A DNA stretch of 62,269 nt, counting the filler, from Basidiobolus ranarum (lineage: Eukaryota), in assembly GCA_040143965.1 (NCBI GenBank). It is 21 parts of 21 records of this genome, joined end to end, with 100 filler letters (N's around TTAATTAATTAA, not from the genome) between each part and the next. Parts side by side here need not be neighbours in the genome. Positions count along the whole stretch, not along the records: positions 23,827 to 26,699 come from JASJQH010002906.1; 20 more parts are not named here. One strand, given 5' to 3'. The notes under the pieces were generated by a model. That model was not told where the DNA came from. It saw nothing but the letters and a program-made list of their open reading frames with translations, and made no database searches. This document shows, piece by piece, positions 1-62,269 of this stretch. The stretch's first letter is position 1; the number at the start of each line of letters is the position of its first letter. The position numbers were made by a program, and so were the translations under genes.

Positions 1-348
1 AACTGAAGCAATATGCTGTTGTCCATTGTGGCGCTTCTCAATCGAGGCAACATGTTTTTCACCATTATGACGCTTCTTAACTGAAGCAACATGTTGTTGG
101 CCATTGTGACGTTTCTCAACTGAGGCAACATGCTGTTGGCCATTATGACGTTTCACGACTGAAGCAACATGTTGTTGGCCATTGTGACGCTTCTCGACTG
201 AAGCAACGTGTTTTTCGCCATTGTGACGTTTCTCTACTGAAGCGACATGTTGTTGTCCATTGTGACGTTTCTCGACAGAAGTAACACTACCGACTAATGC
301 TAGAGAAGCCAAGGCCAATAATGTAAGGCTGATAGAGGTGAAACGCAT
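1..348 (-). CDS. Secreted KEX2-processed repeat protein (KEP) precursor A, 3'-truncated by the window edge
   Basis: Manual translation from ATG at 348 (absent from the ORF track): MRFTSISLTLLALASLALVGSVTSVEKR, then 13-aa units HNGQQHVASVEKR, HNGEKHVASVEKR, HNGQQHVASVVKR, HNGQQHVASVEKR, HNGQQHVASVKKR, HNGEKHVASIEKR, HNGQQHIASV... Hydrophobic signal peptide, KR sites, TATAAAA on the minus strand near 493-499. Confidence 0.9.
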   Translation of the reverse strand, partial: MRFTSISLTLLALASLALVGSVTSVEKRHNGQQHVASVEKRHNGEKHVASVEKRHNGQQHVASVVKRHNGQQHVASVEKRHNGQQHVASVKKRHNGEKHVASIEKRHNGQQHIASV

Positions 349-1222
349 GGTGGAAGATTTCTTGCTGACGATAGGTATGTGATTTAGTAGAGTTGCTTTG
401 GTATTGTCCTGATATTCGTTTTGTTTGAGTTTTCTGTGTTGAACTAGAAAGAGAAACTTGTTTGATCCATCTGTATACATTTCTCGGGCTCTTTTATATG
501 TTCATTGAATTCGTCTTATCCTTGAACCAATTTGATCACTGTATACTACTTCGGAAGATATAAAAATCCGTTGAGTGCTCTGCAATCTAAATATCTCCTG
601 AGTCGGATGTGATAGTAAGCTGCTTGTAGGAGGCTACATTTATATTTCAAAGCTTGTAGGCGATTAGTATTGCTTGATCTCATGCACAATATTCAGCCAC
701 GATCTAATTTCTGTTGATAAGCGATACTCTCATAGTTGATATGATTAAGTTTTAGTGAGCTCATTACTACTATCCAGGGTTGTCTTATGACGAGCTATTA
801 ATCTTGCAACATGTGGATCAAAGAAAGGGAGATTTTCTATATATCTTAATATTCTGTTGAGGAAATAAATACCATTAATAATCAAGAAGATTCTAAGGAG
901 TTTATGCTCAAATAAGAGGTAAATAGGGAAGTTAATTAGCTATTCTAATCAAATGTTTTTACTGATGTATTGCAAATTATGTTGAGTTGGTAAGCATGCA
1001 CTACTTGTTCCGCAGAACAACAAAGAAAGACCCAAAGTTAATCCAAATAGCAGTATATGTTTATTTAAGAATCCGAATAATATGAGAGATGTTAAACGTC
1101 GATGATCTGATGGCATGGAATATCAAAACTCTCTAGGGTATATATAACATCCTTATGTGTATATCAGAGTCAGGTTGCCATTAACATAACATATTGGGAT
1201 GGTTGATGGTATTGACCATATC

Positions 1223-1747
1223 CTAATTATCAGCACGCTTCTCAACATCAGCCACGTGTGGCCCGTTGTGACGTTTCTCTACATCAGCAATGTGCGGGCC
1301 ATTATGTCGCTTTTGAACTTCAGCTATGTGTGGTCCATTGTGGCGCTTTTCAACATCAACTATGTGCGGCCCATTATGGCGTTTTTCTATATTGGCAATA
1401 TGTGGTCCATTATGACGCTTTTCAAAATCCTCTATGTGTGGCCCATTGTGTCGTTTTTCCACAGTGTTTACATGTGGACCATTATGCCGTTTCTCTACAT
1501 TAGCGATGTGTGGTCCGTTGTGTCGTTTCTCAATGCTGTTTACGTGTGGGCCGTTGTGACGCTTCTCAACATCGACAATGTGGGGCCCATTGTGCCTCTT
1601 CTCTGCGGTTACCATCATTACTCCATCGGATCTCTTACCTCCGAAAGCTCTTTTAGCTAGAATTTGTGAGTCAGCCTTTATCCCGATACCAGCTAAGGCC
1701 AATGAAATCAAGGCCAAGGTAGTTAAGCTGCAATAATTGAAACGCAT
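1223..1747 (-). CDS. Secreted KEX2-processed repeat protein (KEP) precursor B, complete, 174 aa
   Basis: Signal peptide MRFNYCSLTTLALISLALAG, short KR-delimited pro-segments (AFGG, SDGVMMVTAE), ten 12-aa units HNGPH(I/V)xx(V/I/F)(E/Q)KR, tail ADN-stop. Third codon positions vary while HNGPH and KR are invariant. TATAAAA on the minus strand near 1858-1864. Confidence 0.93.
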   Translation of the reverse strand: MRFNYCSLTTLALISLALAGIGIKADSQILAKRAFGGKRSDGVMMVTAEKRHNGPHIVDVEKRHNGPHVNSIEKRHNGPHIANVEKRHNGPHVNTVEKRHNGPHIEDFEKRHNGPHIANIEKRHNGPHIVDVEKRHNGPHIAEVQKRHNGPHIADVEKRHNGPHVADVEKRADN

Positions 1748-2454
1748 GTTGTCGTGAACTCCTTTGAACTACAACGGTGTTTATATTTGGTGAGAGTTTT
1801 CTGGGATACTTGAGCTGTAAAGTAATTGATTTTCTACTTGTTCTCTCCTTGCGATCATTTTATAGGGTCAGATTACCTCACCCTTCCGAAACGCTCAGTA
1901 CATAAGTCTTGCTGGTGCAACTTCCAGTATTACATCGATTGTTATGTCAGGGTACTGCATGCAAGTTTCATTGCGTAAATTTTTTCAAATACCAAATATG
2001 AAAGAAGTCTGTACATCTTGGCCATATAATATTTGAGAAGTAGCTTGCAATTAATTATCACTGGATTAGTTGGCAATGAAAAAACCCTTGAATACTGCAC
2101 TATACCTCACTGAAATATCTCATTCCAATGGCCCACATACTGTATATTTTACTAGCATATATAAGCAGCTAATAACGAAGTTTACTGATTTTTTCAAGAG
2201 TATCCCAATTCCTTTCAGTGACTTGTTATAATTATTTGCAAGATTGGATTTGCATAAATAGAGAATATAACTGGGAATTTTTAAGGTGTAATATCTGCTT
2301 TTATTTTGAATTTGGATAATTTGGGGTAATATAATAGATGATTGCAAAATACTATTGGTATTAGCATTGTGGGATCATCATTTAATAAGCCTACATTGTA
2401 GTTTGGAGAACACTTTCTAGTTGGGTAGCAATTGAATACTTTCACCTGAACTCT

Positions 2455-2770
2455 TTAAACGGATTTTGCAACATCAGCCACGTGTGGTCCATTGTGACGC
2501 TTCTGAACATTATTTACATGTGGACCATTATGGCGTTTCTCTACATTAGCGATATGAGGTCCATTGTGTCGCTTTTCAACAGTGTTTACATGCGGACCAT
2601 TGTGGCGTTTCTCTACATTAGCGATGTGTGGTCCGTTGTGTCGTTTCTCAATGCTGTTTACGTGTGGGCCATTGTGACGCTTCTCAACACTATTCACGTG
2701 TGGACCATTGTGGCGTTTCTCAACATCCACTATGTGCGGTCCGTTGTGTCGTTTTCAACACTGTTTACAT
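2455..2770 (-). CDS. KEP precursor C, 5' end missing; eight HNGPH units
   Basis: Same 12-aa repeat as precursor B, ending HNGPHVADVAKSV-stop. Repeats extend upstream of the tracked ORF to about 2770, with a 1-nt deletion in the A-run near 2752-2755. No signal peptide is visible before the contig end. Confidence 0.8.
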
Positions 2771-2882
2771 GCCCCCGCGTACGGGGGGGGTGGGTGGAAG
2801 AGGCATTCCAGGTTGGTGTAGGAGAAAAACCGGTAGCGGTTATATACCCAACAGACATGTTAGCAAGCGCAAAATTAATCGC

Positions 2883-2982
2883 NNNNNNNNNNNNNNNNNN
2901 NNNNNNNNNNNNNNNNNNNNNNNNNNTTAATTAATTAANNNNNNNNNNNNNNNNNNNNNNNNNNNNNNNNNNNNNNNNNNNN
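2883..2982. other. Artificial contig linker, first of 20
   Basis: N44-TTAATTAATTAA-N44 gives stops in all frames. The others start at 5864, 8844, 11824, 14801, 17777, 20753, 23727, 26700, 29672, 32643, 35614, 38584, 41552, 44518, 47482, 50444, 53402, 56359 and 59315. Contig lengths fall steadily from 2882 to 2855. Confidence 0.99.
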
Positions 2983-3140
2983 TTTTGCAAGATCTTGAAA
3001 TTTCACTCCTGAAACTGAAAAAATTGATTAAAATCAAATCTAACTTGACAATTTTATGACGGTAAGTAAACGGTCAATCCCAAATGGATTAAAATTGTGA
3101 CTGTTTTCCTACAATAACAATCCTCAAATTTCTGTTAGGG
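2983..3140 (-). mobile_element. DNA transposon terminus, putative 5' end of the CACTA/EnSpm-like family
   Basis: Ends ...CCTCAAATTTCTGTTAGGG. The same sequence recurs at about 4890-5034 and inverted at 38473-38583. Terminal CCCTAACAGAAAT matches the CACTA 3' terminus CCCTAACAAAAAT at 12 of 13 positions. Confidence 0.6.
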
Positions 3141-3279
3141 ACAACCCTAGTGTTAGTTTTCTATATTTCCACCAAAATGTATAAATGCTTTATTTCTGGA
3201 CAATACAGAATTATCTCACAAGGCTATTCTCAACTCCACTTTTCTAAAGTTCTTCCAAACAGCCCATATTTTCCCAATA
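3141..3279 (+). repeat. Fragment of a dispersed, probably LTR-type repeat
   Basis: Reverse-complement match to about 53109-53245. Both copies end at ...TTTTCCCAATA, and each interrupts a different element. Confidence 0.5.
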
Positions 3280-3281
3280 AA

Positions 3282-4083
3282 ACTGGCATTGATGTGAAGA
3301 AACACTTGTCAGTTAGAAATGCCTTGGCTAAACAGGCTGTTCACAAGTTACTTGCTGTTACACCACCCAATATATCTTATAATGGATGTTAAAGGCTTCT
3401 CAAACAGTTTGTGATACCAGTCTGGAATATGGAGTACATCTGCTCCCACTCAACCAAAGAGACTACTCTAAGCTTGATAGATTCATCAGCTACTGCCTCA
3501 GGCTGCTGATGCCTGACTTGCCTGAGACTCCATATGATCATGCTCTGAATGGAACTTTTTGATTCTTCCCGTATCATATTAGAGAAGTTTTACTCAGGGC
3601 AAAATTTCTACTTCATCTAAATGACTGTAGAAATCCACTGATTAAGAAGTGGCTAGCCACACCATCATCAAATGCACTATCATGCTGGAAATTGATACAA
3701 GATGATCCTCTTGCTACTGCATTGGCTTTACAGCTGCATGAAACAAAACAGCCTAAAATTGTTGCTATAGACTTCCAGCCCAACCTTTGGAAGCAAAACC
3801 TTGCCTCTAAGGCACCTTTCTTGATTCCCATTATTCCAGGCTTTTGTCCTATTGTCCATCTGGTTTGTACTGAGTACCTTCCTTTCCACTTACCACCTTT
3901 GCCCCTTAACACTATACTTACATCCTGTGAACTTGATTACATTGGTCATCAAGTCAAGTATGGATATGATCAAGTATTGTCATAATATCTTAAAAAGTTG
4001 ATATCTTGATTGTCACTTTGTTTAGATTAGTATTTAAGCTAAATTAAGTCCACACCATCTGGTGCTTTTCATCCTCCTAACCC
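3282..4083 (+). mobile_element. Degenerate non-LTR retrotransposon (LINE) 3' part
   Basis: Allowing one frameshift and stops, it reads GIDVKKHLSVRNALAKQAVHKL...LLKQFVIPV/EYGVHLLPLNQRDYSKLDRFISYCLRLL...REVLLRAKFLLHLN, resembling the post-RT 'F.RP.LEYG...CLR' region of LINE ORF2. The 3' UTR ends in CCTCCTAACCCTAA. Confidence 0.65.
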
Positions 4084-4525
4084 TAAGAAGTGGCTAGCTA
4101 CACCATCTTCAACTAAAGTATCATGCTGGAAACTGATACAATTTGACCCTCCTGTGTCTACTTTAGTTATACAACTACATGAAACAAAACAGTCCAAGAT
4201 TCTTGCTGTAGACTTCCAGCCAGACTTTTAGAAGCAATATCTTGCCTCCAAGACACCTTTTTTGATCCCCACTATTCCAGGTTTTGTCCTATTGTCCATT
4301 TGGCTTGTACTGAATATCTTCCTTTCTGCTTACCACCTGTACCCCTTAACACTAGATTTAAATCCTCAGAACCAGATTACATTGGTCATCAAGTCAAGTA
4401 TGGATATGATCTAATTTTGTCACAATATCATGGAAGACTGATGTTATATTTGTCACTTTGTTTAGATTAGTATATAAGCTAAATAAATTCCACACCACCT
4501 GCTGCTTTTATCCTCCTAACCCTAA
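4084..4525 (+). mobile_element. Second head-to-tail copy of the LINE 3' end (about 440 bp)
   Basis: Diverged direct repeat of 3643-4083, again ending CCTCCTAACCCTAA. Confidence 0.7.
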
Positions 4526-4889
4526 AAGTGCTTCAAGAGTATTAAAAGTACAAAGGGAAAAATGCGGTGCAAGTATGCAGCAAGTGGCTTCAGAAGAAGA
4601 GTATTCAGCTTGACATATAATATGATATTGATCATGTGGACATCTGGCAAGAACTTAACACAGAGTGGTACTATGTTGCAGGATATCTGCCAGATAGCTG
4701 GAAGAATGCTGATTCAGCAATGTTAACACAATAGTGGGCTTTGATGGAGATACTGATACAAAGTCATGTTGGATATGAGCTAAACCTTGGGTATTAAGTA
4801 CTGTTGTAAGCATGCAGAGTTTGGGTTACATTTTTGACACATGTGTTGATCTATAGTGTTCTGATATTATAGCCAATTATGTGTAACTA

Positions 4890-5034
4890 TTTTGGAAGAT
4901 CTTTAAGTTTCACTTCTGGATTTGAAATCAAATCTAACTTGATGATTTTGTGATAGTAAGTAAACAGTCAGCCCAAAATAGATTAAAATTGTGATGGTTT
5001 TCTCACAACGAACATCCTCAAATTTGTGTTAGGG
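4890..5034 (-). mobile_element. Second copy of the putative CACTA 5' terminus
   Basis: Homologous to 2983-3140; ends ...CAAATTTGTGTTAGGG. Confidence 0.55.
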
Positions 5035-5963
5035 AACAAGAGCAACTTTATTCCCTCATTGTTTTATTATAATACAAGAAATGACTTGCTTATAGTCTTT
5101 GGAAAACTTGAGCACTGCTGACTATTCTAATGTTAGTAACTTTTGCGTATTGCAAGAAAAGTGTGTACATGATAGATTGTATTATCCTAATCCCCCACTA
5201 TCTTGTGTACTTGGAAAAATACCTCTCCCAACTGATGAAAATGGCACAGTTTGAACATCTATAGAGTCATATGGTTAACTGCCTAAATTTCAGTATGCTG
5301 TTATTCAATATCTTGGTTCCAAATTCAAGTAAAATATTGTTATCAACTAGGAAGCTCTCCGGTTAGATGACAAAAAAACTACCTAGATATATAAATTGAG
5401 GACGTGACCAGAATCTCGGATTTAGCGTAAATCAAGCAGTAGATGTGTAGAACAAATTTTGATTTATTATATCACAGCACAGCAACTTGTACTCGAGCCA
5501 GCATTTCTCTCTTCTTAGCGATTTTTGAGTATAATGGCTTTTGTGTGCTTGACCCTACCCTCGTCTTTCTATATTTGGACTTGGCAAAAAAAGGCATTCC
5601 CTTTAGCTGAAAATTCTTAAAAGAGTTAGAGAGGATATGTGAAATGAGATTAGTGGTTAATAGATAGGACTGATGTGAAGCTGTATTGAACTGAGGTAAC
5701 TACAGACTATTCAAGGGATATATTTTAAGAAGAGCGTTGATTCAAGAATTGTGTCCATTCGGCATGTTCCTGTTCTTTGCTGCATTTTTCGAATCTCATC
5801 CCATTTTTTCCTTTGACAAGGCGCACGATCTTGCCAAATGCTCGAAAACGAACTATTTGCCCTNNNNNNNNNNNNNNNNNNNNNNNNNNNNNNNNNNNNN
5901 NNNNNNNTTAATTAATTAANNNNNNNNNNNNNNNNNNNNNNNNNNNNNNNNNNNNNNNNNNNN

Positions 5964-6258
5964 GTACCTTCCTTTCTGCTTACCACCTTTGCCTCTTAAC
6001 ACTATATTTACATCCTCTGAACTTGATTACATTGGTCATCAGGTTAAGTATGGATATGATCCAGCATTGTCACAGTATCTTAAAAGAATGATGTCTTGAT
6101 TGTCACTTTGTTTAGATTAGTATTAGAGCTAAATAAAGTCCACACCATCTAGTGCTTTTCATCCCCCCTAACCTGGCTTATTTATTTATTGACTTTGGTT
6201 AAATTGATAAATAAATATTACACCTTCTGGTGTTTATCATCCCCCCTAACCCTAACCT
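5964..6258 (+). mobile_element. Third LINE 3'-end copy plus a short duplicated tail
   Basis: 5964-6173 aligns to about 3874-4082. A further tail TCATCCCCCCTAACCCTAACC lies at about 6237-6257. Confidence 0.65.
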
Positions 6259-7327
6259 TATCTGTTGCTATTACTTACGATTAGTCAGAAGGCTGCGAGG
6301 AAATAAGCTCAGGCTTTTAACAACAAACATTTAGACATAGGAGCCCAATCTGGATAGAATCAGGGCTTTATCCTACTGAAACTCGTCAATAGTAGACATA
6401 TATATTAGTAAGTACCTATTTTCATGTATGCGCTTGCCGACTGTATGCAAAAAGTAAATAAAGTTGCTGGTACTAACTTACTCTCGTGAGTCCCCTAGTA
6501 TATACCACAATGAAGTTTATTTTCGAATAAATGCCTGAACTAATCGCTTTATTTCATTGTTGAAGATATTGAAAATAGTGAATGCACCTTTTAATTAGGT
6601 TTGTGAGTATTTTGAAGATTTTAGTAAATCGAATCTGCATAAAATGAGAGCGCCATGATAAAGTACCGAGTAGTAATCATTTTTTGGCTTCTTATGAAAT
6701 GAGTGAAAGCGTATACAACAGAATTGATATCAAATGACACGTTGGATACTTTTATTATGGATATAGGAGTAGATGGAATAGAGTTTTTAACGTTAGTAAT
6801 CTTGGATCGTTCAAGTTATTTAAGTAAAAATGGTGGATTAACATAGCCTTGACATCACCTGAACACATCTCTCCATTTGAGTCGTGCCTAAATGTAAGAT
6901 TGATAATACTTGACATCTTATTATGTTATATCTGAACTTGAAGTAATACTTTACAATACATTTGCAATTTTTCATTTGTAATCATGCTAGCAAATAAGAT
7001 CTTGTGAAGAGCAAAGAATATTATCATAGTAATTACAACTGCTTCGATTACGTTAATACATGACAAGTGTTACTACAAATGGCTATTTTCAGTGTCATCG
7101 CACGCAATATCCCCAGTATAAATATGATCAATTGTCTATAACCATACTTGTAGCACCTTTATTCATTTTGGTGCATAAGCGTACACAAGGTTCGCAGCAT
7201 TCTGAAATACTTTGCTTTTTACTAGAATGAGGATGTTCCTTCACAAATAGTGAAGTTTTTTACTTCCATTTTTTTATAAATAGTCACTAGATCAACTGTT
7301 TTATCATCACCTCCAACATCTCTGAAA

Positions 7328-7717
7328 ATGAAACTATATATCTTCGCTTCGATCATCTGTATGGCATCAAGTGTGATGGCTCTTACTAAGCATACTGGAA
7401 CCGTCAGTGGCCAAATGTACATGAGTGGTGCATTCTATGATTCCGTTCAAGCTAGTGTAAATATTGATGGTATTAACCACAAGATTAAGTGGGAAGGTAC
7501 CGCCACCTCTGGTCAAAGATATTGCGACCCCTCCGAAGACGCTTGCATAGACTTCAAGAACGGAGGAAACCCCGTTATTTCTTACTGTCAAGGGTCCATT
7601 ACCTTGCCCACCAAGTGTAAGATTACCAAGAGAAAGGCTTGTGATGATGGTAGATGTCCCGTACAGGTTTACTGGAACATTGAGAAGCAGTCATTCAGCA
7701 TCAATTGCTCAAATTAG
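7328..7717 (+). CDS. Small secreted cysteine-rich protein, 129 aa, unknown function
   Basis: Intronless ORF with AAAATG start context, signal peptide MKLYIFASIICMASSVMA, seven Cys in the mature part, and TATAAATA about 50 nt upstream. Confidence 0.8.
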   Translation: MKLYIFASIICMASSVMALTKHTGTVSGQMYMSGAFYDSVQASVNIDGINHKIKWEGTATSGQRYCDPSEDACIDFKNGGNPVISYCQGSITLPTKCKITKRKACDDGRCPVQVYWNIEKQSFSINCSN

Positions 7718-7833
7718 CCAATTCTACATCAACCAATCTATATCCATTTATTGATTATTTTCGTATTCACGTACTTATGCACTTTGAATAAACTATAAAT
7801 GGAACATCTAGAATTTAATGACTTACCATAGCC

Positions 7834-7903
7834 TTAACAGGAATATATCATAGCATTAACAGGAATATATCATAGCATTAACAGGAATATATCATAGCAT
7901 TAA
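7834..7903 (+). repeat. Minisatellite, 3 x 22 bp TTAACAGGAATATATCATAGCA
   Basis: Three perfect tandem copies read directly from the sequence. Confidence 0.95.
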
Positions 7904-8943
7904 TACGGATATATATGCATTGATAGAAATATGAGCTATAACTATGATGACAGCCAGCCATTACGATCAATATATAATTAGCTGCATTATTATCTATAAG
8001 CAACTGTCAAATGTTTGAAGTGACTGCTTCTGATTGACCGATGATAGGAAATTCAATGAAGTCATTTATGTTTGACTTTCTTACCATCTTTATCGTCTTG
8101 TGATACAATGTCCCATATTTATCATCACATAAATCGGAACTGCTGATAATAAAAGAAATCTTCTCACTCGATAAACAATCCAATAGCATGACCCATCCTA
8201 CCTTTCTCAAGTACGTTCGTTACCAGCATGAAAACGCAGTACTTCGTTTAAAGAAGGTATGGTATCATTCATGACTACTTGTTCAACAATAATTCCGTAG
8301 TGGGTCTTGGATATTCTGTCTCTTTGACAAATCATCTTCGCATTTGATCATGTTTCCAATATTGTTAACCCCGACACTGCGAATATGAGTAGACCTGATC
8401 CATTCCATTCCGATAAGCCCAATAAGTAAGGGCTGTTTGCTTTAATAGTTCATAGATACAGAGATAGGCAGTTGCAACAATCGAGTATCCATTATAGCAT
8501 TCAAATATTTCACACTCTAGGTCAGGTAATATTACCACTTTAATAGCAACTTCTATTCACGGACATCATAGCTACTGATATCCCAAGTTAGGGAATAAAA
8601 TAGTGTGATGTCCCGACAAAGTACAGCCCGCACCACTGAAATAGGTAGTTTCACTTGGATTGCAACAACTTACCGAGAGTTCTGCATTAGATTAGGCTCG
8701 GTATGATATCAAATTCACGAGATTATTTTCGCGTTATAAACAGTAAATGAGAGTCCAATGAAAATGGAGAATGGATGCTAAGCTACGTAAGAAGGGTCGC
8801 ATAAATCAATTAAGTTTGACACTCATTGGTTGTAAAATCAAATNNNNNNNNNNNNNNNNNNNNNNNNNNNNNNNNNNNNNNNNNNNNTTAATTAATTAAN
8901 NNNNNNNNNNNNNNNNNNNNNNNNNNNNNNNNNNNNNNNNNNN

Positions 8944-9052
8944 AGACGCGTTCACGATTGACCAAACAAGTCAAGCGTTCTGGCGAGAATGCTTGCACAG
9001 TCCACATGGCAAGAAGCATGAGGAAAATGGAGTGAATTGCAGTTGGATTCAT
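8944..9052 (-). CDS. Secreted CAP/SCP-domain protein, copy 1 (5' end only)
   Basis: MNPTAIHSIFLMLLAMWTVQAFSPERLTCLVNRERV matches the N-terminus of the complete paralog at 9980-10631. Confidence 0.8.
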
Positions 9053-9979
9053 TTGTCTGGGTATAATTGATATTGATGCTGCTTGAAATAATAGGGATGA
9101 CAAGAGTGCTGATGGTATTGCCTGTTGACTTTGTAATGGAGACTGATGAACTTTCTAGGGACCAAAGTAACCTCATATATAGGATTTAGCGTTTCTATGA
9201 ATGAGTCTAATGCCACTGATCAAATATCTCCTTAGCAGATGTCTCGTTATTATCTATTCGGTTATATTCTACAGGTTGCATCTCCATGTGGCAGTAGACA
9301 GAAATTGAATAACAGCCACTTCCAGTTATATTGCATAGAATTGCTGATTAGATATTCTAAATTTGATCACCGTGCTGTTTGAACGGGTTTGGACAAATCT
9401 GGATAGAGTTGCATAGTGACACCTCGATCTCCGATAATAGTACCTTGGCAAGCATGTGGGTAAACAATCTGCGCAGGTATGATTAAGAATCGGGATTATT
9501 CAGTAGAATTTGAATTGTTTCAAAATCATTTAGCAATCATTCCTTAGTAGATTGATATAACAATTGATAACTTTTGGAAGATGGAAAGTGGGTAAAGATA
9601 GAGTATGTTGCAAGTGTCGTTTATTAGTTGATAAATCAATGTTCCTAGAATGGAAAATGGTTGCCTAAGACAATTATCCTAAAGAATGGCGAGTCACCTT
9701 CTGATCAGCACGTTGCACTAATATTTATAATTTGAAAATACTCCAAATCATTACAAGCTAATGAACTATTATCCCAAAGCTGATTATAATCTAGCAATCT
9801 TCAGTGTAGTTGTCATTTATTAGAATAGATATCGTAAGCATCTCGTCATCATAGTAAATAAAGGAGAAAAGTTCTATCAGAAATCTAGCGTAATGAAATG
9901 GGCTTCTCTAATTATTTAGATAAAAAATGGTGAATAATAAAAATGTCGTCTAGGGAAAGTAATATTTGAGGATGAAAGA

Positions 9980-10631
9980 TCAAGGGCACACTGGGACTTG
10001 GCTATAGTTGATTCTACTAGGGTCCATTCCCAAAAACTCCATGGTCCAGTAGTTACCCCGAGGATCAAATCCGGTTCCTGCGTGAGTAAAAGATGGGGTA
10101 AGAATGTTACGGCGATGGACTAAGAAATACAAGTAGTAAGTTAGCATGGTGATATTCTTATTGAGGAATATTCAGAATCGGGAGGCAGTATCCTTTGATA
10201 AAGTAACAAATTAAGTATAGCTTACCTTCAGAGTGCATCCACTTGTATACTACTTGCTCTTCGGTCTGATCACCGGCTGCGACATTCTCAGCTCGAGTGC
10301 GATAGTTGTATCCACGAGATCTTGCGACGTCACCCATGTCAGGCCGGTCAGAGCGATTGTGAGTCATCTGGCGACGATCAGCTTGGCTCTGGGAGTGATG
10401 TTGTGCATCTTCGCCTAAATCCCTATTAAAGACGAAAAGTATCAGTTAGGCATCTTCTTTGTTGCGCCTGATAAATATTTAATAGCATTACCCATTTAGT
10501 ATCAGGGGATTCAATCCTCGTGAGACTCGCTCGCGGTTGATTAGACATATTAAGCGTTCAGGAGAATATGCTTGTACAACAGAGAAAGAGGCGAGGATAA
10601 TTGGCAAGATGATGAATGAGCTAAATTTCAT
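9980..10631 (-). CDS. Secreted CAP/SCP (allergen V5/Tpx-1/PR-1 superfamily) protein, copy 2, three exons
   Basis: Exons 10631-10492, 10422-10226 and 10119-9980 with GT-AG introns give MKFSSFIILPIILASFSVVQAYSPERLICLINRERVSRGLNPL...AQHHSQSQA...MTH...AENVAAG...KWMHSEVHRRNILTPSFTHAGTG...YWTMEF...PVCP-stop. These are classic CAP motifs. Confidence 0.9.
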
Positions 10632-11690
10632 GATGCAAAACTAAAGATTGATAAGTAAATGAGAACGTTTGTTGTTTTTGTATTTACCTTTTCACTACTC
10701 TTTATATAAGAGATGTCATTGACACACTAGCACTAGTGCTTGTTCCGGTAGTGTTAGATCCGATCCTAATTTACAATAGACTACCGTTCTAACTGTAGTT
10801 TATACCTTCACTATCCGGATATAAAAGACTGTACCTATAACTTATTATCTATCCATTTAATTGATCCAAGTGCTTCTGTAGCTCAAAGAAATAGGTCAAG
10901 GCTCTATCAATAGAAATATAAACAGAAAAAGGATTATCTTCTAATTGATCCTCACCAGATGTAATGCCCTATATTATACCCGATCATGCCAACTAAAGTA
11001 AAAATAAGGGTTAGGTACGATAAAAGGAGGCCTATTTATGGGCGTCATGATACAGTAGATGTAGTCTATCTATTTATCGTAAGATATCTTAATGGAGTAT
11101 AGAGCATAAGAATCTCGTTAAGGCGCTAGAGAAAAACCACACAACCTTGAATGCCAGATACATATAATACATGTGTACCTTACGCATAATGATTCTTCAA
11201 CTACTTGCGCACTGCGCCAATAACATGAAGAAATAAACGATATCGTGAAAGCAAGTGATAAGATTGTTACATAATGTGTAATTTACTTCAACTACGCCCA
11301 TTAGCGCTCTATGTTTTGTTTGTATAAGTATAATGCTGTGTGAGCACAAATCAAAACAATAACTCTACATCATGCTATCAACTTGCATGTGTTTTGAAAA
11401 CTAACCAACAGTTACATATACTGGTCAATGTATACATAAAGAAGTGTGCAATAAACTTGTAGACCATCCAAATCTTCTCGAATAAAACAGATAAGATTTG
11501 CTTTATGAAAAGTGGAGTATCTTAAATTGAAGGAAGTAATGTATTTATTGCTATTATATAGATATAAAATAAAATAGGAACCATCGAATTAATGTATAAT
11601 AGGAGGATAAATAATGTGAAGTGGAGAGGAAGTGGTCAGACTCTGGTTCGAGTACTAATATTCAAGAAACCAAATATATTGCAAGGATAG

Positions 11691-11823
11691 TTAGGGGCAA
11701 ACAGGAACCTGGTTGTAATCGATCCTGTTGGGATCCATCCCTAAGAACTCCATGGTCCAGTAGTTGCCACGAGGATCGAACCCGGCCCCAGCATGCGTAA
11801 AGGAAGGTGTAAGGATATTACGA
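11691..11823 (-). CDS. Secreted CAP/SCP protein, copy 3 (last exon only)
   Basis: RNILTPSFTHAGAGFDPRGNYWTMEFLGMDPNRIDYNQVPVCP-stop, near-identical to copy 2 at protein level with many synonymous changes. Confidence 0.88.
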
Positions 11824-11976
11824 NNNNNNNNNNNNNNNNNNNNNNNNNNNNNNNNNNNNNNNNNNNNTTAATTAATTAANNNNNNNNNNNNNNNNNNNNN
11901 NNNNNNNNNNNNNNNNNNNNNNNACCATTTTATACTAAATTTAAGAGAATCGTTGAATATAAATTGACAAAAACAT

Positions 11977-12049
11977 TGGAGCTGCAGGGTATCGATCCCT
12001 GTGCCTCTCGCATGCAAAGCGAGCGCTCTACCATCTGAGCTACAACCCC
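11977..12049 (-). tRNA. tRNA-Ala(TGC)
   Basis: GGGGTTGTAGCTCAGATGGTAGAGCG CTCGC TT TGC AT GCGAG AGGCACAGGGATCGATACCCTGCAGCTCCA, 73 nt, G3:U70 pair, downstream T-run. Confidence 0.96.
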
Positions 12050-12362
12050 ATTTCTTATGATATCGAAAGCAGTCGCTGCCTTTAATAATGAATTGTTATT
12101 ATGGTCTTTTGAATGTAGGCCTCTGCCTGCCTTCATATCAGCTAACGATCAGTACTTCTTTCTAAACAAGCATTTGTCAGCAGATAGACGCAATTACTCG
12201 GGACAACCGGTCAGTGAATCAAAGCTCAAATAATACTGTCTTATCCAAAATCAGACTACACCTATATCAAGTATGGTATCCCCAACGCCGATAACTATAT
12301 ACTTGCCACGCACCCATTCAACACCTCGGTTTATCCTCACTCTCAAAACCATTTTAAAACAA

Positions 12363-12435
12363 TGGAGATTCCGGGTATCGATCCCGGTGCCTATCGCATG
12401 CGAAGCGATCGCTCTACCATTTGAGCTAAACCCCC
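12363..12435 (-). tRNA. tRNA-Ala(CGC)
   Basis: GGGGGTTTAGCTCAAATGGTAGAGCG ATCGC TT CGC AT GCGAT AGGCACCGGGATCGATACCCGGAATCTCCA, 73 nt, G3:U70 pair. Confidence 0.96.
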
Positions 12436-12918
12436 AAGTCTAGAAAAGCAGACGTTTGCGAATTACGAATACAAAGATCATTAAGTAACTAATCAGACTC
12501 TAAGAATCGAACCAGGGACCTCGAAGGCTCGTACAAATCACTCATCCAGCCTCAGATGGAGATTGAAATTCAAATTGCGATTGAGATTGATGGGATTCAA
12601 TGTCTTTTTCATCGTTGTTGACTTTTCCCCTTTGTCCCCCTAGCACTCACTCTGCCTTAGTGATGTTTTACCTTCTATTCTGGATTCTGTTTGAGCTAAC
12701 TTGGTAGTTTGCTCTACTGAAGAAATGTCACTGAGCTCAACCTTCTCATGATTCCTGCTGATCATGCACCATAGCCCTAAGCTTATTCCTTAACCCTAGT
12801 CTGCATTCTTTTCGAGGTGGTGAGTTTTTGATAGTCTTATTTCAAAGGGGAAACCGCAAGGATTTACCTGTATTCTAAATTCCTCATGAATAAAGATATG
12901 CTTCAGTATGACTATATA

Positions 12919-13002
12919 GCTGATTTGGCCGAGTGGTCTAAGGCGGGTGACTTAAGATCCCCTCCCGGAAACGGGGCGCGAGTTCGAACCTCGCAGTCAG
13001 CA
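12919..13002 (+). tRNA. tRNA-Leu(TAA)
   Basis: GCTGATTTGGCCGAGTGGTCTAAGGCG GGTGA CT TAA GA TCCCC, long variable arm, GTTCGAA T-loop, ...AGTCAGCA, then a T-run. One mismatch in the anticodon stem. Confidence 0.93.
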
Positions 13003-14223
13003 TATTTTGTTCGATGAGTATCCACCTCCAAAGCCTCTAGCATTCCATCTCTTATCGATTTCAAAAATACACATTATTCTTTTGCATAGTTGAATCGCAT
13101 CATATACAAAAGCTAGATTTACACCTCCTTACATTACACTCATTTCTAAGTGGAGCAATCACCTTTCCTTACTTTTGATACTCTGGTCCTTTGTAATACC
13201 TGATTACTTCGATCTTCCCACCTGTTTCTTCCTCTTTTAGTAGTCCGTAAGGTTATTTGTGATCCCCGGTGGGTCCACTAAAGCTTCGCACACTAATTAA
13301 TTGGCTGAATGGCTCACCCGATGGAAGGAGATTTGTGGTGTTTTTATTTTCTTCACAATATTTTACGCTCTAGCTTAAGCTTAAACCGCCGTTCAACTTT
13401 GATTTCGTGTGCTTCTAGGAATTCGCTATTATCCTTTTTCTGCTCCCTTAACATCCTAGCCAGGATTGCCCTATAGTATTTCTAGATCGGGTTAGGGCCG
13501 GTGAATCCATCCATTCTCTAATTACTATTTCAACCGGGAAAAAGAAAAGTGATTTTGTGATTGCAAAATGCGCCACTCCCCCCTCTCATTATCAGTGAGA
13601 TCGATCATCACTGTGGGGTGTTTCGTGCCATGAGTCGAACCATGCACCTTACAATACACGTCTTTACTATTGCCAACCAATATTCGCTCGGCTTACTAAT
13701 TAAGCCAGGATGCTGTCTATAATATTCGACAAACTGCTGGAGGACTTATGGGAAATACTGGAAAAGAGAGAAGTTGTGATCTCTCATGATAGAAGCAGCG
13801 TATTTCCTTTATTAAATACTGAGGCATGCCATAAATTAGTGTTGACCGGGAAGAAAAAGGGATTCGTATACTTGCTAGGCAGGCAACTACTTAGCTGAAA
13901 AAAACTAAAGCCTAATTGCACTGGGAACTCTTCCGTGTATTCATCCAAGTGTTTATTGCACGCAAAACACTCACTCTATCATCCAAGCTAAACTCACCAT
14001 GTTCCAATGCGCTCCGCTCCACCTCGTCTAAGGTCCAATTAGATTCCCTTTTGCGGAGGAAGGAATGTCTTTCTCCAATCTAATCTCCTAACCAATAGAA
14101 TGCTCCATCTCTCTTATTCCTTACCTACTCTTCCACTAACACTCGATACTTGCGGAATATTCACCTATGTAAGCCAAAAATGGTTCAATCTACGATACTA
14201 TTTCATATTCTTGCTGATATATA

Positions 14224-14307
14224 GCTGATTTGGCCGAGTGGTCTAAGGCGGGTGACTTAAGATCCCCTCCCGGAAACGGGGCGCGAGTTCGAACCTCGCA
14301 GTCAGCA
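14224..14307 (+). tRNA. tRNA-Leu(TAA), second identical copy
   Basis: Sequence identical to 12919-13002; flanks differ apart from a short upstream TATATA. Confidence 0.93.
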
Positions 14308-14742
14308 CATTTTTCTTACTCCATCTTGTCTAGAACCGTTTCTCTTTTAAATTCTAACCCAGCTCTATGACTATTTTTCGAATTTCTCGCCATGGATTGG
14401 TTGTAAAGTCTGCTATTCTTCTATCTGTGGGTAGCTTTGCTACTTCCTTTCTACGGCTAGCTCTATTTGGTCCCATCCGAGAATTGGTCGGTTCCATCAA
14501 AGTATGGTATGGTGTGAATAAGGGGATTTCCAAAAGTTAGGATGCTCTGGCTAGATTTAGCTATTTTGCAGATTGTTGATCACAAAATTAAATCGGCCTT
14601 TCCAGAGATAAATGGTGGACACATCCACCTTTGATTTCTTATATTATTCCATTGTACTATATATATAACCCAGTCACACCAACTTAGTCACCATTTTATA
14701 CTAAATTTAAGAGAATCGTTGAATATAAATTGACAAAAACAT

Positions 14743-14800
14743 TGGAGCTGCAGGGTATCGATCCCTGTGCCTCTCGCATGCAAAGCGAGCGCTCTACCAT
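14743..14800 (-). tRNA. tRNA-Ala(TGC), partial, inside the terminal overlap
   Basis: Identical to 11977-12034, cut by the contig end. Confidence 0.85.
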
Positions 14801-14900
14801 NNNNNNNNNNNNNNNNNNNNNNNNNNNNNNNNNNNNNNNNNNNNTTAATTAATTAANNNNNNNNNNNNNNNNNNNNNNNNNNNNNNNNNNNNNNNNNNNN

Positions 14901-15614
14901 GGCACCACGGTTGATCATATCGAAGACACGACCAGGAGTACCAACAACAACGTGAACACCAGCTTCCAACTTTTGGATATCTTCACGGACGGTTCTACCA
15001 CCAATACAAGCATGACTTTCAATGTTCATGAAGTCACCAATGGCCATAAGGACCTTTTGGATTTGTTGAGCCAACTCACGAGTAGGGGCAAGAACAAGAG
15101 CTTGGCATTGCTTGATGGAAACATCAAGAGATTGAAGGATGGAGATGGAGAAAGTGGCAGTTTTACCAGTACCGGATTGAGCTTGAGCAATAACATCATG
15201 ACGCTTCAAGACAGGAAGGATAGCACGCTGCTGAATAGCGGAAGGACGTTCAAAACTGTATTTAATAGTTTAGTTAAAATTTAATAAAATACTTGTAACA
15301 ATAAAACAACTTACCCATAGGCATAGATACCACGGAGAAGCTCATCACGGAGGTTCATGTTATCGAAGTTATCGACGACCTCATCCCAGTTGGTCTAAAT
15401 GAGGCAAAATCAGTAAAGATGATCTTTAGCAAAAAAAACCAACCAATATCTTAAAGTTACCTCGATCTCTCCTTCAAGGTCGTTCAAAATCTCGGGTTCT
15501 CTGTGAAAAGTCAATAGTTTAATATTGAATACTATTTTAGAGTTCTACAACTACTATTCACTTGTCTAAAGTCAAGTAGTATTCGTTTGAAGGACTTTAC
15601 CTGTTGTCAGCCAT
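14901..15614 (-). CDS. TIF1: Translation initiation factor eIF4A (DEAD-box helicase), 5' half, four exons
   Basis: Spliced: [57 protein letters not shown]...AQSGTGKT...[11 protein letters not shown]...[10 protein letters not shown] (Q motif, motifs I, Ia, Ib). Confidence 0.95.
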
Positions 15615-16491
15615 GATGTTCAATAAGTAAGCAAAGCTACGCTTTCAGAAAAGAAGGAATAGCACCAGAAAGTTGGCTAGTTTTGGGCATATCCGTGAAA
15701 TTTTATGATTGGACAATTCCTCTTTGAACTTGGGTAGACACTATAAAAAAACCATTTTTTTGGGGACAGCCCAGGTCGAATTTGGGCGAATCGATTTTGA
15801 TTTGGGTAATTCTTTGTTTTTTTTTACAGGGAAAAAAAGTAGAAAATCGGATAAGAGTTGATCATCATCAATTAAACAAACAGCAACTTGGATAGAATCT
15901 ACATACTTAAATTAGTAATAATCTAATTCTTAATGGAACCAGAGAAATTATAGCAATGTGGTAAATAAATTTTGAAGTCAGATAATCATAGTATTCTTCA
16001 TTGGGTTTAGTAGACAAAATCTACATGTTAAAGTTTTGTCACTAAGTAAGGAATTTAATCCCTTGTTTCAACAGACGTACTGTTGACTAAAGCTTCAGTT
16101 TGTGTCTTTTTTTTTTGGTTTTGCCGATTTTCGTTTTCAACGATAATCTCAAGTTCCAAGACTAATTACTATTGAAAAGCTCCTTGCAAGAACTTTCTGA
16201 AGGGTTGACGTGGTTTGGAATCTTTGTCGAATTGGTGTTGTTGAATTTACTCTACTTGCTTTCCCTGATATTGACATCAAACTCGGATTCAGTTGATGCT
16301 TCGCTTACTTTACACATCTCTATAGTAAACCTTTTCTAAGTGATAAATATTTCCCACAAGCGAGCATTGCATACCAATTTAATTGCTACATTGGCTTCAG
16401 CTTCTCTTCAACTCTTTCTTTTCTGTTGAAATCTATTTTTTTCGTGTATTTCCCTTCATTTACTTTCTGCTTGGTGCCTTTACCCTTGTGA

Positions 16492-17776
16492 ATGGGGGTA
16501 AGTCATATCATTTCGTTCCTCTATCGTTTTTCCTCCAACTAAGTAGCTTTCTTTTAGCCTTCTACTATGATCAATAACTCTAATGATGACCAAGTACGGA
16601 ACACTTCAATTAGCCCTCAAATATTCACGGAGGAAATCCCTGAGAGCATACCCCAAGACAAAAACCCTCTACTTCAGGAAGGGAAAAAGATGATTCTATT
16701 AAAGCGACCTGAGCAAAGTAAAGATTTGGTGGAAAAAAATGTTTTGGATTCTCAAAATACTGAAGAGACTTCAAGCACTGAACTAGATGAAAATGAACTT
16801 GACGATTCCGAGGTACCTGCTAATAATGAGTTAGATGGGTTTTTATTGGCCGCTTTAAAGAGTCCCAAGGATCGACTTTTGTTGTTGAAGTTAGACCAGG
16901 AAATGGAAAGATTTATTAACGATTCAAGGTAAATATTCAACTATGAGTGCAAACTTCCTCTTCTATTCTTAACATTTTCTTTAGTCGTAATCGATTAGAA
17001 TTCCCTCAAATGAATGCTTATCAGCGTCTGATCGTTCACCGTGTAGCTCAGTATTTCAAACTCTCACATGTTGTGGACTCATCCAAAAAGGCGGTTATTT
17101 TATACAAATCGCCAGAAACCGAAATGTAATTGACAATACTTTCTATTTGTCCAATGAATTCACTTTTATTAACTATCTTCTTTGATCGTAGTCCTATACT
17201 TCGATTTATGGATTTATTGGAGCAGGAAGAGGAGCCTGCGCCCCAGTCATTAAAGATCATGCGTAGAGCCGATAACTCTCAATCCAATCAAAGAAAGGGC
17301 TTCAATGACGGCAGCGGAAGTGGTTCTGATGTAGATAAACGACTAATGAGTATCGAGGAGCGTGAGGCAGCTTACCAAAGGGCTAGGGCTAGGATTTTCC
17401 AAGATTCAGAGGACAAAAAGCCCACTATCCCTATTAATTCGGAAGTCGCTAATGAAGTGCCTGCGTTAGAGCAGGTCGATTCTCAACAGTCGCCATCTCA
17501 AAGCGATTCCGAATCTAATAAGAGTAGAAGCTCAAATACTAACAAGGCTGGTAGTGGTACTTACGTTAAAGGAGTGAAGAATAATTCAATTCGTGGGAAT
17601 AATATGGGTACGAAATCAAATTCACCCAGACCCGGGAACCAAAATACACGATACACACGTAATACCAATCACTGAAAATAATATTTTGTTAACTAGTTCC
17701 CGACCCTATCATCCCCCAAGATCTACTCCCAGAATTTAGTGCATGTCTACCTAAAAGTGCAGGTCTTTCACCGGAA
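16492..17776 (+). CDS. R3H and SUZ domain RNA-binding protein (ARPP21/R3HDM/Rbs1-like), 3'-truncated
   Basis: Introns at about 16498-16557, 16929-16984 and 17126-17191 join DRLLLLKLDQEMERFI, FPQMNAYQRLIVHRVAQYF (R3H) and KIMRR...SIEEREAAYQRARARIF (SUZ). The 2-codon first exon is tentative; the alternative start is 16567. Confidence 0.88.
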
Positions 17777-17876
17777 NNNNNNNNNNNNNNNNNNNNNNNN
17801 NNNNNNNNNNNNNNNNNNNNTTAATTAATTAANNNNNNNNNNNNNNNNNNNNNNNNNNNNNNNNNNNNNNNNNNNN

Positions 17877-20752
17877 AGCCATTGCCACTGAAGCACCAAT
17901 AGCAAGTGGGGCATATATCTCGAACACCGAAGCATCAAAAGTGTAGTTGGCGAACTGCAGGACTGAATCCTTGGCCGTAAGCTGATACTTTTGGTGGATT
18001 GCCTGAATAAAGGTAACCACTGCATCATGCTCCAACATTACTCCCTTTGGTATTCCAGTAGATCCCGATGTAAAAAGAACATAGCAAAGGTTCGAGCTGG
18101 TTAGTCCATCCACTTGAGGATTACTAGTAGAATGTTGTTGAATATGTTCATCATCCGAATCCACCAGAACTAACAAGATCTGTTTGTCAAAAGTCAGTTT
18201 ATATTGATCACTTGTCAATGCAACCTTGGCGTCAATTTCAGCAAGGATGAACCTATTTCGCTCAACCGGATTATTTGGATCCAGTGGCACATAGGCACCA
18301 CCAGCCTTGAGGACAGCAAGCATTGCCACTATCATCGGGACTGACTTGTCAAGACAAAGCGGGACCATCGACTCTGGACCAACACCAACATTGATCAAAT
18401 GATGAGCCAGTTGGTTAGCTCTACGGTTTAGTTCCTCATAGGTAACAGATTCCAGGTCTTCAAACTGAATTGCTATTTTATCTGGGTGGATTAGTACACT
18501 ATGTTCAAACAGCTTATGAAGGCAACCGGATTTTGTGTCAGTATAGTTTATCCGACTCCAGGCCTCTATTAGTGCAATTTCCTCATCTGTTTTAATGCTA
18601 ACATCTCTCACAGGAGTGTTTACATTGTTGAGGATCACGTTGATTGCTGCAATAAAGTGCCTCACAATCCAAGATGCTTCAAATTCGGTTACTGCTTGTT
18701 CATCGTATGTTAGGCTTACCCCAGGAGCTGTCCCATTAGTATTAATTTCTATCACAATAGGATAATCGATTGGCATGGTTACAGCTGATTGATTAAGTCC
18801 GATGGTGGCAAACCCTCCCGCCCCACTATCCTGGTTGATATTCTGGACTACCAAAAGGGTATCGAAGAGTGGACTTTCAACTGTATCGCCGCAAAGTTTA
18901 AGGATATCTTGTAGCCCGACGGATTGGTATTGATGTTGCTGGACCTGTGTGCTTTGAATCAATCGCAGTATGTCCAAAATTGATTGATCATCAGAGAGTG
19001 TAATACGTGTTGGAAATGTAGTAATACAAGGGCCACAAATATCTTGGATATATGGGAGAGGAATGCTTCTTCCTGAATTCACCACACCAAACACTATGTC
19101 GGAACTACCGATGTGCGACTTCAATACCAGCGCCCACGCTAGGTAGGATATTGTGGCTGCTGTTATATTATAAATACCAGTAACTGAAGTGAAATCCACA
19201 TGGATGCTTTCATAAATTCTGGATAATATTGGAGTCTCAGTGAGAATCGAGACCGATCTGGCCAAGTTAGTAGCAGGTGCCGAGCTGAGTGTAGCTTTCC
19301 AGTATTTGAGAGACTGCTGCTTGTCTTGATTCAATATGTGATTGATATATAGGGTGTAAGTCGGTCTGATCGTCAAACTATGACCTTGGTAAGCGGTGAC
19401 AACGTCAGACACTATCTGTTCCATTGACCAGCCATCGTATAGTGCATGATGGATTGTCCATATGAAGTGCACCGCAGTACCCCGAATTTTCACCAACGTG
19501 AAACGTGTCAAAGGTTGACCAATCAATATTCCTCTTGATCTATCATCCACCAAAGCTTTTTCTAGACCGTTTTCAAGTGCGTTGATATCTTCATATTCGT
19601 GAATATTCCACTCTACACTTTCACCACGAAGTACAACCTGTAAGCCATTCAAATGAGCAAAGCCACTGGTTGTAAATAGAATCGCAGTTCGAAGAATGGG
19701 GTTGGCATCAATCACTGTCTTCCAGGCTGTTCGAAGCCGCTCAATGTCAACACAGGACTCGCATTTGTACACTTGCTGGGTTAAATAAATTGAGTTTTCT
19801 TTCATACTAAGGGCTACCAGTCCTTCTTGCATTGGGGAGCAAGGGTATATGTCATGTACATCAGCCGGGCAGATGCCATTTTGCAATAGGTCACACTCTA
19901 ACAGGTGTTTAAGCTGATCTTGATCTAGATTAAGCAATGAATATTTTTCTATTTCCTTGGTTTCATGGATATTACAATCGATTTGGACGCTATTATTAGC
20001 CATTTCAGCAATGGTAGGATGCAAATACACATCTTGTACTGATAGTGTAAACCCGGCCATATGAGCAGCACCAACTAGTCGAATAGCTAGTACTGAGTCA
20101 CCTCCGAGATTAACAAACGAATCATGAACTCCTATAGCTGCCGCAGGAATCTTGAGTACAGACGACCAGAGTTTAACCCAGCTCTTTTCCACTTCTGTCC
20201 TGGCTCTAACATGTCCAGCGTCATCTGATATATTATGCAGCAACAAATCTTCTTTACTTAGGGTTGCATATAATGAAGCCAAGCTTTTTCGATCAATTTT
20301 CTCACTTGTAGTGAATGGCATCCTGTTAAGGGGCACCCAAATGGTAGGTATCATATACGAAGGCAGCTTCTTTCGAATAAGCGACCTGACCTCTTTAACA
20401 TAAGTAGCAAGTAGTCCACTATTAGGCCCTCCAGGTGTATATACAGGGAGGTTGCTGTCTACGAGTTCATGAAAGGTAATAAAAGCAGTCAAGGATTTAT
20501 GCTTTGTACTCTCATCAGTAACTAAAGGGATAACACAAGCTCTAGTTACTTTGGAGTGTTCTTGGAGTGCATGTTCTATCTCATCCAGTTCGATTCGTAA
20601 TCCATTTAACTTGATTTGATTGTCCATTCTACCAACTATTCTAACTGTTCCATCTTCATTAAAAAGCGCCAGATCACCAGTGCGATAGATTCTGGTATCA
20701 GTGTCGAAATCATTAGTGACAAATGCCATTTCTGTGAGGTCAGGTCGGTTGA
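17877..20752 (-). CDS. Non-ribosomal peptide synthetase, internal fragment: A(C-terminal)-T-C-A
   Basis: The whole contig is an open, intronless frame. A motifs YRTGDL, GRMDNQIKLNGLRIELDEIE and LPSYMIP; carrier LGGDSV; condensation PCSPMQEGL and HHALYDGWS; next A domain TYEELN, LKAGGAYVPLDP, YVLFTSGSTGIPKGV, FDASV. Confidence 0.97.
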
Positions 20753-20852
20753 NNNNNNNNNNNNNNNNNNNNNNNNNNNNNNNNNNNNNNNNNNNNTTAA
20801 TTAATTAANNNNNNNNNNNNNNNNNNNNNNNNNNNNNNNNNNNNNNNNNNNN

Positions 20853-21062
20853 CTTGTGGGCCACATCCTGTCGACCATAATATATTAGTATCTATTCAGT
20901 TAACATAGCGAATGATAGCATACCATTCTCAGTTGGTTTTGGTGCATTGATAGATGGGACAAGTCTTGGCTTATCTGCTGGACAAACGCTGCAGGTTTTT
21001 CCGAGAGTAAAAGTCAATATTTGCAAAAAGAGGAGAGCACGTACACCGCGAGAGAAAAGCAT
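20853..21062 (-). CDS. Secreted protein 5' end, possibly a group XII-like secretory phospholipase A2
   Basis: MLFSRGVRALLFLQILTFTLGKTCSVCPADKPRLVPSINAPKPTENG, then a GTATGC...CAG intron, then CGPQ. The spliced P..NGCGP resembles the PLA2G12 calcium loop; catalytic residues lie beyond the contig. Confidence 0.5.
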
Positions 21063-22719
21063 TTGTTCAGCTGAGTAGATCAAAAAGAGGATGTTGGTAA
21101 GTGAGAAACCGAGGCCTGTATATATACAAATTTTCTTTGAACTGATGCAAGTGAAAGATATGTTGGTAGTACTATCAGTGACTGAAATAATCATCGTTAC
21201 AGATCACACAAGGTTCGCAAGTATATTGCAATAGTTAAATAGTACAAATATCTATATAAATATCAACGTCTTTTGACTGTCAGTTTTTAGAAAACGGCCA
21301 CAACCGTTGATAAAGAATGCGAAATTGACACAGAAGCATTATCCAATCCGAGTACTTCATACTACGACCGCTTCCTCATTTTGGCAGGATTTACACGTAC
21401 AGTTCGCACGAGAAATCACCGCTTGTTGCTTACAACTTTGGCATCAACTCTCTTGCCGTAAGAAGCCGTTGGCGTTTCGATTTCCCTGTGATACACCAAT
21501 AGTGTAAGTTTTTTGACCAAGTCTTAACAAACCAATCGTAAGACCAATGTTCTATATACGACACTTGAGTTCATACTCTTTCATCCAGCAGTTCTATACT
21601 GTGACTTACCGCAGGTGTATTATCCATTGACATCGAAGGAGCTGGAGTACGATGGAAGCACCTATTCAAGTGTAAGAGGCAGCAGTCTGGCACAATGTTC
21701 CAACTAGAGTATAATACACGGCAATCAGCACGATTGGAGTAAGTGTTGGGGTATCATTACATTATATGGCTGAACTTCTATCCCATATACAAATGTCGTA
21801 GAGCTAAATCTGGTATTCGTTCCTGGATAATGCCTTCTAGAACTTTGAGCTGGTAAGGAATACCCTTACATCACTTAGCGTTTAAATACCACAGAGTCTT
21901 GACTCTTAAGACAGGTAAATAGCGGCCTACCGGTATTATTCATATTCTTCGATAATTAATCCAAATTCAAATGAATGCTCAATCTTTTAGATGGCGATAC
22001 TAAGGACTAGGGTGGGTTAGGGTTTACATATCAAGAGTCGGATTAAACAAGAATCACCAAACTCATGGCTGACAATGTATCTGGACAGCTTCACTTCTCC
22101 CGATACCAAAATATATGTTTCTGTCAAATACCACTTCGTTTGTTTGTTCTTACTTTGGATTGACATTGATGTTGTAGTGTAGGAGGAATCTTATCGAAAG
22201 AAATGCCGCTCTGAAATGTAGCGAATTGCAATGGCAAACTGCAGATGCAAGAGCGTGTAGTAAACTGACTCGAAGATTCCTCAATCAGTCAACTAACCAT
22301 GCTCAACATCAGAAACAGTGGAGTTCTTACTACTCAACACCTATTAAGCTTATCTATTTAAATAGAATTAGAGAATACAACTAATTGCTTAGAGAACTAA
22401 CTATTCAACACAATCTCTTGGGTTGATGTAACTTCATACCACATGATCAACCATCATAGATGGCTTAGCAGAGGAGTATTTATTCTAATATCCGATGCAA
22501 TCAAATATGTATACATGTATTATCTTGTGGCTATAGAGTTGATAGATATTTGGGAATTTAGCTATATATGGATAACAAGGAGAACATTAATTTAATGCTT
22601 ATATTGCGGAAGGTATTTATTACACTCTTCAATACACTCTACCAGTGTCATTAAAGAACTAACCTCTTGCTTCTTTAAAGGAAGTCTAATAATCCTATCC
22701 CACACTAAAATAAGCAATC

Positions 22720-23726
22720 ATGGTCGAAGAGAACAACCACAGAGAGATACCCCCAGAGCTTACTAACTATGCAAACTCCAAAGTAAAGCAATGGTACCTC
22801 AGTATTCCATGGCTGACCATCGCTATCATACTTCTTTGCTTGAGCATAAGGTTGCTTGATAATATCGCTTGGGGTGCTCTTTCTTTGGGCCCATCTCTAG
22901 GTTTAATCCCAAATAAAGTGCTAGAAGGACAGAGTAAGTTTTGACTTTTCTTCAACTTTCTCAATTTTTACTAATCCAGCATATTCTTTCCTTCAAGTTC
23001 ATCGACTTGTAACCCATCCATTTCCACAATCTGGCTTATGGAGTCTAATCCTTAATCTTTCGGTTTTCTTGCCCTTAAGCAAACGTATGGAGAGCTCTCT
23101 AGGTACCATCAGATACCTTTACACCTTAATCATAGTGTTCACAATAGTACCTGGTTTAATTTACCTTGTTCTAAGTGAACTTTTGGGTATACTTGTTGAG
23201 CATAACTTCATTGGTATTCGCGGCTGGATATTCATTCTTATATCATGGGAATGCCGAGTTCCACGTAATATAAGGTAGTGATTTTAGACGTTGCTCAAAC
23301 AATTATTTAATACTAACCAGTGTTCGTAGTGTATTTGGAGTTTGGAATATTGCTTCCAAGTTATTCCCGGTTTTCATCATGTTGGTTATGGTATTTTTAA
23401 GTATGGATTCTTCGATTCTAGTTTACCCAATCCACCTGGTTCTTGGATACCTATGTAAGCATATTAGACATTAGTCTACTTTTAAATGGTGACTGTACTA
23501 ATCATTTACCTGACAGATGCTCATGATAGACTTGAGTTTTTGAATATATCCACCTCTAAGCTTGAGAAACTAGAGGCTTGGAAAATATTCGGCTCCTTTA
23601 GAGAAACATCTCGGTTCATTAAGCTATCACAGGTGGACCCTACATTACCTCTATTTAACCAGCCTATTCCAGAAGAATCAACTGTACAATCACCACCACA
23701 AAACACCCCTTCTACGGAGCAACTGC
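22720..23726 (+). CDS. Rhomboid-like membrane protein (Rbd2/RHBDL4-type fold), catalytic motif degenerate, 3'-truncated
   Basis: Four exons: IPWLT...LGLIPNKVLEGQ|IHRLVTHPF...LILN...PLSKRMESSLGT...FIGIRGWIF...|...PIHLVLGYL|YAH. Layout matches rhomboids, but GxSG reads GIRG. Confidence 0.75.
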
Positions 23727-24201
23727 NNNNNNNNNNNNNNNNNNNNNNNNNNNNNNNNNNNNNNNNNNNNTTAATTAATTAANNNNNNNNNNNNNNNNNN
23801 NNNNNNNNNNNNNNNNNNNNNNNNNNAACCAACAGTGTTTAAAGGTCGCGGCCAATACTACTGAAGATTCTCCCCTTTGTCTTTGGGCATATCCTTTTTA
23901 GCTTGCTCTCAACTGGAGAAAGACCAGAATGGTTTTGCAGATTGAAGGAACCTCTCTCCACCAGGTATAAAAGAAAGGGTATCTTGTCAGCTAGCAGCAG
24001 TCGACCAACTCAAAAAGCAAGCAATCCTGGATAGTCATCACTACACCAAACACGTGATACGGAGTAAGTTTCTTTGCCATGTGTCTGAGCTTATCTCCAA
24101 TTTATTTTATGAAATGTCTAATTAATTTTTTTAATTCATCTCATTTTAGATTAAAACACTGTAAAAACCTCAATTTACTGATAGGGTGATGAGCCATTTG
24201 A

Positions 24202-25587
24202 TCAACTGAAGCTATTAAGAAAAGTCACATAATCTGAGTCTTTGATACTTATAGAGTCAAGTGCTGCTTGGCGTGACTCCGCACTGATGCGCTCGTAGAG
24301 TGAGCGGTCATTTAGCAATGAATTTATCTCATTGATCCAAGGTTGAATATCATTCTGAGGGACCTTCAGCGGTCCATGTCGCGTGATTTCTTCTGCATCC
24401 AATTCTCGCTCGTTGGTTGCCAGAACAACCGGAATAGTGGCATGAAGAATACCACACTTTGCTTCAGGAACTCCTCCCGCATTACTACAGACAACCGGAA
24501 TTCCTCGAAGCATAGCTTCCATAACAACATTACCAAAGGTCTCTAACCAAAGCGATGGTGCGACAAGAATCTTGGTGCGTTTCCACACTGGCTCTAGTGT
24601 GGGCATTGGGGCTAGTAGCTCAACATTGGGAAGATCGGCCAGCTTAGAAGCTTGGTATTCAGTAACATCCCAACTTCTTACCGCAATAAATTTAGTGTCG
24701 GCCATTTCTTCAGCTACCGGGTAAAAGATAGAGAAGCCTTTGAGTGTTCCCGGATTTATAGCCACAACGCAAGCGTCTGGATTATCGAAGTTCGTGTAGC
24801 TGGGAGCGTTGGAAGCATCAAAACGACTTGGGTGTAATGGAAAATGTTTTACAGGAATATTGACACTACCGTACTTATAAATGTATTCCTGGATTGCCTT
24901 GCTAACTGCCCAAACCCCTGTTACCTTCGACTCTAACACTTTCGTGTAATATGGATTATAATCCTCAGGCCATGATGCTGATATAACTGGGCTTACATCT
25001 TGGGGACCGAAGGGTAAAATATTGCTTACGTGAGTAATAACAATAGTCTTGATGCCACTTTTTTCTTGTGGCATAAACTCAGAGGCAGCATATAAAGAAA
25101 GTGAATCACTGCAAAGAAAATGGGTTGGCTGAAACCGACGAACTTCCTTTCGAATTAGCTGGGCGTAGTACTCCAGCATCTTGTTCTCCTCTCTTCCCAG
25201 AAGCCAATCTGCAGGATATACTGAAGGTATAAACCCATTCCCTCCCAAATCATCGACACAAAAAGCGACTACAGAAAGTTGATTCACTGTTAGCCTATAA
25301 AGTCGCAACTCTTTCGGAGTTTCAGTTGGGGGATGAAGAATTTCTACTGAATTGACCGTCACTTGCTTGTCCTCAATTTCATGCGAAAAGCATCCAACAA
25401 ATAATAGAGCCTCGTGACCCTGAGATTTCAGCGCTTCTAGAAATGCTTTATCGGAGCGTGGTCCACCAGCGGCTGCAAATAATCCCGGAAATACCTGGAC
25501 AATCATCACGCGAATTGGATCGCCATTCGCAAGAGGTGTGTTCACAGAGGTCGACTGTGCAATGCTTGACTCATCAGATGCCAACAT
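24202..25587 (-). CDS. Glycosyltransferase, GT-B fold, family GT4, intronless, 461 aa
   Basis: N-terminal GG loop (AAGGPRS...LEALKSQGH), INPGTLKG, and the E-x7-E motif PSLWLETFGNVVMEAMLRGIPVVCSNAGGVPE. TATAAATA on the minus strand about 50 nt upstream of the ATG. Confidence 0.92.
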   Translation of the reverse strand: MLASDESSIAQSTSVNTPLANGDPIRVMIVQVFPGLFAAAGGPRSDKAFLEALKSQGHEALLFVGCFSHEIEDKQVTVNSVEILHPPTETPKELRLYRLTVNQLSVVAFCVDDLGGNGFIPSVYPADWLLGREENKMLEYYAQLIRKEVRRFQPTHFLCSDSLSLYAASEFMPQEKSGIKTIVITHVSNILPFGPQDVSPVISASWPEDYNPYYTKVLESKVTGVWAVSKAIQEYIYKYGSVNIPVKHFPLHPSRFDASNAPSYTNFDNPDACVVAINPGTLKGFSIFYPVAEEMADTKFIAVRSWDVTEYQASKLADLPNVELLAPMPTLEPVWKRTKILVAPSLWLETFGNVVMEAMLRGIPVVCSNAGGVPEAKCGILHATIPVVLATNERELDAEEITRHGPLKVPQNDIQPWINEINSLLNDRSLYERISAESRQAALDSISIKDSDYVTFLNSFS

Positions 25588-26191
25588 CTTGGGATATGGC
25601 TAATATGCAGACGCAAGGTTCCTGACCCAGCCTATTTATATTGAGAATGGCCGTATAAGTCTATTCTTCATTTGTGGTTGTGTGAAAACCATATAAGGTA
25701 TCTTTCATGTATTCAGGCTGTAGTAGTTAGTAAATGGTGTTACCTACAAGTTGGATATGGGCCGAAATGGGTATAATTGCTATTACTGTGCTCATCAAAA
25801 GGAGTGAGAAATTCGAACCTTTTTGTCCAAAGGCCATTGGTGTAACTACGTGCAATATGTAGGTCAAAAATTGTGGTTAGGGTAACCTGTCGCATTCTTA
25901 ATATGTAAGTGTGTAATTGCAGTCCGGATTCACGATGATTATCGTTGCTATATTTATCGTGCATGCATATAGGTGGGATTATGTTGTCAGTAGCTCAGGA
26001 TAGCAAAGAGAGAATCCTTAACCAAGAGCTGTGACACGGTCTAGGATCCGATTACCATTAACCCTAGCTCTTTTTAAATTGACCACATCTACATTAATTT
26101 TAAAAGATGCTCAAGAACAAGACCTTTCTCCATCTTGGTTTAACCATTTTATTACATATGATATATTTGGCTTAATTTCTGTGGTCGAACA

Positions 26192-26699
26192 TTACTGAAT
26201 GTACTCTGCAACCTTGGAGACATGGGGATCAAACATCAGTTCATGATGTTCAGCTTCAATGGTATGTATAGTAACCCGAGGAGAGTATTGCGACCAGCCA
26301 TAGCATACTTGCTGGTCACTATCCCATTTTTCTGAGATAGCTTTAATCAAAACAATACTTGTCTTCAGTTTCTTTGCAGGTGGAGAGTATTTGTTCATCA
26401 ATTGTGTGTTATTCTCGATTTTGTCACAAATCATTCGAACAGCGGTTTCTTCGAGGTTCCATTGACCCAATCGAGAAATCAGCTCAAGATACTCCTGACT
26501 GGAATGAGCTATATTGGTTCCCGTTGATGCCAGAGGGGCTAGAGTGTCGATCACGGTCACTTTCGCTACCTCCAAGCCCTGTGCTTCAAGTTGACGCGCG
26601 GCCTCAAATGCCACAAGCCCACCAAAGGAATATCCATGGAGATAGTAAGGTCCCTCAGCTTGAATACGGCGAATGACTGTCAAATAGCTGGCGGCCCTC
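26192..26699 (-). CDS. C-terminal type I thioesterase domain, probably the end of an NRPS/PKS (5'-truncated)
   Basis: AASYLTVIRRIQAEGPYYLHGYSFGGLVAFEAARQL...VIDT...GW...EHHELM: GxSxG nucleophile, Asp and His triad positions. The frame is open to the contig edge. Confidence 0.9.
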
Positions 26700-26799
26700 N
26701 NNNNNNNNNNNNNNNNNNNNNNNNNNNNNNNNNNNNNNNNNNNTTAATTAATTAANNNNNNNNNNNNNNNNNNNNNNNNNNNNNNNNNNNNNNNNNNNN

Positions 26800-29461
26800 C
26801 AAAATGATCAAAAACTGCCTAATTTCTGGAATTCAAATCAGCCCCCCCAAGCAAAATGGAAATGTGTGAGGGTTGTATATATGGGAAAAATGCCAGGCAA
26901 CTGTTCAGTAGCTCTGGTTTAATCAAATCTGTCAAAAAATTGGATCTAATACATTCAGATTTGTGTGGTCCTATGCAAAATTTATCTTTAGGTGGAAAAA
27001 GATATTTAGTCACATTTATTGATGATTATCTAAGATGCACTTGGGTCTATTTATGGAAAGAAAAGAAAAAGCTCTCTATATCTTGAGAGGTTTTAAAACA
27101 TTTGTGGAGACTGAAACTGGAGTTAAAATCAAGAAAATACATACTCATAATGGTGAAGAATATACTTCAACACTGTTTAAGCACTTTTGCAAAGTTCATG
27201 GAATTAAGCCAGAAACTACTGCCCTCTATTCACCTCAACAAGGTGGAGTTGCTGAAAGAGCTAACAGGAAAGTAATAGAAATGGCAAGATCTATGATAAA
27301 TGCACAAAATTTATCTCAAACCTTTTGGGCAGAATCTGTTGTTACAGCTGTAAATGTGAAGAATAGGAGTTTTCCCAGAAGTCTGTCTAACTCTACACCA
27401 TATCAAGCTTGGTTTGGAGTTAAACCTAATGTAAAACATTTGAGGATCCTTTGATGTATTGCTTATGTCAAAATTATGACCAAAAATTGGTCTAAATTTA
27501 ATTCAAAAAGTAAGAAATGCTTATTTCTGGGTTAATGTATTTGAACTAAAGCCTGCACACTCTATGATACCAAAATTTCCAAGTTAACCAAGTCCTGGGA
27601 TGTATTGTTCAATGAAAATGAAAAATATGCACCCACAATGATCTCAGATGATGATAAAAATCAATTTTCTCCTGATCCAATCATTCAAATTGATTCAAAC
27701 AAAACAATGCAGAAAATAGCATTCCTGTGGACCCTTCAACCAAAATTTTGCCTACTGAAGTGCCCATTACAATACCACAAGTTGTAGTACCTCTATCCCA
27801 AACCAGGATAACAAATTGGATCAGAAATAGCCCTGAATACTATATCATTAAGTCTCAAAATTGGGCCTATGCCTGCACAGATCAAATACATGAAACCCAT
27901 ATTGTAAAAGAGGCCCTGAATGGCCCTCACACAAAATTTTGAAGAGCTGCAATGGCTGATGAGTACCAGCCTTGCCTGATAATCAAACTTGGATTTTAAC
28001 CAACTTACTAGACAATAGAAAATCAATTGGCTGCTAATGGGTGTTTAAGATTAAGTATAAAACTGATGGCAATATAGAAAGGCACAAGGTTAGATTAGTA
28101 GCCAAAGGCAATTCCCAAGCACCAGACATAGATTATAAAGAAATGTTTGCTCCTGTAGCAAAGTTTAACTCAATTAGATTGATTTTAGCAATTGCAGCTA
28201 AATATCAGCTTGTTATACATCAAATGGTTGTTAAAACTGATTTTTTGAATGATGAGCTTTCTAAGGATATCTATATGGACCAGCCAAATGGCTTTGTGGA
28301 CCCAGAAAACATTAAAAAAGCTTGCAGACTCCTGAAAACACTCTATGGTTCAAAACAATCTCCAGGAGCATGGAATAGAAAGATAGATGCTTTTTTGGAG
28401 ACACCCAAATTCCAAAAGAGTAATGCTAACTATATGATCTACTTCAGGCCAGATTAGACAAATCCAGTTTTATTAGCCTTATATGTAGATGGCCTTATGA
28501 TAGCAACCAATGACTAGAAGACTTGGGAGAAAACCAAATCAAGCTTCTCTGCCAAATTTAAAATGACTGATCTTGGTGAACTAATGTACTATATTGGAAT
28601 TCAAATTAAGATAAATTGAACTACCAAAACAATAACTTTAAACCAGTCTAAATATATCCTAGATATACTAAAGAAATTTAAAATGGAAGAATGTAATCCA
28701 GTATCTACCCCAACAGAGACAAATCTTAACTTGACCAAAAATGGTTTAAATCAGATGTTTTTGGATACAAATGAAAGCCAAAAATTTCCTAATCAATCTA
28801 TGATTGGTAGGTTGATGTACAATACAGTTGAAACATTGCCAGATATTGCATATTTGATGGGAGTCATGTACCAACATCTTCAAAATTATGGATCTGATCA
28901 AATCATAGCAGTTCAGCAGATTCTCAGATATTTCAAAGGTATTGTGGTTATGTGCTTAAAATACAAATATTGTGGATCAAACTTTGATCTGATGGGATAT
29001 TCAAACACAAATTGGGGAAGAGATATTGAAGACAGGAGATCTACAACAGGATACTTATTTCTTTGCTGTAATGAAGCTATTTCTTGGAATTCAAAGAAAC
29101 AACCTACCATATCACTTTCAACCACAGAAGCTGAATATATGGCTGCCTGTGAAGCAACAAAAGAAGCAATATGGTTAAGAAAACTCTCAACAGATTTGGT
29201 TTTTCTCAAAATTCACCAACTATAATATTTCAAGATAATTAAAGTTATATCAAATTAGCTAAAAATCCCATGTTTCATAATAGTAGCAATCATCTAGATA
29301 GTAAGTATCATCTCATTAGACAGACTATAGAGAATAAGTTTATTGACTTAACTTATTGTTGTACAGAAAACTTGATTGCTGATGTATCAACCAAAGCATT
29401 AGCTACACAGAAATTTGAGAAATTTAGACCTTTATTAGAATTAGTTTATATGATTATTTAG
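26800..29461 (+). mobile_element. Ty1/Copia pol pseudogene: integrase, reverse transcriptase, RNase H
   Basis: CEGCIYGK, IHSDLCGPM, FIDDY, PQQGGVAERANR, VRLVAKG, HQMVVKTDFLN, LYVDG (YVDD), RRSTTGY, SWNSKKQ, STTEAEY, IADVSTKAL; many stops and frameshifts. Confidence 0.96.
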
Positions 29462-29671
29462 GTGAGGGAGAGTGTTGAAATTAGCATTGCCTAAACACCT
29501 AGATAGTCATATATAGCTTAGTACTTAGTTTTCCTATAAGTCACTAAGATATTATCCATTATTCTCAATTGGAATTTACTTGGAATATTTTTACCAACTT
29601 AGAAGTTCTCAGATATATAGATTTTTCAAACTTGTTCTAGAAGCCCCAAGCTTTGCACATATGTTTCTAAG
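29461..29671 (+). mobile_element. Copia polypurine tract and partial 3' LTR
   Basis: GGTGAGGGAGAG followed by TGTTGAAA at 29473; homologous to the LTRs at 39438-39785 and 41065-41412. Confidence 0.88.
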
Positions 29672-29771
29672 NNNNNNNNNNNNNNNNNNNNNNNNNNNNN
29701 NNNNNNNNNNNNNNNTTAATTAATTAANNNNNNNNNNNNNNNNNNNNNNNNNNNNNNNNNNNNNNNNNNNN

Positions 29772-30016
29772 TCGTGCCTCTGTTGGGTCAGTTCCCCACT
29801 CACATTCTCACCTCCAACACTCCTTCACTCCGGCTTCTTTACTCCAAACGCAAGAAGAGGAGAGTGATGCTGCTGAAGAAGACAGTGATGAACACGAGGA
29901 ACAAGGTAAATTTTAGTCATTAATTATTCATTTACATTCTATTCCAACTTACCCGATGAAATTTGGTTTTAGATAAACATAAAGATGCCGATGTCTTTGA
30001 TATGGAAATGGAATAA
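29772..30016 (+). CDS. 3' end of an unidentified gene with an acidic tail ending DVFDMEME
   Basis: RASVGSVPHSHSHLQHSFTPASLLQTQEEESDAAEEDSDEHEEQ, then a GTAAAT...TTTAG intron, then DKHKDADVFDMEME-stop. Confidence 0.65.
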
Positions 30017-30253
30017 TCCATTCTAATTTATCTTTTGTTGGTCCCCCTTCCCTTCATAAAGTTCTGGCGGTTGATTTGGATCCCCCTTTTTTCTTCTTTT
30101 TTATAGATATAAATTGGCAGTTTCGTATATAATTAACTTATAATCTGGACTTGGTTTCTATTGGTGTGAACGTACACTTGCACTAACACCAAGAATAAAA
30201 TGGCGATTTCGATATGGAGACTATACTTTTAATACATATTCAAATGATAGAAA

Positions 30254-32428
30254 CTAGGATGATACACGTCCCACAAGTGGGAAAGCATTTTGTCTCAGGG
30301 AATGCAATGGGTTCTTGGAAGTCGAGGGGGAGGAGGAAGGGGATGCGATGGATCTAGTAAAAGAGAGATTAGATACGGTGACGATAATCACAAGACTCTA
30401 AACTTCACTTACTCCTCAATTAGTAGTAAAAACAATCCATTGGCAAGGAATGACACTAGTAAGATTATATACATGCAACAGTTGTTGACCAGAATGCTCA
30501 ATCCAAGAGCTGCTGCTTGTCCTCTAAAGGTGTCGGCATCAACATTCATTCTGATACGAATATAAATGATATGTTAGGAGTTCAAGAGAGGTAACAGGTG
30601 GGGGATAGATTTACCTATGAATGGCGAGCTCTGGTTGCTTAACATTAATATCAAAGAAGAGATCTCCGTAAAACCATCCGTAGCTCCCCATAAGCTCGAA
30701 GGTACTCGCAGCCACCCAAATATGTAACAGCAACAGAAACTACACCAATATCAGATTAATACGTGAAATGATCCTGGATATTCGAAAGTCTCTTCTTACC
30801 AAGCCTATCACATGTCTAGTAAGTGTATCTGAGTTCCACTCGGTCGGAATTGTGTAAGAGTTGAAAGCAACGAGCAACATTGAGGTGTAGGTCATGCTCA
30901 GCGATAGGTGGTATACACTGTTGATCAAAGTTAGCGCACGTCCCACCCTTTACATTCTTAAACGATGCTTACTTGGTCCAATTCTCAAAGCCATCCCGAG
31001 CCCCGCTACCAAAATTCTCGAAATGCTTTATCCAAAAGCCACGCTTCTTTTGAAAATATAGTATTACACCCAATCCACCGCTATGAATTAATCTCCAGAT
31101 GATGCAATGCGCGACCAAAAACCAGTTCAGAACTGAGTCCGAAACAACCGACACGATTGGGGTCAAGATCGCACAGTATAATACTATTAGTAGTACAAAT
31201 AGATCGGCAGAACGAAATAAATCTAATGCGAGAACAGTTTGACCGCATAAGTGGGCCAACGAGCTGGAGAAGTCTTGCGTCGTGTTGTTGTCTGCTGACT
31301 CGTGAGTCTTGTGATACTCTCGGCTAGTATCTGTAGGAATGTTTTAGAAATTTCACTGCAACTTCTCTCCGATATTGGTTTACTTACGAGGATTTTCAAC
31401 CAGAAGAAGAAATAAGAGCTGCGTAACATGTGCAAAGAGACTGCCATATAGAACCGTATAGCTAGATGTGATAAGTGACATTCCGTAATAACCAACGTAA
31501 CCAACGTTGTAGAAGAGAGAGGTCCATTTGTTCTCCTGTATAAAGCTTCTTCTTTCCGATTGGAAAAAGAAATTGGCCCAATCTAGATCGGATGATAAGA
31601 TCAGCAAACAACAGTGAACCCAGGTGCTCAGAAAGTTACTTACACATGGAGTGATTTTGAGGCGAACTCTGCAAGCTTAATTGAGTGCGCAATTGAAAAA
31701 CCACGAGGCTAATGCCTATACCCCAACGAAGAGTCAGTTGGAATATTGTTGACTCGGGTGATATGTAGAAAAAGGACAGCGCGAAGCAGACGTATGAGAA
31801 GAAACCATTAACAATGATCGAGTCTACAAGCTGTCGAAATAGGAGCCACGTATTAAATTCTATAGGCGCTTGCTAGACTCCAGAAATGGGATTAATTGAT
31901 GGAATTTCCAGAGCACTCGACTTATACAAACCTCATATACGTAATCCTCTCCCATTTTACTCTTTAAAACAGAAGTGACAAGCTTATTATAAGAGCTCTC
32001 CTTAGTGAAGCATCGACTTTGCTCGACAAACCGCACTAGACCGTTATCAGTACTTTGGTATCGAAGTAATAAACCAATTCCAAATTGGTGCAGTAATCGC
32101 CAGAACAAGAAGGAGTATATAAAGAAACTCTGACGTTCCACCTCTGAAAGGATAAAGAACAGTGTGATTTGACCGAAGAGCGCTAACAAAGTCAGATATT
32201 CTGCTATGGACTTTTCCACCTCAGGGTCAAATAGAGTGGTCAAAACATCGGGAACATACGGCATTCTGAAGGCTGTCGACGACCGGGTAGAATGGTCAAG
32301 TATCGTGTTAGTATTGATCAACGAAGGTATCTGTACAATACATAAAGGTAACCTTTTCCGTTGAAAGTTCTGGCATATGTGATATGTACTCCCTTCTCGG
32401 AGAAGCTCTCGTATAACTGGTCGTGCAT
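30254..32428 (-). CDS. Divergent, C-terminally shortened Cho2-like phosphatidylethanolamine N-methyltransferase paralog, multi-exon
   Basis: Spliced segments TYARTFNGK|AFRMP...LFDP...FLFWR...KMGEDY|PIEFNTWLLFRQLVD, VGYVGYYGMSL...VENPH, LDLFRSAD, FENW, SYGWFYGDLFF match Cho2 blocks. Start and stop are inferred from manual splicing. Confidence 0.8.
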
Positions 32429-32742
32429 GGTGTATGGTATTATGAACAAGGAGAATCACGAAAAAGAATAAATCACAAATAAAAACAAAAAGGTATGGTA
32501 GACGTTACAGGATGGTAGTAAAAGAAATCCGATGCATATTCAGTCTCTACTACAAGTGAGTACAGGTGCCAATTTAATAGGTGATTGAGACCGGAGTCGA
32601 GGTTCATTCTTACTTGTCCACGGTGCCTTTCCCAAATTGGCANNNNNNNNNNNNNNNNNNNNNNNNNNNNNNNNNNNNNNNNNNNNTTAATTAATTAANN
32701 NNNNNNNNNNNNNNNNNNNNNNNNNNNNNNNNNNNNNNNNNN

Positions 32743-33002
32743 AGCACAATGGAGTTGCATAATGTGCTAACAGGAACATAGAAGAGATGGCAAGATCAAT
32801 TTTACATGATCTAAAGTTAGATTTCCAATATTGGGCTGAATCTGTCTCCACTCCAGTCTATATCAAAAACAGATGCCCAACAAGATTGCTTCAAAATTCT
32901 ACTCCATTTGAAGCCCTATATGAATCAAAACCAAGTGTGGATCATTTCAGGATCTTTTGTTGCACAGCATGATGCCTGATTTCAGCTCAAAAATACTCTA
33001 AA
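32743..33002 (+). mobile_element. Copia integrase fragment
   Basis: MARSILH...YWAESVSTPVYIKNRCPT...TPFEALYESKPSVDHFRIF. Confidence 0.85.
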
Positions 33003-33335
33003 CACTTTTATCAATCCCATGACCTTTCATGCAATATGATCAAGAGACTATTATGTGACCTACTATGACTAACTACTCAAACATCATATGGATGCTGCTA
33101 AATACTCATTAATAACTAGATAACAGCTACTTAAGGGACTGTTAATACCAATCTGGGGATAATACTGATATTATTGATATACTGATAGTACTGATGTACT
33201 CATGATACTGATTGTTGTCCAACTTAACAAATACTAAGGCTGCTATGATTCAGTGAATCACAACAGAGTAATTTGGGGGTAATATTCTCATCACTTGCAG
33301 TATTGCAAAAAAGGATTAAATCTGCTAAATCAAAT

Positions 33336-35420
33336 TCCTAAAAAAAATAAAATTGATATGATCTGGATAAGATCCACCCTTTGAAATTGCAAACCATCAG
33401 AGAACCATCACAATATTGGTGGCCTATATTCTGCTAGGGATTCTGATGGTGTGACAGTGGTCTCTTGATGGTATTTTGATGGTATTTGTACATGTTAATA
33501 TATTGATCCTAATATTTGGCATACATTATTAAGTTCTGCCAATTTTTGCAAAAATATAATTTTTGAATGGCAAATTACTAGGTTTACTGCTGTAGGAATT
33601 CAAATCAATATGCATGCCTTTATTTAGATATTTTTGGCTTTTTATTCCAGCCATAATGATAATCAAAAAAAATAAGAATCTTGTAGTGTTTAGTCTGTAT
33701 ATATGCACATACTTGACTGATCAGAGATAACTCAACAACATCAATATGCTTTACAAGCAAACTAATGGTGGAAAAATTGCTAAATATCTGAAATTTTGAA
33801 TAGCACTGAGACTTGGCAAATAGCTGACTCTTTTTACTGTTCACAATGAGAATAAGCTCTTGGATTTTGGCAAATTTCCATAAAGAATTCAGCCAATATA
33901 TCCCCAACTTGCTGACAACAAATGTCCAGCCACAAATAGATGTGTCATTGCTTGAATACATTACCACATGGCTAAAACAAAAATACTACATATTTTAATC
34001 TATCTCACCAGAAGTCTGTCTTGCAGCTTTCCTAGAAGTACCATCAGATTATTACACAAACAAATAAGCCCAAATTATAGAGCTACTTACTCTGTGCCTA
34101 TGGATTGGGCTTTGTTGCTGTTATTGTGCTCAAACAATGCAAAAACCCTTGAGCACATTGAAAAGAGCCCTTTGTTGGAAGGTTAATATACTCTGGAGTC
34201 TCCTTAACCTATTGCATTACATCCATCACTGATTTTACTAATACATTATGAACTACATGAGCATACAGCAATACTGACAATTTCACATGGAGCATTATTT
34301 CACCACAGGTATGCTCCATTGGGAACTCCCTGAATGTATAGCAAGGGCCTATAATCTCTAAGCATTGTGAAAGATGCAGCAGGGAATGTATTGAATACCA
34401 GCATAGATTCAGTCTCTCTTCTCTAAACCAGAAATAAAGTTTTTCATTTCCAATTACAAAATCTTTGCACAGCTGCTGTCTCTGCATGAGATCTGCGAAT
34501 GTGAGTTGATGCCATCAGAATATATTAATAATATCCACAAACAACTTCTAATGTTGCCAATATTTATCATGCAGAAATCTTTTCAAGTTTCCATTTGAAT
34601 GTATACAAATCCAATACATCCAGTCTTTGCATTTGAATAAATGCCTAGACAAGTGGATATTGATGGGAGTCCTGGTAAAATATGATGGTATCTTGACATT
34701 TTCAAGCATTTTCCCAATTGATTCAAACTTTGATCCTAAGATCCTATCTCAAATGGCTCATTTGTATTTAATTAACCACTATATAGCTGATTAAGTAGTA
34801 TTTGAATGTTGTCAAATAGTGAGTGCGTAGTGCCTAATGGGAAGCCCTGGCTCCAGCTGATCCCCTTTAGCAATATAATCTTAGGCTTACAGCTAATACC
34901 AAGTTTGATGTTAGACTGACTATTTGGTGAATTGATATCAGAAATCATGTGGAAATCTAACCAGCCTCTTGATGAAAAAATCATGGAGCTTAGTCTTGTA
35001 TTTGGAAAGTAGTAATGCATGTGCCTGATAGAGTAGACTCCATTGATTTGACAAAATGTACAGCAAGATAGTGCATTGTGCCTACAAAAACCTCCAAGTT
35101 TACTGATGGCAGGAGTGTCACAACATATTCAATGATATTAGCTTTAATTGAATATTCACCAATCTAAATCCCATTAGATAGCAATTGAAATTTCACAATC
35201 AAAGGCTCCAAGAGGCTATCTGTAAGCACTGATGAATTAGGTCCAGATATGATGGTTAGTATCAAAATATTATGACTCTTATACCACTCAAAAGGAGGAA
35301 GATATAAGTTAATTAAAATTATTGGCCAGCAAGCCTTTCCAGTGGTACTTTTGTTTAGCAAGAAACCATCCAGAGCCAATGCAAATGTATGATCATATGT
35401 GTTCTTAAAGAAACCTTGAC
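33336..35420 (-). mobile_element. Degenerate CACTA/EnSpm transposon (Tnp2/Transposase_21 plus DUF4218-like region) with 3' terminus
   Basis: ALDGF...WPIILINLYLPP.EWYK..NIL...ISGP...DSLLEPLI and HSLLHL...IGPCYTF.EFPMEHTCG. The terminus at 33336 is shared with six other copies. Confidence 0.88.
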
Positions 35421-35613
35421 CCCTAACAAAATAACATTGATTTCATCTGGATTGGATCCACCCTCTGAAAGAGCAAAACCATCAGAGGACCGTCACAATA
35501 TTGGTGGCTTGCATTCTGTTAGGGTTTTTGATGGTGTGATGGGGGTTTCTTGATGGTATTTTGTTGGGATTCATACATGTTAAAATATTGATTCTCAAAT
35601 TTGGCACTCCTTA
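35421..35613 (-). mobile_element. CACTA 3' terminus nested in the preceding copy
   Basis: Starts CCCTAACAAAATAA and interrupts ACCTTGAC|TTTT, which is seen intact at about 57571-57582. Confidence 0.85.
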
Positions 35614-35713
35614 NNNNNNNNNNNNNNNNNNNNNNNNNNNNNNNNNNNNNNNNNNNNTTAATTAATTAANNNNNNNNNNNNNNNNNNNNNNNNNNNNNNN
35701 NNNNNNNNNNNNN

Positions 35714-38472
35714 AGTTCCCTGCTGCTTACAAACCATATCAGGATGTTTTGGTCAACAAATCCATCTGTTTACTCCAAATTGATCTCTTCTTCCAGATTT
35801 CCATTCAGAAAGGCTGTGTTTACATCCATTTGGTGTAAATCAAGGTCATGGAAGGCTGAGAGTGCCAGGATTGCTGTAGAGGAGCTAAATGTAGCTAGGA
35901 GCAAATTTCTCATTACCATCAACTCCGGAAATACACAGTTGAATAAGTGCTATTTTTGGTTTACTAAGCAAAAGGACTATTGGACAATGCTTAGATCATA
36001 ACAAACATGCCTGTTAAGTATGGGTGAAAATATGAGGTGATTTGGGGAGGTTTTGAGAAAATGGTGTAAATTGGCAAAATAGATCTAATTGATTCATCTA
36101 TCAATTAGAGCAATAAAAACACATTTTTGAATGGTATAATTGAATGCTAAATAATAAGAATATGAATAAACTAACTACTAAATAATGCGGTGCCAATTAC
36201 CAAATTTCAACATTCCCAATCAACTAATTATTTTGTATTTCTCTTAAACCTAAGTTATATCTCAATAATTCAAATTGTGCTTTAGCTAAAGGTTTGGTTC
36301 AGATGTCAGCAATGATTTCTTCAGTAGGGCAACAGGCAAGCTCAATTACATCATTCTCTATTGCTTCTCCAACAAAATGATGCCAAATATCTATATGTTT
36401 TGTTCTGGCTTGAACTGTAACGTTTTTAGCTAATCAAAGACAACTTTGATTATCTTAAAATGCATTAATTACATGTTTTTTGCATATATCCTAAGTCTTG
36501 AAATAACTTCCTTAACCACATAGCTTCTTATATTGTAGCAGAGGCAGCCATACACTCTGCTTCTGTAGTGGAAAGGGCTATGGTTGGTTGCTTCTTACTA
36601 TTCCAAGTTATGGATCCATTACCATTGTCAGCAGTGTACCTTGCAGTTAATCTTTGGAAATCAAGGTTTCTTCCCCAGGGTGCATTACTGTAGCCATCAA
36701 ACTTTCATGCAGCATGAGTGGCAGAGTATTCCTGAACTAGATCTACAGTTTCCTCAAATACCTGGCTTTTTGTTTTACTCCAGTTTTGTGCTCAGATCCA
36801 GTATTTTTGGGATATTGGCTGACTGGTCCCACTGCCACAGCAATGTCTGGATATGTTACAACCATTGTATACATTAAACTAACTACCATTGATTGATAGG
36901 GGAACTCCTGGCCTTTATTTAAGTCATTTTGAGCCAAATCAGATACAATCTGATTAATTTCTCATTGGGATCCATTGGTGTTGATACAGGGTTGATATTC
37001 TGCATGTTGAAGCATATTAAGATGTATGGGATATATCTAGACTGATTCAGCATGAATTTCTGATTGGTTTATCACTATTGATTGGGATTCCAAGAAAGTA
37101 TCCATATCTAGTGATCTAGATAAGGATCCTACTTCCCATTGCTTTGATGTAAAATAATACAATCTACTTTGCATTTTTGCATTTCCAGTTATTCCAAACA
37201 TGTATCTGTCTTGCGATACCATGCGCTGGTTTCTTGTTTGAATCCATATAGTGGTTCCCTGCAGCTTACAGAGCATATCAGGATGTTTTGGTCAACAAAT
37301 CCATATGTTTGCTCCAAATAGATCTCTTCTTCCAGATTTCCATTCAGAAAGGCTGTTTTTACATCCATTTGATGTAAATCAAAGTCATCGAAGGCTAAGA
37401 GTGCCAGGATTGGCAAAATCGAGCTAAATGTAGCTAGGAGCAAATTTTTAATTACCATGAACTCCTGGAGTATAGAATTGAATTAGTCCTATTTAGAGTT
37501 TACCATGAAACAGGACTTTTGGACATGCTTAGATCAAAACAAACATGCCTGTTAAACATGGGTGAAGATTTGAGATGATCTGGAAAGGTTTTGAGAAATA
37601 GTGAAAATTGGTGAAAGAGATCTAATTGATATATCTATCAATTAGAGTAATAAGCACACGTTTTTGAATGGCTTAATTGAGTGTTAAATAATCAGAATTT
37701 GAATAAACTAATTGCTAAATAATGGTTGCTATTTACCTAATTTCAACATTACCACTCAACTGATTATTTTGTATTACTCTTAAATCTAAGTTATATCTTA
37801 ATAATTCAAATTGTGCTTTAGCTGAAGGTTTTGTTCAGATATCAGCAATGATGTAGAGCAATAAAAACACATTTTTGAAAGGCATCCTTGAGTACTAAAT
37901 AATTAGAATTTGAATAAACTAACAGCTAAAAAATGAGTTGCCATTTACCTAATTTCAACATTCCCAATGAACTGATTATTTTGTATTTCTCTTAAACCTA
38001 AGTTATATCTTAATGATCCAAATTGTGCTCTAGCTAAAGGTTTTGTTCAGATGGCAGCAATGATTTCTTCAGTAGGGCAATAGACAAGCCCAGTTATATC
38101 ATTCTCTATTGCTTCTCAAACAAAATGATGCCTGATATCTGTATGTTTTGTTCTGGCTTGAACTGTAGTGTTATTAGCTAATCAAATACAACTTTGATTA
38201 TCTTCAAATACATTAATTACATGTTTTTGCATGTATCCTAAGTCTTTAAATGACTTCCTTAACCACATAGCTACTTGTATTGTAGCAGAGGCAGCCATAC
38301 ACTCTGCTTCTGTAGTGGAAAGTGCTATGGTTGGTTGCTTCTTACTATTCCAAGTTATAGCTCCATTCCCATAAAAAAAAGTGTACCCAGTTGTTGATCT
38401 TCTATCATCAAGATTTCTTCCCTAGTCTGCATCACTGTAACCTTCAAAAATTTGTGCCTCAGGAGTGGTATG
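35714..38472 (-). mobile_element. Tandemly duplicated deleted Copia derivative (partial RT, RNase H, LTR-like segment), second family
   Basis: LHQMDVKTAFLNGNLEEE occurs twice (about 35780-35840 and 37320-37380), RNase [18 protein letters not shown] twice, and an LTR-like segment starting TGTTGAAATT at about 36213, 37748 and 37960. Confidence 0.85.
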
Positions 38473-38583
38473 CCCTAACAGAAATTTGAGGATTGTTATT
38501 GTAGGAAAACCATCACAATTTTAATCCATTTGGGATTGACCGTTTACTTACCGTCATAAAATCGTCAAGTTAGATTTGATTTT
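38473..38583 (+). mobile_element. Putative CACTA 5' terminus inserted in Copia pol
   Basis: CCCTAACAGAAATTTGAGG..., the reverse complement of about 3030-3140. Confidence 0.65.
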
Positions 38584-39437
38584 NNNNNNNNNNNNNNNNN
38601 NNNNNNNNNNNNNNNNNNNNNNNNNNNTTAATTAATTAANNNNNNNNNNNNNNNNNNNNNNNNNNNNNNNNNNNNNNNNNNNNGAGAATAGTTAATTGCT
38701 TTCCATGAAGTCAAATGATCCTAAGTTTGTTGCACCACGTTATCCTTCAATGGATCTTTTTTCCCTTCTTACTGAAAACTCTTCATGCTGAAAACATTCC
38801 CGGTACTCCAAGACTATCTATATGCTGTTCTATACCTGAAGTAAGACATAGATATATTGCAACCTGCTCATCTCTGAATGTTAAAACAGATTAGGAAGTA
38901 TTTTGCTTGAGTGGCAATGAATAGACCTAGTTTGATAAAATCCATTTCACACTGAAGAGTGATCTGCATGACTGGTGGCATCACTTTCATAAATCTATGC
39001 CTACTCATATATTGCAAGTAACACTTCTGATTTTGAATTGGTAACTCTACTGTACAGGCACTAAGAAAGTGGTAGATAATTAATATTATTCAACATCTTA
39101 GTTAACTTTAGTTATGATACATTTATTAGAAACAGAAAGCAATATATCTATAGCTCCTACATTCTAAATAGGAATATCTCTATATCTATATAACAAGTAT
39201 GTCTTATTACCCCCACATTTCAATTATATCTTATTACACAAAATCCTGAATATCTCAAACAATTGATTTACTTCTCTACTTTATAAGTCACCAGATTCTA
39301 TTAAGAATAAAGTATCCAAAAATACTATCATAAGTTACCTCTAATATGCAAAGTCTACTCCCATTATGTCAAGATCCTCCAACATGGCAGCAGCAAGTGA
39401 ATTAGAGTCTTCTTCCCAAAAGGAGATTACTAATATT

Positions 39438-40791
39438 TGTTGAAACATACATTGCATAAACACCTATATAGTCATGTATAGTTTAGTACTTAGTTATCTT
39501 GTATTTCACTAAGATATTACCCATTATTGTCAAATGGAATTTACTTTGAATATTTTTACCAACTTAGAAGTTCTCAGATATTCAGATTCTTCAAGCTTGT
39601 GCTAGAAGCCCCAAACTTTGCACACATGTTTCTGGGACCTTTCTCAACACATTCTACATATTAGTTTGCCTACATCTTTTTAAAACTATAAATGTCATCT
39701 TTCTACTCAATAAATCAGCAAGCAAAAACCACCAATTTCTCTAATTCTCCAAACCACTTCCAACAGGCTCCCAAATACTTTAAAAGGTTATTAGCCCCCA
39801 GCTTGCACTCTCTGTAATGTCTACTTCCCAAATTTATGGAACTTTTCCCTCTTGTGAAAAATTGAATGGAATCAATTACCAAGTTTGGTTTTTGAGACAC
39901 TGTTGTAGGAGAAGAAAACAATGCAAAGCTATTTGAAACAGAAGTTTTACTCCAGGTTAAAAAAGAATAAAGTGCCTTTAACATAATTTGTCCTATTGTT
40001 AAAGACAAATTGCAAATTCAATATTCAAGAGCTAACACTGCCAAGAAGGTATGGAAAGCCTTGGAAGACACCTACCAAACATGTTCTGCTGCAAACAAGA
40101 TGTTTCTAAGAAGACAATTTTATAACTTAAAGATGAAGCTTGGAGAAGGCATTAAGTCTCCATTTAATAGAGTAACTGTTTTAGTGAATGAAATGGATGC
40201 ATTAGAGTATCTACTACTGATCAAGATGTCATAGTTACAGTCCTGAATAGTCTGCCACACATATTTCAGAGCCTAATAATGGCTCCAGAATCAAGAACTG
40301 AAAATATGACCATAAATTATGTATTTGGCAGAATTCCAGATGAAGATTTATGAAAATTAGGATCCAATCAAAAGAACAAAGAAAATGCTTAAATAGACTA
40401 TAAGAAACCTTCCTATAAAGGTAAAGAGCACTTCAAGAAGAAAAGTGACACACTCAGTGATTGCTGCAAAAGAACTGGCCATGTAAGCAAAGATTGCTTA
40501 GAAAGAACTGCAAAAAAGAAAAACATTCCAAATCTGGAAATGTGGTTACAACATAAGATCACTTGTTCCTATCTGCTCTCTCTGTGACTACCAACAAGGA
40601 TTCTCAGACATGATATATTGATTCTGGAGCCTCCCAACATTTCACAAATGAAAAACACTGGTTTAGGGATGACAAAGAAATCCCAAATAGAAAGGTTTTC
40701 ATGGGAGATAATTATACATTGGATACCATTGGAATGGGAACAGTTCAAGTCAATTTAACTGGAGCTTCTGAAGAGAAGGTATATGCTTTTA
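39438..40791 (+). mobile_element. Copia 5' LTR (39438-39785), PBS, gag and protease remnants
   Basis: 348-bp LTR, then GGTTATTAGCCCCCAG resembling the copia GGTTATGGGCCCAG primer-binding site; gag TAKKVWKALEDTY...LRRQFYNLKM; zinc knuckle CKRTGHVSKDC; protease IDSGASQH. Confidence 0.9.
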
Positions 40792-41064
40792 CCCTAACAA
40801 AAATAAAATCAATTTGATCTGGATTGGATCCATCATCTGAAATAGCAAAACCATCAGAGAACCATCACAATATTGGTGGCTTGCATTCTGCCAGGGATTT
40901 GGATATTGTGATGGCAGTTTCTTGATGGCATTTTGATGGTATTCAAAAATGTTAAAATATTGATCCTCAAGTTTGGCATGAGTTATTCAATATATGGCAA
41001 TTTTTGCAAAAATATAATTTTTGAATGGCAAATTACCGGGTTTACTGCTGTAGGAATTCAAATT
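40792..41064 (-). mobile_element. CACTA 3' terminus inserted in Copia
   Basis: Starts CCCTAACAAAAATAAAATCAATTTGATC, homologous to 33336-33605. Confidence 0.88.
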
Positions 41065-41551
41065 TGTTAAAGTATTTGGGAGCCTGTTGGAAGTGGTTTG
41101 GAGAATTAGAGGAATTGGTGGTTTTCACTTGTTGATTTATTGAGTAGAAAGTTGACATTTATAGTTTTGTCAAGATGTAAACAAACTAATGTGTAGAATA
41201 TGTTAAGGAAGGTCCCAGGAACATGTGTGCAAAGTTTGGGGCTTCTAGCACAAGTTTGAAAAATCTATATATCTGAGAACTTCTAAGTTGGTAAAAATAT
41301 TCTAAGTAAATTCCAATTGAGAATAATTGATAATATCTTAGTGAGTTATAAGATAACTAAGTACTAAGCTATATATGACTATATAGGTGTTTAGGCAATG
41401 CTAATTTCAACACTCTCCCTCAACTAAATAGTCATATAAACTAATCCTAATAAAGGTCTAAATTTCTCAAATTTCTGTCTAGCTAATGGTTTGGTTAATA
41501 TATCAGCAATCATGTCTTCTGTAGAACAATAAGTTAAGTCAATAAACTTAT
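41065..41551 (-). mobile_element. Copia 3' LTR (41065-41412), PPT and pol end, inserted in the CACTA terminus
   Basis: 348-bp TG...CA LTR on the minus strand preceded by GAGGGAGAG; the pol tail matches 29333-29460. Confidence 0.9.
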
Positions 41552-41651
41552 NNNNNNNNNNNNNNNNNNNNNNNNNNNNNNNNNNNNNNNNNNNNTTAAT
41601 TAATTAANNNNNNNNNNNNNNNNNNNNNNNNNNNNNNNNNNNNNNNNNNNN

Positions 41652-42361
41652 GATGGTATTTCCAGGAAAGCTGCAAGACAGACTTCTTGGTGAGATAGAT
41701 CAGAATATGCAGTATTACTGTTTCAGCCATGGGGCAATCTATTCATGTAATGACACATCTACTTGCGGCAGGACATTTATCAACTGTAAGTTGGGGATAT
41801 ATTGCCTGTTTTCTTCACTGAAATATGCCAAAATATGAGAGCTTATTCTCATTGTGAATGGTAACAAGAGTCAGTTATTTGCCAAATGTAAGTGCTATTC
41901 AAAATTTCAGATGTTTAGCAATTTTTTCGTTGTTGGTTTGCTGGTAAAGCATATTGATATAGTTGAATTATGTCTGATCAGTCAAGTATGTGCATATATA
42001 GAGACTAAACATAATGAGATTCTTGTATCTTTTGATTCTCATTATGGCTAGAATACAGAGCCAAAAATATCTTAATAAAGGCATGCATATTAATCAAATT
42101 CATACAGCAGTAAACTTAGTAATTTGCCATTCAAAAATTAAATTTTTGCAAAAATTGCCAGAAATTAACAATTCATGCCAAATATGAGGATCAATATTGT
42201 AACATGTACAAATACCAACTAAATACCATCAAGCACCACCATCACACCATCAAAATCTCTGGCAGAATGCAAGCCACCAATATTGTGATGGTTCTCTGAC
42301 AGTTTTGCAATTTAGAAGGGTGGATCCAATCTGGATCAAATCAATTTTATTTTTGTTAGAG
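41652..42361 (+). mobile_element. CACTA 3' portion and terminus
   Basis: Homologous to 49129-49838; ends ...TTTTATTTTTGTTAGAG. Confidence 0.87.
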
Positions 42362-43600
42362 TATTCCTTGTATGTTGATGGCAAATGCATTAATGACTCC
42401 AAACAGTGAAGAGACTCTGGTGTTGGCATCACACATTTTCCCATGTGTGTCAGTATCCACTGGGAGCAAGTGTTTGCATGGTAATGACTTATAGAAGTCC
42501 ATTAGCATCAGACAAATCCCTGAACCTCTATCAATATGGAGAGGTGAGAGTCTAAGATTCTCTTGGTGAGTGTCCCACAATCAGCCATCTTGCTTATCTT
42601 GTATTGCATGAGGTGGTTGGGCTGTTGAGGTCTTTCCTCAGTTGCTCTTGGTGTTGAGTTTGGAATGTTCCCAATAACAACCTCTGACTCAGAAAATTGT
42701 GCCTTCTGTGTACCAGTAGGTCTTAGTTCCCAAGTAGAGAAGCCTTTTGGTTGCATAGGCTTCAGCTAAGTGAGAAAAATTATCTTCATTGTCACATTCT
42801 GATGTTTGGTTTTAATGGTGGTCAAAAGCAAAGTGCTGTATGTTCTGGTCAGAGTCTTCATCAGCAATTGTTGTGAAGTGATAACTGGTAGTCAGAAAGT
42901 TGCTTCAATACCTCCTCTTCCAAAGTTTGACCTGACACTTTGCTAATATTAGATAGTTCTTCCTCTACATCAACTGTTCTGCTTTTTTTTTCTTATGAAT
43001 TTCACCATGACAATCTAGCAGAGCAGAATATGTGTTAAACCATTAAGCCTACACAACAACCCTTGCGTCATTGTTGTGTGACTCTCTAACTGCTGACTAG
43101 TTGCTTCCAAACACTGTATCAACTGTGATATTGCAGCATTATTGCTTGTCATGGCCTGTATAGCAACTTTGTAGTTTTTACTTATGATTGCATACAAATT
43201 GTTATGGTGTTCTGCCTGCAATTCTCTTGTTGTCATAATTCTCTTCAAATATTCTACAGAGGGTTATTCAATAGTGGGCAAAGTAGCCATTTTGGAAGTT
43301 GATGGTCTTAACAGTGTTTTGGTTAAACTTTGCTCAACTATTGATTTACTACGTAATTGGGCGATTATAATCTCTTCACTTACACTATGGCTGGAAAGGA
43401 ACATATCTGGTAAATTGATTAATGCTTCAGCATTACTTGAGTTAGTTTCCAGAATGTTAATGCCTTCCAAAGTGGATAGTGGATTGGTAGACTGCTCATT
43501 AATTAAGTCCTCTGTTCTACCTGGTTATTTTCCTTTTGTGCCAGCAGGCTTTGGCTTGGAAGCCAATTTTGATTTAGATTTTGAATGCTTTTTGCATGGA
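42362..43600 (-). pseudogene. Decayed long ORF of unknown, probably transposon-derived, origin
   Basis: The tracked ORFs 43264-43470 and 43015-43248 are in one frame, separated by single stops, from a likely ATG near 43597. CpG-poor like the TEs; no recognisable motif. Confidence 0.4.
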
Positions 43601-43910
43601 ATTGAAATTTTCAGATGGTAAACTTGGTGTATTGAAATTGCTTAGAAACCGTTGATAATAAACCAACATTGCCATCCATTACCAGAAATATCTTGAAAAT
43701 CCCCTGGTGACTCATCTGAGACACCATCTCAGAAGCAGCTGATGATATTGATGGGCTATACCTAAAATACCACCCTAAAGTAGGAGGTGTTCATTTTTCT
43801 AAAATCTCCTTTTCATGCCTCAACACAAAATTTAAGGAAACCCTTCTATTATTGTCATCAATTCTTGTGCTACAAAAGCCTGAGGCTTCCCAGAATAATT
43901 AATCACAAGC

Positions 43911-44452
43911 TGTCATGATTCTGATCTTGGCATACTGATCCACTGCAAATAGGACTCATTTCTATTATTAGATTATGACATCATATCTGCTGTGCAATCC
44001 CTTCTGGGCATTCTTGTGTTAGTCATCCAGATTACCTTATATGGAAGTCATGTTCTTTGGAACATTGTATGAAACCTAAACAATCATGTCATCCCAAACA
44101 TAGTGTATTTCCACCAAGTCCTTCCATGGAAGGTCACCTGATCATCCTTACATCATCCTTACATCATCCCTCTTTGTATTGGTCCTTGTAGTCCCGAACA
44201 CCTCAACTCTTTAACTTGCCACATTATAGTCCTTATTCCATATATTATGTTTCACCTTGCAATATCTATATAAGCCCCATATATTGCTTGATCAGACCTC
44301 AATCTGATCAATGCCAGTTGTCAATAAAGATTTTTGCTAAAGTATCTTCCTTATCCAGTCTTGTCTTGTCTTGTGGTCTACACCTGAGTACTCTCCTGCC
44401 TTCTAACCTCTTGTCATTGTTCCCAGTCCTTGTCCAGTTCCTTATTGTGACA
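43911..44452 (+). mobile_element. Putative LTR (Gypsy-like ends)
   Basis: TGTCATGAT...ATTGTGACA imperfect inverted ends, internal TATATAA (about 44267) and AATAAA (about 44323). No target-site duplication, so possibly a 5' LTR. Confidence 0.5.
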
Positions 44453-47400
44453 GTTTGATCAGACTACTTATACTTGCCTGTAGACTTCCCTCCATCCCTG
44501 CTCTCCAACCTTGAAACNNNNNNNNNNNNNNNNNNNNNNNNNNNNNNNNNNNNNNNNNNNNTTAATTAATTAANNNNNNNNNNNNNNNNNNNNNNNNNNN
44601 NNNNNNNNNNNNNNNNNGCCTCATGTAAGAAGCTTGATCTACCTAGCACTGCTTGTGTATTTTGGTTAACCCTACAAGTATTACACCATCACTGACTCCC
44701 GGCTGCTTTTACTGAGAATTGATCACTCACTGACAATATGTTAATATAAGATAGTAACTTTTTTTTGAAATCACTCACTACACACTCACTCCAATCAAGC
44801 TTAGAACCCAAGTGCTCAGCAGCTCTTCCTTGAATGTGCTTTATTGGCCATATATTCAATGATTTAGTTATAGCCACTTGCTACACGGAAATTCAATGAC
44901 TAAGGAATTCCACAACTGGTTGAGATTTAGTTGTTTAGTAAATATATCACACTCATTGAATTCATCGTGTACGCATTATTTTGTATATTCTGAGTGTATA
45001 TAGACACATGTTTAAAACCCACTTGGCACTAACAGAAATTCAATTTGAACCCTTCTACACAATATATCCATACTCTGAAGCATTCTCCCTTTTTTATTAG
45101 ATGAGCACTGATTCTATTAGTTACCAATAAAAATTCGAAATGGATGAGAGTGACGCTTTTCAAGGTTGATTTCTATGCACCCATCAGTTCTCATGTCAGA
45201 ACAAGGATTATCTAATACAGTGGATGAGTGAGAGTAGGTGGCTGGGTGGCTGAACGGCAAAATAGTAAGAGTTTGGGGAAGTAGGAAATGAAAATCTGGT
45301 ATAATCCAACTCTCGAGATTTACCTGTACGAGTATAGCCTAATATTGAATTGAATATTCCCATATATAATGAAGGAATATAGTTCAATACCAAAAATCCA
45401 TTATATCCTGTAATAAATTTGACTTAGTGTTACCTTAGGTAATCAGCATTAAAGGAAAGATTGAATTTTATAGACCGTCATTTCTCACTTTCACATAATC
45501 GATTGATTGATTTTCATTTACACTTCAGGCAGAATGCCTGGGGGTAGATTTACAGATACCGGCCCGTATTGTTTATTGGTAGTCGATTATGAGATAGATT
45601 GGTCAGAGCTGTAAAAGTCATAATCGTATGTACCAGACCCACCATTCCAAACAAATATGAAGGACTCCACAAGTTAATATAAGGCATAGCCTATTTTTAA
45701 AGTCTAAGAACCATTACCAGGCCACGAGGGCATCACTCCCGAACGCTTCCACAGAATTTAGGGAAACTAAGGTGCAGGTGTGCATCGGCATAAGACCTAT
45801 AATTGGCCAGTAATGAATCCCAGGTATACTTCATCCAAAGAGAAGTTAGGACCTGACCCGGATATGAAACTATCTTTGTTTATACCTAATTCATTAGACC
45901 AATGGACCATTTCCCACGCCAAAAAAGACATCAATTTTTCATCCTAATTTATCTAATAATATACGAATTTATGTTAACATATCAATCATAATGTTGATTA
46001 GAATTCGAATCTATCCATTCATAAATATCTATCATTTCGATGAGTTTGATGCTGAGAGTTCCAAAAGCCACTAAAGATCTATGGAGATTAGGCTGAAGCC
46101 AATCAAGATAAATATAACCTTACTAGCTAATCGCCAAATCGATCACATTGACCTAAGCCGATACAAGAGCAAAATTCTAATGTTCTAGAGCAATCAACAA
46201 TTTAAAGGTGATTTCTCAGAGTCCATCGGAAGCAGCATTCTGTCGTCGTGGTACAGCATGATAATTGGCAAGGTGGTTCACATCAGGCACCCACTTTATC
46301 TAACAGAGCTAATAAAGTTAGCAATGATATATGATGCTCATTTTCTAGTTACATACCAGTAGTCGCTACCCCTTTCTTTGGGGAAAATCAAACGTTGAAG
46401 GGAGTGAGTAGACGATCAAGTTTTCATGCGAAACTAGGGATAGCGAAATGAATCACATCCAGGGACGATCCTACATAGATTCAGGTGAGTATTTGTCTAA
46501 CTTCCGCCCAATCCAGCAGTACTCTTCGATACAAACTCTATTGTTCGTACTTTTCAATCAGGGGAATGAACTGCTCTTGTTTTGAAAATAAGAAGACACA
46601 CTCTTTGAACCCCCCCCATTGCCAGAATGGATCTAGAAGAGTGGTATCAAGCGTTTCTGTATACTACATTCCCTGATATATTTAATATGCAGTAAGCATA
46701 ATGATGATGACATCAAAATCATTGCATTCAATTTTTTGATTAATCTGACACAGTTAAAATGAGCTTACCAAGCATGAGAAAAGTTGCGGCAATGAATGTA
46801 CTAGGCAATATTTACCTCTGTACTACAGTTAAACCATACTATAGCAGTAGTCATAGTTCGAGTTAATCTTTGACTATTGTCCATAAGTATTCATGACGGT
46901 CAAAGGTATCTTTACTACTCGTAGCTACGATGGTACAAGTCTTAGATGATATCAATAGTAATTTTGTGTGTTCATACTACATATGAATATAATCGAATTG
47001 GTGGAACTCAAGTAACGTCACCAAGGGTTCTTTCTGATTCATCCAGACCGTGGGCCTTCCATTCAAAAACTAGACTGTTGTCTTGAGAGGTTATCTTATC
47101 GCGTAGATATCGCCGATATACTAAAGAATGCCATATTTGAGTCGATGCTAACAAAAGATAATCGAATTCATCAGTGAAGCATTGATTTTGTGTGGGATCC
47201 AAGAAACCGAAGAATGTAACTGAATAGGAAAGAGTGTAAAGTATGATGAAGACATATTGGATTGTTCTCAAGGATTTATTGACATTCGCAGTAGTATAGG
47301 TTTAGAGTATATAGGGTTGATAATCCATGTCTGGAATGACACCAATCAAAATATTTACAAATACAAATTGACCATGTTGACATGGATGTAACTATACATA

Positions 47401-47581
47401 GATTTTGTTTCTTTACAATCTTGGGCGGAAAGGGGTATATTAGGACGTTAAATCAACAGGCACAAGACTCCTACATGAGGTNNNNNNNNNNNNNNNNNNN
47501 NNNNNNNNNNNNNNNNNNNNNNNNNTTAATTAATTAANNNNNNNNNNNNNNNNNNNNNNNNNNNNNNNNNNNNNNNNNNNN

Positions 47582-48174
47582 GACATTTGTTGACTGCAAG
47601 TCAGGGATATATTGGCTGAATTCTTTATGGAAATTTGCCAAAATCCAAGAGCTTATTCTCATTGTGAATGGTAACAAGAGTCAGCTATTTGCTAAGTGTC
47701 AGTGCTATTCAAAATTTCAGATGTTTAGCAATTTTTCATCCGTTAGTTTGCCGGTAAAGCATATTGATGTTGTTGAGTTATGTTTAATCAGTCAAATATG
47801 TGCATATGTAGAGACTAAAAACAACAAGATTCTTGTATTTTTTGATTTTCATCATGGCTAGAATACAAAGCCTAAAATATCTAAATAAAGTCATGCATAT
47901 TAATTCAAATTCCTACAACAGTAAACCCAGTACTTTGCTATTTGAAAATTATATTCTTGCAAAAACTGCTGGATATTGAATAACGCATGTCAAATTTGAG
48001 GATCAATATTTTAACATGTATGAATACCGTTAAGATACTGTCAAGAAATCACCGTCACACCATCAAAATACCTGGCAGAATGCAAGCCAACAATATTGCA
48101 ATGGTTCCCTGACAGTTTTGCTATTTGACAGGGTGGATCTGGTCCGGATCAAATTGATTTTATTTTTGTTAGGG
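47582..48174 (+). mobile_element. CACTA 3' end (innermost nested copy)
   Basis: Ends ...TTTTATTTTTGTTAGGG and is followed directly by mid-transposase sequence (YYPNT). Confidence 0.88.
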
Positions 48175-49838
48175 TACTATCCAAATACAATACTAGACTC
48201 CATCACTTTACCCTCAAGAGCCCAGACAGATTTCAACACAATCATGGATATCATTTCACCAAATAGTCAGTCTAACATCAAACTTGGAATCAGCTCTGAG
48301 CCCAAGATTGTATTGTTAAAGGGGATCCGCTTGAGCCAAAGCTTCCCATTAGGCACTATGCACTTACTATTCAACAGTAATCTAATACTACTTACTCAGC
48401 TATATAGTGGAAAATTTAATATGAAAGATCCATTTGAGGTAGAATCAAAGCTTGAACAAATTGGGAAAATGCTTGAAAACATCAAGATACCATCATATTT
48501 TACCAGGACTCACATCAACATCCACTCATCCAGGAATTTATTTAGAAGCAAAAACTGGAAGTATTGAATTTGTATCCATTCAAGTGAAATTTTGGAAAGA
48601 TTTCTGCCTGATAAGTATTGGCAACATTGGGAGTTGTTTGTCAATATTGTTATATATTCTCATGGTATCAGCTCACATTGGCAGATCTCAGGCAGATGCA
48701 GCAACTGTGCAAAGATTTTGTAATTGGACAGGAAACACTTTATTACAGGTTTAAAGAAGATAGATTGCATCTATGACAGTATTCAATACATTCTGTGCTA
48801 TATCTTTCACAATGCTTCAAGACTATAGGCCCTTGTATACATTCTGGCAGTTTGCAATGGAGTGCACCTGTGGTGAAATGATGCTCCAAGTGAAATTGTC
48901 ATTATTGCCATATGCTAATATGATTAACAATGTATCAGCAAAATCAGTTACTGATGTAATGCAAAGGGTTAAGGATACTCCAGAGTATATTAACCTTCCA
49001 ACAAAGGGCTCTTTTCAATGTGCCCAAAGGTTTTTGCATTGTTTGAGCACAATAACAGTAACAAAGCCCAATTTATGGACACAGAGTAAGTACCTCAATA
49101 ATATAGACCAATTTGTTTGTGATAATTGGATGGTATTTTCAGGAAAGCTGCAAGACCAACTTCTTGGTGAGATAGATCAAGATACACAGTAGATTCATTT
49201 TAGCTACAGAGTAATCTATTCAAGCAATGACACGTCCACTTGTGACTGGATATTTTTGACTGCAAGGTGGGCTATATTGGCTGAATTCTTTATGGATATT
49301 TCCCAATATCCAAGAGCTTATACTCATTGTGAACAGTAACAAGAGTCAGCTATTTGCCAAGTGTCAGTACTATTCAAAGTTTTGGATGTTTATCAATTTT
49401 CCGCCATTAGTCTGCTGTTAAAGCATATTGATGTTGTTGAGTTATGTCTGATCAGTCAAGTATGTGTATATGTAGTGACTAAGCACCACAAGATTCTTGT
49501 ATCTTTTGAATCTTATTATGGCTGGAATGCAAAGTGAAAAATATTTAAATAAAGGCATGCCAATTAGTTTGAAATCCTACAGCAGTAAACCCAGTAATTT
49601 GCCATTTGAAAATTAGTGTTTTGCAAAAATTACCAGATATTGCATTATGCATTCCAAATATGAGGATCAATATTTTAACATGTAAAAATACCATCCAAAT
49701 ACCATCAAGAAACTACCAGCACACCATCAAAATTGTTGGCAGAATGCAAGCCACCACTATTTTGATGGTTCTCTGATGGTTTTGATATTCACAAGGGTGG
49801 ATCCAATCTGGATCATATTGACTTTAGTTTTGTTAGGG
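48175..49838 (+). mobile_element. CACTA 3' half (middle nested copy)
   Basis: SFPLGTMHLLF, KIPSYFTR, WQFAMECTCGE; ends TTTTGTTAGGG. Confidence 0.88.
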
Positions 49839-50443
49839 TGGTGTTATCACAGCTATATGACCAGAAACATTTAGGGAGAAATGCAACTTTGGCCACACTA
49901 AAAAGTCCAGCCCAATTTGAGGATTTGCTGCTAAATGTTGACCTTGGTTATTCCAGTACTGAAGGTAGTGTATTGTAAGTTGTAGAAGAAGACAATGTTT
50001 GTGTCATGGACTCTTTGTTATTGGCTAGCATTAGTCCACTTGCAACAGTTACAGTAAAGGAAGCAGCTTTTACTAATCAGTAGTGGAGAGCTCAATCCAA
50101 TCTTAGTGGCCAGGTGTTTATTGGTTAACTTAAACTTCTACTGCAGTTGATTTGCAACTGTTGCTCACCACAGACCTGGTACAAGTGGAAAACAGTTGTC
50201 AGTTGTATGACTGATAATACTTCAGGAATTGAACTATGTTCATGTCAAAATGGTTGTTTGGCATTCACCATTGCTCTCAGAGACCTGAAGTCATGTACTG
50301 TTTTCACACAATTGGCAATCACTGAATCAGGAAAATATTGTTCATATTTTGCTTACATACAGTTGATTCCCCATCTTAAAGCTTTGATCAAATAACCCAA
50401 ATATAGATCATTGAACCAATACCATAGTACTCACAATAAAGCT
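49839..50443 (+). mobile_element. CACTA transposase N-terminal region (outer copy)
   Basis: QTWYKWK...NGCLAFT...LKSCTV...FAYIQLIPHLK, homologous to the reverse complement of about 57660-57930. Confidence 0.75.
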
Positions 50444-50543
50444 NNNNNNNNNNNNNNNNNNNNNNNNNNNNNNNNNNNNNNNNNNNNTTAATTAATTAAN
50501 NNNNNNNNNNNNNNNNNNNNNNNNNNNNNNNNNNNNNNNNNNN

Positions 50544-51166
50544 TTTGTGGAGACAGTAACATCATGGCCACAGCAGGCTCGAAGAAAAGCGCCACCAAGA
50601 ATGGCCCCCACCACATGCATAACCAAATAGATGATACCACGAGGAACTGAACAAAGGTTGGTAAAGACCGCAGTCCAAGTAATCATGGGATTAAAATGGG
50701 CACCCGATATAGCAGCAGTGGCCATGATAAAGAGTGTAAGAGTCACAAAAACACCAAGGGCAACGGTAAGAGAGACAACAGGGCCTCCCACCTGAACAGC
50801 CCAAACAGTTACGCCACCAGATACCATAACATAGAGTGCCATTAGAAATAGCTCGGCAATTCCAGAGCGCCAAATGCTTGGATTATAAAATTCCGACCAG
50901 TCAAACATCTGCTCCATGGTCAAATGGTCTTCATCGGCTATGATGTCAGGATGAAATTCTGGAATTGGTATACTAGATAAAGACTTTCGATGAGGGATGG
51001 CATTGATAGAAGCTTGTCGACTCCGTGTGATGTGATGCCCCAAGGAAGCGGCATGCTCAGCAGATATAGAATAACCATTTCCAGAATTGTAGTCAGCTTC
51101 GTGAGGTCGATGCGCCGTAGCACCAATGCTAACGAAGCTATCAGGAGCAAGTCTTGAGGCTTCCAT
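50544..51166 (-). CDS. Aquaporin (MIP family), XIP-like, 3'-truncated
   Basis: ATG at 51166 (MEASRL...). WRSGIAELF...ATAAISGAHFNPMITW...LCSVPRGIIY...GAILGG, with the first NPA box as NPM. Confidence 0.88.
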
Positions 51167-52802
51167 GTAAAAGAGATAAAGTGCTGTCAATAGATAAATA
51201 GGAGGTTGAGGATTTGATGGCAAACCTATCAATATATACCTTCTAATGACATGATGCTGGCCAATAACATTGTCAGCGATCAAGTTCTTTCTAAATAAAT
51301 CAATCGAGTGGATGAACGATTTGATTGTGGATCAAACGAGTTCATAAAAGGTCAATGACCAATTTAGATATTTAGCTCATAGTTTGTATTTCTACTCGCA
51401 AGTGGGAATATCTGCACATCCATACATCAGCAACCTACACAGTTTGTTGTATTTGTAAAACGATTAACCAGTAGATTGTAGCAACACGCCACCACTAGCC
51501 TTCTGCATATTAGCCCTTTCCCTTTTTTAGTCAAATTGTAACTATACATTAGCCTGGAATTGATTGCATATCTCGCAGCGCTATGTTAGAGTTTCTTACT
51601 TTATTCTACAAAATCGTTGCGAACTCTTGATCTCCAGGATAGGATATTCTAGTGCTCTACATACAGCCCTAACATATCACATGCCAATGTTTCAACTGAC
51701 CGGATGTCAAGCAGATCAGTTTAGGCCTATCATCGGACCAGCCTCAGGCATATGATATACACTCTTTACTTCTTTATCAGTTAGAACAATTTGGTGTATA
51801 GGAAGTACTTCGAGAGTGTTCAGGGAGATGGGGTAATTGCAGTGTACTTTAGCTTGCAGGCTTTGATTTTTCTTCAGCAGCTCAACATATGAAAATGCAT
51901 AACTTTTCATTGTGATAAATATGGTGAATACTTTGAGTTAATGTAACCATGTCTGTTGAAGTTCAAGCAACTACAAGTTTTCAAATTCCCACATCCGTGT
52001 TTTGGGTATTTCTTGCTTTGCTGAGAAAAAAGCATGTTTTTGAATGGATATCCTGTTGTGTATCCCCAAGGGTATTTCATGTCTCCTCTCTTAGTGTCCA
52101 TAGATAAATACACTTTATAACCTCATTACCTAACTGGCCTTAGCTAATTATACACAATCTGTCAAATACACTAGTGCTTATAACTGGCTCACTCTTTTTC
52201 ATGCATTTTTCAGGATGGCACTATCTCCGAATTTAACCCACGATTCAACTTCAACTTTAACGACATTTTAAAAATGATTCTACTACTTTTTGTAAAGATA
52301 TATCCATTAGGCATTCAATACTATTGATAAATCGTTTTTGAGCTCATCACTTTGCCGATGACTATTTTTGGCTCTCTCCATTTATATGGATATACTCTAA
52401 GAGACTATGTTGGTGATATTTAAACAAAATATGTAATGATGAAGACCAAAACTATAATGTTAAACGTGTGAATCTGATATAACATTGAATTTTGATATAA
52501 TACTGATAGCCCATACTTTTACTGCAAAAAGCATATTAACATCAAACCTAACTCACCAAATGTGAGAAATTCAAATGGATTTAATATTATCAGATGTAGT
52601 GGAATCACCTTCACAGTATCAAATCTGCTATTATTTGATTAGCTTATGATACAAATTGCAAGTTGAATCATGGAGTGAACATATAGATAGCATTTTTGGA
52701 GAGATATATGCAAACAAAGGGAATCACCTATGAGCACTGATGCAAGTACATGATGTGGGGCATCTGGCTTGGAGCTTATATACATATCTAACATTACCGC
52801 CA

Positions 52803-53108
52803 TTGAAGTATTTTGGGACTTTGTTGAAAGTGATATGAAAAACTAGAAGAACTGGTGGTTTACACCTATTGACTTACTGAGTGGAAAGTTCACATTTATA
52901 ATTTTTGTTAAGAGATAAACCAACAAGTTTGTAGAATGTGTCAAGCAAGATCCCAGGAACATGTGTGCTAAGTTGAGAGCTTCTAGTACAACTTATCAAA
53001 ATCTAAACATTTGAGAACTTCCAAGTTTGTGTCAATATTATGAGTAAATCACAATTGAGAATAGTAGTTGATATCTTAGTGAGATATAGGCTCACTAAAT
53101 ACTAAGTT
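52803..53108 (-). mobile_element. Degenerate Copia LTR, interrupted
   Basis: Aligns to about 41067-41370. Confidence 0.7.
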
Positions 53109-53401
53109 TATTGGGAAAATATGGGCTGTTTGGAGGAACTTTAGAAAAGTGGGGTTGTGAATAGCTTTGTGAGATACTAATTTATTGTACAGAAATAAAG
53201 TATTTCTACATTTTGGTGGAAATACAGAAAACCAACACTGGGGTTGTGTTCTGAGCATCTGTGGGAGTAAAATGAGCTATCTTTGGGGCTATTTGGAAGA
53301 GTTTGAAATTTCCAATATGGAATTGCTAATTCTCACATTATTCACATATATATATAATATATGTTCCAATTTTCAGCTAAGTGATATTTGACTAAGTAAT
53401 G
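53109..53401 (-). repeat. LTR-type repeat of the 3141-3279 family, inserted in the Copia LTR
   Basis: Reverse-complement homology to 3143-3279. Confidence 0.55.
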
Positions 53402-53519
53402 NNNNNNNNNNNNNNNNNNNNNNNNNNNNNNNNNNNNNNNNNNNNTTAATTAATTAANNNNNNNNNNNNNNNNNNNNNNNNNNNNNNNNNNNNNNNNNNN
53501 NATAATACTATTTAATCCC

Positions 53520-54020
53520 AATATGAATATCCAGTTGGCATTGTACATACTGGAGTGTACTGGTTATATCGAGTTCAAGTGAGTCAAGGTAAGCTCGTTT
53601 GAGAATTAGCAACTAGATTTTCCTTAATAGCTACTACTGGTACTACAAAACAAAGTAGATTGTTGAAATGCGTTATGTTTTACAATAGAAATCTATGCTT
53701 CCCTCTGAGTTGGGCTGAACAGAAGTTCACGTGAAAGTATTCCTTCAAAGAGCTTGGGACAAAAGCAGAAAACTCGTTTTAATTACTGGTGTTGTACACA
53801 CTGCAATGTGCTAGTTATATCGAGATTGAGTGAATCAAGGCTAGCTCGTTCCACAATTAGCCACTTGATTTTCCTTAGTAACTGCCGGTACTGTCAAACA
53901 AAGTAGATTGTTGAAACGTGTTATGTGTTACAATCGAATTCTATGTCTCGCTTTAATCGTGTTGAGCAGTAAAAGCAGAAGAAAAACATTCCCTTAAACT
54001 GCTGAGAATAAAAGCGGCAA
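53520..54020 (+). repeat. Diverged tandem duplication, unit about 250 bp, non-coding
   Basis: GTTATATCGAG...AGCTCGTT...GATTTTCCTTA...AAACAAAGTAGATTGTTGAAA occurs at about 53563-53668 and 53814-53916, with a partial third echo at about 55034-55090. Confidence 0.75.
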
Positions 54021-54687
54021 GAAATGGATATGAGAAATGAATCTAACCTTGACTCTACCTATGGCGGTTGACGAGTTTGTGAACCAGTGTGTCTCCAGCC
54101 TGTAGTACTATTGGGATTAACATAATGGAACCACAACGTACTATTGAATATCTTTAGATACCACCATAGGAGTTAAGAACCCCAAAATTCAATAATGGAG
54201 ATGAATGCTCTTTCAAAGAGTAGAAAGTAGTCATGAATTGAGGTTCATCAACTGATATTCCCACTAGTTACCCATCATGCATCATAAGAATGCTTGAGGT
54301 TGGTGCTAGAGTGGTACTTTTTACACCACTCACGATGGTAATTCTATCACATTATGCTATCACATTATGATGTAAAAGTGAGTTGGACTAAAATGGCCAG
54401 ATTGTTCCCATATATCCGAGAATAACTAGTATAATAGATCACAAGATACATCTTCTCTAGTACGATGAAGCTAAAACAGCGATTATAGTACTACTCCAAC
54501 TTCTAGTCATTGGCATAGATGCTACATAGAATTCACATAAACATACGAATAGAAAATCCAATTTTATCAAACGTTCCCTTATTCGGTATCGACTGCTGCT
54601 ACATCGAATGATGGTCCACCAATACTCCATTGGCTGATGCTGGAAGGTTCAAGATTAAACTCTCTGCTGGATATGATTGCACAATGC

Positions 54688-54741
54688 GAACAATCTCCAT
54701 CCACAACAAGTTGAGAACAATCTCCATCCACAACAAGTTGA
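54688..54741 (+). repeat. Perfect 27-bp tandem duplication GAACAATCTCCATCCACAACAAGTTGA
   Basis: Read directly from the sequence. Confidence 0.95.
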
Positions 54742-56574
54742 GCAGAGAGTTTTGAGCCGAAATGCTTCGGTGGAGAACCTTCTTCGAGATATCAACAAGC
54801 TGAAGACCGAATAGCAAGAATGTCGGATAATGGCTCCAGAGTGTAGTGGATATTTGTATACTGAATTTCAAATTCAAAGGGGACTTTTATAAGATACTTT
54901 TGAATGAGAGACACATTGGACTTGTATTTTACAAACTCTTGTTAGAATTCGACTGCCATTGACCGTACCAGATCATTACCATGTCAGGTGTATCGAGTTT
55001 ACAACTTTCCCCAATAGCCACGAAAATATGTATATTGTTGAAACGCGTTATGTGTTACGAAAGAATTCCATTATTAGGCTGAACAGAACAGTAGGCTGAA
55101 CAATAAATTCAGGTGACTTTTTCAATCGTTGTCAAATAATTAATCCTGCTTCATCGATCGATCTAACTAACCCTAGCTCTACCCTACGTTACTGTCCGTT
55201 TGGTTAGGAATGTCTCCTTGTTACACCAGTGGGGTTATCATAATGAAACGGAGATTACGTCTTAAGGTAAGGAAGCCAAGTTATCATATAGAGATTGACA
55301 TTACATTAACCGTGTTGCTAGGGTTAGGCTATGTTATACATGATGCTCCTAACTTATCCAATTATTGTATAGAATGCCACACTGGTCTGTATGAAGGTAT
55401 TTCACATGCTATTTCATGTAATATGGAAGAGAGAGTGTTTATTGAGTCGGTAGGGTTACTTGAGTAATTTCAGGAATGACAATGAATACACCTAGGGAAA
55501 TGCATTCCAAAAGTTATACCTTTGTTACTGGTGCTTTCCAAAAATCGCTCATAATAGCTTCACATATTTACATGTACATGTTTAAATTATTCCATATTAC
55601 CAAAGAATAGGCAAAGTGAAGCAAAGTGAATGTTCTCATTGGGTGCAAATATCAAATATCGAAAAATTTCCATCAACAGCAAAAATGAGTAGCTACCCTT
55701 GAGCCGGTTGCCTCAGTTGAGAACCTTGTTCGGGTAATCAAAGACTTGTTAACACAGATGTTGGACAATGGTTTTGTAGTGTAACAAATGTTAGTATGCT
55801 CAATTACAGATTATAGAGTATTTTTCACCAATAATCACACTGAAGTTACATTGACATTTGCTGCAGTGATACTATTGAATCACGATATACAAACATCGGG
55901 ATTGGTATCAAGATCCAACTGGCGATGTCCACGCGGAGATACAATACTTGTTTTATCGCGTTTTAGTTAGTCTATGGAGAATTAGTAACCAGATTCTCTC
56001 CAATCGTTCAGCCAAATGATTGCCATTTGACAAAGAATCCTTAGGGCTAAATTAGGGCGAATTATCAATTTATGTGAAATTCCAGTGAAATATATTCCCG
56101 CAAATCAGCGTTAACATGAGTCATAACTTTAATATAAAAACTTCACTGGAATGTCATATATGTTGAAATTGGTAACTCCTTCAACCAAAACAGAATTTGT
56201 ATCGAGATTTCATCGGTGAGTATTTACTATTCAATCGCTTATCACCTTTAATCAAAAAAGTAATAAGGAACCTGATTAGGTGCTATCGAGTATTTGTAAT
56301 ACACGACGAAATATTAGGTTCTTCGCTACTCAAAAGAGTTAAATATACCTCAAGACCANNNNNNNNNNNNNNNNNNNNNNNNNNNNNNNNNNNNNNNNNN
56401 NNTTAATTAATTAANNNNNNNNNNNNNNNNNNNNNNNNNNNNNNNNNNNNNNNNNNNNATAGTAAACTATAAATAGGACATATTCAATTCAATAAAACTT
56501 AAGTGTCTAATTCACAAATCCAAATCTTGTCCAAAACACTTCCAAATCCCCTAAACACTTTTATCACACATAGA

Positions 56575-57931
56575 GGCAGTCAATTTTCTTTAAACCTGTA
56601 TTCAAGTTTTTCATATCCAATTACAAAATCTTTGCACAGTTGCAGCATTTGCCATTTATTAGCCAATGTTAGTTGATGCCATAAGAGTATGTTCAAAATA
56701 TTTAGAAACAACTTCCAATGAAGCTATTATTTATCATACAATAATATTTTCAAGTTTCCACTTAAATATATACAAATCAAATACTTCCAGCCTTTGCATT
56801 TGAATAAACACAAAGATGAGTGGATTTTGATTGGAGTCCCAGTAAATACAATGTTATATTGACATTTTCAAGCATTTTTCCTTTTGCATTAAACTTTGCT
56901 CTTGTCATGATTGGTGCATTCTTATTGCGTTTTCCTCTATATAGCTGAGTAAGTAGTATTAGAATGTTGTTTAATAGTTAGTGCATAGTGCCTAATAGGA
57001 AGCACTGGCTCTAGCTGATCCCCTTTAGCAATATAATCTCAGGCTTATGGCTAATCCCTAGTATGATATTAAATTTACTATTTGGTGAAGGGATATCAGT
57101 GAGCATACTGAAATCTGACTAGGCTATTGATGGTAGAATCTTGGAGTTCATTATTGTATTTGGATAATAGTAGTGCCTATGGCTGGTAGAGTAAACTCCA
57201 TTGCTTTGACAAAATCTACAGCAAGCTGGTGCATTTTGCCTGCAAAAACCTCCAATTTTACAGATGGCAGAAGTGGGACCAATACAGACCATGACTTTTG
57301 CTTCAATAAAATATTCAGCCATCTGAATACTATTTGATAACATATCAAATTCCACAATCAAAAGCTCTAAGAAGCTATCTATAAGCACTGGTGATTTAGG
57401 CCCAGATATGAAGGATAGGATCAAAATATTATGACTCTTATACCATTCAGAAAGAGGAAGAATTGAGTTAATTGAAATAATTGGCAAGCTGGCCTTTCCA
57501 ATGTAATATTTTTCAGTGTGAAACCATCCAGAGCCAATGCAAATGCATGGTTATATGCATTCACACAGAAACCTTGACTTTTCAGATTCTGGTAATAATA
57601 TCCACCAAATATATTGGTAAAATCTCTAACTTTATAGTGAGTACTGTAGTATTGGATCAACTATATATTTTTGGGTGATTTTATCAAAACTTTGAGATGC
57701 GGAATCAATGGTATGTATGCCAAATATGAACAATATTTACCTAATTCGGTGATTGCCATTTGTATGCAAACAGTACATGACTTCAGGTTTTGAGATTACT
57801 GGTGAAAGCCAAAAAACCATTTGGACTTGAAGGTAGTTCAATTACCGAGGAATTTTTAGTCATACAACTTACATGTGCTTTCCACTTGTACCAGGTCTGT
57901 GGCAAGCAACAGGTGCCAACCAACTGTAGTA
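56575..57931 (-). mobile_element. Degenerate CACTA transposase region (outer copy)
   Basis: FALALDGF, PIISINSILPLSEWYKSHNIL...ISGPKSP..IDSFLE, ACCRFC. Confidence 0.88.
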
Positions 57932-59314
57932 CTCTAACAAAAATAAAATCAATTTGATCCGGCCCAGATCCATGCTGCAAAATAGTAAAACTATAAGAGA
58001 ACCTTCACAATATTGTTAGCTTGCATTCTGCCAGGAATTTTGATGGTGTGACAGTAGTTTCTGGATGGTATTTTGAAAGTATTCATACATGTTGAAATAT
58101 TGATGCTGAAAATTGGCATGCTTTATTCAATATCAGGCAATTTATGCAAAAATCTATTTTTTGAATTGCAAATGACTGGGTTTACTGCTGTAGGAATTTG
58201 AATTATTATGCATGCCTTTATTTAGTTATTTAAGGCTTTGCATTCCAGCTATGATAGGAATTAAAAGATACAAGAATCTTGTAGTGTTTAGTCTCTTCAT
58301 ATGCACACACTTGACTGATTAGATATAACTCAACAACAGCAACATGCTTTAAATGCAAACTACTAGTGGAAAAATTGCTAAACATCTGAAATTTTGTATA
58401 GCACTGACACTTGGCAAATAGCTGACTCTTGTTACCATCACAACAAGAATAAGCTCTTGGATTTTGGCAAATTTCCATCAAGAATTGAGTCAATATATCC
58501 CCAACTTGCAGTCAACAAATGTCCTGCCACAAGTAAATGTGTCATTGTTTGAATAGATTACCCCATGGCTAAAACAATAATATTGAGTATCTTGATCTAT
58601 CTCACTAAGAAGTCTGTCTTGCTGCTTTCCTACAAATACCATCGGATTATCACACCAACAAATTAATCCAAATTAAAGAGGTACTTACTCTATGTCCATG
58701 GACTGGGCTTTGTTGCTGTTATCATGCTCAAACTATGCAAAAACCCATGAGCACATTGAAAAGAGCCCTTTGTTGGAAGGTTAATAAACTTTGGAGTCTC
58801 CTTGACCCATTGCATTACATCCATCACTGATTTTGCTGATACATTGTAAATCAGTTTAGCATATGGTAATCCTGACAATTTTACATTGAGCATCATTTCA
58901 CCACAGGTGCACTCCATTGGGAGCTCCCAAAATGTATAGCAAGGGCCTATAATCTCTAAGCAGTGTGAAAGATGCAGCAGGGAATGTATTGAATACCAGC
59001 ATAGATTCAGTCTATCTTCTTACACCTGTGATAAATTTTTTCATATCCAATTACAAAATCTTTGCACAGTTGCTGTATCTGCCAATGTGAGTTGATGCTG
59101 TAACAATATATTAACAATATCCACAAACAACTCCCAATGTTGCCAATACTTATCAGGCAGAAATCTTTTCAAAATGCCACTTGAATATATACAAATCCAA
59201 AATTTCCAGTCTTTGCATTTGAATAAATGCCTAGATGAGTGGATATTGATGGGAGTCCTGGTAAAATATGATGGTATCTTGACGTTTTCAAGCATTTTCC
59301 CAATCAATTCAAAC
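57932..59314 (-). mobile_element. CACTA 3' half nested in the preceding copy
   Basis: Terminus CTCTAACAAAAATAAAATC at 57932; KIPSYFTRTP...FKCKDWK and MECTCGE. Confidence 0.88.
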
Positions 59315-59414
59315 NNNNNNNNNNNNNNNNNNNNNNNNNNNNNNNNNNNNNNNNNNNNTTAATTAATTAANNNNNNNNNNNNNNNNNNNNNNNNNNNNNN
59401 NNNNNNNNNNNNNN

Positions 59415-62175
<2,761 letters not shown>

Positions 62176-62269
62176 TGTATTACCTCTACTTTCTTTTTCA
62201 ATCGTTACTCCCAAGGAAGTCCGACTAGAACGATTTACTTCTCGACCCTTTCCCTTATTAGAAGTGGTC

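Follow-up and report, generated by a model that had tools for sequence, protein, structure and literature searches.

A small tandem family of predicted KEX2-processed repeat protein genes encoding His-Asn-Gly peptides in Basidiobolus ranarum

The window analyzed here is a 62,269-nt stretch of DNA from Basidiobolus ranarum (GCA_040143965.1), which is composed of 21 unrelated pieces of approximately 2.9 kb each, with sizes falling steadily from 2882 to 2855, and 20 linkers between them. Three repeat arrays, denoted genes A, B, and C, were all located on one contig of 2882 bp, which contains no other genes (Table 1). The interval 2883–2982 is a linker between unrelated contigs, and the cluster hence lies on a single contig. 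One protein encoded on another contig of the window indicates Basidiobolus as the genus (81% identity). Because the window consists of unrelated contigs joined by such linkers, the genomic context of the arrays ends at position 2882. Genes for an NRPS, a thioesterase, a glycosyltransferase, and other products were considered as genomic context and rejected, since the linkers place them on other contigs.

Table 1. Features of the cluster contig and the adjoining linker (positions of the window).
Feature	Position	Strand	Remarks
Gene C, 3′ end cut by contig end	1–348	−	Start Met at 348–346
TATAAAA	492–498	−	Upstream of the gene C start Met, distance ~150 nt
Gene B, sole complete gene	1223–1747	−	174 aa + stop
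TATAAAA, putative core promoter	1858–1864	−	Upstream of the gene B start Met, distance 117 nt
Gene A fragment	2455–2754	−	8 in-frame HNGPH-type units, arrayed over 2458–2754
Ninth-unit tail HVNSVE	2754–2771	−	Upstream end of gene A; one base out of the array frame
Contig-end sequence with C8 and G5 runs	2772–2882	−	Unrelated to the upstream regions of genes B and C or to the rest of the window
Linker (N44 + TTAATTAATTAA + N44)	2883–2982	.	Joins the cluster contig to an unrelated one; not a within-scaffold assembly gap

Gene B starts with a signal-peptide-like stretch (residues 1 to ~19, window 1747 to ~1691, judged by eye), which is followed by a pro-region containing two extra Lys-Arg sites and an array of ten 12-residue units, HNGPH[IV]xx[VIF][EQ]-KR, with nine distinct versions and a tail of Ala-Asp-Asn. 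Its sequence is present letter for letter in the ESM Atlas, where the model exhibits a pLDDT of 0.51, which fits an unstructured precursor. Gene C has a similar layout, consisting of a putative signal peptide of ~17–21 residues, a short spacer ending in Val-Glu-Lys-Arg, and seven 13-residue units, HNG[QQ/EK]H[VI]AS[VI]x-KR, the last of which is cut. Both genes begin with Met-Arg-Phe, after which come ~15 hydrophobic residues, with −3/−1 occupied by small ones; the two putative signal peptides were assigned by eye from these features. An in-frame ATG is also present at 480, which is probably upstream of the gene C transcript start, as it lies 18 nt past the TATAAAA motif. Gene A on this contig has neither an ATG nor a signal peptide, and a TGA directly precedes the first Lys-Arg in the array frame. 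Its last junction is Lys-Ser instead of Lys-Arg, and is followed by Val and a stop codon. An intron rescuing gene A was rejected, because no AG-bounded junction that brings the array into frame was found by eye. Gene A probably represents a copy that has been truncated and does not function. Its out-of-frame tail may be due to a frameshift or truncation of the copy or, alternatively, to a homopolymer error close to the end of the contig. Three secreted precursors had been proposed at this locus; signal starts are visible for genes B and C but none for gene A, and only gene B is complete.

The Lys-Arg-His-Asn-Gly pattern (AARMGNCAYAAYGG) gave 25 matches, all of which were on the minus strand in 23–2754, with none elsewhere in the 62 kb. 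By chance, the expected number of such junctions is 0.02 on average and 1 at maximum, as evaluated with dinucleotide shuffles. The matches are divided into 7, 10, and 8 units for genes C, B, and A, respectively, forming three paralogous arrays; this split agrees with the proposal of three same-strand paralogs carrying at least 25 Lys-Arg-delimited units in 2.8 kb. As had also been described, every unit opens with His-Asn-Gly (25/25) and possesses a second His, which is the fifth residue in 18 of them (HNGPH) and the sixth in the other seven (HNGQQH or HNGEKH). Positions 7–8 of the unit vary freely. Lys-Arg precedes all 25 units and follows 23 of the 24 complete ones. For all the 24 junctions listed, P4 is Val, Ile, Phe, or Ala, P2 is Lys, P1 is Arg, and P1′ is His.

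Nucleotide diversity among the units of genes A and B (n = 18) was 0.185, 0.112, and 0.538 at the first, second, and third codon positions, respectively, with a pS of 0.80 and a pN of 0.14. For the seven codons of H-N-G-P-H plus K-R in these units, excluding unit A8 that ends in Lys-Ser, the pS and pN values were 0.88 and 0.00. The gene C units gave 0.56 and 0.07, respectively (six complete units, excluding the cut seventh). Since the variation sits at the third codon positions, with a pS of 0.88 against a pN of 0 in the HNGPH and Lys-Arg codons, selection acts on the peptide; synonymous sites are nearly saturated, while the amino acids are held constant. The earlier statement that these codons vary only synonymously is hence supported by the numbers. 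Furthermore, the flanks of the three genes exhibit no mutual similarity while the core is kept, indicating that the conservation is not due to recent copying. An exception is a three-unit block common to genes A and B, in which units 3–5 of gene A and units 2–4 of gene B have 1, 1, and 4 differences, all of them synonymous. Comparison of the flanks within the contig found no promoter or flank elements shared among genes A, B, and C.

KEX2-processed repeat proteins (KEPs) are defined by a signal peptide, at least three internal repeats, and KR, RR, or KK between the repeats (Le Marquer et al. 2019, PMC6339444). The arrays contain 7, 10, and 8 repeats, with such spacing in all three. The filter described in a later survey excludes proteins with a separated sequence of more than 100 aa and those whose repeats are all shorter than 8 aa (Umemura 2020, PMC7329392). 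The present family passes this filter, as the units are 10–11 aa without Lys-Arg and the longest non-repeat stretch in gene B is the 51-residue leader. Further features shared with KEPs are the near-identity of the short repeats, with Lys-Arg between each pair, a unit length within the commonest size class reported (9–24 aa), and tandem or duplicated copies and genus-restricted types, which are described as typical. The genes are hence predicted from sequence to be a small tandem family of KEP genes, for which we estimate a probability of about 0.8. The α-factor- and UstA-like architecture noted originally, a signal peptide plus Lys-Arg-delimited repeats, is what genes B and C display, with the signal peptides judged by eye.

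By analogy with KEPs of other fungi, the precursor would enter the ER, and the Golgi kexin (Kex2) would cut it after each Lys-Arg. A Kex1-type carboxypeptidase would then remove both basic residues, leading to secretion of 10-mers (HNGPH[IV]xx[VIF][EQ]) and 11-mers (HNG[QQ/EK]H[VI]AS[VI]x) with a free N-terminal His. No trimming by Ste13 is expected, because X-Ala or X-Pro dipeptides do not follow the cut site. The predicted peptides have a net charge of approximately −1 to −2 by hand count. The strongest constraint is placed on His1-Asn2-Gly3 and the second His, beyond what the kexin needs, which suggests that the N-terminus is probably the functional part of the peptide. Our best guess is that these would be linear extracellular peptides, with minimal modification or none, which act on the surroundings of the fungus, such as in signaling or in interaction with other organisms. 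In other fungi, mass spectrometry has revealed linear peptides derived from KEPs (PMC9769878). A signaling role is a weak default, as KEP knockouts of Coprinopsis are reported to give no phenotype in the same source.

The working plan of yeast prepro-α-factor, as outlined by Le Marquer et al. (PMC6339444), is the same: a signal peptide along with a pro-region and KR-bounded copies, for which Kex2 makes the cuts and Kex1 does the trimming. An ESM Atlas feature search with gene B ranked two fungal hypothetical proteins first and second (0.87 and 0.85) and an MF_alpha cluster third (0.81); these three are leads only, because all are below the 0.9 bar of the tool. In contrast to α-factor, no match to the Pfam families MF_alpha (PF04648) and MF_alpha_N (PF05436) was obtained for genes B and C at E values up to 1, and His-Asn directly follows Lys-Arg in every unit in place of the X-Ala/X-Pro dipeptides described for Ste13 (PMC6339444). 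The copies in pheromone precursors are near-identical, whereas the present units vary in the middle, as exemplified by the nine versions among the ten of gene B. A pheromone role for the peptides is unsupported.

Relatives of the precursors were searched for in several collections. A word-indexed homology search with gene B gave 1374 candidates, none of which reached E ≤ 0.001, and an exact look-up of gene B in a collection of 15 billion sequences found it absent. An exhaustive HMMER search over 1.84 billion representatives gave 83 matches at E ≤ 0.001, and the KR-HNG-x-H motif was found in none of them. Thirty-five of the 83 were inspected at full length, of which 33 were either unrelated proteins or ORFs regarded as spurious, with a 12-residue period, and only two, P0042 and P0069, looked KEP-like. 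In JGI metagenome contigs, 81 pattern matches were obtained, with none confirmed by tblastn. A further scan used a degenerate pattern of two units, which covered period 36 only and would let 39-nt-period relatives escape; it found five loci, all of them 18-nt-period repeats. Pfam gave only sub-threshold chance matches for genes B and C. Four core strings, representing three core variants and the Lys-Arg junction, were absent as peptides from the main texts of the papers searched; a related Basidiobolus KEP may be listed among the supplementary tables of PMC6339444 or PMC7329392. The HNG-x(1,2)-H core was thus found in no other protein by these searches, in accord with the original remark that it resembles no recognized family. 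The phrase "candidate undescribed peptide system" overstates the novelty, since KEPs are described across fungi. A Basidiobolus strain is given as the richest among 1461 surveyed, and KEPs are frequent in Zoopagomycota, with 43 in Basidiobolus meristosporus, many of which are duplicated (PMC7329392). According to the two surveys, 2560 of 7878 KEPs are unclassified singletons (PMC6339444, PMC7329392). The HNG-x-H precursors are apparently a lineage-restricted addition to this already known class.

The nearest KEP-like look-alike, P0042, is a 173-residue protein from an ENA assembly, in which a signal-peptide-like stretch lies internally, alongside five units of QKDGPQIIDVE, four of which are followed by KR or RR. 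It has G-P-x-I-[IV]-D-V-E-K-R in common with HNGPHIVDVE-KR, with 45% identity over 75 residues (pairwise E of 9e-17, library E of 6.4e-6), and both P0042 and gene B terminate with Asp-Asn. P0042 differs in having Gln at both His positions, Asp replacing Asn, and one additional residue. A search with P0042 for a named Basidiobolus family matched only P0042 itself, which is hence an orphan. Homology between P0042 and the HNG-x-H precursors is plausible from these likenesses; if P0042 is a true relative, its Gln residues indicate that the wider family does not retain the His pair.

The predicted products could be ribosomally encoded metal-binding 10- and 11-mers, in which His1, through its free amine and imidazole, would bind extracellular Cu(II), Zn(II), or Ni(II) jointly with the second His, which an Asn-Gly turn would bring near. 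This idea presupposes processing and falls within the KEP reading, of whose sub-hypotheses it is the most specific. The coordination chemistry of an N-terminal His is compatible with metal binding by the amine and imidazole. Both His residues are invariant in 25/25 units, while the spacer between them varies in length and sequence (P versus QQ or EK), and the free variation at positions 7–8 is as expected if the liganding end alone matters. The peptides are also acidic by hand count. We nevertheless consider metal binding unlikely, though worth entertaining: two His per ten residues is a weak signature, the invariant Asn-Gly is unnecessary for binding, and P0042, alone among the KEP-like look-alikes in having a similar unit, has Gln at both His positions. 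Moreover, Fe(III), which the reported Basidiobolus siderophores are for, is poorly bound by His peptides. Metal acquisition by Basidiobolus is described as heavy, with an expansion of siderophore NRPSs and a positive CAS assay (PMC7466969). A narrower form, in which the Kex2-released decapeptides would be an unmodified extracellular metallophore library capturing Cu, Zn, or Ni for a gut-dwelling, siderophore-investing fungus, is improbable. If true, this would be the first KEP family in metal acquisition or buffering. KEPs are numerous in fungal genomes and function is known for very few of them; the pinned first three residues and second His, with a drifting middle, provide an unusually sharp and cheaply testable hypothesis. 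The source genus is little-studied, gut-associated, and noted for its richness in KEPs and secondary metabolites. At present, the HNG-x-H family is one more orphan type in a catalogue of several thousand.

Alternatively, the repeat protein could be secreted without being cut, for example as a His-containing wall or matrix protein, in which Lys-Arg is a part of the repeat and not a cleavage site. The disordered Atlas model would be like that of many repeat proteins, and cleavage is so far only predicted. However, the near-complete retention of Lys-Arg after the units, the aliphatic or aromatic P4 at all the listed junctions, and the extra Lys-Arg sites in the gene B pro-region argue against it. 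With 13 Lys-Arg sites in an unstructured chain of the secretory pathway, kexin cutting is expected from α-factor and the KEPs described (PMC6339444), so that we give the intact protein little chance.

The chance is slimmer still that these are precursors of a post-translationally modified peptide, that is, a dikaritin/ustiloxin-type or other fungal RiPP, with cores cyclized or modified by neighboring enzymes. Its architecture, in which a secreted precursor carries repeated cores bounded by KR, is of the UstA type (PMC7329392, PMC6339444), and the invariant Asn-Gly might, speculatively, be a modification site. A conserved EDYXI motif is present in the cores of ustiloxin and phomopsin (PMC6339444), whereas Tyr, Trp, or Cys occurs in none of the 25 present cores and Phe appears once overall, which disfavors the dikaritin option raised initially. 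In addition, for the one Basidiobolus type tabulated, S-3, seven of seven KEPs are without a nearby DUF3328 gene (PMC7329392, Table 2).

Almost certainly wrong is the idea of a non-coding 36/39-bp satellite DNA or of an opposite-strand gene: Tandem Repeats Finder reports the arrays and plus-strand open frames are present at 1199–1660 and 2518–2934, but the third positions of the minus frame vary most, with the seven-codon values given above, and these positions are the first codon positions of the plus-strand frame 1199–1660, which hence appears not to be conserved, while the 12-residue-period proteins from the 1.84-billion search are unrelated repeats, and the minus strand of genes B and C provides an ATG and a signal peptide, judged by eye, in frame with the arrays.

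Three paralogous arrays, genes A, B and C, were located on the minus strand of contig 1, each composed of peptide units opening with His-Asn-Gly (HNG) and bounded by Lys-Arg (KR). Gene B starts with Met-Arg-Phe and a hydrophobic stretch ending in Ala-Leu-Ala, carries two additional Lys-Arg sites in its pro-region, and continues into 10 units of 12 residues, HNGPH[IV]xx[VIF][EQ]-KR, the last followed by Ala-Asp-Asn-stop. Gene C possesses Met-Arg-Phe and a hydrophobic leader resembling that of gene B, with 7 units of 13 residues, HNG(QQ/EK)H[VI]AS[VI]x-KR. Neither a start codon nor a leader was found for gene A on the contig; a TGA stands immediately before its first Lys-Arg, the tail of a ninth unit sits upstream with its frame shifted by one base, and Lys-Ser forms the final junction. 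The remaining 110 bases of the contig on that side are unrelated to the array and include runs of C8 and G5. Gene A is taken as a truncated copy, or possibly as an assembly or homopolymer error at the contig end. The original prediction of three secreted precursors thus held for the 25 units and the three same-strand paralogues, but not for the leader of gene A. A degenerate KR-HNG pattern gave 25 matches, only inside the three arrays (0.02 expected), and no further frame with at least 4 KR sites was found in the window outside them.

Features located in the window (positions along the whole stretch)
Feature	Position	Strand	Contig	Description
Gene C	1-348	-	1	3' part lost at contig end
Gene B	1223-1747	-	1	Complete ORF, 174 codons
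Gene A	2455-2754	-	1	8 in-frame HNGPH units
Tandem repeat	3643-4530		2	Two copies of a 440-bp unit, 83% matching
ORF	7280-7714	+	3	~130 codons; N-terminal signal-like stretch, several Cys
NRPS fragment	17877-20752	-	7	Uninterrupted frame over whole contig
GT4 glycosyltransferase and thioesterase-domain ORF	24205-25587, 26192-26699	-, -	9	Same strand
Ty1/copia-type retrotransposon	26823-29222	+	10	Integrase core (rve) and RVT_2 reverse transcriptase
Similar ORFs on three contigs	34212-35442, 48034-49189, 57122-59019	-, +, -		Weak Transposase_21 (tnp2) match
Exon-sized ORF	60198-60443	-	21	MCM P-loop domain match

Le Marquer et al. define KEX2-processed repeat proteins (KEPs) by a signal peptide and at least 3 internal repeats with KR, RR or KK sites in between (PMC6339444). 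Genes B and C would match this definition, the one reservation being that their putative signal peptides were judged by eye. We put the probability of a KEP architecture for the HNG arrays at roughly 80%. Peptides derived from KEPs have been observed by mass spectrometry (PMC9769878). By analogy with alpha-factor and KEPs, the precursor would be imported into the ER, kexin would cut after every KR, and a carboxypeptidase would trim the KR, releasing 10-mers and 11-mers with a free N-terminal His; the 10 units of gene B would give 9 distinct peptides. A Ste13 step is not expected, because no X-Ala or X-Pro dipeptides follow the KR site in the units. At the 24 listed junctions, P4 is Val, Ile, Phe or Ala, P2 is Lys, P1 is Arg and P1' is His.

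Nucleotide diversity among the 18 units of genes A and B was 0.185 at the first codon position, 0.112 at the second and 0.538 at the third, with pS of 0.80 and pN of 0.14. For the seven codons of H-N-G-P-H and K-R in these units, pS was 0.88 and pN was 0 when one terminal Lys-Ser unit was excluded. Over its six complete units, gene C gave pS of 0.56 and pN of 0.07. Such near-saturated synonymous sites around an invariant core indicate a protein-coding repeat under purifying selection, confirming that selection acts on the peptide, and rule out a DNA satellite. The plus-strand ORF 1199-1660 was rejected as a gene, since by coordinates its first codon positions coincide with minus-strand third positions; it is best read as an antisense by-product. 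No similarity was found among the non-coding flanks of genes A, B and C, and the copies are therefore considered old. An exception is units A3-A5, which match B2-B4 with 1, 1 and 4 differences, all synonymous, and this block suggests a later duplication or gene conversion event.

A word-indexed homology search found no relatives of the HNG arrays. When 1.84 billion representatives were searched exhaustively, 83 matches reached E<=0.001, none of which contained KR-HNG-x-H; 35 were inspected by sequence, and 33 of these were unrelated repeats of 12-residue period. The other two were KEP-like: P0069, a JGI metagenome protein whose units open with KR-HNPS, and P0042, a protein of an ENA assembly with units QKDGPQIIDVE followed by KR or RR. 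P0042, itself an orphan, aligned with the HNG unit at G-P-x-I-[IV]-D-V-E-K-R, but has Gln at both positions where the HNG unit has His. Two scans of JGI metagenome contigs detected no relative of the arrays. The ESM Atlas contained an exact copy of the gene B protein, and its feature search with gene B gave two fungal hypothetical proteins (0.87 and 0.85) and, third, an MF_alpha cluster (0.81), all below the reliability bar. A Pfam search assigned no family to the proteins of genes B and C.

The survey of Umemura reported 7878 KEPs in 1461 fungal strains, and 2560 of these were unclassified singletons. Among phyla, KEP density peaked in Zoopagomycota, and no strain had more than Basidiobolus meristosporus CBS 931.73, whose 43 KEPs include many duplicates (PMC7329392). 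A genus-restricted tandem KEP family is therefore as expected in Basidiobolus. None of four core strings was found as a peptide in the literature searched, where three papers holding one of them matched through a gene-name run or other unrelated text, and "HNG" is absent from the main texts of PMC6339444 and PMC7329392, whose supplementary sequence tables may list a relative. The KEP class is already well described in fungi, and of the proposed undescribed system the novelty lies in the HNG core; the arrays are a KEP type so far orphan.

The units of all three arrays lack Cys, Tyr, Trp, Met and Leu, and the predicted peptides are acidic, with a hand-counted charge of approximately −2 in HNGPH-type peptides and −1 in those of gene C. 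They are thus unlike cationic antimicrobial peptides and dikaritin cores, the latter containing Tyr in the motif EDYXI (PMC6339444). The strongest constraint was observed on His1-Asn2-Gly3 and the second His, while the spacer between both His is P in one paralogue type and QQ/EK in the other, and unit positions 7-8 drift. The cleavage site can account for the constraint on [IV] after the second His, on the aliphatic P4 and on the acidic P3. Overall, the pattern is consistent with a function seated at the N-terminus of the released peptide, for which signalling or interaction would be the default role, as with most KEPs. Bis-His metal binding by the released peptides, a reading within the KEP architecture, seems unlikely: the emphasis on metal acquisition in Basidiobolus (PMC7466969) lends it weak circumstantial support, but the look-alike P0042 has Gln for His, and the Asn-Gly invariance is left unexplained. 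The boldest reading, a ribosomal, Kex2-released library of metal-binding peptides, would be less probable still.

Twenty linkers of the form N44 + TTAATTAATTAA + N44 (2883-2982, 5864-5963, ... 59315-59414) separate 21 pieces whose sizes fall steadily from 2882 to 2855 bases. The window consists of length-sorted, concatenated contigs of a fragmented assembly, not one genome stretch, and context reasoning across any linker is invalid. Since the linkers separate contigs, the KEP arrays are confined to one 2882-bp contig (1-2882), and none of the genes on the other contigs (NRPS, thioesterase, glycosyltransferase, aquaporin, transposon) is their neighbour. Contig 1 is placed in the same organism as the other contigs by its membership of the assembly and its similar G+C.

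On contig 9, the thioesterase-domain ORF lies directly upstream of the GT4 glycosyltransferase (461 residues), and many JGI/ENA metagenome and Logan matches have both domains fused in a single protein. The glycosyltransferase shares 81% identity with a protein of B. meristosporus CBS 931.73 and 63% with a B. ranarum protein, followed among its eukaryotic relatives by Glomeromycotina and chytrids at ~35%. By these identities, the assembly most likely belongs to a Basidiobolus species distinct from both. The thioesterase and glycosyltransferase pair agrees with the reported presence in Basidiobolus of NRPS-type clusters gained by horizontal transfer (PMC7466969). The domain order of the contig 7 NRPS is the C-terminal part of AMP-binding, PP-binding, Condensation, and the start of the next AMP-binding. 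The contig 10 retrotransposon is probably degenerate, because its domains are spread over several frames, and the three Transposase_21 ORFs look like a repeated CACTA/EnSpm-like transposon family of this genome. The contig 2 repeat is overlapped by open frames on both strands. The motif of the contig 21 MCM ORF may resemble the MCM8 type, which many Dikarya are not known to carry. The contig 3 ORF, for which no Pfam family was found, may encode a small secreted protein.

Follow-up and report, generated by a model that had tools for sequence, protein, structure and literature searches.

A GT4 glycosyltransferase gene of probable bacterial ancestry lies behind a thioesterase-ended peptide synthetase at two Basidiobolus ranarum loci and may glycosylate its product

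The window analysed here is a 62,269-nt stretch of the Basidiobolus ranarum assembly GCA_040143965.1 in which about 21 mutually unrelated contigs of ~2.87 kb are separated by N/linker/N spacers, and the finding is confined to one of them. This contig (JASJQH010002906.1, hereafter C2906; positions 23827–26699, no strand assigned, 2,873 bp, 42.5% GC) carries two genes on the minus strand: the 3′ portion of a gene ending in a type I thioesterase (TE) domain (26192–26698) and, 604 bp downstream, an intact, intronless gene for a 461-aa GT4 glycosyltransferase (GT; 24202–25587), the arrangement described by an earlier, sequence-only reading of this DNA. DNA past either flanking spacer is unlinked to the contig, including the LTR-element DNA on the far side of the artificial spacer at 26700–26799 (no strand assigned). 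The rhomboid gene and LTR element of the window were rejected as cluster neighbours, each lying on a separate contig, and an internal A-T-C-A fragment of the same nonribosomal peptide synthetase (NRPS) family (17877–20752, minus strand) was rejected as a partner, being on another contig (C2904) whose ends do not overlap C2906.

The GT reading frame runs uninterrupted for 461 aa from an ATG at 25587 to a stop at 24202 on the minus strand, and we regard the gene as complete and intronless because its product (P0001) and a B. meristosporus protein of equal length (461 aa; ORX92131.1) align throughout (81% identity). Its description as a retaining-type, GT-B-fold GT4 draws on Pfam, the predicted fold and this ortholog alignment. 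P0001 matches PF00534 and PF13692 at 48.5 and 52.3 bits (cut-offs, 26.4 and 27), scores 20.7 bits for GT4-conflict (PF20706), under the gathering cut-off of 26, and stays far under the cut-off in all NCBIfam comparisons (BshA, 27.6 versus 273.7; MshA not listed). The AlphaFold model adopts the two-Rossmann GT-B fold (pLDDT 88.6, pTM 0.87), with glycogen synthase, MshA and BshA as top Foldseek matches (E about 1e-15). MshA (3c4q) and BshA (6d9t, 5d00) have the GT-B fold (TM about 0.6) and the E-x7-E motif in common with the GT, and of the two MshA alone is reached by sequence (E 0.0015); at 12–16% identity, neither donor nor acceptor is transferable from these enzymes.

Three catalytic elements were located on the minus strand. 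His186 (25030–25032), invariant in 25/25 rows of the fungal-clade alignment, is presumably the acceptor-side His, as in GT4 enzymes; N278-P-G-T-L-K283-G284 (24736–24756), in which N278, K283 and G284 are invariant in 91/91 rows, is what we take to be the family motif at the donor phosphate site; and E349-x7-E357 (24517–24543), intact by sequence and alignments, corresponds to the motif of retaining GT-B enzymes. Comparison with a 64%-identical paralog on contig C6910 of the same genome gave a pN of 0.21 against a saturated pS of 0.79. The catalytic motifs are intact and, judged by this divergence, the gene is under purifying selection; its product is probably a retaining NDP-sugar transferase.

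The spacer between the two genes (25588–26191, no strand assigned), comprising the NRPS 3′ end and the GT promoter, is 604 bp long and cannot be aligned with its 475-bp counterpart at the paralogous locus. Within it, the box TATAAATA (25633–25640, minus strand) stands 53 nt upstream of the GT ATG, bearing out the earlier suggestion that the GT has a TATA box of its own, and the same octamer stands 49 nt upstream of the C6910 paralog's ATG, though the two spacers do not align. The octamer is unremarkable in frequency (7 in the whole window versus 6.9 in shuffles), and a sigma-70 promoter scan returned matches at chance level.

The TE comprises the last 168 aa of a protein whose frame runs off the end of C2906 (PF00975, E 6e-26). 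Aligned to the TE of bacterial NocB, its closest solved relative (E 1e-12), it retains the catalytic residues Ser24 in GYSFGG (26627–26629), Asp51 (26546–26548) and His152 (26243–26245; His151/152). That this domain ends a multimodular NRPS, as the sequence-only reading proposed, is not visible on C2906 but follows because its close paralogs end NRPSs and because a second contig, C7524, overlaps the end of C2906. The B. ranarum genome holds 34 matches to the TE, eight of them close (56–67%); seven of these eight lie at the end of a long NRPS frame or directly behind one, the eighth being a short orphan tail. The C-terminus of the family reads A-T-E-TE (E domains read from motifs), and a TE-type NRPS ending is common in this genome. 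TE-ended NRPSs have already been reported for Basidiobolus (PMC7466969), and TE release is described as rare among fungi, with ACV synthetase an exception (PMC2823734). A TE search confined to proteins of 2,698–5,000 aa yielded 16 distant matches (25–39%), none from Basidiobolus, and the seven that are named are all actinobacterial.

C7524 (10,995 bp) encodes A-T-C-A-T-E-C-A-T-E followed by the beginning of a TE, and contains a single spliceosomal intron. The 29 nt at its end agree with the opening 29 nt of C2906 in gene sense (26671–26699, minus strand) at 27 of 29 positions, in frame and with 2 mismatches; the best end matches to the same 29 nt in eight other contigs reach 18–21/29. Because of this overlap, C7524 is very probably the upstream half of the C2906 NRPS. 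The only other orphan TE tail, on C5090, would go with another gene, since it shares 94% identity with C805, and suits the remaining orphan head, C9673. With the join inferred, the synthetase would read at least A-T-C-A-T-E-C-A-T-E-TE. An end search found no contig upstream of C7524, which begins within an internal repeat, and in its remaining modules, without the start, no acyl starter (Cstart or FAAL) was seen; the N-terminal exon of the C6910 NRPS matched no Pfam family. Nothing observed here speaks for the 'lipo' in the glyco(lipo)peptide product proposed earlier, no starter or acyl-ligase domain having been seen in an NRPS whose start is missing.

A second pair lies on C6910, where a four-A-domain NRPS is followed, after 475 bp and on the same strand, by the 64%-identical GT. 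Since the TE-then-GT order recurs there, the pairing is supported as something other than chance, and order and strand are the same at both loci despite saturated synonymous divergence. The NRPS–GT gene pair is real: an NRPS family of A-T-E-TE type has an intact GT4 behind it at two loci. In the C6910 NRPS a stop codon interrupts the frame shortly before the TE core and the frame also breaks in an A-run, through either genuine decay or assembly error. The GT beside it is intact, so this GT may not depend on its NRPS, unless the breaks are assembly errors. An ABC transporter, read from motifs and fragmented in appearance, lies upstream of the C6910 NRPS. Such a GT is missing beside seven of the nine close TE paralogs, and what lies downstream of other family members differs from case to case (2OG oxygenase, Band 7, short-chain dehydrogenase, lectin, GILT).

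In their terminal T-E regions, C7524 and C6910 group as sisters (92/94), separately from seven others (100/99); a TE-only tree places the C2906 TE with C805 (89/89) rather than C6910 and is otherwise poorly resolved. The two GT-linked loci stem from one duplication, not from two independent events. Their terminal A domains are 73% identical, versus 52–61% to nine others scored, and have the code DALNQGGVAK in common, while their penultimate modules differ. In all four terminal modules that lack a GT partner and have a readable A domain, the code is hydrophobic (DAHLMGVV-K, DAIMMGAVAK, DAIMAGAVAK and DSLVMGGVAK). Code positions were assigned from PheA motifs, and our claim is limited to polar versus hydrophobic; moreover, the common code reflects kinship in part, since both loci derive from one duplication.

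A single-sequence GT search of prokaryote genomes gave no match, and an alignment-based search gave 374 genomic matches, of which the loci of the best 77 were examined. Among the longer GT homologs, 66 of 70 are fused to TE (48) or C (18) domains. Within the best 77 of 374 loci, a T domain lies ≤700 bp directly upstream in 56 of the 71 with enough flank, C or TE lies directly downstream of the GT in 57/77, and FkbH is present in 36/77 (confirmed on 2 examples). The upstream T domain was seen in seven of the nine phyla represented in this set of the best 77 (Acidobacteriota 39/48 loci, Bacillota 11/12, Chloroflexota 3/6, Myxococcota 1/1, Cyanobacteriota 1/2, Verrucomicrobiota 1/1, Pseudomonadota 1/5, Planctomycetota 0/1, Gemmatimonadota 0/1). 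The same set is skewed towards Acidobacteriota (48/77).

Layouts include FkbH-T / GT / GT-TE in Bryobacteraceae, a three-gene system whose predicted product is a glycosylated glycerate, A-T / GT / C-A-T-TE-MFS in Paenibacillus and T / GT-C-A-T in Acidobacteriota, Chloroflexota and Myxococcota. FkbH-T modules like those upstream of many of these GT4s occur in the cystomanamide and vioprolide NRPSs, and cystomanamides are glycosylated lipopeptides (PMC8949500). In the B. ranarum genome FkbH found no match, nor did the control query. One Streptomyces plasmid groups ACP, GT, GT4, TE, HAD-IIIC and nucleotide-sugar genes. These bacterial assembly-line GT4s belong to the same subfamily as the C2906 GT (27–37% identity) and are NRPS-linked, but they are placed or fused between T and C/TE, whereas the C2906 GT is a separate gene after the TE. 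The fixed T–GT–C/TE slot is as would be expected of a domain acting on tethered intermediates. The family is widespread and apparently uncharacterised, although it may be described already in subscription journals: in the open-licence literature, which includes few of the subscription journals where myxobacterial cluster papers appear, neither this GT subfamily nor a glycopeptide from Basidiobolus was found described.

Phylogenetically, the nearest relatives of the C2906 GT are fungal. Among the 120 homologs listed (of 163), the best are fungal, and at least 23 named fungal homologs come from Basidiobolus, Glomeromycota, Chytridiomycota and Pezizomycotina. When 290 domains were placed in a FastTree, from which one fungal row with short coverage was left out, 24/24 named fungal rows and four metagenome proteins form one clade. 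In an IQ-TREE analysis of 63 rows, comprising 25 of the clade (22 named fungal and 3 metagenome) and 38 others (the 8 nearest plus a spread), this clade received 100/100, with a bootstrap that had not fully converged; the idea of the GT as a lineage-specific bacterial xenolog was rejected on this grouping. A quick tree with distant GT4 outgroups nested the fungal clade in the bacterial subfamily, inside two nodes of 99% SH-aLRT, with an inner backbone of only 80–94 and one long outgroup row misplaced. The homology and phylogeny comparison suggested by the sequence-only reading thus indicates a GT family of bacterial origin with the fungal clade nested within it, and the resemblance to GT4s of bacterial NRPS clusters that it had noted holds, that subfamily being NRPS-tied.

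Inside the fungal clade, a long stem (0.89) leads to the C2906 GT with its ortholog in B. meristosporus and to the C6910 copy. On C20 there is a third B. ranarum copy, which is interrupted by two introns and is unclustered, lying among housekeeping genes (neighbours read from motifs). The absence of introns from the C2906 gene is no sign of recent transfer, because the GT clade is shared among fungi and the C20 copy has introns. The simplest reading of the trees would be one early transfer from bacteria to fungi with patchy retention thereafter; later transfer between fungi is possible. The earlier caveat, that the GT might group with vertically inherited fungal GT4s unlinked to clusters, applies in part: the fungal clade and the unclustered C20 copy agree with it. 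In an ESM cluster the GT family counts roughly 175 eukaryotic members. A metagenome search for fungal GT neighbourhoods found one fungal-like locus among 80, merely 1.6 kb long.

Taken together, we propose, with a probability of roughly 0.6, that a GT of old bacterial derivation has been recruited in Basidiobolus to place a sugar on the C-terminal D-residue of a peptide. Under this proposal, fungi would have gained the GT in a single early transfer from a family of bacterial assembly-line GTs; one copy in Basidiobolus would then have diverged fast and become attached to a single lineage within an expanded, resident NRPS family, and the resulting pair would have duplicated before the B. ranarum/B. 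meristosporus split. The NRPS is predicted to assemble a peptide of at least three residues with the last two epimerised, its last module loading a polar residue and converting it to the D form, and the TE would release the peptide by cyclisation or hydrolysis. The GT would transfer a sugar to the peptide with retention, most likely on the polar residue that the conserved last module loads. To action on the carrier-bound chain rather than after release, as the T–C/TE slot of the bacterial relatives suggests, we give somewhat less than even odds. A broader generalisation, which we offer as rather doubtful, is that the GT4 subfamily may be an NRPS tailoring domain for carrier-bound intermediates across bacterial phyla, used by Basidiobolus in trans at the last T domain.

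The GT could alternatively be a neighbour with its own job, acting for instance on a lipid or small hydroxy acid, and carried along when the NRPS region duplicated. The intron-bearing, unclustered C20 paralog among housekeeping genes, the intact GT beside a broken NRPS on C6910 and the variety of genes downstream of other family members are all in keeping with such independence. However, the tight gene order has been kept over saturated synonymous divergence, the conserved polar terminal module is confined to the GT-linked NRPSs, the bacterial GT family is tied to assembly lines, and the NRPS-linked GT copies have a long stem of their own, so that we consider an independent neighbour unlikely.

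Self-protection by glycosylation occurs in antibiotic producers. Here, the GT might likewise convert the peptide into an inactive glycosylated form for storage or export, the sugar being absent from the active product. A separate GT gene that lies behind the NRPS and has a TATA box of its own, and the ABC transporter read from motifs upstream of the C6910 NRPS, would suit this role, but the bacterial slot between T and C/TE indicates a biosynthetic step and no glycosidase was recognised beside the C2906 or C6910 locus (ORFs read by eye, part scanned); we hold protection to be improbable.

The sequence-only reading had instead favoured a horizontally acquired NRPS-plus-GT module, gained jointly from a bacterium and adapted to eukaryotic transcription. 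Several features point that way: the GT family is bacterial and NRPS-tied and the GT gene intronless, among solved structures the TE comes closest to bacterial NocB (E 1e-12), motif E6 of the internal E domain of C7524 ends in YG, which is the bacterial form (PMC10212144), and horizontal transfer of NRPSs into Basidiobolus is published (PMC7466969). Nevertheless, the nearest relatives of the GT are fungal, in a clade spanning four phyla (100/100), and the NRPS is not Mycetohabitans-like. An A domain of C7524 peaks at 40.4% identity across the 1,207 plasmid records that it matched (best in cyanobacteria and others), compared to 58% against Mycetohabitans for a control NRPS from this genome (control query A-T-TE, not A alone). 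A bacterial C5-type motif occurs 38 times in bacterial loci versus 0 in 22 loci of the C7524-type family, in which GP[CT]IxTxPxR occurs 6 times. Furthermore, the C7524 NRPS carries a spliceosomal intron, and the bacterial GT precedes C or TE, whereas the C2906 GT follows the TE as a separate gene. We therefore regard joint import as very improbable. Because of the 40.4% versus 58% comparison and the lack of the bacterial C5-type motif, the NRPS family is, to judge by its domains, not a recent Burkholderiaceae-type (Mycetohabitans-like, surfactin-like) import; a long branch separates C2906-type from Mycetohabitans-like TEs. The NRPS family plausibly belongs to the SIDE clade, whose reported expansion to 76 A domains in Basidiobolus (PMC7466969) would fit the size of the C7524-type family.

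Finally, that C2906 is bacterial contamination, or its TE a stand-alone hydrolase, as a short contig without introns and a TE start lying off C2906 might suggest, was rejected, since the 81% ortholog sits on a 102-kb B. meristosporus contig, the C6910 pair lies on a 42-kb contig also carrying fungal genes, the GC3 of the GT (0.38) is close to that of the one host gene compared (0.39), and seven full-length close TE paralogs terminate or directly follow long NRPS frames. Contamination is excluded for this contig of a gut-dwelling fungus. The two paralogs found in its genome match proteins labelled Basidiobolus ranarum at their source.

NRPS clusters that carry a GT are already known, as are bacterial genes in Basidiobolus. 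NRPS expansion, TE endings and horizontal gene transfer in the genus have been published (PMC7466969; bioRxiv 10.1101/2021.12.02.471044), and the NRPSs of Tabima et al. 2020 (PMC7466969) resemble the C2906/C7524 family in being multimodular, intron-poor, in some cases TE-ended and from the same genus. A GT-linked cluster is absent from the main text of that paper, in which the sole occurrence of 'glycosyl' concerns hydrolases. The Basidiobolus products basidiosins and meristosporins are unglycosylated cyclic pentapeptides containing D and L residues (PMC10964425), as E domains predict; the available text of this source reports no sugar and no link to the C2906 NRPS, and the string 'glyco' is absent from it. 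ACV synthetase of the penicillin pathway is, like the predicted C2906 NRPS, a fungal NRPS with an E-TE end and a C-terminal D-residue (PMC2823734, PMC10212144), but it has another module layout and no GT.

The locus gives the search for an undescribed glycopeptide a concrete target, in a genus from which few metabolites have been characterised. Its probable history is a mosaic one, in which an old bacterial-derived GT would have come together with an NRPS lineage already resident, rather than being imported wholesale with it. As a soluble, stand-alone member of its family, the GT makes the question of carrier-bound substrates testable in vitro, and NRPS engineering could make use of it as a glycosylation part. 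If the GT does act in trans on a carrier-bound chain, this would represent on-line glycosylation by a fungal NRPS and the first glycosylated nonribosomal peptide from Zoopagomycota.

On G000:C6910, the B. ranarum contig bearing a second locus at which an NRPS ending in a thioesterase (TE) domain precedes a GT, the NRPS (3138-19035) contains one in-frame stop and one break in its frame. An ABC transporter in divergent orientation (19895-22000) appears fragmented; these irregularities reflect either decay or assembly error. The start of G000:C7524, the probable upstream half of the window NRPS, duplicates an internal stretch of adenylation (A) domain (coordinates 10939-10956 and 7678-7695), which probably explains why the assembly breaks there.

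A two-intron member of the window GT4 family lies on G000:C20 (17339-18800), between what we take from motifs to be an elongase-like gene on one side and eIF2B-epsilon- and helicase-like genes on the other. At 58-1177, G000:C4477 carries a shortened remnant of the same family as the window TE, followed by a frame that by eye resembles the start of a GT1/UGT and for which no Pfam match was obtained. Immediately 3′ of another paralog, with carrier (T), epimerisation (E) and TE domains, G000:C7410 encodes a 2OG-Fe(II) oxygenase (5506-6709), possibly a different tailoring partner. Within the window, an unlinked contig holds a fragment from the interior of another NRPS gene in the window NRPS family (17877-20752). 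The remaining contigs include an intron-bearing rhomboid-domain gene on the contig adjacent in the window (20853-23726), a degenerate copia-like LTR element in which remains of an integrase and a reverse transcriptase were recognised by eye (26800-29671) and, on separate contigs, SUZ-domain (17130-17672) and aquaporin (MIP; 50495-51331) frames.

Among bacterial loci with related GTs, a conserved Bacillota cluster (L057, L058, L061, L078, L086, L088, L099, L107 and L109) encodes A-T, one or two GTs and C-A-T-TE (C, condensation), with a fused MFS transporter in both proteins scanned. Bryobacteraceae-type loci (L064, L065, L072, L075 and ~17 more) carry a compact FkbH-T, GT and GT-TE system devoid of C and A domains, followed downstream by a D-2-hydroxyacid dehydrogenase (2/2 loci checked); this system is probably a carrier-based route to glycosylated glycerate. 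The bacterial GT placed closest to the fungal clade in the tree, at L110 (3085-6575), directly precedes a YcaO/TOMM cyclodehydratase, an adjacency hinting that this GT is used in a RiPP cluster.
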